The position numbers and the translations under genes are program-made. A stretch of DNA of 63,939 nucleotides, filler included, from Craspedostauros australis (taxonomy: Eukaryota), in NCBI GenBank assembly GCA_030167865.1. It is 5 parts of 5 records of this genome, joined end to end, with 100 filler letters (N's around TTAATTAATTAA, not from the genome) between each part and the next. Parts side by side here need not be neighbours in the genome. Positions count along the whole stretch, not along the records: positions 1 to 20,706 come from JALAGF010003404.1; 4 more parts are not named here. One strand, given 5' to 3'. How positions within the stretch are numbered: the stretch's first letter is position 1; every line of letters starts with the position of its first letter. Positions 1 to 63,939 of this stretch are shown one piece after another. The notes under the pieces are model-generated. The model had not been told where the DNA came from. It was given only the letters and a program-made list of their open reading frames with translations, and ran no database searches.

Positions 1-3000
1 CCGGCCACCTCCAAGTACTCCGTCAAGAACAGGTCGGCCTCCGAACGCTCCTGATCGAACTGGAACAGATTCACCACGATGTGATCACGTCCGTCCCAAA
101 CGCTCACCACGGTTCCTTCCACGCAACGCGCCACCACCACAACACCGTCACCGACATCATCGTAAACCCGCATGGATTTCACGGTGAAGTCGACATCCTC
201 GTCCTCCATCACGCTCGTCATGATGGAGGCGATGTTGGGGCTGTTATCGTGGTCCTTGCTGCTGCGTCCAAGCTGCAGCACAGACTGACGACCGAAGGCG
301 AGCTGGTCCTTCAGCTGCTGTTTCTCAGCACTCAGATCGTAGTCTCGTTGCGAAAACAGTGTCGCGTTGAACTCGTCGTTGTCGAGGTATCTCAGCGTTC
401 CACCTTGCATGACGCTTGGCTTGACCATGAAGGTGTCACCGTACTTGGTGGCGATGGTGTCCTCCACACGTCGGATGCGAGGGAAGGTATCATTCATGTC
501 CACAGTGAGGATGGACAGCTCGAATGCAGGAGCATCCATCTTGGCGCGCTTGGGTTGGACGATGATTTCGGTTCTGGTCAGAGGGTCGATGTCGAGCTTC
601 AAGCGGATCTGCTTGAGAGTGTTGCGACGCCATTCATCCTTCGTGGAGTCTGGAAGGATGGAGACGTAGAGAGGCACGACCGTGTTCTGGAAGATGTTGC
701 GTCGGAATGTCCAGAAGCTCGTGAAGATGCGTGCCATGGCGTACGGTGCTTCCGCATCCAGGATGACAGCTCCGATGGGTTGGTTGTGCTCGCGGATGGC
801 GGATTTGATCTCATCCTCGATCGAATGGCGGCATTCATGCAAGTCAGCAAGGTTGCTGTTGTTGACATCGCCGTCTCCGAAGATGAGGGACTCCATCTCA
901 GGACAGACATGGACCGGGACGATCTTCAACAATCCACTGCTGTTGTTGCTGTTGCTGTTGCTCTTCTCCAATGCGGAGGCAGAAAGACACCTGCTGGATT
1001 GGCTGCCACAGAACACAACCACCATGGAGCCATCCGCAACATCCATCGCATCCGTGATGGCACCCAGCGATGTCGCAAGGAAGTCATCGTCAGCCATCAG
1101 GCTTTCGATGGTGGCTGCAGCTGCAGGTGTTGGAGTGGTGCCGGTGGTAGTGGCAGATGGAACAGCCGCAGTTGCATCCTCCTCGGACGTATCACACTTG
1201 CGGGTGTGAGTGGTGAGATCTGGACCAATGAGCTTCGTGTCTTCCTCCCACGAGTTGTTGCCGTACATTCCAGACACGATGACGCGGTACGACGAGACGG
1301 AGCCCTTTACGGCATCGTTGCCGGCTCCGAGAGCCTTCACCAACGCCGTTCGTGTGGCGTCCATCTTCTCGAAGCGTCCCCACAGATGGATGTCCAATCC
1401 AACGTACGATCGTCCCTTCCACCAGCGGGCGATCACGTATCCCTCCGCCATCATGATCACGATGTCACTGCTCTTATCATCATCATCATCATCCCCAGCA
1501 TCGTCGTCGTCGTCGTCGTCTTTGTTGTTACCGTCGGCGACGATGGATGTGAAACCAAGACCCTCCAGGGCTGTCATCAGCGCAGATTCGATGGTGTTCA
1601 ACGGAATGGCGCAGTGCTCCACCTCGATCACCATCAGCATACCTTCGCTCTTGCCCTTTCGGATACCCTCGGCCTTCTTCTGGTCTTCGATGGCTTCAGC
1701 CAGAGCATCGCAGGATCCGTCTGTGGTTGGATCGTTGATCTTGTAGTCACGCCACAGGTAGTACTGGTGGGGGTAGTCGTCGATCTCTGGCAACAGGAGG
1801 TTGTCGACGCCATGATCCGTCATCTTGTCATGATGGTAGAAATCGATGTGGTTGCTGCCCATGATCATGGACTGGTCGCAGATCATGGGGTTGTCGTAGA
1901 AGTGGACATCCACGGAGTAATCGAAGGTGGCGGAGATCTTTTCGAAGTGCGGTTCGTTCTTCACCATGATACCACCTGGTTTGACGAGCAGTGCCATGGC
2001 GTTGAGGATATCGAGATGCTCGGTGACGGTGAGGCTGGCTCCCGTTTCGGACACGTCCACCATGACGAAGTCGAATGAGTTCATGTACTCTCTGGGGAGG
2101 AGGAGGAGAGACTTGGTGGCATCACCGAACCACCATTCGACCCTGTCATCGTGGAAGTGCGGATCTGTGTGGAACCATTCGAATGCGTTGCGCACGACGA
2201 CCTGATCGAGTTCCAGTCCGATGACGAGCTCGAGGTTAGGGTACTTGAGCACCTCCTGGAGGATCATCGAATCACCACCACCGATGAAGGCGACGCGCTT
2301 CAATTCTGGCAGGTATCTTGCTGCGTAGTTGACGGCGTACTCGTGGTAGTGCGGTCTGTAGTTGTCGCAGATCTGGACGATGTTATCCAGCGTCATGCAA
2401 ACATTCACATCTCCATCATCCTCCGTGCGCCTGCGGAACACGATCTGCTGATACTCGGACATCACCTTTTGCCATTCCTGGTAGTTGGTGAAGTTCCTCA
2501 CAACGTCTGAATCACACGATTCTTGTCTCTCGGGCACGATCTCCTTTTCGGACTGGAGAGTGTGGTAGAGCTGGTTGAGGAAGCATTCGCTTCCAATGTG
2601 ATCAAAGCAGTCCGCTTCGTTCGCCATGGGCGAGTTCGGGTCTTTCAACATGTCTGTGTCGTTGATGGACCGCAGCATATTCGCTGCTGCCAGCAACTCG
2701 GATTCAATGAAATTGACGACGAGGTTCCATTCTTCCTCTGAAATGACATCGGTTGTATTGCGTGCGAATGCCCACTCATCTGGTCCAGAGCTGAGTTCTT
2801 CATGTACCCGAGCAAGCTGGCTGACGTAGATTTCCAGCATCTCTGGTCCATCGTCGTCGATTGGTTCCATGTCCCATTCAACGGTGAACCTTCCTGCACC
2901 TTCATCAGCGCCACCGTGCTTGGACGGATCGTTTTCTTCGATGTCTGCAATGAGCCGCGCGTAGGTCTGTGCGTTGTAGAAGAACGCCCATGTCTGAGGA

Positions 3001-4299
3001 TAATCCGGAATGAAGCCGTACTGGCCAAACAGTTCTGCGAATGCACGAGTCGTGATGGGTAGTGGGGCATGGGGTGGAGTAGAGTCAGAAACGGTTGGGG
3101 GTGCATGGGGTGGCGTGGGCAAGTCATGGAGGTGTGCGCATTGTCAGTTGTTGGTTCCATCTCATGCCATGCAGCGTGGGTAACGTACTGCGCGCTGAAT
3201 TGTATAGTGCAGCGTACGAATGCAGGAGAGACCATTCAGTCGGGGAATATCAAGCTGCTTGAATTCGAACTCGATCCAATTGAAGTCAGGCTGCATGTGA
3301 TACGTTGCGGCGTTGGCACCACTCTCACAAGAGCCACAGCCACGGCCACTCCCATTTTTGCTTCCACTTGGGCTTGTAGCCATCCCACGTACCTATTGTG
3401 CCGTAGTATCTTGGCCTCTCCATCGTGGGTGGATCCAGGTAGGAGTACGCGATGGGTTCGCCAGCTTCGATGGTTCTGGTGGCGAAGAAGGAAATCTCCT
3501 CATCAACACGAGAGTCGACGTTGTCAAGTTCTGGATCGCTGACGTGATTGTAGAAATCGAACATGGGGATGAGGAGGTTGAAGTTGGCTCGGGACACCAC
3601 CGCGATGACGGCACGGTCCGCAACGGGACTCCGCTGTCCCATGCACTCGTTCTCCCAAATGTCCAGCCAGTTGATGCCTTCGAAGGGTGCCAATTGCTGG
3701 TACACCGTCGTTCCTTTGAGAACGGAGTCAAACATCTGCCTCGCCTGTTGGCTCCATGCACTTGGATTCCCAGTCATGTCGGCGTTCATGAGGTAGTTCA
3801 CGTAAGGCGCGAAGTAGGACTCCTCCCCCAGCTCCACTTGCTTGATGAGCTCCGTGACCGTGTGACATTCGAGCTCCACGCTTGGGAATTCATCGTCGCC
3901 CGCCTTGGCAATGATGTGATCCCATGGAATGCGCATCAGCTCTTCGCCTTCTTCGATCCTCTCCTGGGCGAACATGCCGAGTCCAACCTCGGATCCGGAA
4001 TGGAATGCTGTGTCCTTCGCCTTCCTCACGACCTGCTTGTCGTTGAAGAACCCCTCCGGAGCATTGTTCAACCAATCGATGACTTCGTTGATCCTTGCGT
4101 CAGTCGATGGGGAAAAATCTTTGTCAGAGGTGGTGGGCCTTGCCGCGACCATCAACGACGACGATGGTCGAGGATGGGTTGATGCGCAGGACAGCAGGGC
4201 CAAGAGAAAGAGAGTTCTCCATGACAACGGCAGGCTGGCTTTCATCCAGCTGCAGGACGCCCTCATGTTGCTCATTCCTGCCGTCATCCGTGGTGCCAT
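1..4299 (-). CDS. Multidomain SET methyltransferase / aminopropyltransferase (spermidine-synthase-like) / degenerate AdoMetDC fusion; candidate long-chain polyamine synthesis protein. Exons 4299-3393 and 3034-<1; 3' end lies outside the window
   Basis: Exon 1 (part of ORF 3325..4593) has a hydrophobic signal-like stretch TLFLLALLSCAS and SET motifs GLGMFA, LIPMFDFYNH and FFATRTIEAGEPIAYSY. A GT-AG intron at 3035-3392 (ATAG|GTACGT...TCGCAG|AA) restores YGTIELFGQYGF. Manual translation of exon 2 gives LDNIVQICDNYRPHYHE, FIGGGDSMILQEVLKYPNLELVIGLELDQ and FDFVMVDVSETG, then AdoMetDC-like IMMAEGYVIARWWKGRSYVGLDIHLWG. The frame stays open to position 1. Start codon uncertain. Confidence 0.88.
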
Positions 4300-5012
4300 C
4301 GTCGACAATGTCAATTTCTCAGATGGCAGGGATGGTGAACGATGATGATCGGTCTTCGAAGCCTTTGTTCCGAGTATGGTTGCACCTGTGAATTGCATGT
4401 ACCAATCCCGCACAAATCGAGTCGAGTCGAGTACGACTATGGTATGATGGAGAGCGTGGAGCGGGAGATGATGATGATGATGATGATGATGTCTCTTCGG
4501 ATGCGTTCCCTCCACTTTTTGGGTCCTGTCAGTGCGATCACAGCACAAATGTGAGAAGCAAAATCTATCCGTTGGATTTTCGCCTTTTGTCACAGTCGAC
4601 CCAAACGACCGTAGTCAGTCATGTCCCGTTTGTGACGTCACTACGAATGAAAATGGACTAGTCTTGGCTGTAGACTTCCACCATTTGCTTCGGTGAAGTA
4701 CAAGCACGAAGAGGAACGAGATTAGCGCCGACCACTACCCCAAGCGCTTGCGTGGATGCCCGAATGTGTGTTTATGATTTAATTAGATTCTTCCAGGACC
4801 TTGCGGTGTGCTGATGCCAATGGTCCGTAGTCCATTGCCCAGATATCACTCCATTCCATGTTCATATTTCCAGCCACGAACAAGCTGCCCCCGCTTCTGT
4901 CGAGCAAGGTGTTTTATTTCCCCGTCGTTCCGCATCAACACATCTGTACTCCACAAATGCGCGTCATATGAGTGCATGAATGCTACGCCTTGTCTTCTGC
5001 TGTTCTCGCAGC

Positions 5013-8000
5013 TCAAGCAAATGTGACGGTTTCGTCGTCGCTGGCGGCATCTCTGCCGTTGCCTCTGCCGTCACGGTTGCTCCCGTCGGGCTTGTTGGCG
5101 CAGCGTCGGTGAGATGATGAATTGCATGGGATGCTCATCGATTGGCAGGAGGTGGAGTCGTCGGCGTCCTGCTCTGCCTCATCCAGCGTCGCAAAGACCT
5201 TGTCCAGAACTTGGCGCATGTCGGCCTTCAGCGTTTCTTGCAAGTAATCGCGTTCCAGCTTGCGTTGTTTGCCGAGCTTCTTCACGATGGGAGGGACGAT
5301 TTGCTGGAACATGGTGCTCATTTCGGTGCGGATGATGTCGCGGATGGCGTCCATCTCTTCGAACGACACCATCATGTCCTTGCGGTTGATCTCGGCACTC
5401 CGCATTCCATGTTTTGGACGATCGTACTCGTTCGGAGGTTGATGGGCCTCGTTGCTCGCGAGGAAGTCCTGATCGTTCATCGTCAAAGGCGAGGCGTCCA
5501 CGGATCTGAACTTCGAGATGGGATGCCGACGGTGACCATCGCTGCGCTTGGTATTGAGATGATGCTGTGGGTGATGATGATGATGCTGGTGACGCCGGTA
5601 ATGCTGATTCTTACGAGGTGATCGCGATCGATCATGCCGTGGTAATGGTACTGTCGATGGCGCCCGTGCGGGAGGTTTGACGGCATCAGATGACATGAGC
5701 AAGTCATCCAACGTGAGAGATGTCACAGAATCATCTTCATCATCATCATCATCTCCGAAGGTCTTGCCAAACGTCTCCGGGCTCGTATCTGCCTTCTTTG
5801 GAAGCGATGGAAAGTCCTGGGCGCTGGATTTCTCGATGGAACGCTTCATCTTGACCCAGGGCGAGGTTGGGGATACGTCCGGCGTGCTGGGATCGATGCC
5901 GCTTGCCATGCAGGCCATGGACAGACTATGGGCTGCCCTATCCGAGGGTCTCGCTGTTGCGGACGATCCTCGGTTGGAATGCTTTGGTAGCGGAATACCG
6001 CCGCTGAGGGTGGCGCGATGACGGCTGGACCGCAGTATCCCCAACGAGCGCTGCCGGTGCATGACGGGAGGAGTGTGACGCTGCGACAGGGACGCGCGGA
6101 ATACCATGCCATCGCTGTTGCGCCGCATGGAGCGCGGTTCCTCGACTGAATCGGTCGGCGAATGATTGGATTGCGGGTTGGACAGCGCAGGCATGGGTGG
6201 AATCTCTTCATCTTGTTGCAACGCACTGTTGAAATCGAACGATTTGGTGGGAAGGATGGGTTTCGTGTCGGCATCCACCCTGTCCTCGTCGAAGCCGCGG
6301 TTGTGCGCAAGATCTCGAATGTCGGGGTAGGAGACACCGCGTCGCAAGATCATCTCGGGCGATGTGATGGGCGAAATTGGGGAGGCGGTTCCCCTGCTGG
6401 TGTCCACCGATGTCGACAGATGCAGCTGGCAGCGACTCGGCGAGCTGCTGCCATCGCGCGAGGTCAGACGGTTCATCGGCCTCGAATTGACGCTGATGGA
6501 GATTTCTTCCTCGTCGTCTGTATCATCGTGGACATCATCGTGGATACCTGCGTGGACATCACCGCCGTTGTCATTCTCCTCGATTTCATGACAGCGATCA
6601 TTGGCAGTGTCGCTCTTCTCGATGCCATCATCACTGTCGGCATGATGGAAACTTCCGCTGTGCGCACTGTTGGAACTGACAGCAGGTGGCTGGCTGACGG
6701 CAGTAATTTCGGACACAGCAATGGCGGCTGGACCCGACATGGAACTCTTCCGCTTCTTATGCTTGAACTTGCGACGCCGTGCGCGACGCTGCTCCTTCCT
6801 CGCTGTCGTGTGGGAGGATGACGAGGATGCAGATCCCTCGACACAGCGCGTGGGTGCAACGGGAGGCCCTCGCCTGCGACGTTGCTTCTGCGGCAGGTAA
6901 TCATGACGGAAGCTGGTGATGTCGTCCCACAGCGAGTCGCAGCTCTTTGACTTTCCCTTCTGCCAGCGCCTCGTGTGTATTTCCTTGCGGGCCGTGGATA
7001 TGTTATCGAAGGATCTGGGTCGTCGCATGCACTCAGCCGGATGCTTTTCCTCCTTCTTGACCTTCGAATCCCTCCAGTTCTTCGAGCAGCGTCTGCGATA
7101 CAGCGTCGAATGCGAGACTGGTTGGACTGGCGCGTTGGTCGACACGGAGTGATTCGACGAGGAATCCTGGTTGGTTCTGTCGGCATAGGGCTGCAAGTGT
7201 TGCTGCTGCTGTTCTGGTTCGAATTGCATGTGCATTTGGAGGATATCCTCCACTGACGATATGGACGGTTCGGAGAGGGCCGGCACGCTGGATGGATAGC
7301 TCGTGCTTTCACCACTCGAACCGGCGCCATACGGGAACGAGGATGACGATGAGAGCTGCACCGACCGAGTCCTTCGGATGCCCTCGGATACGCGCAGGAC
7401 CTCCACTTCGCTGTCGGATGAGATGGATGCCGCGAATGAATTGCGACTTGACGAGCGTTGGCTGTTGCTGTTGCTGTTGCCGCTGCTGACATGGTTGCTT
7501 GTGGTGGTGTCATTGGTATTTGCGTGAGTAGCAGCTTTGGCTGTGCTCGCTGAATGCGGATCAAGGGACACTTCCGTCGCCACTGCTTCTCCTGCGGTTG
7601 TCAATGGAATATTTGCAGATCCCGGCGACCTGGACGCCGAGGATGACGAGAATGATAATGATTCCGGATCTGCCGATTCATCCGGATTGGATGTAGTCGT
7701 TGCCGTTGTTGTTATCGCATGGAAAGCTTGATGGTCATGTCCTTGCAGTTGTTGCAGACTTGACGATGAGTCGCGTTGGTAGGCGAGGGTGTCATCATTC
7801 TTGAGAAAACTGAGATCGCGACTGCTGCCACCAAACCATGGCACCGTCTGCTCTGTGGCATCCGTCAAACGTTTTTGGAACAGGCGGGGCTTGGGATTTG
7901 ATTGTGGTGCAGATCGAATGTTGCTGTGGCAGTGCTGTGGTCGGCTGTCCATGTGAGTGTCGCCCTCATGAGTGTTGTCGTCGTCCTCAGCATGCTGATT

Positions 8001-9074
8001 CTGTTGCTGATCATTGAGACCAATTTCAATGTCGAAGTGAGGATTGTGCGCATCGGTACCGGTTGGAGAAGCGGGGAACAATGAGTGGCTTGGCATCACT
8101 CTCGCTGTTGTCGTTGATGCTGATGTTGTTGTCGTGGAAGGTGGCAGCGATGCCGATTTGGTTGGACGTTGGCGCCGTGGTGACCATGATGCTGGTGGAA
8201 GTGGAGATGCAGGCCCCAATGGTTGCTGCGTTCGCCGTCCTCTGAGTGATGTGTCATGGAAGCCCGCGGGTCCGGCCATTTGCATTTGCATTTGCGCGTG
8301 AGTTTGTTGTTGCGTTTGAGGCTGCAGCTGCATGCTGGTCTGACTGGTGTTGAGGATGCTGGGAGTCTGAAGGCTGTAGAAGGAGCTGGCGCTGTTGGAA
8401 AAGAAGGAGGTGGTGGACTCTGTCCAGAACCTGTTGCTGTTGGGTCGCTTCGGTGACAGAGATTGGACGGAATGATGGTGGCTTGACGAAGTGATGGTGG
8501 GCGCCGCCGTAGTCATTGTGGTCTGGGAAAGCTGGAAGTCGATGGAGGCCATTGCATCCATGTTGCGTTGCTGTTTGGTCAAAGCAGGTGTAGGTGTAGG
8601 TGCAGAAGTGGTGGTAGGTATAGAAGCGGGAGTGGGGGCAGAAGCCGACGTCAAAGCTGTAGTCGATGTTGACATGGATGGTGTGGATGCTTTGGATGGC
8701 TTGGAAGTTGAGGCTCTGTTCTGCTTCTTCGATGTCTGCTTGTGTCTCTGGGTCAACGAACGAAGGAACCCCTTGAAGCGTGGCATGGAAGAGTTTCTGT
8801 TGCCTCTGTCGCTGTTGCCATTGTTGCTGTTACTGCCATTGTTGCTATTGTTGCTATTGTTGCTATTGTTGCTATTGTTGCCATTGTTGCCATTGTTGCT
8901 ATCAATGGTCTCAACAGCATCGGAAGTATGGACGGCATCGGCAGTATGAATGGAAGGGACGCTGGCCGATGGCATGGTCGGCAGACAAGGGTTGCCACCG
9001 TCTTCGCTGCCGCAATCGCAGTCTCCGTCTGTGGCAGCAGTTCTCGAAGCGAGGTTCGGGACGTTGCTGGCCAT
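5013..9074 (-). CDS. Hypothetical 1353-aa low-complexity, largely disordered protein
   Basis: Long uninterrupted ATG ORF, rich in S/T/N/Q/H, with a basic NLS-like patch (RRARRRKFKHKKRK) and a helical C-terminal segment. No recognisable domain. Confidence 0.55.
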   Translation of the reverse strand: MASNVPNLASRTAATDGDCDCGSEDGGNPCLPTMPSASVPSIHTADAVHTSDAVETIDSNNGNNGNNSNNSNNSNNSNNGSNSNNGNSDRGNRNSSMPRFKGFLRSLTQRHKQTSKKQNRASTSKPSKASTPSMSTSTTALTSASAPTPASIPTTTSAPTPTPALTKQQRNMDAMASIDFQLSQTTMTTAAPTITSSSHHHSVQSLSPKRPNSNRFWTESTTSFFSNSASSFYSLQTPSILNTSQTSMQLQPQTQQQTHAQMQMQMAGPAGFHDTSLRGRRTQQPLGPASPLPPASWSPRRQRPTKSASLPPSTTTTSASTTTARVMPSHSLFPASPTGTDAHNPHFDIEIGLNDQQQNQHAEDDDNTHEGDTHMDSRPQHCHSNIRSAPQSNPKPRLFQKRLTDATEQTVPWFGGSSRDLSFLKNDDTLAYQRDSSSSLQQLQGHDHQAFHAITTTATTTSNPDESADPESLSFSSSSASRSPGSANIPLTTAGEAVATEVSLDPHSASTAKAATHANTNDTTTSNHVSSGNSNSNSQRSSSRNSFAASISSDSEVEVLRVSEGIRRTRSVQLSSSSSFPYGAGSSGESTSYPSSVPALSEPSISSVEDILQMHMQFEPEQQQQHLQPYADRTNQDSSSNHSVSTNAPVQPVSHSTLYRRRCSKNWRDSKVKKEEKHPAECMRRPRSFDNISTARKEIHTRRWQKGKSKSCDSLWDDITSFRHDYLPQKQRRRRGPPVAPTRCVEGSASSSSSHTTARKEQRRARRRKFKHKKRKSSMSGPAAIAVSEITAVSQPPAVSSNSAHSGSFHHADSDDGIEKSDTANDRCHEIEENDNGGDVHAGIHDDVHDDTDDEEEISISVNSRPMNRLTSRDGSSSPSRCQLHLSTSVDTSRGTASPISPITSPEMILRRGVSYPDIRDLAHNRGFDEDRVDADTKPILPTKSFDFNSALQQDEEIPPMPALSNPQSNHSPTDSVEEPRSMRRNSDGMVFRASLSQRHTPPVMHRQRSLGILRSSRHRATLSGGIPLPKHSNRGSSATARPSDRAAHSLSMACMASGIDPSTPDVSPTSPWVKMKRSIEKSSAQDFPSLPKKADTSPETFGKTFGDDDDDEDDSVTSLTLDDLLMSSDAVKPPARAPSTVPLPRHDRSRSPRKNQHYRRHQHHHHHPQHHLNTKRSDGHRRHPISKFRSVDASPLTMNDQDFLASNEAHQPPNEYDRPKHGMRSAEINRKDMMVSFEEMDAIRDIIRTEMSTMFQQIVPPIVKKLGKQRKLERDYLQETLKADMRQVLDKVFATLDEAEQDADDSTSCQSMSIPCNSSSHRRCANKPDGSNRDGRGNGRDAASDDETVTFA

Positions 9075-12000
9075 GGTTGTGGCTGTTGGATGGGTGAGTT
9101 GTTGGTTGGATTGATGGGTGGATGGTTAGATGGATGAATGGTTGCTTGAGTGGCTGGTTGGATGAATGGTTCGATGGTTGGTTGTGGATTGTGAGTGGCC
9201 GATTAGTTGTTCGGCTGATCGATGGATTGGTTGTGAAGTATGGTTGGCGTTGCGTTGTGGGACAAGGCCAAGGAAGGCAGAGAATGACGGAGAGAGCACA
9301 ATGTCGCGGACTTTTACTTCTATGTTGACGGAACGAGGATGGTCAGCAACAGAGGAATAGGAGTATCCGTGTTGGAGAAGTGGCAAGTCTTTTTCTCTTT
9401 CCGTTCCGTTCCGCTCAGCTCTGCCTTCGTTCTGTCTCCGTTCTGTCTCGGTTCTGCACGTGCTGTAGTACTTGCTATACTCGTATGTGGTATTATACGA
9501 CCTATGTGCTCTATGGGATGCTTGTTGTGCCCGTATTTTCGTCTTGCTTTTGTCGCCTTGTTTGTGTGGTTGGGTGTATGGGTGTTATGAGTTGTGAATT
9601 GTCAAGCTTCGCGGTGTATTGCGTTCGTGTTTGCGTTTGTGCTTGTCACAGTGTGTGTCTATCACAGTGTGTCTGACTGTGGATGTTATGAATGATGAAT
9701 GATCCGAGCGAAGCGCAGCGTTGCGCGTGTCAGCGTGAATTATGGCCAGAATGTGCCCAAAGTGGCGTTTGTGAACGTGATCTTGTCGTCGAATGTCCTT
9801 AGGTGTTGATCGTGGTTTGTCGTTGTCATCGGTGTGTTTCTGGCGGATCGTGTTCTTTTTGGTTATGAATTATGAAGAGGCGGACTTTTCCACGTCCCCC
9901 CTTGGTCGCTCACGCAAGTATCGTGACGATGAGACACTTTGGTTTCCTCCGTTCGATGTGGTGCAGAGTAAATGTGCAGGAGGGTAGCAAGGTGCTTGTG
10001 GTGTGGGTCCAATGCTGTTGAGAGCCTTTGGCTGCTACAAGAGTGCGAATGTGTTCGAGCTCCTGGTCAATGTTGTGGCTGGACGTTGCGTTGCGTTGCT
10101 TTGCTTTGCGTTGTGTTGTGGGAGAGGATAGCGACGAACAACAAAGACGAAAGTCGACCGAGCAGGTCTGGAGGAGGATGTGATCCTTGTTGGCACAGCT
10201 CCTCCTCCTCTTCTCTGTCTGCCTTTTCGTCACAATCCAACCGATACAGATGATGGATCGACACGCACTCTCGTTCTGCTTTGGTTGCAATTGCAATTAC
10301 ACTTGCACTTGCACTTGCAATGCCACCCTCTCTCTCTGTCTGGATCAGCAAGGAAGGAAGGCTGATGGTGCGTATGGCACAACCTTGTGAACGAGAGTAC
10401 GCTGCACCTCCTCTTGGCCTTCACTCGCACAGTGGCCGACGTGATCACCTCCAACGGAGCGTTGGACGGTGCCGTCTCCACAATCCAAACAAGAAGGAGC
10501 CGCAAGGTACTCCACCAAGCTGGTGCGTTGCTTGACTGATACGCAGATCGCCTGATAAGCTGGTTGCCAGGATGGCTGGACGATCGCTGAACTCAACCTA
10601 CTGATGTCTCCTTCTTCTCTTGCCTTCAGCCATCAATCGATCAATCGGTTGCTTGACGAAGCCGACAAGGCGATCCACCGGTTGATGGATGTTCGAAGGC
10701 TCGATGTCCGATGTTGGATGGGGTGACTTGAGATGGCAAATGAGGGTTGGTTTGGGTACCTGGCGGAAGTTGGCAGTGATGCCTTTCTGTCCGAATGACG
10801 GTCCGATCGTGATGCTGGATTGATGCCTGTGGACATCCAAACCAAGACCACACGACCTTCCCCTGTTAGTTATTTTGTGCCCCTTCCTGTGGTCACGATC
10901 AACAAACCGCCGGCACCGAAATTGTTGCCAATCGCCATCAATGAATGAACGAACGGACGGACGAATGCACGGAATGATGCAGGTGTAGTGATGGTTGGGT
11001 GAACATCCCCATGTGTTATACCGACGAACCAGTGAGCACAACCACAATCACAAACACTGTCACCGTAAAACAAGCTGATCGTCACAGCACTGAGTCAAGT
11101 GCCAACTCATCAACAATCAGCATTGGCATGTCGCGGTGCGCGATGATGGATGGCGAGATTTCGATGACAGACAGGTTGATGGGCGTTCCTCTCTCATCAT
11201 TTTCGTCGAACCGCCATGGCGCATTCGTGGGTGGGTATCATCGGGACCAAAGGCAAGAAGTTCGCACCATTTTTTCAAATTTGTGGGCCAACTCCGCGAG
11301 GTTGTACGTTGCGTGGTTCCAAGTGTTCATGTCGAGCACATGGCAACATTCGAAAAAATGGCGACCCTTCGACAAAATTGGCTGGGCTTAATTGTGCCGC
11401 TTCTCGCCACCGGAAGAAAACATCCCTCCCATCGGACTTTCTCGGACTTCGTCTTGTTTCTTGGATGATCCGTCATTAATCGAAGTGGTCGACTATTCGT
11501 ATTGGTTCCATCGAGTCATTCAACTGAAATGATGAATCGTGTTTCAATTGAAGCCGAGTCACGAATTCTAGCCGCGATGACAACTCCGTCGAGTCGGAGT
11601 CGTCCACGACTTGGTTGGTTTGTTTTTTTGCGTTGGCCGCAACGTCGTGTTCTGCCATGTGTCGTGGGTTGCGGAGCGCGGTTTGTCGCAATTCTGCCGC
11701 GTTCGGTGTGTTCGTTCCGAAGAAGCGCGAGAGAGACGGAAGGGAGACATCTTGTGCGCTTCGTCTTTTGGTGTTGCGGTGGTTTGTGGTTGTGGTTGTG
11801 GTTGTGTTTGCAGTTGCGATGAACTCGTGCGAGCGTCTTTCCGTTGCTGGGTGAGAGCCGCATCCATGTGATTGCGAGGGCTGTTACGACATCGCCTGTG
11901 AGCAAGTCCATGATGGTGGGAAGGGACGGGACCCCAATGCGCCAGTTGGTTCCACTCCGATGTTGGCATGCAACTCCGATTTACCCTCTTCTTTTTAGAT

Positions 12001-13360
12001 TTGAATGATGAGGAATCATTGTCGTGAGCGCGCACGCAATGGTTGCTTTTCGTTTGCATCTGTGCTGATAGACATACTACGATATGATCTTCAGGTTGAT
12101 GGATGGAGGTGTCTGGATGAATGGATGAATGAGACGATGCCCGTCCAAGCACGGATGTGGATGTGAATGTGGATGTCGGCGTGATGGCGATCCGCCGCTC
12201 GATGCCGACAAACCGAAATGCCACCCTGACCATCAACAACTAATCGATGTCGTCACAAGAGTTATGTCCGCATGAGTGCAACTCTCCAGCGATCAACCAA
12301 CTGGCAAACACATATAGTAATAGAATAGATAACAACGCAAACCAGCAACCAGGCAGAGCACGGGAACGAACTGGTGGTTTCTGGAGAGGAACGGGACAAG
12401 TACCAACAACAGTTGTTTCGTTGTTGGTTTGCTGGTTTGTTGGCATTGTTTGATTTTGTGGGAACAGAAGAGTTGGTTGTGTTCCGCGCCGGATTATGTG
12501 CTGCGACATGAAATGTACGCCAGAAAACTCGCCATCTCGCTAAAGTGGTCATTCCGGACGTCTTCCATTCACAATTGCGAGAAACAGGCCATAGTTGTTT
12601 GGCAAAGCAAGACTCCGCGGGTTTCCTCAGGGCAATAATTGTAGCGTGTCACGAAGAAGACGGCCCCTTGTGATGACTCTTGACAGTCCTTGGCAGTGCT
12701 TGACAGTGCGCAAAAGTACAGTGCCTCTAAGTCACAAAGTATGAGAAAGTCACATGATGGAGAAGGCGTCGGCTCGCACTCGTGTCACAAAACTGGTGAT
12801 TTGTCACCGACAACGAACCGCAGTGCCGTAAAGTTTCTGCGTGGCTGTTCGCGAGACGGCCAGATTGCCACAACAACACTGCTTTAAAAACGCCGCGAAA
12901 CAGGTTGCGAACTCTATCCACACCAACACACACAATCACACCAACAACATCACAAGCACCAACACCAACACGAGTGGTGAGGTCGACATCGAGACCGATA
13001 GACCAGTGCACACAGGGATCCAAAGAACAAACAACCACAACCGGTTGCAGCAGATCACGACAGATCACGACAGAGCAGAACACAAACACTCAAAACATAA
13101 ACTCGGAAGCAAACGAACGAGGCAAACTGGTCACAATCCAGCCAACCCAGCCACTTGCTGAATACAATAGCACAGGTCGCAATAGATCGTGCCATACAGA
13201 CTCGTCTCAATAGATCGTACTCTACCATACCAGCAAAGCAACAACCACAGCCCTTCATCATCATCATCATTGGCGGCAGTAGCAGTAGTAGCAGCAGAAG
13301 TACATTCCCAACATCCCAACCAAAGCAAAGCAAAGTAAAGTAAAGCAGAGATCGATCAAA

Positions 13361-14212
13361 ATGCGTCTGTCCCAACCAAGCAAACGTCCATCAGAGTGCT
13401 CCACTTCATCCTCCATCAGCGGCTCCGTCTCCTTCTCCCTCATGGTCATGCAGGAGAGCCTCAAGGACGTGGCTTTGATGGGTGAAGAGACAGCCTCGCT
13501 CTCTGCCCCGTCTTCCAGCAATGTCAGCAAGTCCAACAAGCACGGCACCAGCAGCATGAACAACAGCAAGAGCAGCCTCACGTCGGAGTCTTGGGAACAG
13601 GGGACCGCCTCCACCTCATCCCTCACTGCCCCTCTGTCGCCCATGTCCAGCCCCTGCATCATGGCGGATGCCAACGCGACGCTCGGCAAGCCCTCCAAGC
13701 GCAAGGGCCCCAAGCAACCGCAGAATGCTTCCACTTCCAACGCAACCACAGCCACAAAGTCCACCAACTCCAACTCCTCATCCACTTCCACCGCATCCGC
13801 CACTTCGCAGACTGTCACCTCAAACGACCGTATCGAATTCAAGGACGGTCGCGTCTTCATCGGCCATCACGTGCGAGGCGAGATGCGCCATGGCACCATG
13901 ATCTACACCGATGGCACCGTCTTCCGCGGAAAATGGAAGCACGGCAAGCGCCACGGACCCGGCCACTGCACCTTCCCCGATGGCAGCGTCTACGATGGAG
14001 ACTTTGATCACGGCCTCATGCACGGCAACGGCAGTCTCACGTGGAGCGACGGCGTTCAGTACGTTGGCAATTGGGTGGAAGGCGCCATCCATGGTCGAGG
14101 CAAGGAGATTGACGCGGATGGCGTCACGGTGCGTCACGATGGCTTTTGGGAGCAAGGCAGCCCTGTCCGCCAGTCCGATGGCAAGCATCAGATCAATGTC
14201 AGCAATCGGTGA
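13361..14212 (+). CDS. MORN-repeat protein
   Basis: Ser/Thr-rich N-terminus followed by repeats such as FRGKWKHGKRHGPG, YDGDFDHGLMHGNG and YVGNWVEGAIHGRG. Confidence 0.85.
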   Translation: MRLSQPSKRPSECSTSSSISGSVSFSLMVMQESLKDVALMGEETASLSAPSSSNVSKSNKHGTSSMNNSKSSLTSESWEQGTASTSSLTAPLSPMSSPCIMADANATLGKPSKRKGPKQPQNASTSNATTATKSTNSNSSSTSTASATSQTVTSNDRIEFKDGRVFIGHHVRGEMRHGTMIYTDGTVFRGKWKHGKRHGPGHCTFPDGSVYDGDFDHGLMHGNGSLTWSDGVQYVGNWVEGAIHGRGKEIDADGVTVRHDGFWEQGSPVRQSDGKHQINVSNR

Positions 14213-15026
14213 CACCACTCTGATATGTCATCTCCAACCGCATCATCCTGCCTGCAGCATGGTTCCAGCTGTCGCACTGATAGCGCTGCGATTGTGCTGC
14301 ATTCCGCCGGATGAGTCGATGCTTTGTGGTGTGTATCTGGATCAATGGTGATCCAGGCACGCGCATAATTCCACGGCCAGATCGATCGCCCGTCGCAAAC
14401 GCACGGCTCCGGCTCAACACGTCAATCGATGAAGTCGCAGGTGATTCCGCCACGCTTTCCGTGGCAGCTTGCAGCCTATCCCTTCAACCCTGCAGTGTTG
14501 GTCTGCCCATTGCTGGATTTGTAATTGCGAATGGGATGGGAAGAAACGTATTATACTCGCAGGGTACGAGTATTTCCATGGACACACGCAGCATAGCCAT
14601 TCACTTGGTGGTGCATATACACATGTATCTACTATACATTCACGGGACGTCTCTTCAGCTCAACGGTCAGCTCAATGATAGAATATGTACGCGCTGAAGC
14701 TCGCCCCAGTCGCCACAACTGACTAACAGTCCCTCTCCAGAGAGCTGTGGACTCTCGTGCACAGCTTGGATTGGTTGCATGATTCATCGCACTGCAACAC
14801 AACAGCACAGTCAGAGCGACAGGACTGAGCAAACAGGACAACCACTCATGCATGTACTACGTAGTACGACCTATTATATTACACATGATACTTCCAAACT
14901 TTAACTATTAACTATTCAGTGCTCAGCGTTCTGTGTTCGATCAATTTTAACATCAACAGCTCTACGTACCGTGCCCTACGATACCATGCGATACCATACA
15001 TACTCGTGAATCCTCGGACACTGTCA

Positions 15027-18000
15027 TCACTCCATGTCCAACGTCGATCGCCAGGCATCCCGATCGGCCTCGTACGTTTGCTCTTCGCCGGAGCTGCATT
15101 CCTTGGCAAGGGTCTTGGTGTTCTGGTGTGGCACGGGTGGTGCGGACAGGGCGCGCTTCACCGTGGAAGGCTTCTGACTTGCGTCGACAAGCGGAATGTG
15201 CGAATCATCCTTGGACTGAGTGGGTTCCGCACTGTCATCGCCTTCCTTGTTGTCGTTGTCTGCCTTTTCCACTGCTGGCTTCTCCGACTCGGAAGATGAC
15301 TCGGCTGCGGCGGGCGTATTGTCGGTTGCAGTTCCGTTCTGTTCCGCCGCCACCTTCTCCCACTCACCGTCCTCCATCTTGGTGGGGCTCCTGGGTTCTT
15401 CCACCAGGATCGGAGCCACCGGGAGCGTGAGTAGCGGTTGCTCGTTGGTTTGTTCAACCGCAGCTTCTGTTTGGGTGGAGTCGGTATTGGCTGTAGACAC
15501 TTTGACGCCGCTGCCTCCTTGTTCGTCTTCACCAGCACCGCTGTCACCGCCGCCGGCGTGTTCATGATCATGTTCATCATCGCTGACCTCGCCCATGTAC
15601 TCACCCTTCTCCCAGACACCCTTGCGCACGAGCCGCTCTTCTTCGCCGCCACCAGCAGTGACGATCTCGTACTCGGCGCCACGACCATGGAAGGCGCCGG
15701 CGTGAAATCCACCGGCGTACTTGTGCTTGGTGGTGCGCACGGTGGTGACGTCCTTCTGCTTGGAGCGCATCATGGGTGCCGAGACGGACGTCTTGGTGGT
15801 CTGCGTCCACTGCAGCGTGCCGGGTCCGTGGTAGACGCCGTTGGCCCATGATCCGCGGTAGGAGCAGCTGGGACCGAAGGTGAAGACGCCCTGACCGGAT
15901 CGCTGGCCGTGCTCGAACATGCCTTCGTACTTGTCGCCGTTGGGGTACCAGAACTTGCCCGGTCCGTGACGCTCGTCGTGGCGGTACTCTCCGACGAAGC
16001 GACGGCCATCCTTCCAGATGTACTTGCCAGGACCGTGGCGAAGGTTGATGTGGTACTGGCCTTCGTGGAAGTCGCCCATGTGGACGAACATGCAACGGCC
16101 GTGGCCTTGGCGGTGTCCCTTGGCCCAGAATCCTTCGTAGATGCGGTTGCCGTCCTTGTAGACCATGCGTCCGACGCCGTGCGGTCGCTGCGTCGGTATG
16201 TGGAGGATGCCAGTGTACCTGCCCGAGTTGTTCTGGCCATCCCACACCAGCTGATCCACGACGGCCTTGCAGTTGTCATCATCATCCTGCTTGGTTTCAT
16301 CCGCGCTGGTTTTGCTGTTGCTGTTAGTTTTGGCGGTGCCGTTGCTGTTGGTGTTGCTGCTGCCACCACCGAATATGTTGGGCACCATGAGACCGGAGAG
16401 GAGGGAGGACGAGGTGATGCTGTTCCTGGACGGATTGAGATCATCGCGACCGAGCTTGGAACGTTGGGCCGACGCCGACAAGGTCAAGGCAGCCAGACCG
16501 CCCTTCATGGTGGAGTTGCCCATGAGCTTGGCGGCATCGAGCTTCCTGCGCGGCGTTGCGCTGCCCGGCGACAGGACGGCATCCGCCATCTTGGAGAAGA
16601 TGCCCTTCTGCTGCTCCGCCTTCTGCTTCTTCTCGTATTCCGGCAGCGGCATGCCGTTGATGAATTCGCCGTCGAAGATGACTTCGCCGTTGGAATCGAC
16701 GTGACGGCCTTCCCCATGGAACTTGCCGTACTCGAAGGTTCCCGTGTAAACGGCGCCCGTTTCGGAGATGAGAGCGCCTTGACCATGGTACTGACCCTGG
16801 AACCATTGTCCGTCGTAGGAGGTTCCGTCGCGACCGAAGGTGAACTTGCCTTGACCCTGACGTTGGCCGTGCACGAAGTCTCCCTGGTATAGATCTCCCG
16901 TTTCGGGGTAGAGGAAGCGGCCGCTGCCATGTCGCACGCCGTTGTACCAGTCCCCCTTGTAGTGTCGGCCGTCTGCGTACCAGTACTCCCCGTCCGGTCC
17001 ATGACGCTGGTTGCTGTCGAAGTTTCCGACGTACTTGTCCCCGTTCTTCATCTGCATCCTGCCGAAGCCGTGGTACTTGCCGTCCTCCCAGAATCCTTCG
17101 TATTCGGCCACGGGGTTGTTGGCAGTGGAAGGTTCATTCATGGCCACATCATCGTGATAGTTACTGCTGCTGTTGTTGTTGTTGCTGTCGTCCGTGGCGG
17201 TGTAGTTCATTGTGCCCACACCCTGCGGCAGATCGCGAAAGAGGATGCCCTTGTAGAGTCCGTAGAAGCCGCGTGCGTCCCTGCATCTTTCCTGGTTGAC
17301 CACGATTGTGTTTGCCTCGCCAGACGTGTCCGGTGCTTCGCGTTGATTTGTCTGCGAGTGCGATTGGGACTGCGAGGTGCTGGCTGCCGAACGGCTGGAT
17401 GAGTTGGACGTTAGGGTCTGTCCTGTTGCCGTGCCTGCATGTGGGCCTGCCTGCGTGGCCGCGGTTGCAGTGGACGTTGAGTTTGAAGTCAAGGTGCGAC
17501 CCAATGAACCGGTGCTGCTCCTGCGAGAGTCCACAGCAGAGGCAGCAGAGGCAGAAGAAGCATCATTGATATCTCCAATGCCATCGCTGATGCTGCCGCC
17601 CATAGTTCTGGAGGCACGCGAGGAGCCGGTGTGGCTGACGATCATGGGAGTGTCATGGTTCCACATGCCATCATGGCGCACCTTGCCATCGCCCATGGTC
17701 TCGATGCCGTAGCCATGGCGCTGGCCCGCGACCCAGGAGCCCTTGTAGGTGGCCAGGAGGGACTCCGTCTTGTCCGTGGTGAGATTGCGGCCCACGCAGC
17801 GCCTGCAGGGGTAGGTGAGGACGCCCTGGCCGTGGTACTTGCCCTTGACCCATTCTCCCACGTACTCCAGCTTCTGCGCGTGGTGCACGTAGACCCCGTG
17901 GCCCTGCCTCTGGCCGTGCACGAAGTTGCCCTTGTAGTAGGACAGGTTGCCCCAGTGGTAGTGTCCCTGGCCGTGGCGTTGGTTCTGCACGAAGTCCCCT

Positions 18001-18380
18001 TCGTAGACCCTCGGTTCTGATGACAGCGCCGCCGTTGCTGCTGCTGCTGCGGAAGCACCGGACTGAGTCTTCTTGCTGAGCTTCCAGGTGTACCTGCCCG
18101 TTCCCTGCCTCTGGCCGAACTCGTGCATGCCCTCGTAGACATCCCCGTTGCGCATGAGGCACTTGCCATGGCCGTGCCATTCCCCGCGGTTCCAGCTGCC
18201 CACGAACGTGTCGATGGGCGTCTGCGTCACAGCTCCGATGTAGCAGAACGTGCCGTTGTCGCCATGGGGCAATCCGCCGGCTGTTGGCAAGATGTGCCCG
18301 CTGTACACCCCAGGGTTGCCCTTGGAGTCGAACACGCGGGAGTCCGACACGTACAGCAGCTTCTCTCCGTTGCTTTCCAT
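15027..18380 (-). CDS. Large MORN-repeat protein with three repeat blocks
   Basis: Many YxGxW/FxxGxxHGxG repeats in three clusters, separated by low-complexity linkers, with an acidic tail. Confidence 0.9.
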   Translation of the reverse strand: MESNGEKLLYVSDSRVFDSKGNPGVYSGHILPTAGGLPHGDNGTFCYIGAVTQTPIDTFVGSWNRGEWHGHGKCLMRNGDVYEGMHEFGQRQGTGRYTWKLSKKTQSGASAAAAATAALSSEPRVYEGDFVQNQRHGQGHYHWGNLSYYKGNFVHGQRQGHGVYVHHAQKLEYVGEWVKGKYHGQGVLTYPCRRCVGRNLTTDKTESLLATYKGSWVAGQRHGYGIETMGDGKVRHDGMWNHDTPMIVSHTGSSRASRTMGGSISDGIGDINDASSASAASAVDSRRSSTGSLGRTLTSNSTSTATAATQAGPHAGTATGQTLTSNSSSRSAASTSQSQSHSQTNQREAPDTSGEANTIVVNQERCRDARGFYGLYKGILFRDLPQGVGTMNYTATDDSNNNNSSSNYHDDVAMNEPSTANNPVAEYEGFWEDGKYHGFGRMQMKNGDKYVGNFDSNQRHGPDGEYWYADGRHYKGDWYNGVRHGSGRFLYPETGDLYQGDFVHGQRQGQGKFTFGRDGTSYDGQWFQGQYHGQGALISETGAVYTGTFEYGKFHGEGRHVDSNGEVIFDGEFINGMPLPEYEKKQKAEQQKGIFSKMADAVLSPGSATPRRKLDAAKLMGNSTMKGGLAALTLSASAQRSKLGRDDLNPSRNSITSSSLLSGLMVPNIFGGGSSNTNSNGTAKTNSNSKTSADETKQDDDDNCKAVVDQLVWDGQNNSGRYTGILHIPTQRPHGVGRMVYKDGNRIYEGFWAKGHRQGHGRCMFVHMGDFHEGQYHINLRHGPGKYIWKDGRRFVGEYRHDERHGPGKFWYPNGDKYEGMFEHGQRSGQGVFTFGPSCSYRGSWANGVYHGPGTLQWTQTTKTSVSAPMMRSKQKDVTTVRTTKHKYAGGFHAGAFHGRGAEYEIVTAGGGEEERLVRKGVWEKGEYMGEVSDDEHDHEHAGGGDSGAGEDEQGGSGVKVSTANTDSTQTEAAVEQTNEQPLLTLPVAPILVEEPRSPTKMEDGEWEKVAAEQNGTATDNTPAAAESSSESEKPAVEKADNDNKEGDDSAEPTQSKDDSHIPLVDASQKPSTVKRALSAPPVPHQNTKTLAKECSSGEEQTYEADRDAWRSTLDME

Positions 18381-20706
18381 GTTGTTGTCAACGCTGTTGT
18401 TAACGCTGTTGTTAACGCTGTTGTTAACGCTATTGTGGTTGTTCTATGAGAGTTCAACGATTGTACTATTCTATTGAATTATATGAGAATGGGAATGGGA
18501 ATGACGATGGCGCGAGGATCCCTGCTTTCTTGCTCACCAACTTGTCTGGATTCTTGGTCACCAACTTGCTTGGATTCTTGCTCACCGACTTGTTCGTTTT
18601 CTTGGTGGATTGTCTTGTTTCCGTTCTCGTCTTCTTGCCTGTCATCTTGGTCGTGGTGGCACCACTCTGCTTGCGTGCATTTTTCGCAGTTTTGGTGGTT
18701 TCGTTTTCCGTGGATTCGTGAATCAACCACGACGCGAAACCATCGACTCAAACGAATGCTTTCATCAGACCATTTAGACTGATATGGATAGAATGGGTAC
18801 TGCAGTAAATACTTCGTCACCAACACAAGGATCATCGTCCTCTGTCAGATGAGATGAGGCGAAGCAACCGAACAAGGACAGAGGATTGGCAGATAAAGAG
18901 AGTGTAATAGTAGTATGGTACTATACCATGGACGATCGACTGAATTGGCAGAGGAAATGTTGTTGGCATGGTCTGGCGATTGCAGGACGCAGAGATGGTG
19001 ACATTCCATTTCGATCACGCTGCACTGCATCTGGCACGAGTATGGGACGTGCCCATGGTGCCACACATGCCTGCCCACTGCCCCACAGGTCGTCATGCCT
19101 GGCGAGTTGCGGAAGTATGGTACCAGCCCATTCTCGATCGATCACCACCCTCGCAGGCAGGTGTCTGGGAGAATTGCTCTACGCGACTGTTGCTGGAGTA
19201 ACACAGTGATTGGTCGTCGTTTGGGATGTGCTCAAGCTGATGGCGGTTCACTCTTCCACCTGTGACCGTTGCCGCCAAATGGATACAGCAACCAACTCCA
19301 TCATCAACCAACGTCAGCTGTTGATGGCGATTGTGATTGCTTCGCTTTTGTCACGCCTTGGGCGAGGAGAGCGCACGGTGCAAGGATGATAGATCGTACG
19401 GGGCTTCGCAACTTCTCCAGACACGCCTTGTCGTTGGTGGATGCCAACCACGACATGTGTCTCCAAATAGAGGGAGAGAGAGCGGGGCTCTCGTGACCTC
19501 TTGACTTCGTGAGATGTCCGACCACGGGTGCGCAGCCGAACACTCTTTTCCTTTTTGGATGCCGTGCATGTCTGGTTTGGTGGCAGGTCTGTGGCCATGT
19601 TGCTCTCCTCCCAACCACTTTCAACTCATTCCTATCCATTTCTCGCAGCGCGGCTCTCCTGCTCTTGTCGAGCGTCTTGCAACTTGGACACGTGACATCT
19701 TTATTGCTTCAACCCTTGAACGTGGCTCCGTGGAAAGACGTCTTCGGAGCACTCGCGGGGGTGCTCCCACCTTGCTGAGTCTTCCATCGTCACCCAACGT
19801 TGATGACTGGTTCTCCATGTGATCTCTGTGAGAAGAAGCGCGCTTGTACGTATGTATGGCAGGCAGGGCAGACACAGACATTCCTACCGAACAGGTAGGC
19901 TCTGACGGGTTATGATGGACCATCACCCAGGTTTGGAAGCGGGCTCGAAGATCTCACCTGTGCCGTTCTGTTCCTTGTGAACTCGGATGGTAGTCGTATG
20001 GCGTGGCATGATACTCGTGCGTATAATAGATTGTATAATACATGCTCTGCTGCAGTTTCATCATGAAAGATGTGTCTGCTTTGTCAGCAGTCTTGCGAAA
20101 CAGAGATCGATGAATCTTCATCATCCCTGTGAGGAAGCGCCTTGAGTTCTCGCTGGTTTAGGTGAGACCTGTTTGCTTGTGTTGGTGTGATCGTTGTGCT
20201 GTGCATGAGGAAGCGCTTGACAATCGACTGTGACGGCGAGACTCCATTGCCTCCTCGACCTGTCATACATAAGGGAGATATCGCATGTAAAATGAAGCCA
20301 CCCCTGGAACCTGTCGTGGTGACAACTAGTGGGGAGCTCTCCCCAAATGTTCGCGTTCGNNNNNNNNNNNNNNNNNNNNNNNNNNNNNNNNNNNNNNNNN
20401 NNNNNNNNNNNNNNNNNNNNNNNNNNNNNNNNNNNNNNNNNNNNNNNNNNNNNNNNNNNNNNNNNNNNNNNNNNNNNNNNNNNNNNNNNNNNNNNNNNTT
20501 GTTTCCATTCACAGCAAACAAAAATGAATGCTCAACGCTTCCACATGCATGTTCGTGCTTGTTGGTATCACTGCCTACTGTTCCGTTTCCGTGTTTCTGT
20601 CATACAGGTCATATGTAGCACATGCCTTGTATGTGTTCCCACTCTAGATTTCCCCAAAGCACAGCCCCAACCCTCCTCCATCCCCAGACCGCTGCCGGCC
20701 CATCCA

Positions 20707-20806
20707 NNNNNNNNNNNNNNNNNNNNNNNNNNNNNNNNNNNNNNNNNNNNTTAATTAATTAANNNNNNNNNNNNNNNNNNNNNNNNNNNNNNNNNNNNNN
20801 NNNNNN
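20707..20806. other. Artificial contig-joining spacer
   Basis: 44 N + TTAATTAATTAA (stops in all six frames) + 44 N. Identical structure occurs four times in the window. Confidence 0.95.
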
Positions 20807-20996
20807 GCCGATTGGACGACAGAAAGAGCAAGAGCAAATCCCGCGCAACAACGCGACGACAGAGGATTATCAAAGGCATGTCACGCCAAGTTGACGATAA
20901 GTATTAGTGTTCTGATTCGTCATTCAGTGACGTCCACATCGTTCCCCGTTGATGGCTTTGTGGAATGTGCCCATCGTGGCTGGGCTATTGTGAAAC

Positions 20997-21145
20997 AAAA
21001 CGTGCCCTAAAATAGGGCACCTTTTCAAAACGTGCCTTAAATAGGGCACCTTTTCAAAACGTGCCTTAAATAGGGCACCTTTTCAAAACGTGCCCTAAAT
21101 AGGGCATCTTTTCAAAAGGTGCCTTATTTTAGGGCATTTTTTTTT
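20997..21145. repeat. Array of five ~29-bp hairpin-forming units, the last one inverted
   Basis: Unit AAAACGTGCC(C/T)TAAATAGGGCACCTTTTC with an internal stem GTGCCCTA/TAGGGCAC. The fifth copy, AAAAGGTGCCTTATTTTAGGGCA, is the reverse complement of the first with one mismatch. Confidence 0.9.
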
Positions 21146-21807
21146 CGCTGTAGGCTAGAGACAATTCAATCACGGATTGCATAAACCATAAACGCCAAGT
21201 ACGACATTCCAATCATGACTAAGAATTTCGCATTCACGACTAATATCGTCCGTTAACCAAATAGTGATGCTGTTCGTTAGTCCGATAGTCCGTTTTACCG
21301 GAAGCCCCTGTGGGAGAGATTCGACACATCCGTTCGTGGCGCGTTGTGGCGCGTTGCGATACAGTCAATGATGACACAACCACTCTTGCGTGTGCTGCAG
21401 TGTAGTGTACCAACATTGGGTTTCTTCCGACATCGATCGCCGCAGCCTTTTCGGTCCGAATAGCGCACCGACAAAAACTCCTGTTTGTACGTGATTCGTC
21501 CAGTCCCTGTGTTGTGTTGGAGGTTTCGAGTCTACTATCGTACTTTATCTACGTAAATAGTCATTAGACTTGGATGTCCGATCAATCACAAGGTTTCGTT
21601 CTTGTTGTTGTTGTCGTTTTGGGGCTAACCGATCAAAGATACCGCGCTGACACATCACATCACATCACATCAGACATAGAAGCACAAGAGGGCAAGCGCA
21701 ACAGTATTCACGCTCATCCACATCATACCGATTCTATTCTCGCACCTGCCATCACTGCTCTCACCTTCATCCATCCATCTACCCATCCATCTATCCGTTC
21801 GATCACA

Positions 21808-22401
21808 ATGAGGATGCGACGATTCTTCGATCTGTTGTTGTCGGCCACCATCGCGGTCGCTCTCTCGTGCGATACATGCACGGCATGGACACAGCCATCT
21901 CCTCGTGCGAAGCGCCATGCCACGATGCAACGCCGCCAGCTCGCCATACTGCCAGTATTGCTGCTGCTGCGAACACCGCCCGACGCCCATGCGGCCTACG
22001 GTTCCGGCGCCGCGATGGAATTGCCCAGCTACATCGACTACCTCATCGAGCAATCGAAGACGGTCGATCCCGATTCGCTGCTGTACCAGCAATCGCAGTA
22101 CCGCGATGCGCAGCTGCAGCGTTTGCAACTCTCCACGCAGCGGTTGTTGGAGATCCCGGCGTTGGCCGAGCAGAAGAAGTGGAATGCGATTCAGAGTCTG
22201 CTGACGGGGCCGTTGGGGGAGATGGGCAGCACCATGACGAAGTTGAGCGGCAACGCGGCTTCGGCCAACCTCGTCAAGACGGTCAAGACGGATCTGTATC
22301 AGATCTCGACGGGCGCCGTGCAGAAGCGTGGGGATCTGTGCAAGCAGGCGGTGGCGAAGACGTTGGTGGATCTGGAGGCCTTTCTGAAGCAGGTCATGTG
22401 A
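21808..22401 (+). CDS. PsbQ/CyanoQ-like thylakoid lumen protein
   Basis: Tripartite presequence: signal peptide ending CTA|W, twin-Arg QRRQ plus hydrophobic core, and AHA|A cleavage site. The mature part KKWNAIQSLLTGPLGEM...DLEAFL resembles the CyanoQ four-helix pattern (W....I.GPLG...DF.AFL). Confidence 0.7.
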   Translation: MRMRRFFDLLLSATIAVALSCDTCTAWTQPSPRAKRHATMQRRQLAILPVLLLLRTPPDAHAAYGSGAAMELPSYIDYLIEQSKTVDPDSLLYQQSQYRDAQLQRLQLSTQRLLEIPALAEQKKWNAIQSLLTGPLGEMGSTMTKLSGNAASANLVKTVKTDLYQISTGAVQKRGDLCKQAVAKTLVDLEAFLKQVM

Positions 22402-22915
22402 TGTGCTGCACAGCGGCATTGCGGTGCAAAAGTGGTATGGCAATGCTCCTCCGTCCAAAGCAGCACGGGACATTCAACACAACAAGATTCTATGCCGCTC
22501 AAGTAGAGCATGATGAGAGCACTCTGCTCTAGGCGATTGCTTCTCTACGAAATATGATATTATACTTTACACAATATTAAAAATCGACGAACCGGGTGTG
22601 CTTGGCTTCTTCGCTGTTGCCGATCCATGTCCGTGAGCGTGTCTGTATGTGGATGGGTGTACGCACTTTCGAAGGAGGTTTGAGCCAGAAGGACTGTGTG
22701 TCCACCACCAAGTCACTCGCTCATCCTCTAGTCGTCAACCAAACGTAGTGTATGTAGCTCATGCTCGGGTAAGCGTGTGTACTTGGTTGGTTCGTTGGGT
22801 GTTCGTTCCTTCGTTGGCTGACCGCCGCGCGCTCCATCTAAATGATTCTAACTGTGGACGCCGCAGACGCTGTCTCTGCAGCTACTGCCCTCGGCGCCAT
22901 GCATGCAACACCAAC

Positions 22916-24098
22916 TTAAGCGCTGTTGGCTGCGATGGATTGCTTCATCGGTCCTGACGAAGCCATGTCGTCGTGCTTGGTGGGGACCATGGTGCTGCTT
23001 CCGAGTGCGCTGTGTCGACGTCCCACCGATCGTCGGAAGAAGCGACCGAAGCGTTCGGACATCTCGTTGACGCCATCCCACTTGGTCTTGCTGGCGGAGA
23101 TGTTGCGACCCTTGCTGATGTTGTCGGCCTCGAGGGTTGCGGATGCGATGGTTTCGATGGAGTAGCCTTGGTCCAGCAACCTGTGGTGTTGTTGGTGATG
23201 ACGGGGGAATTGAAAAATCACGTGACATTGCGGTGCGCGGTGGAAGTGATGCGAAAGCCAAAAAAGCGCGAAGGGAGCAAGCGATACTTTACGTGAGAAG
23301 GAAGGAAGGACGCGCGCAAGCACGGCCTCACGATGTCGGTTCTCGCAGTCCGCAACCCAACGGAGGAACTCGTGAACTCTTGCAGAACACACGAAGGCCA
23401 ACAGAGGAACAGACTGGCAGCCATCAACCGCCAGCAACCGCGGCGCTGTGATTCGCGCCTCTAGATCAACCGCCAGAGCCGGTTCGTTGATGCGGAAGGG
23501 CCATGGTGCTGTCGAAACGGCGCAATCTTGGTCGTGTTGCGATCTTGGGAGGCGATGGCCATGCAGCGAGACGTGGAATCAAGAAACCGGTGTTGGGCTG
23601 GTGTTGCGTTGGCCATGCAGGCCGGTATAGGCAAACAGAATCAAGGAATCAACGAAGGACAGTGGCGACGATGAGGACTTACAGTTGTGCTCGCTTTTGG
23701 ACCGGCAGCATCATACCGCGTGTCCTGCTTCCGCCGCTGCTACTGCTGCTGCTCTGCTTCTTCTCCTTGGAACGGCTGTATTCGTACACCTCCAACCCCA
23801 TGCTCTCGTAGTGCAGGAGCTCGGTTCCCAAGGCGATGGGGGCACCGGAGCTGACGGCGGGATTGTCGCCCAGGATGTAAGGGAATTCGTACACCTCGAT
23901 CTGATCGAAGTCCACCTTCTTGTAGGGCAGGGTGCATGTGGCCAGATCCTCGCAACCGCTCAGCGATGACTCCGATATGGATGCGGATGCTGTAGAGGCC
24001 GAAGACTGCGACTTCTTGTAGGAGTCGTGCTGTGCGTTTCCATCAGCGGCTCCTGCCGGTCGCTGGTCCTGCTGCTGGTCATTCTGAGGCTGCGTCAT
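22916..24098 (-). CDS. Diatom-type hypothetical protein with a V.F..IEVYEFPYILGDNPAVSSGAPIALG motif; exons 24098-23683 and 23180-22916
   Basis: Donor CT|GTAAGT and acceptor CACAG|G (intron 23181-23682) join ORFs 23679..24098 and 22916..23437 in frame, giving KRAQLLLDQGYSIETIA. The motif is one I recall as recurring in uncharacterised diatom proteins. Confidence 0.75.
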
Positions 24099-27000
24099 GG
24101 TCGATTGGTTGATGTGTTGGCTTTCTCGTTGTGTGTGGTTGTGTCTGCCACTCTCTTCTCAGGAATGGATCAGGCTGGTCTGAGTGTGGATGCGATGTTA
24201 TGTGCAACGTCCAATGTCCAACGCTCGAGTACCAACGCAATGCACGACAACGATGATCTTTTGGCTTCAATCTGTGCTTTGGTCTCTTTGCGCCGCTCTC
24301 TGTATCGATCTGTTTGCAATTTATGTTGCTGTCAATCCGTTCCTGCCTGTTCGTGTTCTTTGGTCCTAGTGGCGTTTGAGAGCGAGTTTGGAGGTGCAGC
24401 GCGGAGAAAGGCACAATGACTTGTCTTGGGTTTCCCTTTTGCGCGTGGTCAACGCGAGGGTTGTTGTGTCAAACAAAAGGGAAGGGCGAGTTCCACCAAC
24501 ACACACACCTTCCTGTTCGTGGGTGCAAGTGATCGTTTTGATGCGACGGCACACCATGTCGTGTTGCTACCACGAATCGCACACTGCCGTGTTGTGTTGT
24601 ACCGCTCTTGTACGATCCACGCGCTAGCACTTGTGTGCACCACAAACGCTAGTACTTGTGCTGTGTGATTCGGTTGCGGGCGCCAACGGCGTCACGCTCT
24701 GGTGTCTTGAGCGTTTCGTTATTTCTCACCGGAAGCGGACGACGGTCATGATAAAATCTCACGGTGGAATTGCGTGCGAGTGAGCGTCGCTGCATTGCGT
24801 TCTTGGTCTGGCATGCGGCAGCTCTACCGTACTCGGACATGTGTTTGCAGTTGCAACCACAGAAGCGCAAGTGGCGCCTGCTTGTTCGCGCTGGGCGTGT
24901 TGCACCGTGTCGCCACATCTTGGTGGTGTCGCGCTTTGTGCCACCGAAGGCACAATTGACTATATCAACGCTTATACCCAACGCGTTTTCTTACTCCTGA
25001 TCAAGCATTCTTCGGTTAATTGTGGAGGCATTGTGCCACCGACACAGCGCCAAACCAAGATGCTGACGGGTGCATTGAGATCGTGGTCGACCAATCAGAA
25101 GGGAAAAACGACGTCATGTCAGAAACTGGTGGGTATCAAAGGTTCCGTTGACGCAAGGATGTTCTACAACCGCTCCGTGCCTGTGTTACGCGAGCTACCT
25201 TCACAGACACTCAACTGTTTCTCCAGAAGGCCACAAAATCCGTGCAATAACACCGCAAACGCAAACAACTGAAGGCAACCAGAAAGCAAAGTCTTCACGG
25301 ACACAGCATCACACAAACAGAGTGTACAGACACCCACGGCGGCCGTAGCTCGTATGAATGCACTGCTCGGACGAACTGGCGCAAGCCAACGAGGCACGGC
25401 GCAGCGCATGATCACATCACAAAAGTCCTCCGCGCCAAATTCAGATGGAGCACGTCTCTGCTTCCGGATACTCGCAAGTGTATGCCCTAAAGGGAGCCGC
25501 CAACCAAACTTCATGGACAAAAGAACTGGTTGCGACGTACGAACACATAGGCAGCCGCAGTAGTTCCCCCCAGCTGCTCCTCTTGATTGCTATGTGTACG
25601 ATACTCTTCTGCTTAGCGCTCTCGCCGCTGCGAATGGTGTGGCGCCCATGCGAATCGGAACACTATTAAGCTTGAACACGACGAACTCGACGGATCTGGA
25701 AAGGGCAAACCGCAAGGCAACAATCGTGGGAATGACGACCGCGTGTGCGCATCCCATCCCACATGCTCGCGTAAGTTCTCGTGCTTGTGCCGTTGTCGCC
25801 ATCATTGTTCTTGGGAAGTTTGGACGATGATCATGATCATGATCATGTGGTTGGTGATGCAACCGCTATTGCTTCGCCGACTCTGTGTCTCCCATCCACT
25901 CTGTATCGGCCACTCCCGACCAACGACGCACATCTACGATCTGGCCAGTGCCGTGCCTTTCGCATTTCGTGAGAGTGCCCTTGAACCGGGATAAGGCAGC
26001 TCCGTGAAATAGAGCATGTATAAGAATACCATAGTAATGCCATGCAAGGCGCTGCTACCATCGCCATCTAAACCAATCATCATGCTCGTGTTGCAATGAA
26101 GATCGAATGCCCGTGGTCGTATTGTATAGCATCCATCAAACAAAACGAGCGGGAGCAGATTCGGAGCAGGAGTACGTACCATACTCGTACAATAGTCGCA
26201 CGATACTCCGCCAATGCTGCGGACCTGATCAACACATCCGTACGTGCGTGAGTGGGTGCCTGTCAGTGTGATCCAGGGGCGAGTTCGGAATAGAGCCCGT
26301 CCATAATTGCAGCTTGCAAATCCTCATCTACTACTACATCCTTCTGGAAGATGCCGTGCTGCGACGAGATTTCATGTTACACGTACGACCACTCCTCCGT
26401 TTTGCTACATGGTGCCCTGTGCTTTGCCATGCTTCTACTTGCACATGTACCATCCCTCCTCCCGAGAGAGAGGGAGAATACTGCAACAGTTGTGCAGCAA
26501 CAAGCGCCATGGATTCGTCCTCGGCATACCGGAGAAATCAATGGAGCAGGTGGACCGATCCGCGGATCCAATGGCGATCCCAGCCGAATGTTGATCGTAC
26601 CTGACGATTATCTTGTGCGAGTGCCTCCTCGCGAGTTTGCGTCAAATTGCAACGAATGGATTCGCCAGTGTACGTACTCGCAGCGCACAGTGGAGTACAC
26701 GCTCCAGACTCCTACTCGTCGTCGCACGATTATGAAGAACACAGATGTGGTGCCACCTGGTCGCACGAGAAGTTGTGTGTGTGTTTCTTGACATGAGCCT
26801 GTCGATCAAACAGTAGGTATTCTATCCGCAGCCCTCATCACTATACTATACTCTATGTAGACTTGCCTGCCAATGCAAAGCGATTGATTGCGATTGTGCT
26901 CAGGATAGGATCCAAGTCAGCATTTCAACAGATTCGATCTCCCCAACAGGCACTATTGAGGAATCGCCTGCATCTCTTGTCAAGATGAGACCTCGTTGGA

Positions 27001-27138
27001 AAGTTGCTTATTTCTGCTTCAAATAATAGAATAGAATAATACACCTGCGGATACTGCATGGTTCGCGACTCTACTTGCTTCCATTACGATGGAAATCCTA
27101 AGCACTCGGCCTACAATCCGCCGTCAATGGAATCCGCC

Positions 27139-28518
<1,380 letters not shown>

Positions 28519-28788
28519 TTATTCGTGACTTGGTGCTTCGCAGTCACGTGTATCTGGTTGGATAGATCGTAGAATGCAGTCTACTCGTGGAGACAGCGCA
28601 CGTATTGCTATCAGTTGGGGTTCTGTCGAATGCGCATGCACAGTGCACCTGTCTCTTCACGCCCTGCCATCTCCGACCCTCAGCTTCTGCATGCCCCCCT
28701 GTTGTTACCTCTTATTATGAGTACACTTCCCACTTTTCAAGTCCTTCCTTTCCTCTATCTATCTATCGCGCGAGTGTGTGCTGTGCCA

Positions 28789-29550
28789 TCATGAATCACC
28801 TCGCACAAGCAACCGCCTCTTCTCGTAATGATAACTCGACAACACCATCGTCGTCGCTACCGTCACGTTGAAACTCGCCGTGCCGACCCCGTACTGCGGT
28901 ATGCGGCACGTCGCATCGCAATCGACGAGCTGCTTGGGATGAATGCCGCTGCCTTCGTTGCCCGGCATCAAGGCGATGTCGCCTCGCAACGGATTGCGCA
29001 CGAAGTACCCATCATCGAGGCACTGCGATTGCGCGTCGATTTCGATGCCGATCAGGCGGATCTTGCGTTGTCGCAGATGCTCGACGCAGTCCTTCCATTT
29101 GTCGAAGCGGCGTATAGTGAGATGGCCTGCATCGAGCCGTGCCTGGACTGGCGCCGGTACGTTGCAGCGCAGTGGCTTGTCGCGTTGCTGCGACGCTGCC
29201 TCATCTTGCTTCAGAATGAGGCTGCGCTTCTGGCCCACGACGTAGATGGTGCGACAATCGAAGGAGGCCGCCGATTGCAGCAACGTCCGGATATTGGTCA
29301 TCTTGCCGATGCCACAAATCACGAGATCGATGCATGGCGATTGCGTGGCAGCGTGGAGGTGCGGTCTTGCTTGCTGTTGCTCTTGTTGCTCGCCATCATC
29401 ATTATCCACGGTGTTGCTCGTGTTTGTATCTTGGGTTGGCATTGGCATTGGCGTTGTCATGGTGAGGCTTATTGTCGTTGCAATGCTTTGGTTGTACCAT
29501 GAGTGCGAGTGCCCGTATGGTATGGTGCTTGTTGGCACGGGTGCGCACAT
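28789..29550 (-). CDS. SpoU/TrmH family tRNA/rRNA 2'-O-methyltransferase
   Basis: SPOUT motifs GKMTNIRTLLQSAASF, ALMPGNEGSGI and CRIPQYGVGTASFNVTVA. The true start may be the ATG at 29460. Confidence 0.88.
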   Translation of the reverse strand: MCAPVPTSTIPYGHSHSWYNQSIATTISLTMTTPMPMPTQDTNTSNTVDNDDGEQQEQQQARPHLHAATQSPCIDLVICGIGKMTNIRTLLQSAASFDCRTIYVVGQKRSLILKQDEAASQQRDKPLRCNVPAPVQARLDAGHLTIRRFDKWKDCVEHLRQRKIRLIGIEIDAQSQCLDDGYFVRNPLRGDIALMPGNEGSGIHPKQLVDCDATCRIPQYGVGTASFNVTVATTMVLSSYHYEKRRLLVRGDS

Positions 29551-30134
29551 GCACCCACGATCGTTTGTGTGATGTGATGTGTGCCTCTCTTTTGTTGTTG
29601 TGTTTGGTTGTTGGGTGATGAATTCGATGAGATCCGAAGGCTATGCCTCGCTAGACTAGATCTGCGTGGAGTTCACCACCAATGGAACAAGCCGCAGGTC
29701 GTTGTCGTACGTGCCGCACTTGCCTATGAGCGAAAACGCACTTCGTCTCCCGCTCTGGATTCTCTTTGGAGGCATCCGCTGATCGCACCCCGACAACATC
29801 ACTTGCATCCAAAGCATTCCTGCACGTTCATGGAAACTGTTCATGGAAGGTGCAGCATAAGACTCCAAAGATTCATTTGAGGCTCAGCGAAGGCGATGTT
29901 GGCGTTGTTGCCATTTGCATGTCGCGCGCAACCGCGGTGATAAGACGAATGAGAAAGAACTTGAAGTTTGTGAAAATTGCTTGTGTGAGGTTAATGGTAT
30001 TCTCTGTATGTAGTTGTGCATTGTTGTGGTGTGTCGATGTGTGGTATGGGAGAGTGATAGCAAGACTTGGAACGTCCAGGTCTGCGGCATGGCTTAGATT
30101 GATCGTGGCGGTCATTGATGTAACGAGACCGCTT

Positions 30135-30905
30135 TTAAGCACAACCAGCAAAGCTGTGCGTGGAGACATCGAGCTCTGGGAAGTCGGCGATGCCGTGCGA
30201 CGACAGCGACGTGAGGGACAGCCGGCGTGGGAAGGACGGCAGCGGCGTAGCGTTCTCCTGATCCTGCGATGCGTGGTACGTCGAGCTCTCCATGACGCGT
30301 GTGGCATCCTTGATCGACAGCCGGCGCATCTGTCGTCGTGTGTGCTGGTGCAGCATGCGCGGCTGTGACTGAGAGAGCTTGAGCTGTGGTTGTTGTTGCG
30401 TGCGCGAGTTCTGCGTCTTTGTCTTCTTCATGTCGTTGAGCAGAAGGCTTCGTGTGGCCGCGCTCATGCGGGTGCTTGGCTTCTTCGCCATTTTCCGGGT
30501 GGCGGTGGTGCTCGTATTGTTGCTGCTGCTGATCATGCGGCTAAAGTTGGCGGGGATGTTGCTTCGGCGTGGGCGCATGGCGAGCAGTGGGCGTCTGGGT
30601 CTCAGGGTCAAGGCCGGAACGTTGGCGCTTGGGTTGGACCAATCCATCTGCTTGATGCCTCTGGCAGTTGGCACTGCTGGTGCATCGTTGAACATATCGT
30701 CCGAGAGCATGAGAGATTCTGGAATGGCTGCAGCAGTGATGGGGCTGGTGGCATCCTCCTTGCCTTCAATGCCAGACGGCGGGGTCATGAAGGTGGATGC
30801 TGTCACCTCGTGACGGAGGCGCTTGAGCGGAGGGACGCACAGATCTGGGAAAGCCATGATCTCGCGCTTTGGTGTAACGAAGGAGGATGTTGTCATGGTG
30901 GTCAT
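30135..30905 (-). CDS. Hypothetical 256-aa protein
   Basis: ATG preceded by the CAA-rich leader seen before other genes in this window. Low-complexity, no domain recognised. Confidence 0.45.
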   Translation of the reverse strand: MTTMTTSSFVTPKREIMAFPDLCVPPLKRLRHEVTASTFMTPPSGIEGKEDATSPITAAAIPESLMLSDDMFNDAPAVPTARGIKQMDWSNPSANVPALTLRPRRPLLAMRPRRSNIPANFSRMISSSNNTSTTATRKMAKKPSTRMSAATRSLLLNDMKKTKTQNSRTQQQPQLKLSQSQPRMLHQHTRRQMRRLSIKDATRVMESSTYHASQDQENATPLPSFPRRLSLTSLSSHGIADFPELDVSTHSFAGCA

Positions 30906-33566
30906 CTTGATTGTGATAATGCTGGCTGCTGTTGGTCTTGCTGATGGCTTTGATGGTTGTGCTTTTGTGCTTGTGCTTTGTGCTTGTCTTGTGAAGTGTT
31001 GTGAAGTGAAATGTTATCGAAATTATGAGGACAACGAAACCCACATCGCCCAACACAGCAAAGTGATGAAGGCTGTGCGTCGATGTGCACTTGTGAACAC
31101 TTCAATGGGGAGACAGATTTCGCCCCATGACCAATGCCGCTGTGGCGCACCTCCGATGCCTCTTGTTTTACCAAGGTGACATCCACATCTTCCCCACAAG
31201 GGCATAACCATCCAACCAGCCAAATAGCCATCCGCCTTCCAACCAGCGACTGGGCCCGTGTGACCTCTCGCATCACCAAGAGTCGTGCATCCCCAAGCGG
31301 AGAACAACTCCGCCAATCCCATTTTTGTTTTCCCCCTTCTCGAGCACACAGCTTCAGCATTGTATCGCCTGAGCAACCGCTCGAATAAGAACCTCTTCAC
31401 TTTGGCCCCTCTGCTTGGTGCATGCAGAGGGTTCGTCGAGGATCTATTCCCGAGCGAGACATAGAAGGAACAACTTCGCAAGATCGTGTGACAAAGCAGA
31501 CAACTCCTACCAGTACCTGATTTCTTCGCGCGAAGTGGCGACAACGCCTGCATTTTACCAACAGAACCGAAAGTACAGCATCAGCAGCAACTCCAACACA
31601 CATCACATCACAAACCATTCCAAGTTCCCAAGATGTCCGTTCGCGGTCGTGTGACCGCGCGTGCAACCTCAACGGTTACAATGACCGCTGAACAGGCATG
31701 GTAAAGAAATATCATTTTGGCCACTTCTTCCGTTGTGACCGACGAAAAAGGGCAATCTTGCGCAATCGGAAAGGTCTTGGCGTCTTGTGGGCCTAAGCAG
31801 ATGGCCGAGCGGGAGCGTCGGTGGCCAATAGTTTGGCCCTTCCGACGATCTTGGTTGGATGGTTCAAATTTGAAATTCAAGTTTTTCGGCCACATGGCAG
31901 AAAAGTGGTGATGTGTTCTGGCGAACAACTCGTCTTTGGACACATCAAACATCATCACAAGCAATGACGTGAGTTGGCGCATCATGCAACAATCATCACA
32001 ACGCACAGAAATCGAACTCTCCAATCCAGAAACAGAGCATCTGTGGAATAGTGGCTCGCAGAGCCTCTTGGATACAGGATTTATCCGGAATGTCTGTTTG
32101 GGATTTCGAAGAGTTCCATTCAGCGTTGTTCTGCATCCACCGCCCTGTCCAACATGCCCGGACGATCATGGGCACAAGTACTCGATTGGACACCGCGCAG
32201 TACCACGCATCACGGAGTAGAACCTGCACTGGCCAGCACAGAGCACTCCGCGCTTTGCAAGAACGGCGATGCTCTCTCTTTGCACGAGTGAAAGCACACA
32301 CAGAAGCCTGCCTTGTTGGATCGTTGTGCGTGACGATCGGAGGTTGCAAACTTGTTCTGCCCTCTCGGCGCACGGACTGTCTCTCTCTGAGATACTATAT
32401 CATTTGTGCGGTGAGCATTGCCGCTGACACTGCCAATGACAGTCGAGATAGTCCGCAGCAATGACCAAGAGGAAAAGAAGGAGTGGACGTCGGTTGCGTG
32501 GTTCTTGTTTTGGCACAGACTATTTCATCTTCTTCGCCTGCCGTGCTCAACCTCGTCCACCTCGCACCTCACGGATGTCGCAATCCAATCCGTTGGGGTT
32601 GACGATGCCCATCACCGCCAACCGAACAGCAAACACTCAGGCTTTCAGCCATCACCAATCGACCGACCGAGGCCCAAAGTTGTCAGAAAGCGAGCAATAC
32701 GGCATTGCTGCATCAGCAACTGCTATCGAGTTGCTCCAACTCCTTCTCTGCCTTGTGTTTCCCGCGCTCCTTCCTCCATTTCCCAAGTTCCTCTATGTCT
32801 CTGCTGGACTATTGCTCCGTTCGTTGTCTCTGCAAGCCTGCGATGGCTGGCATCCTGACTTTCGCAGCAGATTCAAATCTTCTCGCACACATCGCAGTCT
32901 ATCTCCTCCCGTTCTCGTCGCGATCCCACTTCGCCAATCCGACCATGCCATACATACAAGTTCCGCCCATACTCGGGTGCCATGCTCCACTGTCATACTT
33001 CTCTTCCAGGCAACGCCCATCATACAAGCCACACAAACGACATAGGGACTACGAGTAGTATGCATGCCTAGTCACATCGCATCAAATGACTTGACATACT
33101 CATATACTACTCGTGGATTCGCCCACCGTTTACATTGACTGGTGTGCCATGTCGCCATAGATCGTACTCCACAAACTAAGCACATCTCCCTCCGGCGGTC
33201 ACAATTCCAAGAGCAGGTACGCATGCAAGTACCATGGACATCCACCTCAGAATTCAAAACTGTGAATGGACATGATAGTTGCTGCAAGGCACGGGAATTC
33301 CGCTGAAACTGGTGTCCGGATGTTCGTGATCAGTCCCCGATTCAATCGTGTTTAGGACAATTAATCTTTGGTCGATCTTGTCAATCCCACATCGCTGAAT
33401 TTNNNNNNNNNNNNNNNNNNNNNNNNNNNNNNNNNNNNNNNNNNNNNNNNNNNNNNNNNNNNNNNNNNNNNNNNNNNNNNNNNNNNNNNNNNNNNNNNNN
33501 NNNNNNNNNNNNNNNNNNNNNNNNNNNNNNNNNNNNNNNNNNNNNNNNNNNNNNNNNNNNNNNNNN

Positions 33567-33697
33567 AGTACTTTCAACGTTTGTTGAGTACTTTCAACGT
33601 TTGTTGAGTACTTTCAACGTTTGTTCAGTACTTTCAACGTTTGTTCAGTACTTTCAACGTTTGTTCGGTACTTTCAACGTTTGTTCAGTACTTTCAA
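33567..33697. repeat. 20-bp minisatellite, about 6.5 visible copies
   Basis: AGTACTTTCAACGTTTGTT(G/C) in tandem, abutting the N gap at 33403-33566, so the array is probably longer. Confidence 0.92.
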
Positions 33698-33786
33698 AGT
33701 TGCCCACCAGGCACTGCAACAACCCCGACTCGCAGAGACCACGCTGTTGCGGAGAGCATCCAAACACGAGTCAATCTGGCCAGAAA

Positions 33787-33886
33787 NNNNNNNNNNNNNN
33801 NNNNNNNNNNNNNNNNNNNNNNNNNNNNNNTTAATTAATTAANNNNNNNNNNNNNNNNNNNNNNNNNNNNNNNNNNNNNNNNNNNN
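33787..33886. other. Artificial contig-joining spacer
   Basis: 44 N + TTAATTAATTAA + 44 N. Confidence 0.95.
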
Positions 33887-33888
33887 AT

Positions 33889-36800
33889 CTATCGATACTG
33901 GAGCACGTGATGCTTCTGCACCAGCATATCAACTTTCTTGTTGGCGCCCCACTCTTTGTACAGACGGATGGACTCCTGCAGGCGGGCTTTTGCTTCCTCT
34001 TTTTCACCTCTGCTCGCTAGGAACGCTGAGTACCTCTCATTCGCAAGCGCCTCGTCGTGAGTATACTTGCGCTCGCGCATCATCCGGATCGCCTCTTCGT
34101 ATTGCGTTGGTGCTCTTTCGTCTCTCTTCTTCAAAAAGGACGCCTCCGCTTCCAGCAACGTGATGTAGTGCTCGCAGTTAGGATTTCCTTTCTTCTGCCA
34201 TCGTTTCAGCACCTTCAAGAACTTGCGAGCGTGCTTGGTGTAGTGCGATGGGTTGTTTTCGTGGGCCATGCAGAAGCAGCAAAGGGCACTTTGGAATAGC
34301 GCTGCATAAAGGTTACAACTGGATGGTGCCTCCTTGAGCCACTTGAGGCAGGATCTGATCCCAATGTCTGATCCAAGCTGATATTCTCCAAAGTACATCG
34401 CAAGGTACAGCTTATGTATTGCTTTCACTCGATCCTGCGCGACTGTCATTGAATAGCCCTCCTCGAACATCTGCTCGGTCTCGTCGAAAGCGTCTCCGAT
34501 GAGCTTCGTGGTGTGATTGGAGGCGCCTCGAAGGTTCAAGGTACTCTGCCATGCCACCAAGTTTGCTTCGTATTGTGCGGTTTGTTGGAAGTCTCTGATG
34601 GTATTCGAATGGATGGATGCATCTTTATCGAGGGACGCAAGTGGCTTCCCTATGCATAAGCCCACCAAGATATAGCAGTACAATGACCAAGCTGCTGATT
34701 CTACATCGCCAGTCGACATACCCAATCTGGATGCCTCCAGGACTCCCTCGAAGCTCTCCGCAAGCGGATGTCTCCAATGATGCAGGCACCCGTAGTAGTT
34801 CAACTCGATCTTTCCATCCAAACTGCGATCATCCGATGCTTTCATGATCTTCAATGCCATGCGTCCGCATTTGTAGGTCAAGTCGATGTCCTCGAGAAGG
34901 AAAGCAATGAGGACACCCTGGAAGGTTAACATGGATGCTGAATGCGTCATGATTCCCAGTTTCAAGCTCAACCTCAAAGCCTTCACTACCACCAGAGGAA
35001 TCAACTCAGGTGCATTGACGTATGATATCGTGCTGAGCTTGTCCAATGTCTTCATGATGGCCTCCTGGTTTTCATCTTTCGATAACGAAAGGTTGTGTCC
35101 CAGTTCTGTCTCCAGCCGCCGGATGGTGCTCTTCGCCGTCATCAGGCCTCGAAGGACGTAGATCGCTTGGCCAAAGCTCGATGATGGAAGAGTGCAGCCG
35201 AGCTGGGACAGTAGATCTAGACACCTATCCACAGGTCCCTCTCCACCGGCACCGTGCATTCCGGCAGAGGTGATGTCGATCAGCACGTGGTATGCACGCA
35301 CTTTGCTCATTATGTCGTAGTCCTGATTGATGATGGCCTCGCAGTACGATTGTGCCGTGGCGAAGTTGGTGGCAACGAAATGACTCTCTGCCGCCGATGA
35401 GTACAGCTCCAGGCTTTGCTCGGCCAGCATCTCCCAGTGGTTGTCGGGGAGGAGGTCGATTGCCATGGTGAAGTACGAAGATGCCAGATGGAAGGCCGAT
35501 GCGTTGGCAGCCTGCTGGCCGGCCTTGTGGTTGAGCATGATGATCTTCATTCGGCGATCCAGCTTTCGATGGCTGGGCATGAGATCGGGCCTCGTATTGA
35601 GGAGGTTGGCGATCATGAAGATCTTGTCGCCGAGCTCAACATCGGACAGTGCGTACAGCAAGATCTCACCGACACGATACTTGAGCTCTGTGAGCTGGTC
35701 ATCGGTTGGTATCATGGACAGCGCGGCTTCTTGGACCTTGTCGTGGATGAAGGAGTACTGGAGGGACTTGGATCGCTTCGTGTTTGTGCTTGTGTTTGTG
35801 CCGTTGGCGTTGGCGGTCTTGTTCGTGTTGGACATTCGCCGGGAGCTCTCATCGGTTGATGCAGAGCGGTTCGAACGAGTACGTGATGATTTGACCTTCT
35901 CGATCAACGTTTCCGAACAGAACGTCTTGAGCATGATCATGATCTCTGCCTCTTTCGTCATCTTCGTGACTTGGAAAACCTCGCGGAAGAACTTGGAGTG
36001 GCTGGAATGGATGAAGAGACCTGCGATGACTGCACATACGTGCGAAGCAGAGAATGTCGCCCCGAGACAGGCCGCAATGGACAGCACCCAGTGCTCGGAT
36101 GCGGACTTTCGAAGTCTCGTCTTCATGAGGTCCATGATGTTGTCGCCGGAAGTCGTTGAGTTGGATGTGATTGCGTTGATGTCCCAGGTCCATGGCGATT
36201 GGTGATCGGTATCATCCGATGCCACCATGGTTGTTGCTGATGGAGTTGCTGTTGCAGTTGCAGTTGGAGTTGGATTGATGGTGATGAAACCATCCGTCAC
36301 GAGAGAGTCGAGGAACTGCTGGATGAAGAACATATTGCCTCCGGTCTTGGCATGCACGACCTGAGCCAACGGCAGAAAGTGTGCAAGCGACGATTTGGCT
36401 TCAAGATAATCACCATCATCTTCCTGATGCGATGACACGTAGAAAAGCCGTTGCAGGTACTCGGCGACCCCATCAACGCTCAAGTCCTCGACAGAGAGCT
36501 TGACGATTCGGATGGACCTCTCTCTCTTCGACTCTTCCAATGACATCAACATCGCCTTGAGACCCTGATTGACATCGAGCATGTTCGAGCGATACAGACC
36601 AATGATGGTGAGTGAGGCACTGCGGCTGTCCATCAGCCAGGATTGAATGAGGCTCAATGATGCTCGATCGGCCCATTGCAGATCATCGATGACCATCACC
36701 ACGGGGCAGTAGCTGCAGAGGATCTGCATGAACCTCCGGAGCATGTACGTGATTCGTTGTGTGTGGTTCTTGTAATTGACGGAAGATCCTGCTCCTGCCA

Positions 36801-37731
36801 CACGACTGAACGTGGAGATAGAGATGGAAGCATCGGAAGCATGAGGTAGAGATGATGGAGATGATGTGACAGACCCAAGATTGATTCCGCCGGCGGATGG
36901 GTAGGACGTTCTCAGAGCCATGATGGTGTCGATGTTTGGGATGACGTGAGAGAGCAGCTCGAGCTCTGCGGACGTCAGTCCTTTCGACACCAACGATGCA
37001 AGTGTCCGTGGTTTGGCTCCGGAGATCTGCGCGCCGGATTTGTGGCCGGTAGACGCTTTCATCTCAGATTGAGCTCTGCTTACCACTTGCTCGCACAGCT
37101 CCATCATGGCTGATTGGATGCCAGCGTACGGAACACCTTCCTTCTTGGTGGACAGCTCGCATTTCCCGGCGGCGAAGAAGCCACGGAAGCATTTGCTTGC
37201 ATCGGTGTTGTTGGTGGTGACAGCTTCTGTGGTGGCATGGCTGGCTTCGTCGTGGTTGCCGGGGGGTGCTGTTGGAGGCAGGAGGCTGTCGCGCACATGG
37301 CGGACGAGCGCCGACTTGCCGCTTCCCGATTGGCCAGAGATCAGCACCAATGATCGAATCTGGCGTTGGATGAAAGATGGTGCTGGGGACGAGCAGTTCG
37401 TTTCTGCGTAATCGCTGCGGCTGTCACTACCGCTGGTGGTGGAGGAGCTGTCGGTGGCGGTGTTATCGGTGGCGCCTGGATTCGTCGTCGAGAATGGCTT
37501 CTTGTGATGGCTGACTGCGGGTTCTTCGTCGGAAGATGGTGCATTCCGCCTCGTCCAAGATTGGTTTTGGATGGCGTTGCGCAGAATGCGGATCTGCTTG
37601 TCACGCCCGACGAGACCGACCTTGTCGAACGAGAGGTGCGGCGCCGTGGCCGACGCTGTTGCGATCGTTGGCGTCGACGCTGTCGCTGTGGTCATTGTTG
37701 CCTTCGTTGTTGCATTCATTGTTGCATGCAT
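33889..37731 (-). CDS. STAND-class AAA ATPase with TPR-like C-terminus (COG3899-like)
   Basis: LVGRDKQI, Walker A ISGQSGSGKS, Walker B VMVIDDLQWAD, TGGNMFFIQQ, FIHDKVQEAA, and terminal HDEALANE and YKEWGANKKV, as in the ATPase-TPR portion of bacterial kinase/ATPase/sensor proteins. Intronless. Confidence 0.85.
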   Translation of the reverse strand: MHATMNATTKATMTTATASTPTIATASATAPHLSFDKVGLVGRDKQIRILRNAIQNQSWTRRNAPSSDEEPAVSHHKKPFSTTNPGATDNTATDSSSTTSGSDSRSDYAETNCSSPAPSFIQRQIRSLVLISGQSGSGKSALVRHVRDSLLPPTAPPGNHDEASHATTEAVTTNNTDASKCFRGFFAAGKCELSTKKEGVPYAGIQSAMMELCEQVVSRAQSEMKASTGHKSGAQISGAKPRTLASLVSKGLTSAELELLSHVIPNIDTIMALRTSYPSAGGINLGSVTSSPSSLPHASDASISISTFSRVAGAGSSVNYKNHTQRITYMLRRFMQILCSYCPVVMVIDDLQWADRASLSLIQSWLMDSRSASLTIIGLYRSNMLDVNQGLKAMLMSLEESKRERSIRIVKLSVEDLSVDGVAEYLQRLFYVSSHQEDDGDYLEAKSSLAHFLPLAQVVHAKTGGNMFFIQQFLDSLVTDGFITINPTPTATATATPSATTMVASDDTDHQSPWTWDINAITSNSTTSGDNIMDLMKTRLRKSASEHWVLSIAACLGATFSASHVCAVIAGLFIHSSHSKFFREVFQVTKMTKEAEIMIMLKTFCSETLIEKVKSSRTRSNRSASTDESSRRMSNTNKTANANGTNTSTNTKRSKSLQYSFIHDKVQEAALSMIPTDDQLTELKYRVGEILLYALSDVELGDKIFMIANLLNTRPDLMPSHRKLDRRMKIIMLNHKAGQQAANASAFHLASSYFTMAIDLLPDNHWEMLAEQSLELYSSAAESHFVATNFATAQSYCEAIINQDYDIMSKVRAYHVLIDITSAGMHGAGGEGPVDRCLDLLSQLGCTLPSSSFGQAIYVLRGLMTAKSTIRRLETELGHNLSLSKDENQEAIMKTLDKLSTISYVNAPELIPLVVVKALRLSLKLGIMTHSASMLTFQGVLIAFLLEDIDLTYKCGRMALKIMKASDDRSLDGKIELNYYGCLHHWRHPLAESFEGVLEASRLGMSTGDVESAAWSLYCYILVGLCIGKPLASLDKDASIHSNTIRDFQQTAQYEANLVAWQSTLNLRGASNHTTKLIGDAFDETEQMFEEGYSMTVAQDRVKAIHKLYLAMYFGEYQLGSDIGIRSCLKWLKEAPSSCNLYAALFQSALCCFCMAHENNPSHYTKHARKFLKVLKRWQKKGNPNCEHYITLLEAEASFLKKRDERAPTQYEEAIRMMRERKYTHDEALANERYSAFLASRGEKEEAKARLQESIRLYKEWGANKKVDMLVQKHHVLQYR

Positions 37732-40027
37732 TGTTGGTGTGGATGCTGTGCTTGTCGCTATTGTCGTTTGTCGAATTGTTAAGATGGTTGTCTACGGCGA
37801 GCTTTGGGATTATGACAAGTTGATGTGAAGAATTCGGACACTGGCAGACATCACAGGATGAGTTGTGGGATACGTCAGATGTCATCTTCGCTGATGGCAA
37901 TGTCCATCACACCAACAGCGGGTCCGTATCGACTAAGTGCGCCAGAACGAAGAACGCCATAACACGCACAAGTGAACACGTGCGGACACATCCAAGCGCA
38001 ACAGCTGATGATGTGGAGGACTTTCCCGTCTTGTCGTGTTCTTTTCGCGGCGTTGATGTCTTCACGCTTATGCGCGAAAACCCGGTTGGACTGTTTTTTG
38101 TGTGACTTGTTTTGCTGAGATCAAAGCCCCTGTCATTGGACGAACTGACAATGACCAATTTTGTTATGTTCGCGCAATGGTTTGAGTTGGTTTTGGCTTC
38201 GGTCTTTGTTCGCAAAGCTAGTGATGACCAATCGCAATGACCTTCGGATACACAAGCTGATTTGTTTTTGTTCGTGGTCGTCGAAATTCGCGAAGGAAAA
38301 CGGGCAAGTGATAAAAAGACTTGAAGGGCCAAGTCAGGTACTACGATGAGCGCTGTTGTGGGTGGAAACTGTCGATTTCCAATTTACGTATCATTATTGA
38401 CAGAACTGTTTCCATGCTTGCAAACAAGTCTAAAAAGCTAACTAAACCATCCTTTCCTGTAGAAACTGCGCTGATTGGCTCTCCAGGTGTGGAATCGAGT
38501 CCAAACCGTCAGTTGACAACCAAGAACCTCCTCGATGGTACTTGACGGACCGAACATGTTGTGAAAAGCCAAGCAACGATGCTCTCTCCCCCTTCTTTCG
38601 ATGGAGATGCCTACACGGAAGATCCACCAAACAACAGGAGAAAGCCACAACACACGACGACCTATGGATGTCGGCTGAATAATCGAGGAGAGTGTGTACG
38701 AGCAAAATACAATACTCTATTTTATTGCTCTGGTGTGTGGAGTCTTCGTTTTGCTTTTGTTTGAGTTGCGCGCACGATCGCATAACTCTGCGACCGTAGT
38801 CGTACATGCAAGATCCAAAAGTTACTGGTTGGCAAATCTGATCCACATCCGCACGCATCGGTGTGGGATGGCGGAATGTTGTGGTCGTGGTTGCTGTTTG
38901 GTCATTGTTGGCATGCCTCTTTACGTGCGTGGATGATCTGACACATTGCAAAAGATGCTGATGTTGCCTTCTTCTGCCGATCCGTGCTCTGAACTCACAA
39001 GCGATCTAATCGTGTTCGTTGGATCCAACAGAGGAACTTGCGCACCCACAATCGCAAATGGAGAATATCAATCGGGAGTGACACCTTGAAGCTGGCACGT
39101 GAGATTTGCATGCGTGCAACACGTCTGGAGACGGCGAGTTGGACTCCAAAGATCTGTGGGCTCACGCTTGTCCTGATACGCGTGAACAATTATTGCTCAA
39201 CCTTTTTGCTCGCAATTGCCACGACGTGTCGATCTGTCTACCAAGCATCGTGGCCAGCCGAAGATTTCGAGACAGGAATTTATGAAGAACAACCATGACA
39301 AAGCGCACCCATGCGAAGAGAAAAGTGAGAACGCTGAGAAATCGGTCGTGTTGGTATGAAGTACGAGCGCGTGCTCTTTGATCGTACGGTACAAACGCAC
39401 AAGCACGAGCTTCAGGTCGTAGTTGATGCACCAACAATAACACTAGTTGTGGAGTTTCGGCCCCTAGATAAAGTTTGGGTAGTTTCACGCGGATCCCAGA
39501 AGTCCAAGCGAAGTGTTGTGTGAGTTTTGGGTCAAGCCCGCGGACTTACGCGATCGAAGTAGACGGACAAAAGTGTTCTGTGTTGGACTTGTGTTTTGTG
39601 ATGGATTCGTGTGATGTGGATTCTGCCTGTCTTGTTGTACAGGGGTTCAATGTTGCCACCTGGACCGACTTCAAGAAGAGGCCGTTTAGAGTCGGGGTTG
39701 ACAGGAAAATGTTGGCTGAAAGGAAGATGTGCTTGCTTTGTAGTGTGTTAAGGCTGTAGGCTTTTGGGCTATTGCTTTGTGCGTTTTATGACTACTTGAT
39801 GAGCATCTGAATGAAATGGGATGAGAATAAGCAGGGTGAATAGNGGTAATGTACGCGCTTATCGCGATGCAAGTTCCATCCAACTTTGTGATGTTCAGAT
39901 GATCAGATGAGCCAATTTGACGCGCTGTTTCGTACAATATGTTGCTAGCAAGTTCACCTTTGCACATGTGACAGAATGGGGGCGAACATACAGTGTGACA
40001 AGCGGCGATGAACACGCTTGTTCGCTG

Positions 40028-40127
40028 NNNNNNNNNNNNNNNNNNNNNNNNNNNNNNNNNNNNNNNNNNNNTTAATTAATTAANNNNNNNNNNNNNNNNN
40101 NNNNNNNNNNNNNNNNNNNNNNNNNNN
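40028..40127. other. Artificial contig-joining spacer
   Basis: 44 N + TTAATTAATTAA + 44 N. Confidence 0.95.
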
Positions 40128-40160
40128 GTACTCTACTCGTACGTTCGTGGCCGTAGTGAT

Positions 40161-43100
40161 CTACTCAGTCAGACTTCGAAGACGTAACACGCCAAGGGCG
40201 CATTCGATTGCGTAATGCGGATCCATCGATGAGGACGCCGCATCTTCGGCTGCTACCGATGGCGCTGCTGCCGCTGCTGGTGCGGCGACCGGCTCATCGC
40301 CATCGCTGTATTCCTGCCAAGCCATATCTCCCATCTCCTGCCTCGCCACTGCGTACAGATCCTTCATGATCGGCCGATGGAACTTGTACGCAATCGAAAA
40401 GTTCGTGTTCGGGCCGTTCTCGTGGTTTTTCTTGCTGCTGGCTGCCTTGGATGTATCGGTGCCAGTTCCGCTTGATTTGGGAAACGGGACGTGCTGCTTG
40501 TGCTCCTTCTCCACCAACCGCGACAAGGCGAGTGCACGCTTCAGAAGGATCTGGATCAGCTCTTCGTTGCGTTCGTTGCGTTCGTTGCTCGCGGTGTTGG
40601 GTGTTGGACGAGAACCATCAGGCGCCCCATGTTCTTGACTTGCGTTGCTGTCGCTGGAATCGCTTGTGACGGGAGCGGTGAGCCCCTCGCTCTTGCTTGA
40701 GTCGTGCATCGCCACTTGTGGAGTGGTAGGAGGCGGCGTCGATGACGGGCGGATCGATATCAGATACTTGGCGACCTTAAGGCAGAGCTCTGTCATGATG
40801 GAGTTCGGAGACCATCCCAGCCGTCCGTAGAGCCTGTCCAAGAATGGATCGATGCGCAGGCTTCCATTTGGGACAACAGCAGTCTCGTCGGCGGCGTCCT
40901 TGCCGTCGCCGTCGGCTCTGCTGTTCATCTTGATGATCAGGTATTCCAGGATGTCCGCTGCCCGGTCGTTCACTTCTTGCGGATCCGGAGATGAGAGATC
41001 CAACGCCATGAGGATGGGAAGGAACATCGGGCGGCACATCGACGTCATGAGCTTGTGGCTGGCAAAGTTGTCGACGACGCTTCTGGAGAACACATCGCGG
41101 ACCTGTGCGGCTGCGCCGTGCTTCTTGAGGATGGAAAGCACTGGATAAAGCAACTCGAATGTGTTGAGCACGTTTTTGGGGTCCATGTGAGGAAGAATGT
41201 CCTTGAGGACAATGTGACAGGCGGATATGCTGCCGTTCGTCTCTCCGATGGCATCCAACCACAGTGCCCGCTGCGAGTATGCCTGCGCTGCGCGGTCCGT
41301 TCCGTAGATCTTGCTGATCGCCGCCGAATGCTCCCTTGGATCGTAGATCACGGTCAGGCTCTTGAATGTATTCAGTGCCGAAATGTAGTCCCCGCGCCGA
41401 GCCATGGATTCGCACTGTGCCGCCAATGCGCGAGCGATGTGCACGGTGCTGCCATCTCGCTTCGCCTCCTTGACGAAACGCGAGACCATGTTCCACTCGA
41501 AGTTCCCTGTGGGATCTTGCACTAACGCCCCGGCCTTGAGGAAAACGAGGATCCCTGAGTAGATGGGCAGCACTATGGACAGGTCCATGATGCCCTTGCT
41601 GGAAGGGCACGTTTCGTGAAGATGCAACGCCTCCATCCAGCTCTTGGCTGCACGGATCTGCCCGTCCTTCTTGCCCTCGGATTTGAAGGTTCCCAGGTAA
41701 CGGCCGCGGCGAATGAGATCCTTGATGGACTTCACGAGCTTGTCTGTTTCCAGGGTCTTCACATCTGACAAGTCATACCCAGCGATCTTGATGGGAGGAG
41801 GGGCCGACTCGGGTTCCTTCAATGTGGCCATCATGTCCTCCACGATCTTTTCTCCCTTCATCGCCCATTCCTTGCGATTCTCAAGAGCGTAGATAAGGCA
41901 TTCGTCGGAACTCACGCCGAACACACCACATCGCTCCAGCTTTTGCGCCAGCGGGATAATGTAGTTGTCAAAGAACCACAGTTCACCCTTGTACCAACCC
42001 TCCGATGGATCGCGCTGCGCCCGTCCGTCTCTGTAGGCGTGGTACATTTCGCGGAACAGGCGTTCATTCCACTTCTTGTAGACGTTCCAATGCTGCATGG
42101 TGTGACTGACATCGGCTGCCTGGATGATGTGCTCCAGAACAATCGTGGCCTTGCGCGATGTATTCTTCGTATCTTTTTTGCTGCTGACATCAGACTGTTG
42201 CTTCTCCAACTGCTTGCCTTGCGACGACACAGATGTTGCCTGGTTGGCGTTGCTGCTGTTCGCGCTCACGACACTGTTCTGCGCATCATCCGAGGCTGTG
42301 GCCACAGTCACATTCGCATTCGCATTGGCATCGTTGCCACCATCTCCATTGCTTTCATCGGACGCAGGGAACACTCGATACCACCGTTCGTTTCGCAAGC
42401 TCTTCATTACTGGATTGAAGATATCCGTCGCCATGACCATGTTGACGACGTACTGTCGGAATCGCTTCAACTCCATCTGATTGCTGAAGATGCACCGTTG
42501 CAGCTGCGTGAATTCGGATTGCATCAACAGATCCCATGCAATGTCCACCGAGTTTTGTTCGGCCACGCTTTGGTTCTTGTATCGCTGACCCAAGGCTGGG
42601 TTTTCAATGGACATCTGCGCATTGGGAACACCGGGGTGATCCACATCGTGGATCAAACTGCAGAAGACGACGGCGAACTGCGCCAAGGCATCCGCCGCGA
42701 TGCCATGCGTCTGATGGTGCAAATTGCGCTGGTCCTTCAACTCGGTGCCGTCATCGACAGAATCGATGTCACCATTTGCATTTTGCCGCATGTGTTTGCC
42801 TTGCTGATGGCGTTTGGGGTTGACGATCCGCTTCAGCAGTTTGGTCGCCGATTGCGTGACATGGCTGCAGTGGTCGAAGTTGTGGAAGGGATTCTGACGA
42901 TACAGCATCGAGATGGCACGCACGAAATCGCGGACCTGGTCAATCACGGCGTCGCTCAGACGGATGGATTCCGGGTCGGTGCGAGTCCGGATGATGTTGT
43001 GTGCAGTCGGCATGAAGGTGAAGGTCTCCACGACTTCATCCAACACCATGTCCTTGGTTGGGAGACAGTGATCGGGGCGCCCGAGCGGCTGCAGGACCTC

Positions 43101-46100
43101 CAACGGGTGCGCACCAGAAGTTGACGATGTGGTCTCGTGGTTGTGCCGTGCGATCATGTAATCACGACGTTGCGCTTCGATCTTCTTGATGTACGATATC
43201 ATGATATCGGACAGCCAGTCAATCATTCTGGAATTCTTGGCCACGTTATGGAATGATTCCTGCGGCTGGCTGTAGCTGCGCGCGAACGTGGCGGCCTCGA
43301 TATCGCTGTGGGTGTGGTCGTCGGTCGAATGCAAGCTGGAGTCCGTCGTGGAGATCGACCCGGAGGAAACGGACATGGTGCCGCTGCTCTCGACGAACGA
43401 ATTCACGCTGCCGGAGCTGTCGGTTCGTCTCCTGGGCCTGCTGGCCTTCAGGTTGCCCCTGCCTGTGGATCCGGTGTTGCTGGAGACTGTGGCATCGCCG
43501 CTCGAGGTGCGCTGCTGTAAGGCCAGCCAGTACGTCTGCAAGTCTCCCTTCCCCTTCGCGTGCACGACGTCCGTACGTGGTTTGATCCAGACCGCCTTGC
43601 CGCCACCCTTGAGCAAGTTCGCCGTCGACTCTGAGATTTGGATGCGGTTGCTCAAGGAGGTGGACTCCATGCGTGCGGCGGTGTTGACGGTGTCGCCGAA
43701 GAGCTGGAATCGCGACTTGGCACCACGCAGCACGCCCGCCGTAACAGGACCGCTGTGCATTCCGATTCGCAATCGCAGCTCCCCAGTGTCGGGACCCAAG
43801 GAACTCTCCAACTGCTTCGTTTCCTGATGGACGTGCGTCATGCAATCCCTCGCAAACCGCGCCATGCGCACGGCATGGTCGGCCTGCGGATCTGGCAAAC
43901 CAGTGACGGCCATGTAGGAGTCGCCGACTGTTTCGACCTTGAAAACACGACGCCGCCGAGCGATGCGGTCCATGGATTGGAAGAGCGTTTCCAGCAAGAT
44001 GAAGACGTGCTCTGGTTCGCGTTCGGAACTCCAGGCTGAGAATCCCGTGACGTCGGCAAAGAGCACGGTGCAGGCGGGGAAGTAGTCGGCGATGGGTTGG
44101 ATCGAAAGGATCTCCATGATCTCCTGCTGTGACAGACCCGTGTTGCTGGCAGTGTTACCACCCTGGCTGGTGTGCGATGCCGCTGGGTCCGAAGAGCCCC
44201 TGCTGCGGTGATCCTCCAGACCGTCGTCATCGTTATCGTCGAGCATGAATTCGGTGGAGGGCACGTCTTGCAGGAAGTTCTTGAGTTGATCCTTGGGATG
44301 CAGGGATGTGTTGAGACCTTCGTTGTTGCCACGGTTGTTGCCCATGATGCTACCGCTTTTGACCCGCACGCCGTGATCCGAATCCAATGTGAGGTACTTC
44401 TTCTTCTTCTTGCGAGACGCCATGGAGTTGAGGCTGCCGCGGCGTTCCATCTTGTGATGCGTGGACTTGGAGAGCTCGTTGTGCATGGAGGACAGGGCCA
44501 TGGCACCACCTTGACCTGCCACCAGCTTGGCGTTCAGCTTGGGCTTGTGCAGTAGCCGCTTTCTGAATTGCTTGGGGAAGATCTGGTTGACGATGCGCTG
44601 GTCGGCCTTGGACTTCTTGAGTGCCCGCTTGAGGCGTTCCTGGACGTGAACGTCGTATTGCGAGGATGCGCCGATGAAGATGATGAAGAAGAGGAGGATG
44701 GATAAGGACGTCGTGTAGGGGACGTGGTCGACGTAGAAGCTCCGGAGATCGTCGGTGGGATAGACGGAGATGGAATAGGTGAAGAGCGACTGGCCGAACG
44801 GGAAGTGGACGTGGCGGTGGTGATTGCCATGGTTGTCCAAGATGTTGTACGTTCTTTGCAGATACTGGTAGGCTCGATCGTGCAAGTCATCGTAACCCAG
44901 GAAGGTTGTTTCCTCGCCCGAGATGAGGATGGAGACGGTGCTTGCGGTTTCGCCGGACGCGACGTTCATCGTTTCCAGGACCACCATGACTCTGTGCTTG
45001 GTGCTGGATGGCAGGACGTTCTTGAAGAGGAGTTCCCAGTAGATAATGGCACTCCAAACACCGACGATGTTCTGGGTCTTGTCATCCGGGTCGCTGCACT
45101 TTTTGTCTACATCAACGTCGTGGTCGTCGTGGTGGCTGTGCCCGTGAACTTCCTTTCCCGGATTGAAGTCTTCGAAGATGGGGTAGAAGAGCCAGCTGGA
45201 GGACTGTCCCTGGTAGACCGCATCCCCGCCGAACTTGGCCTGCAGAAGAGGCGTGTAGAATGCTGCCGCAACTCCGCCGTCGTCAGCATCGTACTGCTCA
45301 ACATCTCCAATGACGACTGCAGGCACGTTGCTTTCGAGCGTTTCGAGTGGCTGGCTGGAGGTGATCGCGAGAAGGTTGAAGTTGGTGTAGGGCGGGGTGA
45401 TGGGTGCCATCTGCCAGGTGGGATATAGGAACGATGATGAGGTTGTTGCGTTTGATTCTTGGTGTTGGTCTCCATGCTGATCTCCATGCTGGTCTCCATG
45501 CTGATCTCCATGCTGATCTCCATGCTGATCTCCATGCTGGTCTCCATGCTGGTCTCCATGCTGGTGCTGCAGAGACCGTCGGCTGCCGTGCATATCGCAC
45601 TTCGAGGTGTAGTTGATGCGGCGGTACGCAGGCTGCAGGGTTGCGTTCTCGACGCTGTAGACAAAGGGCGGAAAGAGAAGCGGATATATCTGATTCTCCT
45701 CATCGTAGGTCGGATAGTACTGGCGCGGGATCCAGTTCTGATGGTTCTGCACGGAGTAGGTGTTCCATTGCGCCGTGAGTTCCTCCTTGACCTTTGGATG
45801 AAAGCCGATGAAGATGGCGTCGCTGGAAAGGAGGGCGGCCGCGCCCGCCTTGTCAAAGTCCCAGTTCGTCACGAAGGGCCACGATGTGGAGTTGTTGGCT
45901 GTGTTGTAGATCCCCTGCGAGGTGCTGGCGACGCTGAGGTCGTGCATGGTGTTGAGGAATTGGTGGAACTTGTCCCGCGTCTCGTCACGCACCTGCAGGG
46001 CGATGGAATCGAAGGCGGATCCCAGGGAATTGATCTGTTGCGTCCGCATGATGAGGAGCACGATGATGGGGAAGATGATAGCCATGTAGACGACGATGGC

Positions 46101-47105
46101 GCTCATGAGCTGACGAAGGAGATGCGCTGCGAAGCCGTTGCGTTTGACGAAGCGTTTGGAGGAGGAGGAGGAGGAGGACAGGAAGCGCTTCCGCCTTCTG
46201 CGGCGTCTGCGGCCGCTATTCATGCTGCGCGTGGATGCGGGTGTGGATGCGGGTGCGGATGCGAATGCGGAGTGATCGGACTGGCCGCTGGCGAAGGAGG
46301 CGCCTTCGTAGAAGATGGAGGAATCGTGGCTGCCGCGCCTGCGGATCTTGTTGCCTTTGCCTGCGTTGCTGAAGTCCGCGATCCGATTCCGTCTGCGGGA
46401 CAAGCTCATGGGGCCGCCGGCGTCGTCGTCGTCGTCGTCGTCATCGTCGTCATCGTCGTCCTCGCTGTCGTTGGACCCACTGCTGTTTTCGTTCAAGGAG
46501 TAGAACTCGTCTTCGTAGGGGTCGCCGTCGTCAAAGTGAGCTTCGCTGTTGCGCTCATCCCTGTCGGACGCCACCGCGAACGAATCGCTGGCGTCACTCT
46601 CATCCACGCTGGTGTTGCCATTGCCATTGCCATTGCCATTGCCATTGCCATTGCCATTGTTGGTGTTCTTGTTGCTCTTGTTGCTCTTGGTGTTGTTGTT
46701 GGATGCAGGTGATCGCTTGGCCGCCCGCAGCGCACCCATGACCTCATCCCGACTGACTCCAGCCGCCGCTGCCCGGGATCGCGAAGCATTGGCGCGAGCA
46801 GCCCCAGCTGAGCTCGTCCTGGCGTTGATCTTAGCGTTGTTGTTGTTGTTGTTGTTGTTGGTGGTGTTGCCATCCATCTCCACGTCGCTGTCCGTCGACA
46901 GCAAGAACCTGCTCTGCCAGAAGGACGATCTGTGGTTGGTCTGCGCAGGTTTGCCATTGCTGCTGCCATTGCTGTTGCCGTTGGTTGCGATCCTGGAAGC
47001 ATCACCAGTCTCCTCGTCGATCATGTCGGGCCTCTGTTGGTCTTGAGGTGTCTTGCGTCTGTGATTCCTCATCAGCAGCGCTGTTCGCTCTTTGCGGAGG
47101 GACAT
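40161..47105 (-). CDS. Receptor-type class III nucleotide (likely guanylate) cyclase / class I phosphodiesterase fusion with a 2-TM sensor region and TPR-like tail
   Basis: TM1 (AIVVYMAIIFPIIVLLIM) and TM2 (SILLFFIIFIGA) flank a sensor region. Cyclase motifs VLFADVTGFS, FKVETVGDSY and RIGMHSGPVTAGV...LFGDTVNTAARMES. PDE motifs PFHNFDHCSHV, IHDVDHPGVPN and AADVSH. Confidence 0.93.
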   Translation of the reverse strand: MSLRKERTALLMRNHRRKTPQDQQRPDMIDEETGDASRIATNGNSNGSSNGKPAQTNHRSSFWQSRFLLSTDSDVEMDGNTTNNNNNNNNAKINARTSSAGAARANASRSRAAAAGVSRDEVMGALRAAKRSPASNNNTKSNKSNKNTNNGNGNGNGNGNGNGNTSVDESDASDSFAVASDRDERNSEAHFDDGDPYEDEFYSLNENSSGSNDSEDDDDDDDDDDDDDAGGPMSLSRRRNRIADFSNAGKGNKIRRRGSHDSSIFYEGASFASGQSDHSAFASAPASTPASTRSMNSGRRRRRRRKRFLSSSSSSSKRFVKRNGFAAHLLRQLMSAIVVYMAIIFPIIVLLIMRTQQINSLGSAFDSIALQVRDETRDKFHQFLNTMHDLSVASTSQGIYNTANNSTSWPFVTNWDFDKAGAAALLSSDAIFIGFHPKVKEELTAQWNTYSVQNHQNWIPRQYYPTYDEENQIYPLLFPPFVYSVENATLQPAYRRINYTSKCDMHGSRRSLQHQHGDQHGDQHGDQHGDQHGDQHGDQHGDQHGDQHQESNATTSSSFLYPTWQMAPITPPYTNFNLLAITSSQPLETLESNVPAVVIGDVEQYDADDGGVAAAFYTPLLQAKFGGDAVYQGQSSSWLFYPIFEDFNPGKEVHGHSHHDDHDVDVDKKCSDPDDKTQNIVGVWSAIIYWELLFKNVLPSSTKHRVMVVLETMNVASGETASTVSILISGEETTFLGYDDLHDRAYQYLQRTYNILDNHGNHHRHVHFPFGQSLFTYSISVYPTDDLRSFYVDHVPYTTSLSILLFFIIFIGASSQYDVHVQERLKRALKKSKADQRIVNQIFPKQFRKRLLHKPKLNAKLVAGQGGAMALSSMHNELSKSTHHKMERRGSLNSMASRKKKKKYLTLDSDHGVRVKSGSIMGNNRGNNEGLNTSLHPKDQLKNFLQDVPSTEFMLDDNDDDGLEDHRSRGSSDPAASHTSQGGNTASNTGLSQQEIMEILSIQPIADYFPACTVLFADVTGFSAWSSEREPEHVFILLETLFQSMDRIARRRRVFKVETVGDSYMAVTGLPDPQADHAVRMARFARDCMTHVHQETKQLESSLGPDTGELRLRIGMHSGPVTAGVLRGAKSRFQLFGDTVNTAARMESTSLSNRIQISESTANLLKGGGKAVWIKPRTDVVHAKGKGDLQTYWLALQQRTSSGDATVSSNTGSTGRGNLKASRPRRRTDSSGSVNSFVESSGTMSVSSGSISTTDSSLHSTDDHTHSDIEAATFARSYSQPQESFHNVAKNSRMIDWLSDIMISYIKKIEAQRRDYMIARHNHETTSSTSGAHPLEVLQPLGRPDHCLPTKDMVLDEVVETFTFMPTAHNIIRTRTDPESIRLSDAVIDQVRDFVRAISMLYRQNPFHNFDHCSHVTQSATKLLKRIVNPKRHQQGKHMRQNANGDIDSVDDGTELKDQRNLHHQTHGIAADALAQFAVVFCSLIHDVDHPGVPNAQMSIENPALGQRYKNQSVAEQNSVDIAWDLLMQSEFTQLQRCIFSNQMELKRFRQYVVNMVMATDIFNPVMKSLRNERWYRVFPASDESNGDGGNDANANANVTVATASDDAQNSVVSANSSNANQATSVSSQGKQLEKQQSDVSSKKDTKNTSRKATIVLEHIIQAADVSHTMQHWNVYKKWNERLFREMYHAYRDGRAQRDPSEGWYKGELWFFDNYIIPLAQKLERCGVFGVSSDECLIYALENRKEWAMKGEKIVEDMMATLKEPESAPPPIKIAGYDLSDVKTLETDKLVKSIKDLIRRGRYLGTFKSEGKKDGQIRAAKSWMEALHLHETCPSSKGIMDLSIVLPIYSGILVFLKAGALVQDPTGNFEWNMVSRFVKEAKRDGSTVHIARALAAQCESMARRGDYISALNTFKSLTVIYDPREHSAAISKIYGTDRAAQAYSQRALWLDAIGETNGSISACHIVLKDILPHMDPKNVLNTFELLYPVLSILKKHGAAAQVRDVFSRSVVDNFASHKLMTSMCRPMFLPILMALDLSSPDPQEVNDRAADILEYLIIKMNSRADGDGKDAADETAVVPNGSLRIDPFLDRLYGRLGWSPNSIMTELCLKVAKYLISIRPSSTPPPTTPQVAMHDSSKSEGLTAPVTSDSSDSNASQEHGAPDGSRPTPNTASNERNERNEELIQILLKRALALSRLVEKEHKQHVPFPKSSGTGTDTSKAASSKKNHENGPNTNFSIAYKFHRPIMKDLYAVARQEMGDMAWQEYSDGDEPVAAPAAAAAPSVAAEDAASSSMDPHYAIECALGVLRLRSLTE
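45468..45563 (-). repeat. Coding 12-bp tandem repeat x8 (QHGD)
   Basis: (G/A)TCTCCATGCTG x8 on the + strand, lying inside the sensor region of the cyclase-PDE gene. Confidence 0.92.
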
Positions 47106-49619
47106 GGCTTTGGTTTCAGCTTTGGCTCCAGCTTTAGCGTTCTCTCTGGGGAGACGGAGCGGGAGAGAGAGACAGACAGACAGACAGAAAGGAGCGCTGT
47201 TGCTCGATGCTCTCCGAGTATGACATTCACTGGGTGGCGATGGTGCTGTTGCTGTTGGTGGCGGTTCTCAATGTCAGCTTGGTTGAGGATTGAGACCTGA
47301 GCTGAGTGGAGTGGAATTGAATTGCACTCAATCGGCGATGTGCTAAATGCGACACAACACGACGTCTCGATGCAAGAAATCAGAGTGATGGTATGGATGC
47401 AGAGTTATGGCGCAGTCTGAGTGATGGACGACCCGCAACAGATGTGAACTAGTGCCACCCCCTTGTTTCGTCTTGTTTGGTTCCGTGAAGATGCGAAGAA
47501 GCTGCGTGAGAGCGATGCTTTGGAGACGCGCTAACAGCGCGTCTCCAAACCTCTTGCGCAAGGAGACAAAAGCCCCATCTACTTTACGCAGAGAGCTACC
47601 AATGCCTCTCTGTTGGCGCCATTCCTGTCGGCACATTGTGCGTCCATTTCCACCTCCTTCGAGCGGTGGGAGGATTTTGTTGTTTTCATCATTCCGATAC
47701 CCTTACGCGCACAACAGCGAACTTCGGCTTCCGCAACCACAATCGCCACCTTCATCCAGGGGCGCAAATGATCATCGGCGCTTTCATTTCAATCGTCGAC
47801 CTCTATGTCAAGAGTACGAATGGTCGCATTTGTACCTTCACAACCCTTGTGTTGGATATTGCGAAAACGTGTCACACAGAAGCGAATTAGCTGCACCAGT
47901 GTCACGACAAACTGCCACTATTTGGCAGAGATTGAAGTCTTCGACGATCATGCTCTGCTGCTCTATCACGCTTTGCGCAGCGAATGGGAACACTCCACGC
48001 AGCTCGCAGCTCGCACGTCGCCCACGACGAACGACGCAACAACCAGCCACACCCAATCATGGTTCGCGCAACAGAATGGGATTGGCAAGGGAGTCAACAA
48101 GTCCAACGCGCCGTGGAAAAAGCTCGCACACCCAACGCAGTTGCGCCACTCTCCCATGGTGACGACTGAAACGTGGCGCCATAGCGAATTCCACCCAAGA
48201 GTATGGCCACACGCATGGCAACTCGTGGAGTATTCTATGGCGAACCACACTCACGGATCGATTCGCCCAACGCGGACGAGTTGTTCTGCGGATGCGATCG
48301 TCGGTGTGGCCTCCACCAAAAGGAACGCGAAGAGATTGGAGCGTTGGTCGGTCGTGTGTTGTTCTCTCGCGCGGTCATGAAGTAACCGTGTCTCGACAAT
48401 GTTCTTTGGCAGCGTGTTCCTCGGTCATTGTGATCGCTTCTGCTTAGATTGAGTTGGGACAGACTTGTTACGGGACTGATACAGGACTCATCTGTCCACG
48501 TCGCGTACACGGTACCCGGTATCCGAAACCGATGCTGTGATGAAAGACTACCGCGCGCATGGTGTGTAGTTGAACCACAATCCACACTCTGCTTGCCCTC
48601 CAGCTCATGCACCTCTGCCACCTGTCCATCTAACCATCTTGCAGAACCTGTACGCATCTTGAAGCATATCCATGCCAATGGATCAGGTGCTGCTCTACGG
48701 ATGGCGTTCCTGGACAGCTGTGTGTGCAGGACCATCACGACATGTTGCTGTGCAACAAGAACGGCTGAAGCACGACAGCATGAACCCCTACCTTTTTAAT
48801 CGATCGTCCTATCAATATTCAGCTTAACACATAAAGCAAGCAATCAGAAACAATCTTCACAGCTTACTTCCGAATCTACTACAGATATATCATCGTCTGA
48901 TACAGCTTTGTTCTCAACATCAAACGGCGCCAAAGCCGGTTGAAGGTTAGACCATCCTCCTGACAACGTGCAAAAGGCACAGAATACCGACTGATTGTCA
49001 CATTATTCGTATGTGCTTCGGTATACTAAGTGTCTCATGTTATGTCTGTAGTACATCCGAAGCATGACGTGTTGGATGTGATAGAATGACGTCATCATCC
49101 TGCAAGCGCAGCATCTCTGGGATTCCACGATGTTCTCCAAACCGGGACATCGCGAACACTTGTCGAAATCTGCACTGTTTCTGGAGAACAAAGGATTCGT
49201 GGCACACACAGCGCGGGCAGCAGCGGAGTACCAGACCACACAACAGTTCGGACGCACTCTCTGCCACGACTTCAACAGAGACAAGGAGAGGAAGGAGACG
49301 GTCACTGTCGTCATCAACAACAACAACATCACCGACGCTCGCAGTCGTATGTGGAGAGGACCATTGGTCTTCGCGTACTTCACCATCATCTCCTGACCGT
49401 CATTGACGCGAGGAACATCAGCATCAGCAGCATCCATCGCTCGCACATACTCGTCCTTTCGTTTTCTCCTTTGCGCCGTCATTTGCGCAGTCATTGCAAA
49501 GCAGAGACTCGACTGGATCCTGCCATAATCTGCCGCAACTGCTCAGAAGTATAACACCAACATTCAAAATTCAAGCAATTCAAGCAATTCAACGGCATCA
49601 CGCCTAGCGAACCACCAAC

Positions 49620-52252
49620 ATGAGCGGTATGGCCAACATGAGCACCATGCTGAAGACAGCCATGAGGCGAGGCGCAAGCTGGAATCAGCGCCGCCTCATC
49701 AATGAGGCACATCGCAAGCTCCATTCGCGTTCTGTTTTCATGAACAATGGCAATAGCATCAGCAACGTCAGCAGCAGCAGAACTGGCAAGGCCATCAACG
49801 TGGCAGCGTCCACCAGACGATCCCAGAAATCTCATCGGGCGCTGGCTGCTGCGGGATTGTCCACGGCCTCTTCATCTGCTGCCCCTGTCGCGGCAACGGC
49901 GGCGAATGAGCATAACAACAACAACAGCCATGGCCAACGTCTGCGCAACTCTCAGCTTGCCGCTGCTCTTGGATTGTTGGGCGGAGCTGCTGCGACAGCA
50001 TGGCATAACACCTCCACGGATTGCGAGGCAGCAAACGAGGCCAAGAAACGGAAGTCACACCCACGACCGCTGGCCAATTCGGTCACCAATGACAAGGCCA
50101 TGGTCGCGAGCACTTCCAACGCGGCAGTGTCGTCCAACAAACAATCCGTCGCGAACTGGACGCCTGCGACTGTGGCGGGTGAGAATTTTGAAGATGTCGT
50201 CGATGCGCACGAGATTGATGGATATCCCGTCTACACATCCGATCAGGTCGCCGAAAACGATGGCAGCGACGGCAAGCCAATTTGGATGACTTACGGTGGG
50301 GTGGTCTATGATGTCACCGATTTCATTGCCAACCATCCAGGAGGTTCCGAAAAGATCATGATGGCGGCTGGGTCGGTGAGTGCAGCGATGCGTCAGGAAT
50401 ATTATGCTGCGTTGTGTTGTGCTGTGTTGTGCCATGCAATGGAGGACGGCACTCTTCTCTGATTCATCGTTGAATTGCAATACGGACGCGTGTGCCATGT
50501 TGAAGTTTGTGATGCAAGCATACTCTGCCAATGCAGTTTCGCATTTCGAACTTGAAATTGCAACGCAAATCACACCAACATCACACCAATACTCGTGTCT
50601 ACGCTGATTCTCACTCCTCAATGCTCTACCCTACCAAACCAATGGCCACACCGACGCATCCGCAGAGCATCGAACCGTACTGGCACACGTACCGCCAACA
50701 CTTTGCGTCGGACCTTCCAACACGACTCCTCGAGCACATGGTCATCGGACGTCTTGCTGACGACGATCAGGATAAGGTCGACGAGCAGATGGACATCATC
50801 TACGAGACATCCGAGGATCCGTTTTCCAAAGAACCAGTGCGCCACAAGGCGCTGCGAGTGCACTCCGAGCAATCCATGAACGCGGAAACGCCGGCAGATC
50901 TGCTCACCAAGCAGCACCTCACGCCCACATCCATCTTTTACATCCGCCATCATCATCCCGTCCCCTTCCTCACCACCGAGCAAGTCGAGGCATACGAGGT
51001 CAGCATCGACCTCTCCGCGTACGGCAAGGGCACCGTCAAACTGTCGCTGGAGGATCTCAAGAAGATGCCCAAGACGGAGGTCGTCGCCACACTTCAGTGC
51101 GGTGGCAACCGCCGGTCCGGTTTCAACAAGTACCAACGCACATCCGGTACCGGTTGGGGACAAGGCGCCATCTCCACCGCCAAATGGGGCGGCGTGCTGC
51201 TCAAGGATATCCTCAAGCACGCTGGATTGGAGGACCCCATCGACGCGCAGGAGAACTCGAACTTGCATCACGTCCGCTTCCATTCCCTCGACGGCGTTAT
51301 GGCATCGATTGGCATCGAGAAGGCGACCAACCCGTACGGTGATTGCCTCATCGCGTACGAGATGAATGGCGAGAGCTTGCCACGTGATCACGGATATCCT
51401 TTGCGGGTGAGTGGGGTGCGATGCTGTGTATTGTGATGTGATGTGATGTGATGTGATGGCATTGCATTGAGGGATATGATGTTGTCTGCTTTTGGCATTT
51501 CTTGTTTGGTGTTGCGCCGCCATATGCCACATGCTCGTACAGTGGTTATCTCACAAATCATCTCGCCTTCCATACACCAATTCACATCAATACAATAAAA
51601 TGCAATCCGTATGCGCATGGTCATCATCATGGTCATCATCATGGGCACGTGCAAATGAACACAGGCCATCGTTCCTGGGTACACTGGCATTCGCAACGTC
51701 AAATGGCTTAGCAAGATCGAGCTGTCCAAGGAGGAAGCCGAAGGCGCGTGGCAGAGAGGATTGAACTACAAGATCCTCCCGCCCAGCGTTACGGACGCAT
51801 CGCAGGTGAATATCGAGGAAATGCCGGGCATGATGGAGGCAAGTCTGTTCTCCGGCATCACCAGGATGGAAGCTCCTGGATCATTTGCCAAGAATGCGCA
51901 ACCGGGAGACCGCGTTACGATGAAGGTCGGTGGATGGGCGTGGGCCGGCGGCGGTCGCAACATCGTCCGTGTCGATGTGACCGGCGATGAGAACAAGACC
52001 TGGACGACGGCTGTTTTGGGCGATGGCTCCGAGCAACGCACGGGCCGGGCCTGGGCGTGGACGTTCTGGGAGGCAGAGGTCCCGGCCGTGGTGAAGGAAG
52101 ATCGGTCCGTGGAGGTCGCCTGCAAGGCCATCGACGCTGCCTTCAACGTGCAGCCCGAAAGCTGCGATCATGTGTGGAACGTTCGAGGTTTGGGCAACAA
52201 TAGCTGGTTCCGCGTGACCTACAGGTTGCCAGAACAGCAGCGGCAATTATGA
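49620..52252 (+). CDS. SUOX: Sulfite oxidase (cytochrome b5 + Moco + dimerisation domains); exons 49620-50375, 50666-51406 and 51665-52252
   Basis: Cytochrome b5 motif VYDVTDFIANHPGG; Moco domain FYIRHH, LQCGGNRR, WGQGAISTAKW and LPRDHGYPLR|AIVPGYTGIRNVKWL; dimer domain GWAWAGGGRNIVRVDVT and WNVRGLGNNSW. Two phase-0 GT-AG introns keep the frame. Mitochondrial-like presequence. Confidence 0.93.
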
Positions 52253-53996
52253 CATGCATGATATGATAATATCCAAGATGGCTATCTCCGGGTACGTGTA
52301 CGTACGTACTGGTACGGCAAAGAGACGCCGGAACAATGCACAGACACACGTACATACGACGAGTCTCCAGAATCGACACAATTACAATCCATACGATCAA
52401 ATATATAATTGCATGAATGAATGAACAGAAGAAGGTAGACCTTCCTAATATATTATGGTAATAGTATGCATCCGTACGTACTCGTACTGTTCCAATTATT
52501 GGTATGCACGCTTGTGACGACCCGGAACATGAGCAGGTTCGTCACGATTGCGCACGCTGCTGTCAACGACAGGAAGCATCGGATGGTGCGTTGCACGTAG
52601 GAGTATGGTGCCATGCGCTGATGGATGGATAAACGTACGACGCATGGTAATATTACAGTGAGCAAACACATGGCTTGTTCTGTTCTATTCTTCTCATAGT
52701 CTCTCTCGTGGTCTGTCTGCGTCAAGTTTGGCGCCATTTTTCTTTTTCAGTCCTGCGTGTCTCCCCATTCACGAGTTCGTTTGCGCACGTTTGTCAATCG
52801 TGCGGCCGCTGTTCAATGCTCCATCCACGAATCTCCTGGGAACAAGCATGATTGGCTGTACTGTCAAGAGCAGATGTCACGGAAAGAACGAATCAGGACC
52901 ATGAATGATGTCGACATGGTGTCGCACGACAAACAGTGTCAATGCGTCCTTGTGACATCTCACCATGACGTTGATTTTGCGTGTCAAGCTGCTTTTTGAC
53001 ACTGCGACAAGGCAGAACAGGCCGAGGACACTTTGGGTTTGGATGGCGCGCAGGATGCGTGTGCACGACACAGACGAGAATTCTCACACGTCGGAAACGG
53101 GACTCCTCCTCGCTGAGAGCTCCATCGTGTTCGACCGACACGAAGGGAGACACGACACAACACTGTGTAAAAGAAAACCGAAGAGGCGTCAAAGAGAAAC
53201 AAACGAAACCAACCAAGAAAACCCCCATCAAACCAATCAAGGAGAGGCCAGAGCCAACGCAACAGAGAGCACCTCCGCGCCGTCATCGATCCACGACGAC
53301 AGCAGCAACAGCAACAGCAACAACGAAAGAAAGCAATACACGCGAGGATCGATCACAGAGAAGATACTCTAATCAATTCCGTCCCAAGCGATCCCATTGC
53401 AAACCGTGACATTCAAAGTCGTTGTCGGAGTGTGCGCTGTTGTCACCATTGTCCTACTGTCATCGCATAGAAAACCCGAACCATTCCACACAAGAGCGGA
53501 CCCAAACTTGAGCACTCTACCATCCTCGCACACACAATTGCACAACACAAAACCGATTTCGCGCCGCCGCTCCGCAGTCACGAACAAAACGAACGACCAA
53601 AGGACCCCAAGGAGGCACGAACACAAGGAGGCAGCTGCACATCCTACCTGGAACCACCCCCTGGCGCTGACTGGTCTTTCGATCTGGCAAAACGTCATAA
53701 ACCACACATCACATCAACGAAATCAACGCAGAGCCAATCAAGAAGAAGACAGAAGAGCAGAACAATCCAAAGAGCCAACTGATTGCGAAGGAACAAAGCT
53801 GAGCAGAACAACATCCACTCGAAAGAACACAATCACGAGAACGCACCCCAGCAGACCACAGTCTTCGTGGAGAGCATCACAGAATCCATCACCTTGCTCA
53901 CAACATCACATCAGCACATCAGTCATCACATCACATCATCACATCACATCACCACAGTCATCACAAGCACACGCACAAGATCAACACTTGACACCC

Positions 53997-56329
53997 ATGT
54001 CTTCCGCCATCGAAACGAGAGGCACCAGCAGCAGCAGCCGCAGCACGCGCACCAGGTGGACCAGAAGGCGGACGTCGCTGTCCTCCTTCTCTTCTTCTGA
54101 TTCTTCTGTTTCATCGTCTGACCTGACACCATCGCAGCCGACCCTGTCAGCGTCCTCTTCGAGAGTTTCGGCTGCCTCCACCACGTTGGCCGGATCCACC
54201 ATGGGCTTGTCCACGAACGTTTCCGTGGGCGCAACCGCTCCGACCATGACAGAGACCGTTGTGACTCCACTGTTCGTCACCCCCCTCACCACCGGCGAAG
54301 TAGACAATGTCATCGGCACCATCACCGACGACACCCACAGGAACACCCTCAGCAACGCCCGCAGCAATTGCGGCCCTTCCTCCATGAAGAGGAACCGCAG
54401 CCGAACAAGCCTCCATTCGTCCGGCAACATGAGAAAGATGCTCAGGGTCTCATCCTCATCCTCCCTCTCGGCTTCCATGTCCGCCTCGGCGAACGCCCCG
54501 TTCATCACAACACGCAGTGTGCGATGGCTCGGTGGGATCATGCTGGCGACCAGCATCACGGTGCTTTCGTCCACGCCATCCCTCTTCCTCGCAAACGCCG
54601 CGAAGTCCACCGACGTCTTCAACATGCCCTACCCAAAGACGAACTCCATCGTCGGCGGATCGATGCCATCATGCGCCCTCGAGCAAGAGGGACAGGAGCA
54701 GATTCTCTGCGATGCACCAACTGCCAACGACCCTGCCTTCATCGCCGCAGCAACGAACCAACCACGCGCGATCCCAGTCTTCGCCGATGAAGAGGAAGCC
54801 GGACCGCTGGCCACCCTTGCCTTCCTCCAGGGCTCCATCCAGCAGGCGCTGCTCGGACCCCTCCACTTCATCGACAACGAACAGGAGGCGTACCCAAATT
54901 CGTCAAGCGCCGTAGACAACGAATTGGCCAACATCTTATGCCATCTCCAAAACGTGTGGAGTCACATAGTCGATGATGACGAGTCCGACATTGATCATTG
55001 TGAGATGACAGAGCAGAAGCAGCAACTGCATCTCCAGCAGGAAGACTCGTCGTCGCACCAAGAGGCGCTGCTCGTTCGAGGTGGTGGCAACATGCCTTCG
55101 ACCCTGAAGCGCGCGACACGCTCCAAGCCGCAGGAAGCAACAGCAACAGCTGAAGCACCATCATCGGCCACATCCTCATCAACGAAGAGCAAGGACAAAA
55201 CAAAGAGCAAAAACAAAACCAAGGCCAAGAGCAAGAGCAACTTCACGTTCCCCCTGTTCCAACAGGGCGATGGCAGCGAGGAGGACCCTGATGGCATTCC
55301 AACGCGGTACCTTCAGATGCACAAGGAGGGACGCCGTGATCTCGCCAAGCAATCGCTCAAGGACACGCTGCAATGGAGGAAGCAGGAGAACATCGATGGT
55401 ATCCTGAGCGAAGCGCAGACCAAGTTCGATGTCTGCAAGGAGGTCTTCCCACACTTCTTTGTCGGTCGAACCTTCCGCAGGCGAGGCAGCGACGGCGGTA
55501 CCAAATACCCACACGTCATCTTCGTGCAACGACCGGCGCTGATACAGCTCGACCTGGCCAAACGAAACAACCTCACGAAGGAGGATCTTCTGCGCCATTA
55601 CATCTACGTCAACGAGTACCTGTGGCAGGTCCTTGAGGCAGAGCAGCCCTTGGGAATGATGGTCTCCATCCTGGATCTCACGGGCCTCCGCCTCGACATG
55701 ATCCGCCAACGCGACATCGTACAGTTCCTGCAGACCTTCGTCACCGTCATGGACAATCACTACCCCCAGCGCGCCCAGAAGACGTTGCTCATCAACGCTC
55801 CCAGATGGTTCAGCATGCTGTACAAGCTGGTGTCCCCTTTCCTGCGCGAGGCCACGAAGGCCAAGATCGTCATCTCCTCCAACGGAAAGCATCAGGATGC
55901 GCTGCTGAAGGAGAATCTGTTCGGCGACCACAACGCCAACGTGGACGATCCATCGTACGGCATCAGCCTCCCAGACGAGTTCTGGAGCAAGGCCAGGAGC
56001 AAGCCATCCGATGGAAAGAATCTGACCGCCAACCAGCGCATGGCACAGTCAGAGATGGAGCGGGAGTTGAAGTCATTCGTAAGTGTTGTACTGTGCTGTC
56101 CTGTGTGCTATATGATGATATGTGTTAACGCACTTGAACGGTTGGTGCTTGAGCATAGGGGGGTTATATCTGCATACCTGTGCCTTTCTCTATTCCCGCT
56201 CTGGCCTAATAATTCGCACACTCACATGATACCTTTGTTCCATCCCTTTCCTTCATCGAACTACATACCAATACACAGGCCATGGCCCGATTGCAGGAAG
56301 CAGGAAGGGAAATGCAACTGGTAGCATAG
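53997..56329 (+). CDS. CRAL-TRIO (Sec14-like) lipid-binding protein; exons 53997-56078 and 56279-56329
   Basis: TLQWRKQENIDGIL, SILDLTGL, DNHYPQRAQKTLLINAPRWFSMLYKLVSPFLREATKAKI. A phase-0 intron at 56079-56278 (GTAAGT...ACAG) gives a short last exon. Start codon uncertain. Confidence 0.88.
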
Positions 56330-56515
56330 ACGCTCGTCAAAGATGAATGGATGGCGTGGAACCGAACAGAAAGGAAGACACAGTACGAGCACTGCAAGTC
56401 CCGCGCTTCTGCTTCTGCTGTTCCAGCTCCAAGTTCCATCCAACGAAAAAGGTGACACATACAAACAAAAAGAGGAAAGAGCAACCGACATGACCACAGC
56501 ATCATAGGAGAACCA

Positions 56516-56518
<3 letters not shown>

Positions 56519-56554
<36 letters not shown>
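56519..56554. repeat. (GA)18 microsatellite
   Basis: Perfect GA dinucleotide run. Confidence 0.9.
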
Positions 56555-56559
<5 letters not shown>

Positions 56560-57331
56560 CGACAGCGTTGCAAAGACGATAGCTCAATAAGAGACGGAAC
56601 AAGACAATGCATTGAACCGATATGACACTACATATTACGAATACAACAAGCAATTGGACTATTAATAGACCCCATGAATGACTCACATTCTCTTCTTGCC
56701 AAGCGCATTGCAATGGGATGACTCGTAGTCTCTGGGACAGCGCGTTGCCTCAATTCATAGCGCGTGGGTCTCCTGGGACTGGTCGGAGCCTACGAATCGT
56801 GATTGTATGGGTCCTGTGGACAACGGTGTCACACGAACTCTGCAAGCAGGAATGGCGATTCGTGGACAGCTGTGGGACAACCACTGCGACACGTGTTCAC
56901 GAAAGTGTCGGCGACGTTGAGACAAGGCGAGTAACAGTCCGCACAGAAATCTGAAGATCACATGAGAAACAATGCACCGAACAACAGAGATCTTGTGTGC
57001 AGAATGGTGTGTTCGATCCCATTCACACCGATGGTATGTGATGAACTGCATACTATACAGCCTGTACGAGCCACGCACAGCACTTCACCCTTGTTCCCAT
57101 AAAGAATAGTCGGACTCTGCTCTGATCTGATCCATCATAGTACAATATAGTATTATATCTGATAGAGTGCTTGCATCTTGATCCAATCTAGCTCATTACA
57201 AGAAGTTGCCGAGTCGAGCGACTAGCACAAGGAGGCGCATTCGCAGCTGGAACCACAGCAGATCAAGCAGTCGGCAGAGTATCAGACTCCACCAGAGCAC
57301 TCTATACTTGCCAACGCCCACTCTGCACACA

Positions 57332-58258
57332 ATGGGACGAGCGCATCTCCACGGTCAAAGCTCCGCCACATCGACAACGCCAAGCGTCTCTGCACTGACC
57401 TCTACCATCACAGCCAAGGCTCCACTCGCAACTTCCTCTTCAGCCGCAGCAACGCACAAACAAAGGAAAAAGCAAGAGAACAAGCAACAGAAAATGAGCG
57501 GCGGCAAACCAACCAAGATGGGATTCCGGAGATTCAATCTGTCGAAGCCCTCGCGGATTCACAGAGCCAGCTCTGTGGACTCGTCCTCATCCCATACTTC
57601 GGACACGGTTGGAAGCAGCAAGAGCAAACTCAGTAGACTGAGGCGTTCATCGTCAACAGGGAGCAAGCAGTCGTCGTCATCCGTATCGCCATCGTCATCC
57701 TCCTCGTTCTCTTCATCCCAGCCAAGACGGGAGAAAGCCTCCAAACGAAGATTCCCATCCTTGTTCAGGAAGAGCAAGGGAAGCCAATCGCAGAAGTCCT
57801 CCCAGAGCACTGCTTCCTCCGTCACTTACTCGGCAATATCTTTCGATCCAAACCCGCCGACGCCCCGTGCCTCCATCAACATTGACGACTACACATCATC
57901 CGAACGACAAGCGTCATTCTACTCCAACACAGAACTGCGCTGCATCCTCATGGATGGCCTCAAGACGATCAATGTCGTCGAGACCATGGAACGGCAACCA
58001 ACCGCAACGGCGCATTTTCACGGCGTGGCGATCGATCCCGAGAATCCGAGGCTTTCGTTGCGAGGATTGGAAAAGTTGGAAAAGCAGAATGGCGAAGCAT
58101 ACCGCAAGCTTCAGCAGGAACTCCAGGAACTGGTCGTCGGTGCGTCGAAGCGAACGCCTTCGCAGCTGGCGTTATCGTATCAACAACGCACGCAGGAATC
58201 GCAGCATGCTGCCTATGAACGTGCAAGGATAGATGAAGAGCAGGCGCAGGATGTGTGA
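57332..58258 (+). CDS. Diatom-type hypothetical protein (FYS..E / RGLE / LA..Y motif family)
   Basis: Ser-rich N-terminus and a C-terminal helical domain FYSNTEL...LRGLEKL...LALSYQQRTQESQHAAYERARIDEEQA. I recall this pattern as recurring in uncharacterised diatom proteins. Confidence 0.65.
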   Translation: MGRAHLHGQSSATSTTPSVSALTSTITAKAPLATSSSAAATHKQRKKQENKQQKMSGGKPTKMGFRRFNLSKPSRIHRASSVDSSSSHTSDTVGSSKSKLSRLRRSSSTGSKQSSSSVSPSSSSSFSSSQPRREKASKRRFPSLFRKSKGSQSQKSSQSTASSVTYSAISFDPNPPTPRASINIDDYTSSERQASFYSNTELRCILMDGLKTINVVETMERQPTATAHFHGVAIDPENPRLSLRGLEKLEKQNGEAYRKLQQELQELVVGASKRTPSQLALSYQQRTQESQHAAYERARIDEEQAQDV

Positions 58259-58878
58259 CAGGGGGGCATTGCTAGAGGATCTGTGAGTTGAACTGGGCTG
58301 AGCGTATCATGTTTTACGAATATGACGAAAGCCAAACTGCGTGTGTGGTTGTGCCACTCCATCGAATCATGGAGTTGCCTCTTAGTAAGTATGTACTCAT
58401 AGTATGCTACTTGAGTGCGCGGTATCCAAATGGCAGTCAAAGTTCGAGATGCCTCTTGCGACCTCTTTTGAGTTCGTCTCCACAGTAAACAACCACGCAC
58501 AATCGCCATTGCATTTATTAGTCGACGTGTGCTTTGATTTGAATAGAGTAGGATTATACCAATAACATACAGTGTAGAGTGGAGTAGACGACCTCGATCA
58601 GTAGTCGCATGAGGCAATAGATCTCATTGAATTCCATCATCTCTCTCGCTTTGGGACAGCGCAGTTGAAGGTGTCCTGTATCATCTCCACTCGTACATGC
58701 GAGTAGTGTGACGTCATCCAATCACATCTATCTCCGAAGATCTTCCACCAAAAAGATCGGTCACAACCAACACTACAAGAAAACGTTTGCTTCCCTTTCA
58801 TCACAACTGCAAACACCGCAAACACTTCGCTTGATGCCATTCCGTCAACATCGAGCAGCAATCAATCAATCAATCAAG

Positions 58879-59445
58879 ATGACGCCTTCCCTCAAGCAGA
58901 CGACCGTGTGGATCACGCTCCTCGCCATGCTGCTGCTGTTGGCGTCGCGATCATGCGCCCTCTCCCTATTTGGCACGCAAACACGTGCCAACAAAAATGA
59001 CGTCGTCGATCATGGTCGACGCAAGGCGCTGGCGGTTGGCTTTGGGTTGATGACGATGCCCGTCGCTCCTGTTATGGCTGTGACAGCTACGCCCGTGGCT
59101 CCGACCAACGTCACAACAACTGCAAAGACGGTGGCGCCGCAGCAAGCCAGTGTCATCAAATCGACGCCAGCGTCCACAGCGAAACCATCGGCAACTACTG
59201 CTTCCAAACCGGCACCGACAACTACTGCATCCAAGACAACTACATCTGCAACCACAGCCAAACCACCACCGATGATCGAGAAAGGAGACCGCGTCAAGGT
59301 GGTCGCCGGCGAGTACGAAGGTCAGCAGAGCGTCGTTCTGGACACGACCGAAAAGATGATCTACATCACTGTCTACAAGAATACCTCCAACGAGAAGCAA
59401 GTACGCATCATGAAGACGAGCGTCGTGGCGGATGGCAAGAAGTGA
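58879..59445 (+). CDS. Signal-peptide protein with a Thr/Ala/Pro linker and C-terminal KOW-like motif
   Basis: Signal peptide ending SCA|L, then GRRKAL plus a hydrophobic stretch ending VMA, a T/A/P/K linker, and KOW-like IEKGDRVKVVAGEYEGQQSVV. Confidence 0.7.
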   Translation: MTPSLKQTTVWITLLAMLLLLASRSCALSLFGTQTRANKNDVVDHGRRKALAVGFGLMTMPVAPVMAVTATPVAPTNVTTTAKTVAPQQASVIKSTPASTAKPSATTASKPAPTTTASKTTTSATTAKPPPMIEKGDRVKVVAGEYEGQQSVVLDTTEKMIYITVYKNTSNEKQVRIMKTSVVADGKK

Positions 59446-59778
59446 GATGCGTGCTATTTTAAAACACTGGAGTCAAGGAGACGTCTCTCTCTCTGTCTGT
59501 CTCTCCATGACGGGAGACAAATGAGGAATAGAACGTAGGCAGCCATGCAAACGAAAGGAAGACGCCCCTCGCAACAAACTGCAAACTGAGCTCTTCGCAT
59601 GGTAAATCTTAGAAATGTAGCATGCGAGCTTCATTTAAACTACTTCTCTATGATGCATTAATAGACTACGTTGCTGTCGTGTTGTGCTTCCGCCCCTTCA
59701 TGACCAACATGTGCTGGCGCGGAAAACAAAAAACAGAGCAACCATGCCCGACTCTGTGGCACGCGAAAGCAAAAGGCA

Positions 59779-59850
59779 CTCCGACACGGGGAATCGAACC
59801 CCGGTCTCCCGCGTGACAGGCGGGGATACTAGCCACTATACTATGTCGGA
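59779..59850 (-). tRNA. tRNA-Asp (GTC)
   Basis: Minus strand reads TCCGACATAGTATAGTGGCTAGTATCCCCGCCTGTCACGCGGGAGACCGGGGTTCGATTCCCCGTGTCGGAG: acceptor stem TCCGACA/TGTCGGA, anticodon loop CTGTCAC, T-loop GTTCGATTC, and a downstream T4 run. Confidence 0.97.
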
Positions 59851-60271
59851 TTTGGGTGCCAACCATCACCAATGTTAAAACTATAGACTATGATAGTGCC
59901 AAGCAGCTCGCTTGTTTGGTTTATTTTCGACGTGTCACACTTTGGCCAGCTCAAGCATCGTAGTGCCTTGATCCCATGAGACCAGCGATGCTGTCCGGCA
60001 GGAGCATTTGATCACACGCAGTCTATGTGAAGCACTGTCTTCACTCATGCTCTGTAGAATGCAATTCAGGAGAATTCCATTCGTATTGTACTTGTTGTGG
60101 GCTTTATGCTTTTAAATGGGCACTACAAGTTCTATTTCTATGACCGCCTCTTTTTCTGTCTCTTTGATTTTGGTTTTGTTTTCGTCATTGCCACGAGCAT
60201 CGGCTGCTCCAGCAATGGTTGCGATGAGAGCAACATTATCATTGCTTGTGATCCATCTTCGTCGCCACCGC

Positions 60272-61876
60272 TCATCCGAAGATGCTCATCTCTTCGCTTG
60301 CGACAGCGTTCGCGTCATCGATACTGGACAGCAGATCCGACTTCTCCACAGGATCCGACCACGCCACCACCACCTTGCGGCCCTTGTCATACGTCGGCTG
60401 ACGACCGTGCGATGTCGAAAAGTTGTCGATCATCACCAGATCGCCCTGCTGCCAACGATTGAACACCATGTTCCTGTGGATGGCGCTGCGGATGATGTGC
60501 ATCTCCCGCGGCGAGATGGCGCTGCCATCGCCGAAGGTCACGTGCAGGGCCATCTTCTGGCGCAGCAGGCCGTACCAGATCATGGAGAACGCCGTCACGC
60601 GCGCAGCATGCCACAGCAGTCGCCATTGCTTGGTGCGTCGGAAGGCAGCGACCAGGTCGGCAGGGAACGTGGTGGGATGGAAGACCTGCGCATGGTTGAA
60701 CCACACTGGCTGCTTGGTCTGCGGATGCAGCTGGAAGGCATCCGACACGTACTCGCTGACGAAGGTGTCGTTGTTCTTGCCTTCCCATTGCATGGTGAGG
60801 TCCTCCTCCTTGGCGAGGGCCTCGACGACGGCCTTGTCAGTGGTTCCAAACACATCCGACCAACCTTGCATGGCTGCCACGTCGTGCGTCCAACGCGCCC
60901 CGTTCTTGTGATGCGTGCGCGTGTACTTCAGTTTCTTTGTCAGCAGCTTTTCAAACAGTTTGGGCGCCCTCGTCTGGATGTCGGTGTAGACCTTGCGAAA
61001 GTCCGCGAGTGCCGTCTCACCGCCGGCCGTCTTGGGTGCCTGCAGGGCGCTGAAGAAGAGCTGCTTTGGTGGGGCGGGCAGGAAGCTCATTTCGATGTGC
61101 TGCGCGATGGGAAAGTACGACGGTGCCTCGGCGGCCGAGAAGATGTAGTTGGTGTTGGGCTGCACGTCGCGCGGTGATGTTCCGCGGTATTGATTGTTGA
61201 GGTTGGGCTGGTAGGATTGGATGGCGGCCTCGACGTCGCTCGCCTGTTGGATGTCGAATCCGCGGAAGAGGATGGCACCGTAGTGCAGCATCTGTCGATC
61301 GAGCCATTCTCGATGCGTCTTCATGAAGGTCTGGAGGAACTGCAATGATGATGATTGGTCTGTGCTGGGAGAGATGACCAAGGGCATACTTGCAGTATTG
61401 GCGGAGTCATTGATATTCCTCTCGCTTCCCCTTTGTCTTTGTCTTCGGCTTCCGTTTTGCGTTTGCGTTTGGCCATCAGGTTTGTCGCTGAGGAGCGAGA
61501 TGGTGACACCATGTAGCTGGGGAAGAGTGTCGATGTGTGTGTTGATGCGTGCGTCAATGTCGAGAATGTCGGAAGGAGTGACCATGGCAGGCAGGAATGC
61601 TGTGGATGGCTGTTGTGTCAGCTCACGATCAACATCGGATCCATCATGCTGCCATGCATGTGACTTGTGATTGTCTTGATCTGTGTCGCACTCGGGGCAC
61701 AGCTGATAGTGCAAGGGATGTCCAGAGATGAGTTTCGTGCTTGGCTGTCGGATCCTTGGCGTCATCGTGAAGGCAGATGCGAATGGAGATGTGTCATGCT
61801 GACTGATGAGGGCTGCTGCCGAGAGCACGGTCGCGAGCACGGTCGCGAGCACGGCGGTTGTTCGTTTCAGTCCCAT
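60272..61876 (-). CDS. Plastid-targeted TauD/TfdA (SyrP-like) Fe(II)/2-oxoglutarate dioxygenase
   Basis: YGAILFRGF, metal motif IAQHIEMSF (HxE), GGETALADFRKVY, HPQTKQPVWFNHA and WQQGDLVMIDN...HGR. The signal peptide ends in ASA|F. Confidence 0.9.
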   Translation of the reverse strand: MGLKRTTAVLATVLATVLSAAALISQHDTSPFASAFTMTPRIRQPSTKLISGHPLHYQLCPECDTDQDNHKSHAWQHDGSDVDRELTQQPSTAFLPAMVTPSDILDIDARINTHIDTLPQLHGVTISLLSDKPDGQTQTQNGSRRQRQRGSERNINDSANTASMPLVISPSTDQSSSLQFLQTFMKTHREWLDRQMLHYGAILFRGFDIQQASDVEAAIQSYQPNLNNQYRGTSPRDVQPNTNYIFSAAEAPSYFPIAQHIEMSFLPAPPKQLFFSALQAPKTAGGETALADFRKVYTDIQTRAPKLFEKLLTKKLKYTRTHHKNGARWTHDVAAMQGWSDVFGTTDKAVVEALAKEEDLTMQWEGKNNDTFVSEYVSDAFQLHPQTKQPVWFNHAQVFHPTTFPADLVAAFRRTKQWRLLWHAARVTAFSMIWYGLLRQKMALHVTFGDGSAISPREMHIIRSAIHRNMVFNRWQQGDLVMIDNFSTSHGRQPTYDKGRKVVVAWSDPVEKSDLLSSIDDANAVASEEMSIFG

Positions 61877-61949
61877 GGTTGTTCTCTTGTTTGTTCGTTG
61901 GAAGGGTTTGGTTGTGCGTGGGGACATGTAGTATTGTAATATGCTGTTG

Positions 61950-62049
61950 NNNNNNNNNNNNNNNNNNNNNNNNNNNNNNNNNNNNNNNNNNNNTTAATTA
62001 ATTAANNNNNNNNNNNNNNNNNNNNNNNNNNNNNNNNNNNNNNNNNNNN
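61950..62049. other. Artificial contig-joining spacer
   Basis: 44 N + TTAATTAATTAA + 44 N. Confidence 0.95.
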
Positions 62050-62051
62050 GT

Positions 62052-62579
62052 GGTGTCAAGCACGAGGTCCCTTGGAGCCTTGCGCTGTACGCGATCTACC
62101 AATCAGTCTGCAACTCGATTCATGATTGGTCTTTCGTTGCAGTGCTTTGTGGCACACCCATGATGAAATCGGTATTGCGGTTCCGCGGCGCCGATGTCCA
62201 AGGACGGTTGCTATACTTCGGATTCCGCGTCTACGAAGCCTCGTACATCACATTCGCAGATGGCGCTGTGATCGACGATTGCATCGTCAACGGTCACTCG
62301 GGTGTGTTCTCGAAGGTGACATTGGGAACCTCGTACATCGATGGTGTGATGCATCCATCGTCCTTCGTGCTGATGAGAAAGGGACCGGCGACTGCTCCAA
62401 CTACGACTTCATTGGTTGAGCATGCCGCAGGGAAGATGATCACCGACAGCCAACCATCGGCCAAAGGCCAGGATTGCACAACGTCTGACGCACCAGTATC
62501 GCTGGAGGACGAAGATCGCGAATCCGCAGAGTCGCTTGCTCCAAGTGATCACTGTGGAGAGGAGGTGGACATCGTGTGA
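62052..62579 (+). CDS. 3' fragment of a protein resembling the NRPS terminal domain / Pls-PosA-type C-terminal (beta-helix-like) domain
   Basis: The frame is open from the segment edge. LCGTPMMKSVLRFRGADVQG...YEASYITFADGAVIDDCIVNGH...KVTLG resembles the L.GTP...YLRLLGA.IG...E.DLVTIGD...TH pattern. The 5' part is missing. Confidence 0.55.
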   Translation, partial: GVKHEVPWSLALYAIYQSVCNSIHDWSFVAVLCGTPMMKSVLRFRGADVQGRLLYFGFRVYEASYITFADGAVIDDCIVNGHSGVFSKVTLGTSYIDGVMHPSSFVLMRKGPATAPTTTSLVEHAAGKMITDSQPSAKGQDCTTSDAPVSLEDEDRESAESLAPSDHCGEEVDIV

Positions 62580-63610
62580 AGCTTGTGATCGAGTCGCAAC
62601 AGTTGTGGTGACCGCATCGCCGACATCCACATCACCTCTCCATCAATACCGCCACTCATCATCATGACGCACGTCAACGCTCGCACATGAAAGTGTTGGA
62701 AGTGACGTTGTGCAATGGTATGGCGCGATCGCAACAAACAAGAAGAATTGGAGGCAGAATGCCGTCATCCACCAATACCATTAGAATTGCAGTCTTATCA
62801 ACATTACAAAGCGCGGGATTGGCAACATGCAGATGTTCATGGTGCCATACGATGGAGAGCATGGCGTGGTGCTAAACACAGTGCCGACGAGAGTGTTACC
62901 TGTCTCGTCTTTCCCATGTGTCTCGACCGTTGCCAATGCCATTGCCGATGCCATCAACAACGTCATTGGCATTGCTTGACGAGTGAGCCGCCTGTTCCAC
63001 GACAGGATGTCATTGTTCGTGGTTGTGTTGATGTGTTGGTTGTTGGCGACATTTCGAAAGGGAGAATGATCTTCATCAATAACGTCCATTCAACCGTCTA
63101 TTCCCATAGTGACTTCCAACAAACCACGCAGTCCTCGCTTCGCCGCGCATAGCAACCTTGTTGGGCTTATCTCCTCCTAAATACCGTTCCCACACGACGC
63201 GCCGGGTGGTGTTTCCGGGATCTCGCGGACTCGCCCACGCCGGAATTCCATCGCTCAAATTTCGCAAGAGAGGCGAACCGATCAGTATAGTACCCAACGT
63301 GAGGATTTGTAACGTGTGATGATGCATTGGTACTCGCACACGTAGCTTTGTACGTGGAATAGTACTGGTAGTGGCAAGTGTCAGCCTTTCTCACTCGCAT
63401 CCATGGCGTGCGCCTTCCCTCTACAACGCTCTTCCTACTACTCGCATCAACTGGTTGTCCTTGTCGTCAATCTCCATTTCATCAACTCAAATCGACTTCC
63501 ATTCTCAACTCCACCTTCATCTCACAATCTCAAACTTTGCAAACTCTGCAACGTTCAATCACAGCAACAACCAGAGTATCAACACAACAACAAACAAACA
63601 AACAAACAAG

Positions 63611-63939
63611 ATGGATCCCGTTCAGCTCGTCAAGTCGGTGTACTCCACCGGACTCCTCATCTTCTCGATCACCATCGTCTGCGGACTCATCTTCAATGAG
63701 CAGACCAAGGTCTCGTCCGAGGTCCACCCAGTGGTCGCCTTGGTCGTCATGATCACGGCCCTCGTGTGGCTCAACATGGTTGAGGGAGGACAGGGTTCCC
63801 TCGTCGGTCTCCCACCAGTCGACCGTGACCTCTACGTCGAATCCCACCCAACCAGCCACCAGTGCACCTCCCTCGCCCACAAGGGTGACAACCTCGACCG
63901 CTACCTCATGGGACGTCAGTTCATGGTCCTCCTCATGGT
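63611..63939 (+). CDS. SIT: Silicon (silicic acid) transporter, 5' part
   Basis: Manual translation gives MDPVQLVKSVYSTGLLIFSITIVCGLIFNEQTK...WLNMVEGGQGSLVGLPPVDRDLYVESHP...KGDNLDRYLMGRQFMVLL, with the diagnostic EGGQ and GRQ (GXQ) motifs. Runs off the window edge, so it is absent from the ORF track. Confidence 0.97.
   Translation, partial: MDPVQLVKSVYSTGLLIFSITIVCGLIFNEQTKVSSEVHPVVALVVMITALVWLNMVEGGQGSLVGLPPVDRDLYVESHPTSHQCTSLAHKGDNLDRYLMGRQFMVLLM

Follow-up and report, generated by a model that had tools for sequence, protein, structure and literature searches.

A gene at the start of the analysed stretch of Craspedostauros australis DNA (63,939 nucleotides in all, referred to as the window) encodes a new, divergent member of the known diatom SET-aminopropyltransferase-AdoMetDC-like family, as read from its sequence. 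Its first aminopropyltransferase domain retains the donor-binding and catalytic motifs and is predicted to be active, and the AdoMetDC-like modules of its C-terminal half are very probably non-catalytic. All gene features described below lie on the minus strand, and positions are those of the window.

Results

Gene structure and splicing

The sequence was read as an intact two-exon pennate diatom gene in which a SET exon is joined to a long open frame. Exon 1 (3393..4299), defined by the ORF listing and the splicing, comprises 302 codons and the first base of codon 303. It is followed by a phase 1 GT..AG intron of 358 nt (3035..3392), placed from the sequence and from homology across the junction, with the donor G|GT (GT at 3392-3391) and the acceptor AG at 3036-3035. 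Exon 2 (1..3034) adds 1010 full codons, counted from position 3032, and is open to the window edge. The spliced product has 1313 aa with zero stops and is open at the window start; without splicing, a stop is met 22 codons past the junction. The window start truncates the gene: some 42-48 residues of the protein's C-terminus, which form a conserved tail in the homologues, fall outside.

The exon junction, between residues 302 and 303, was crossed by one BLASTP alignment in 44 of the 90 homologues. In a MAFFT alignment of the window protein with 30 full-length homologues the junction was ungapped and the YGT-YGF motif spacing was the same. The contigs of run X1, the kind of which was guessed, covered only positions 1-674 and short low-complexity pieces at 1483-1520, with no joint there.

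A stop-to-stop listing with open ends gave a minus-strand ORF at 3325..4614 (429 aa), which contains the SET part, and a frame at 3..3143 (1047 aa), which is stop-free up to the window start. The latter had seemed hidden because it runs off the window, and such frames are listed only when open ends are allowed. The plus-strand ORF 3..2078 (691 aa) was considered as a gene and rejected as a shadow, as it is antisense to the coding frame and gave no Pfam match at E<=0.01. The preliminary description had placed one intron at 3035-3392 between the SET exon and a frame of about 1000 codons, and had seen in the ORF picture only that exon and an antisense shadow. The ORF picture was reproduced, the intron coordinates were borne out by splice sites, frame and homology, and the joined frame agreed with the 1313 stop-free codons and the ungapped junction.

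No second copy of the gene was found within the window. The neighbouring genes (MORN, KRR1, a cyclase-phosphodiesterase fusion, CRAL_TRIO and TauD) are unrelated. As a check on the host, the KRR1 of the window was compared with KRR1 of raphid pennate diatoms and was 64-80% identical.

N-terminus and secretory route

The start codon ATG (4299..4297) opens a signal-peptide-like N-terminus (4174..4299), assigned from sequence, hydropathy and homologue alignment. Its hydrophobic core, TLFLLALLSCA, lies at 4183..4215 (minus strand). These residues, 29-39, are the most hydrophobic 11-mer of the protein (mean Kyte-Doolittle 2.4); over 19 residues the mean stays at or below 1.5 throughout. The start itself is ambiguous: four more in-frame Met codons precede the core, and an in-frame ATG lies 33 codons upstream (4398..4396). 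The core aligned with hydrophobic N-termini in 27 of 30 SET-bearing homologues; as a control, four other 50-residue windows aligned in 0-2 of the 30. The signal peptide proposed earlier was thus retained as a candidate, read from hydropathy and alignment.

In the mature part, 14 of 16 cysteines are conserved in at least 25 of 31 rows. An xEL motif ends the chain in 7 of 70 homologue C-termini, and 6 of the 70 carry Cys-rich tails that look ShK-like by eye; PF01549 is annotated in two rows, and P0080, one of them, belongs to this group of six. The C-terminus of the window protein, and hence any retention signal, lies beyond the window.

SET domain and linker

SET domains are protein-lysine methyltransferases. 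The Pfam stretch of the SET domain (PF00856, E 7.3e-10, 39.6 bits, cut-off 22.4) covers 3439..3984, and the domain extends over the intron as far as a conserved YGF where exon 2 begins. Both the NH motif (FDFYNH) and the C-terminal Tyr (AYSY) have been retained, aligning with YNH and NSY of the homologues; a pairwise comparison with SUV39H2 also aligned them, weakly (E 0.26), with its FVNH...FDY. The CxxC cysteines just before the junction, present in most homologues, are absent here. The end of the SET domain and a linker of predicted strands and long helices (2517..3032, pLDDT 47-92) follow. None of the structure matches listed covered the linker between SET and transferase.

Aminopropyltransferase domain

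An N-terminal beta domain and a Rossmann core at 1761..2516 matched PF01564 (Spermine_synth) with E 6.2e-14. The domain contains the motifs YQ (2445..2456), YHE (2340..2348), GGGD (2271..2282), GLELDQ (2202..2219), FGDATKS (2109..2129) and VDVSET (2043..2060). A family profile aligned with spermidine synthases motif by motif (E 1e-13), and YQ, LD..Q, YHE, GGGD, E.D, GDA and the first strand-4 Asp align with Plasmodium spermidine synthase. In the GGGD motif, the Asp of which binds the aminopropyl amine of the donor, G251, G253 and D254 do not vary across 71 rows, and G252 hardly does. Within the strand-4 D-S-S-D motif, Glu takes the place of the second Asp while the first is retained (VDVSET versus VDSSD).

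The structural model of this domain matched 2e5w (Z 22.4), 1uir (22.3), 1iy9 (22.2) and human spermidine synthase 9q41 (20.8). Across six spermidine synthases, Z ranged from 20.4 to 22.4 with 229-239 residues aligned and an rmsd of 2.8-3.5; generic methyltransferases reached Z <=15 against the same model, and human spermine synthase (3c6k) reached Z 16.9. A further structure search returned 1iy9 with E 1.7e-14. The spermidine-synthase SAM-binding motif and the aminopropyltransferase fold named in the preliminary description were therefore both recovered, as GGGD together with the PF01564 match and Z values of 20-22 to spermidine synthases.

AdoMetDC-like modules and degenerate Rossmann domain

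In an AlphaFold model of the C-terminal 586 aa, a degenerate Rossmann domain resembling aminopropyltransferases is flanked by two half-domains of AdoMetDC-like fold. That these two modules pair is read from one such model (pLDDT 81.7, pTM 0.63).

Module 1 (1257..1655) was assigned by fold match, family profile and residue census. It matched 2iii with Z 12.8 and 1vr7 with Z 12.6 (115 residues aligned, rmsd 3.6), and Foldseek gave target-normalised TM values of 0.73-0.75 against 1tlu, 1vr7 and 1tmi. Its family profile reached PDB entries 1tlu and 1tmi with weak E-values (2e-4 to 2e-3). A single-sequence search against PDB returned an acyl-CoA synthetase (E 0.0095), which was rejected as unrelated because the acidic insert drives the match; this poly-Asp insert, at about 1467..1532, is peculiar to the window protein. 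Pfam AdoMet_dc (PF02675) was not matched by the window protein, either over the whole frame at E<=0.1 or in four segments at E<=10, while 5 of 9 homologues scanned reached its cut-off. The Pfam check on the spliced protein suggested in the preliminary description was accordingly positive for SET and Spermine_synth and negative for AdoMet_dc, and the AdoMetDC-like modules stood at the level of fold (Z 12.8) but not as a Pfam match in the window's own sequence.

An internal serine gives rise to the pyruvoyl cofactor of AdoMetDC. In module 1, Gly replaces this Ser (EGY, 1437..1445), and Arg and Trp (DIHLWG, 1377..1394) replace His68 and Cys83, which we take to be active-site residues of Thermotoga AdoMetDC. 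The family E-G-Y aligns with S-E-S-H of 1tlu, which reads S-E-A-H in the S63A non-processing mutant 1tmi. A census of 71 rows gave Gly in 71, Trp in 71 and Arg in 63. Across 223 family proteins, the Ser63 column (Thermotoga numbering) held Gly in 219, Cys in 2, a gap in 2 and Ser in 0; the His68 column was Arg in 198 and the Cys83 column Trp in 220.

Module 2 (3..305) was recognised by fold match and is truncated at the window start. The model shows it packed against module 1 in the way the halves of eukaryotic AdoMetDC are, and the pair matched T. brucei 5tvf_E (Z 11.0) as well as the human proenzyme 1msv (Z 12.0, 202 residues over model 34..586). The two modules aligned with each other in hhalign (prob 70.7%, E 3.8e-5, 46 columns). 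Module 2 of the window protein is also without the pyruvoyl serine, and the equivalent column is Gly in 62 of 71 rows. Because this serine is lost in the family, the modules are very probably non-catalytic and would not provide a self-made aminopropyl donor; as judged from their sequences, the cofactor cannot form in the 223 proteins examined. No printed statement on the missing serine was found in the papers searched, in which the word 'pyruvoyl' does not occur; Michael 2011 itself may contain one.

Between the modules lies a degenerate domain of class I methyltransferase fold (396..1127), closest in fold to aminopropyltransferases. It has V-x-C-G-x5-C (987..1013) at the place of GGGD and keeps the Asp in a D-x-S-A-P-like strand motif (744..764). 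Its structure matched 3c6k (Z 9.1), 3gjy (Z 8.9) and 2e5w (Z 7.0), and generic methyltransferases gave Z 7-8. The domain was considered as a recognisable duplicate of the active transferase and rejected as such: the profile-profile probability was 0.5%, with a match of 13 columns at strand 4 only. A second weak stretch at the strand-4 motif was seen against 2e5w. Kinship with the active transferase may be read from the fold only.

Fusion family

The window protein was collinear end to end with diatom fusion proteins 1200-1310 aa long, in single alignments running from residue 20-73 to residue 1290-1313. Named collinear proteins are Phaeodactylum P0052, Nitzschia inconspicua P0048, Chaetoceros P0074 and Cylindrotheca P0030. 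These share the domain order putative signal peptide, SET, aminopropyltransferase and AdoMetDC-like, which is the order first claimed for the window protein. The latter differs from the fusion homologues in its poly-Asp insert and in the missing cysteine pair of the SET domain.

The 90 homologues reached E values down to 2.3e-151 and were annotated with PF01564 (88/90), PF00856 (33/90) and PF02675 (24/90). An organism was named in 16 of the 90 rows, and all 16 are diatoms. At least 410 clusters (50% identity) matched the C-terminal 586 aa alone at E<=1e-3. Exon 2 was 25-45% identical to the retrieved homologues and 49% identical to the fragment P0014 over the C-terminal part. Matches of 520-690 aa were considered as stand-alone C-terminal cassettes; the 23 inspected start at an internal Met in the transferase or module 1, and they were dismissed as truncated gene calls.

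Discussion

Diatom fusions of AdoMetDC, aminopropyltransferase and SET domains were put forward by Michael 2011 (FEBS Lett 585:2627) as candidate makers of long-chain polyamines with unproven chemistry, according to excerpts of PMC12029483, PMC3820600, PMC6356823 and PMC12803844. That such a proposal had been made, as the preliminary description stated, is borne out by these reviews, as far as the excerpts go. As described there, the fusions have the same three domain families and the same proposed role as the protein studied here, and are likewise biochemically unproven. In excerpts of PMC12029483 and PMC6356823 its members are presented as fusions of AdoMetDC and aminopropyltransferase. The diatom-specific, ER-targeted SET methyltransferases of Nemoto et al. 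2020 (Mar Biotechnol 22:551), as presented in excerpts of PMC11554505 and PMC11151724, have a signal peptide ahead of the SET domain, much as is predicted here, and the former excerpt, citing Nemoto 2020, connects such diatom-specific proteins with cell-wall proteins and also with long-chain polyamines.

The chances are about even that the protein is a soluble member of the secretory pathway in which the transferase and SET domains act on an amine substrate and the C-terminal half is non-catalytic. The signal peptide would be removed first. The aminopropyltransferase domain would then add aminopropyl units from decarboxylated AdoMet, which would be made elsewhere and supplied in trans, to an acceptor amine, which may be a polyamine under extension or a lysine that carries a polyamine in a silaffin-type protein. 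With AdoMet, the same substrate would be N-methylated by the SET domain. In the C-terminal half, which would do no chemistry, the two dead AdoMetDC-fold halves would pair around a decayed second transferase-like domain and serve as a scaffold or substrate-holding module, comparable with the AdoMetDC-like N-domain of human spermine synthase. Against this mechanism count the Glu in place of the second strand-4 Asp, the missing SET cysteines before the junction, the negative Pfam AdoMet_dc result for the window's own sequence, with weak PDB E-values of the family profile, and the reading of the module pairing from one model. We also know of no route for AdoMet or decarboxylated AdoMet into the secretory lumen, which counts against it as well.

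Other readings were weighed against the same data. The least probable is a pseudogene or a faulty gene model. The start codon is ambiguous, the 3' end lies beyond the window and it is homology that supports the splice, but 1313 stop-free codons follow from one canonical splice, the junction is ungapped against 30 homologues, and family-invariant residues are kept along the whole protein. Very improbable, too, is a full assembly line in which active AdoMetDC modules make the donor and the protein extends and methylates the chain. Module 1 does have the AdoMetDC fold, more than half of the scanned homologues (5/9) reach the AdoMet_dc cut-off, and the name given to the family in the review excerpts cited above fits such a function. 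However, the pyruvoyl Ser position contains no Ser in 223 proteins (Gly 219, Cys 2, gap 2), the positions presumed to be catalytic are Arg and Trp, and module 2 of the window protein lacks the serine as well. The 'assembly line' as first described, which implies a self-made aminopropyl donor, is disfavoured on these counts.

Somewhat unlikely, although a good deal less so, is a function in protein modification only, where SET would methylate and the transferase would build oligo-propyleneimine on the same secreted, silica-associated lysines, with free polyamines made elsewhere. That SET domains generally act on protein lysines and that entry is predicted into the secretory pathway, where silaffins are made, would suit this reading, as does the tie of diatom-specific SET proteins to cell-wall proteins in the excerpt of PMC11554505; 57 of 90 members are without a PF00856 annotation, which speaks against it, although some of these are truncated gene calls. 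A role unrelated to silica, for instance in general polyamine or protein methylation chemistry, whether on the cell surface or within the secretory pathway, is improbable. There is no tie to silica in the window, where the neighbouring genes are unrelated, but all named homologues are from diatoms, and the family's at least 410 clusters fit a diatom-specific trait.

The preferred mechanism, with a non-catalytic C-terminal half, has parallels in known systems. Human spermine synthase (3c6k) has a non-catalytic AdoMetDC-like N-domain followed by a domain of aminopropyltransferase fold, and Foldseek ranked it first for the C-terminal half (E 2.8e-6); its Z value over model 39-423 was 9.1. The N-domain of the human enzyme mediates dimerisation. 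In the diatom protein, by contrast, the transferase after the AdoMetDC-like module is degenerate, the active one lies upstream, and a second AdoMetDC-like half follows. The bacterial pyruvoyl AdoMetDCs (Thermotoga maritima 1tlu/1vr7, Aquifex 2iii; PF02675) share the fold (Z 12.6-12.8) and weakly alignable sequence, but throughout the diatom family other residues stand in place of the pyruvoyl serine and at two more positions that we take to be catalytic. In eukaryotic AdoMetDC and its dead T. brucei paralogue 'prozyme' (1msv, 5tvf), the half-domains of one chain likewise form one sandwich, and in prozyme a catalytically dead AdoMetDC fold is likewise kept for a non-catalytic role. Unlike in these proteins, a whole Rossmann domain stands between the halves, and the chain contains no active AdoMetDC partner.

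A rather doubtful extension is that the C-terminal half is the fossil of a tandem duplicated aminopropyltransferase-AdoMetDC unit, now an intramolecular pseudo-dimer that holds the chain or the donor or product nucleotide. On this view the pyruvoyl serine would have disappeared from both decarboxylase copies and the donor site from the second transferase, and all family members would have kept the pseudo-dimer, with an unvarying Gly and Trp where the active site used to be. If this were true, the pseudo-dimer would confer processivity on the one active transferase and would account for diatom chains of up to about 20 units.

The routes by which the long-chain polyamines of the diatom silica wall are synthesised and methylated are unproven, and the fusion family is the standing candidate for both steps. 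As the pyruvoyl cofactor very probably cannot form in the 223 family proteins, assays of these enzymes would need decarboxylated AdoMet from outside, and the path of the donor into the secretory lumen becomes an explicit question. The C-terminal half is marked as a conserved pseudo-enzyme module of the family.

Gene model and splice junction

Two minus-strand frames were obtained in a stop-to-stop listing that allowed open ends, one of 429 aa (3325..4614) and one of 1047 aa (3..3143), the latter without a stop before the first base of the window. In the preliminary description only the SET exon and a 691-aa plus-strand frame had been seen, because frames that run off the window are listed solely with open ends. 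The plus-strand frame (3..2078) is antisense to the coding frame and has no Pfam match. On the minus strand, a candidate start ATG occupies 4299..4297; the splice donor is G|GT (GT, 3392-3391), and the acceptor AG occupies 3036-3035. Scripted splicing of 3393 to 3034 removed a phase 1 intron of 358 nt and yielded 1313 codons without a stop, while the unspliced reading through the intron meets a stop after 22 codons. With exon 2 (3034..1) as query, 90 proteins were retrieved with E values down to 2.3e-151. For 44 of these, a single BLASTP alignment crosses the junction in the spliced product (residues 302|303) and commonly extends from residue 20-73 to residue 1290-1313. MAFFT alignment to 30 full-length homologues left the junction ungapped, and the spacing from the conserved YGT to YGF is six residues in the window's protein, the same as in the homologues. 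The homology evidence for a genuine 3393|3034 splice is strong, and the proposed pair of minus-strand frames, hidden from the ORF track and joined by one intron at 3035-3392, was borne out by the stop-free product and the ungapped junction.

BLASTP alignments that extend to the last residue encoded in the window leave 42-48 homologue residues unmatched, and the window lacks the conserved C-terminal tail of the family. It is thus the window edge that cuts the gene, which is not truncated in itself. No second copy was found in the window. Five Met codons occur from 4299 to the N-terminal hydrophobic core, with a further in-frame ATG 33 codons upstream; the start is therefore not fixed, and 4299 is a candidate. 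Upstream of the start codon, the open frame contains an eight-codon His run (approximately 4456..4499, minus strand), which was flagged as a repeat in read mapping and is probably 5' UTR.

Host and gene family

The KRR1 gene of the window (27139..28518, minus strand) is 64-80% identical to the Nitzschia, Cylindrotheca, and Seminavis versions, and all 16 organism-named homologues of the fusion protein are from diatoms. These findings assign the window to a diatom, probably a raphid pennate that has no close relative among sequenced species. The best identity of the fusion protein to anything retrieved by exon 2 was 45%, and its C-terminal part is 49% identical to the fragment P0014. Passages of PMC12029483, PMC3820600, and PMC6356823 describe AdoMetDC-aminopropyltransferase fusions in diatom genomes, sometimes with an added histone N-methyltransferase domain, as candidate enzymes for the synthesis and methylation of long-chain polyamines, and call their function uncharacterised. 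For Nitzschia inconspicua, a passage of PMC12803844 counts 32 fusion proteins that contain an aminopropyltransferase domain, and the source cited in all four papers is Michael 2011. The fusion gene of the window belongs to this known diatom family as a divergent member. The family is large, since the C-terminal half alone matched at least 410 clusters at 50% identity. A separate architecture for the shorter matches to this half was ruled out, as these are truncated gene calls. According to their source names, the homologues P0075 and P0077 of Nitzschia sp. Nitz4 (scaffold164) are approximately 1.7 kb apart, which suggests a tandem duplication in that organism.

Other frames were annotated in the window. 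Immediately 5' of the fusion gene, also on the minus strand, is a 1370-aa low-complexity frame (5013..9125), rich in Ser/Thr/Asn/Gln with His runs and without a Pfam match at E ≤ 1e-5. In a 2368-aa frame (40161..47267, minus strand), the catalytic domain of a guanylate/adenylate cyclase (E 4.8e-47) shares one chain with a phosphodiesterase domain for cyclic nucleotides (E 8.1e-26). No tie to the fusion gene is evident for the frames with MORN repeats (Pfam; 15027..18443, minus), KRR1, AAA_16 (33889..37791, minus), CRAL_TRIO (53373..56324, plus), or a TauD-family dioxygenase (60272..61993, minus).

N-terminus, SET domain, and aminopropyltransferase domain

The most hydrophobic 11-mer of the fusion protein is formed by residues 29-39 (TLFLLALLSCA), and a hydrophobicity scan of the whole protein found no membrane-helix-like 19-mer. 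This segment lines up with short hydrophobic cores at the N-termini of the homologues. A Met start with a hydrophobic core within the first 50 residues was present in 27 of 30 SET-bearing homologues; four other windows of 50 residues gave counts of 0-2 of 30. Of the remaining three homologues, two are N-terminally incomplete and one has a longer N-terminus. The putative signal peptide postulated earlier has counterparts in most of these homologues. Of the 16 cysteines in the mature part, 14 are conserved in 25 or more of 31 rows. Among 70 homologues, seven end in xEL (P0062, P0069, P0073, P0075, P0080, P0082, and P0083), an ER-retention-like motif, and six have Cys-rich C-terminal tails, ShK-like by eye (P0009, P0019, P0073, P0080, P0082, and P0083); PF01549 is annotated for P0056 and P0080 only. 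The hydrophobic core, cysteine conservation, and tails fit a soluble secretory-pathway protein, and paralogues may reside at different stations of the pathway.

The SET domain (PF00856, E 7.3e-10) retains the NH motif and the C-terminal Tyr, in agreement with its earlier assignment; a cysteine pair found just before the junction in most homologues is missing. The aminopropyltransferase domain matched PF01564 (E 6.2e-14), and a profile of 29 family sequences matched solved spermidine synthases with E 1e-13. In the profile alignment, YQ, LD..Q, YHE, GGGD, E.D, GDA, and the first Asp of the strand-4 motif pair with the Plasmodium enzyme; the second Asp is Glu in the fusion protein. The model of exon-2 residues 1-424 (pLDDT 80.9) superimposed on spermidine synthases with Z 20.4-22.4 over 229-239 residues, on human spermine synthase with Z 16.9, and on generic methyltransferases with Z ≤ 15; Foldseek gave E 1.7e-14. 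The aminopropyltransferase fold, named as a test in the preliminary description, was thereby recovered, and the modeled domain appears able to bind decarboxylated AdoMet.

AdoMetDC-like modules

The C-terminal 586 residues were modeled with pLDDT 81.7 and compared by VIA-align. Model residues 36-186, which hold module 1 (1257..1655, minus strand), match bacterial AdoMetDC (2iii, Z 12.8; 1vr7, Z 12.6). Residues 212-455 form a middle domain of class I methyltransferase fold, and residues 486-586 form module 2 (3..305, minus strand), a second AdoMetDC-like half. With the human AdoMetDC proenzyme, 202 residues spread over model positions 34..586 were aligned (Z 12.0); in the model, modules 1 and 2 therefore pack as in the eukaryotic enzyme. 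The predicted AdoMetDC-like fold is present twice, with weak sequence likeness between the modules (hhalign probability 70.7%, E 3.8e-5). For the whole C-terminal piece, Foldseek ranked human spermine synthase first (E 2.8e-6) and Thermotoga AdoMetDC next (target-normalised TM 0.73-0.75). The middle domain scored best against aminopropyltransferases (3gjy, Z 8.9; 2e5w, Z 7.0), and numerous generic methyltransferases matched it with Z 7-8. Profile comparison of the middle domain with the active transferase found no significant sequence likeness, and V-x-C-G-x5-C occupies the place of GGGD. A mostly Asp acidic insert (approximately 1467..1532, minus strand) in a loop of module 1 is missing from 12 aligned homologues; it drew spurious matches and short high-depth contig pieces.

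AdoMetDC requires a serine-derived pyruvoyl group. The module 1 profile matched solved AdoMetDC sequences with E 2e-4 to 2e-3, and the family E-G-Y lies opposite S-E-S-H of the Thermotoga enzyme, which reads S-E-A-H in the non-processing S63A mutant 1tmi. The family Gly therefore occupies the site of the pyruvoyl-forming serine. Residues were counted in a 71-row alignment and, separately, in the 223 of 226 proteins with a module 1 match. At Ser63 (Thermotoga numbering), all 71 rows have Gly, and the 223 proteins have Gly in 219, Cys in 2, a gap in 2, and Ser in none. At the active-site positions His68 and Cys83, Arg is found in 63 rows and 198 proteins and Trp in 71 rows and 220 proteins, respectively. 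In module 2, 62 of 71 rows, that of the window's protein among them, have Gly at the serine-equivalent column. Because the pyruvoyl-forming serine is missing, the modules are very probably not decarboxylases. Of 9 homologues scanned, only 5 reached the cut-off of the Pfam AdoMet_dc model, and the window's own protein gave no match to it, a patchiness that fits a diverged pseudo-enzyme. No statement on the missing serine was found in the literature searched; Michael 2011 may contain one.

Of the secreted, self-contained polyamine assembly line suggested previously, the family, folds, and secretory signal stand; the self-contained part fails because the aminopropyl donor must come from elsewhere. 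From the taxonomic restriction and the literature, we infer a link of the gene to silica. The most interesting outcome is an apparently dead AdoMetDC sandwich into which a decayed transferase-like domain is inserted, an arrangement conserved in every family member examined.
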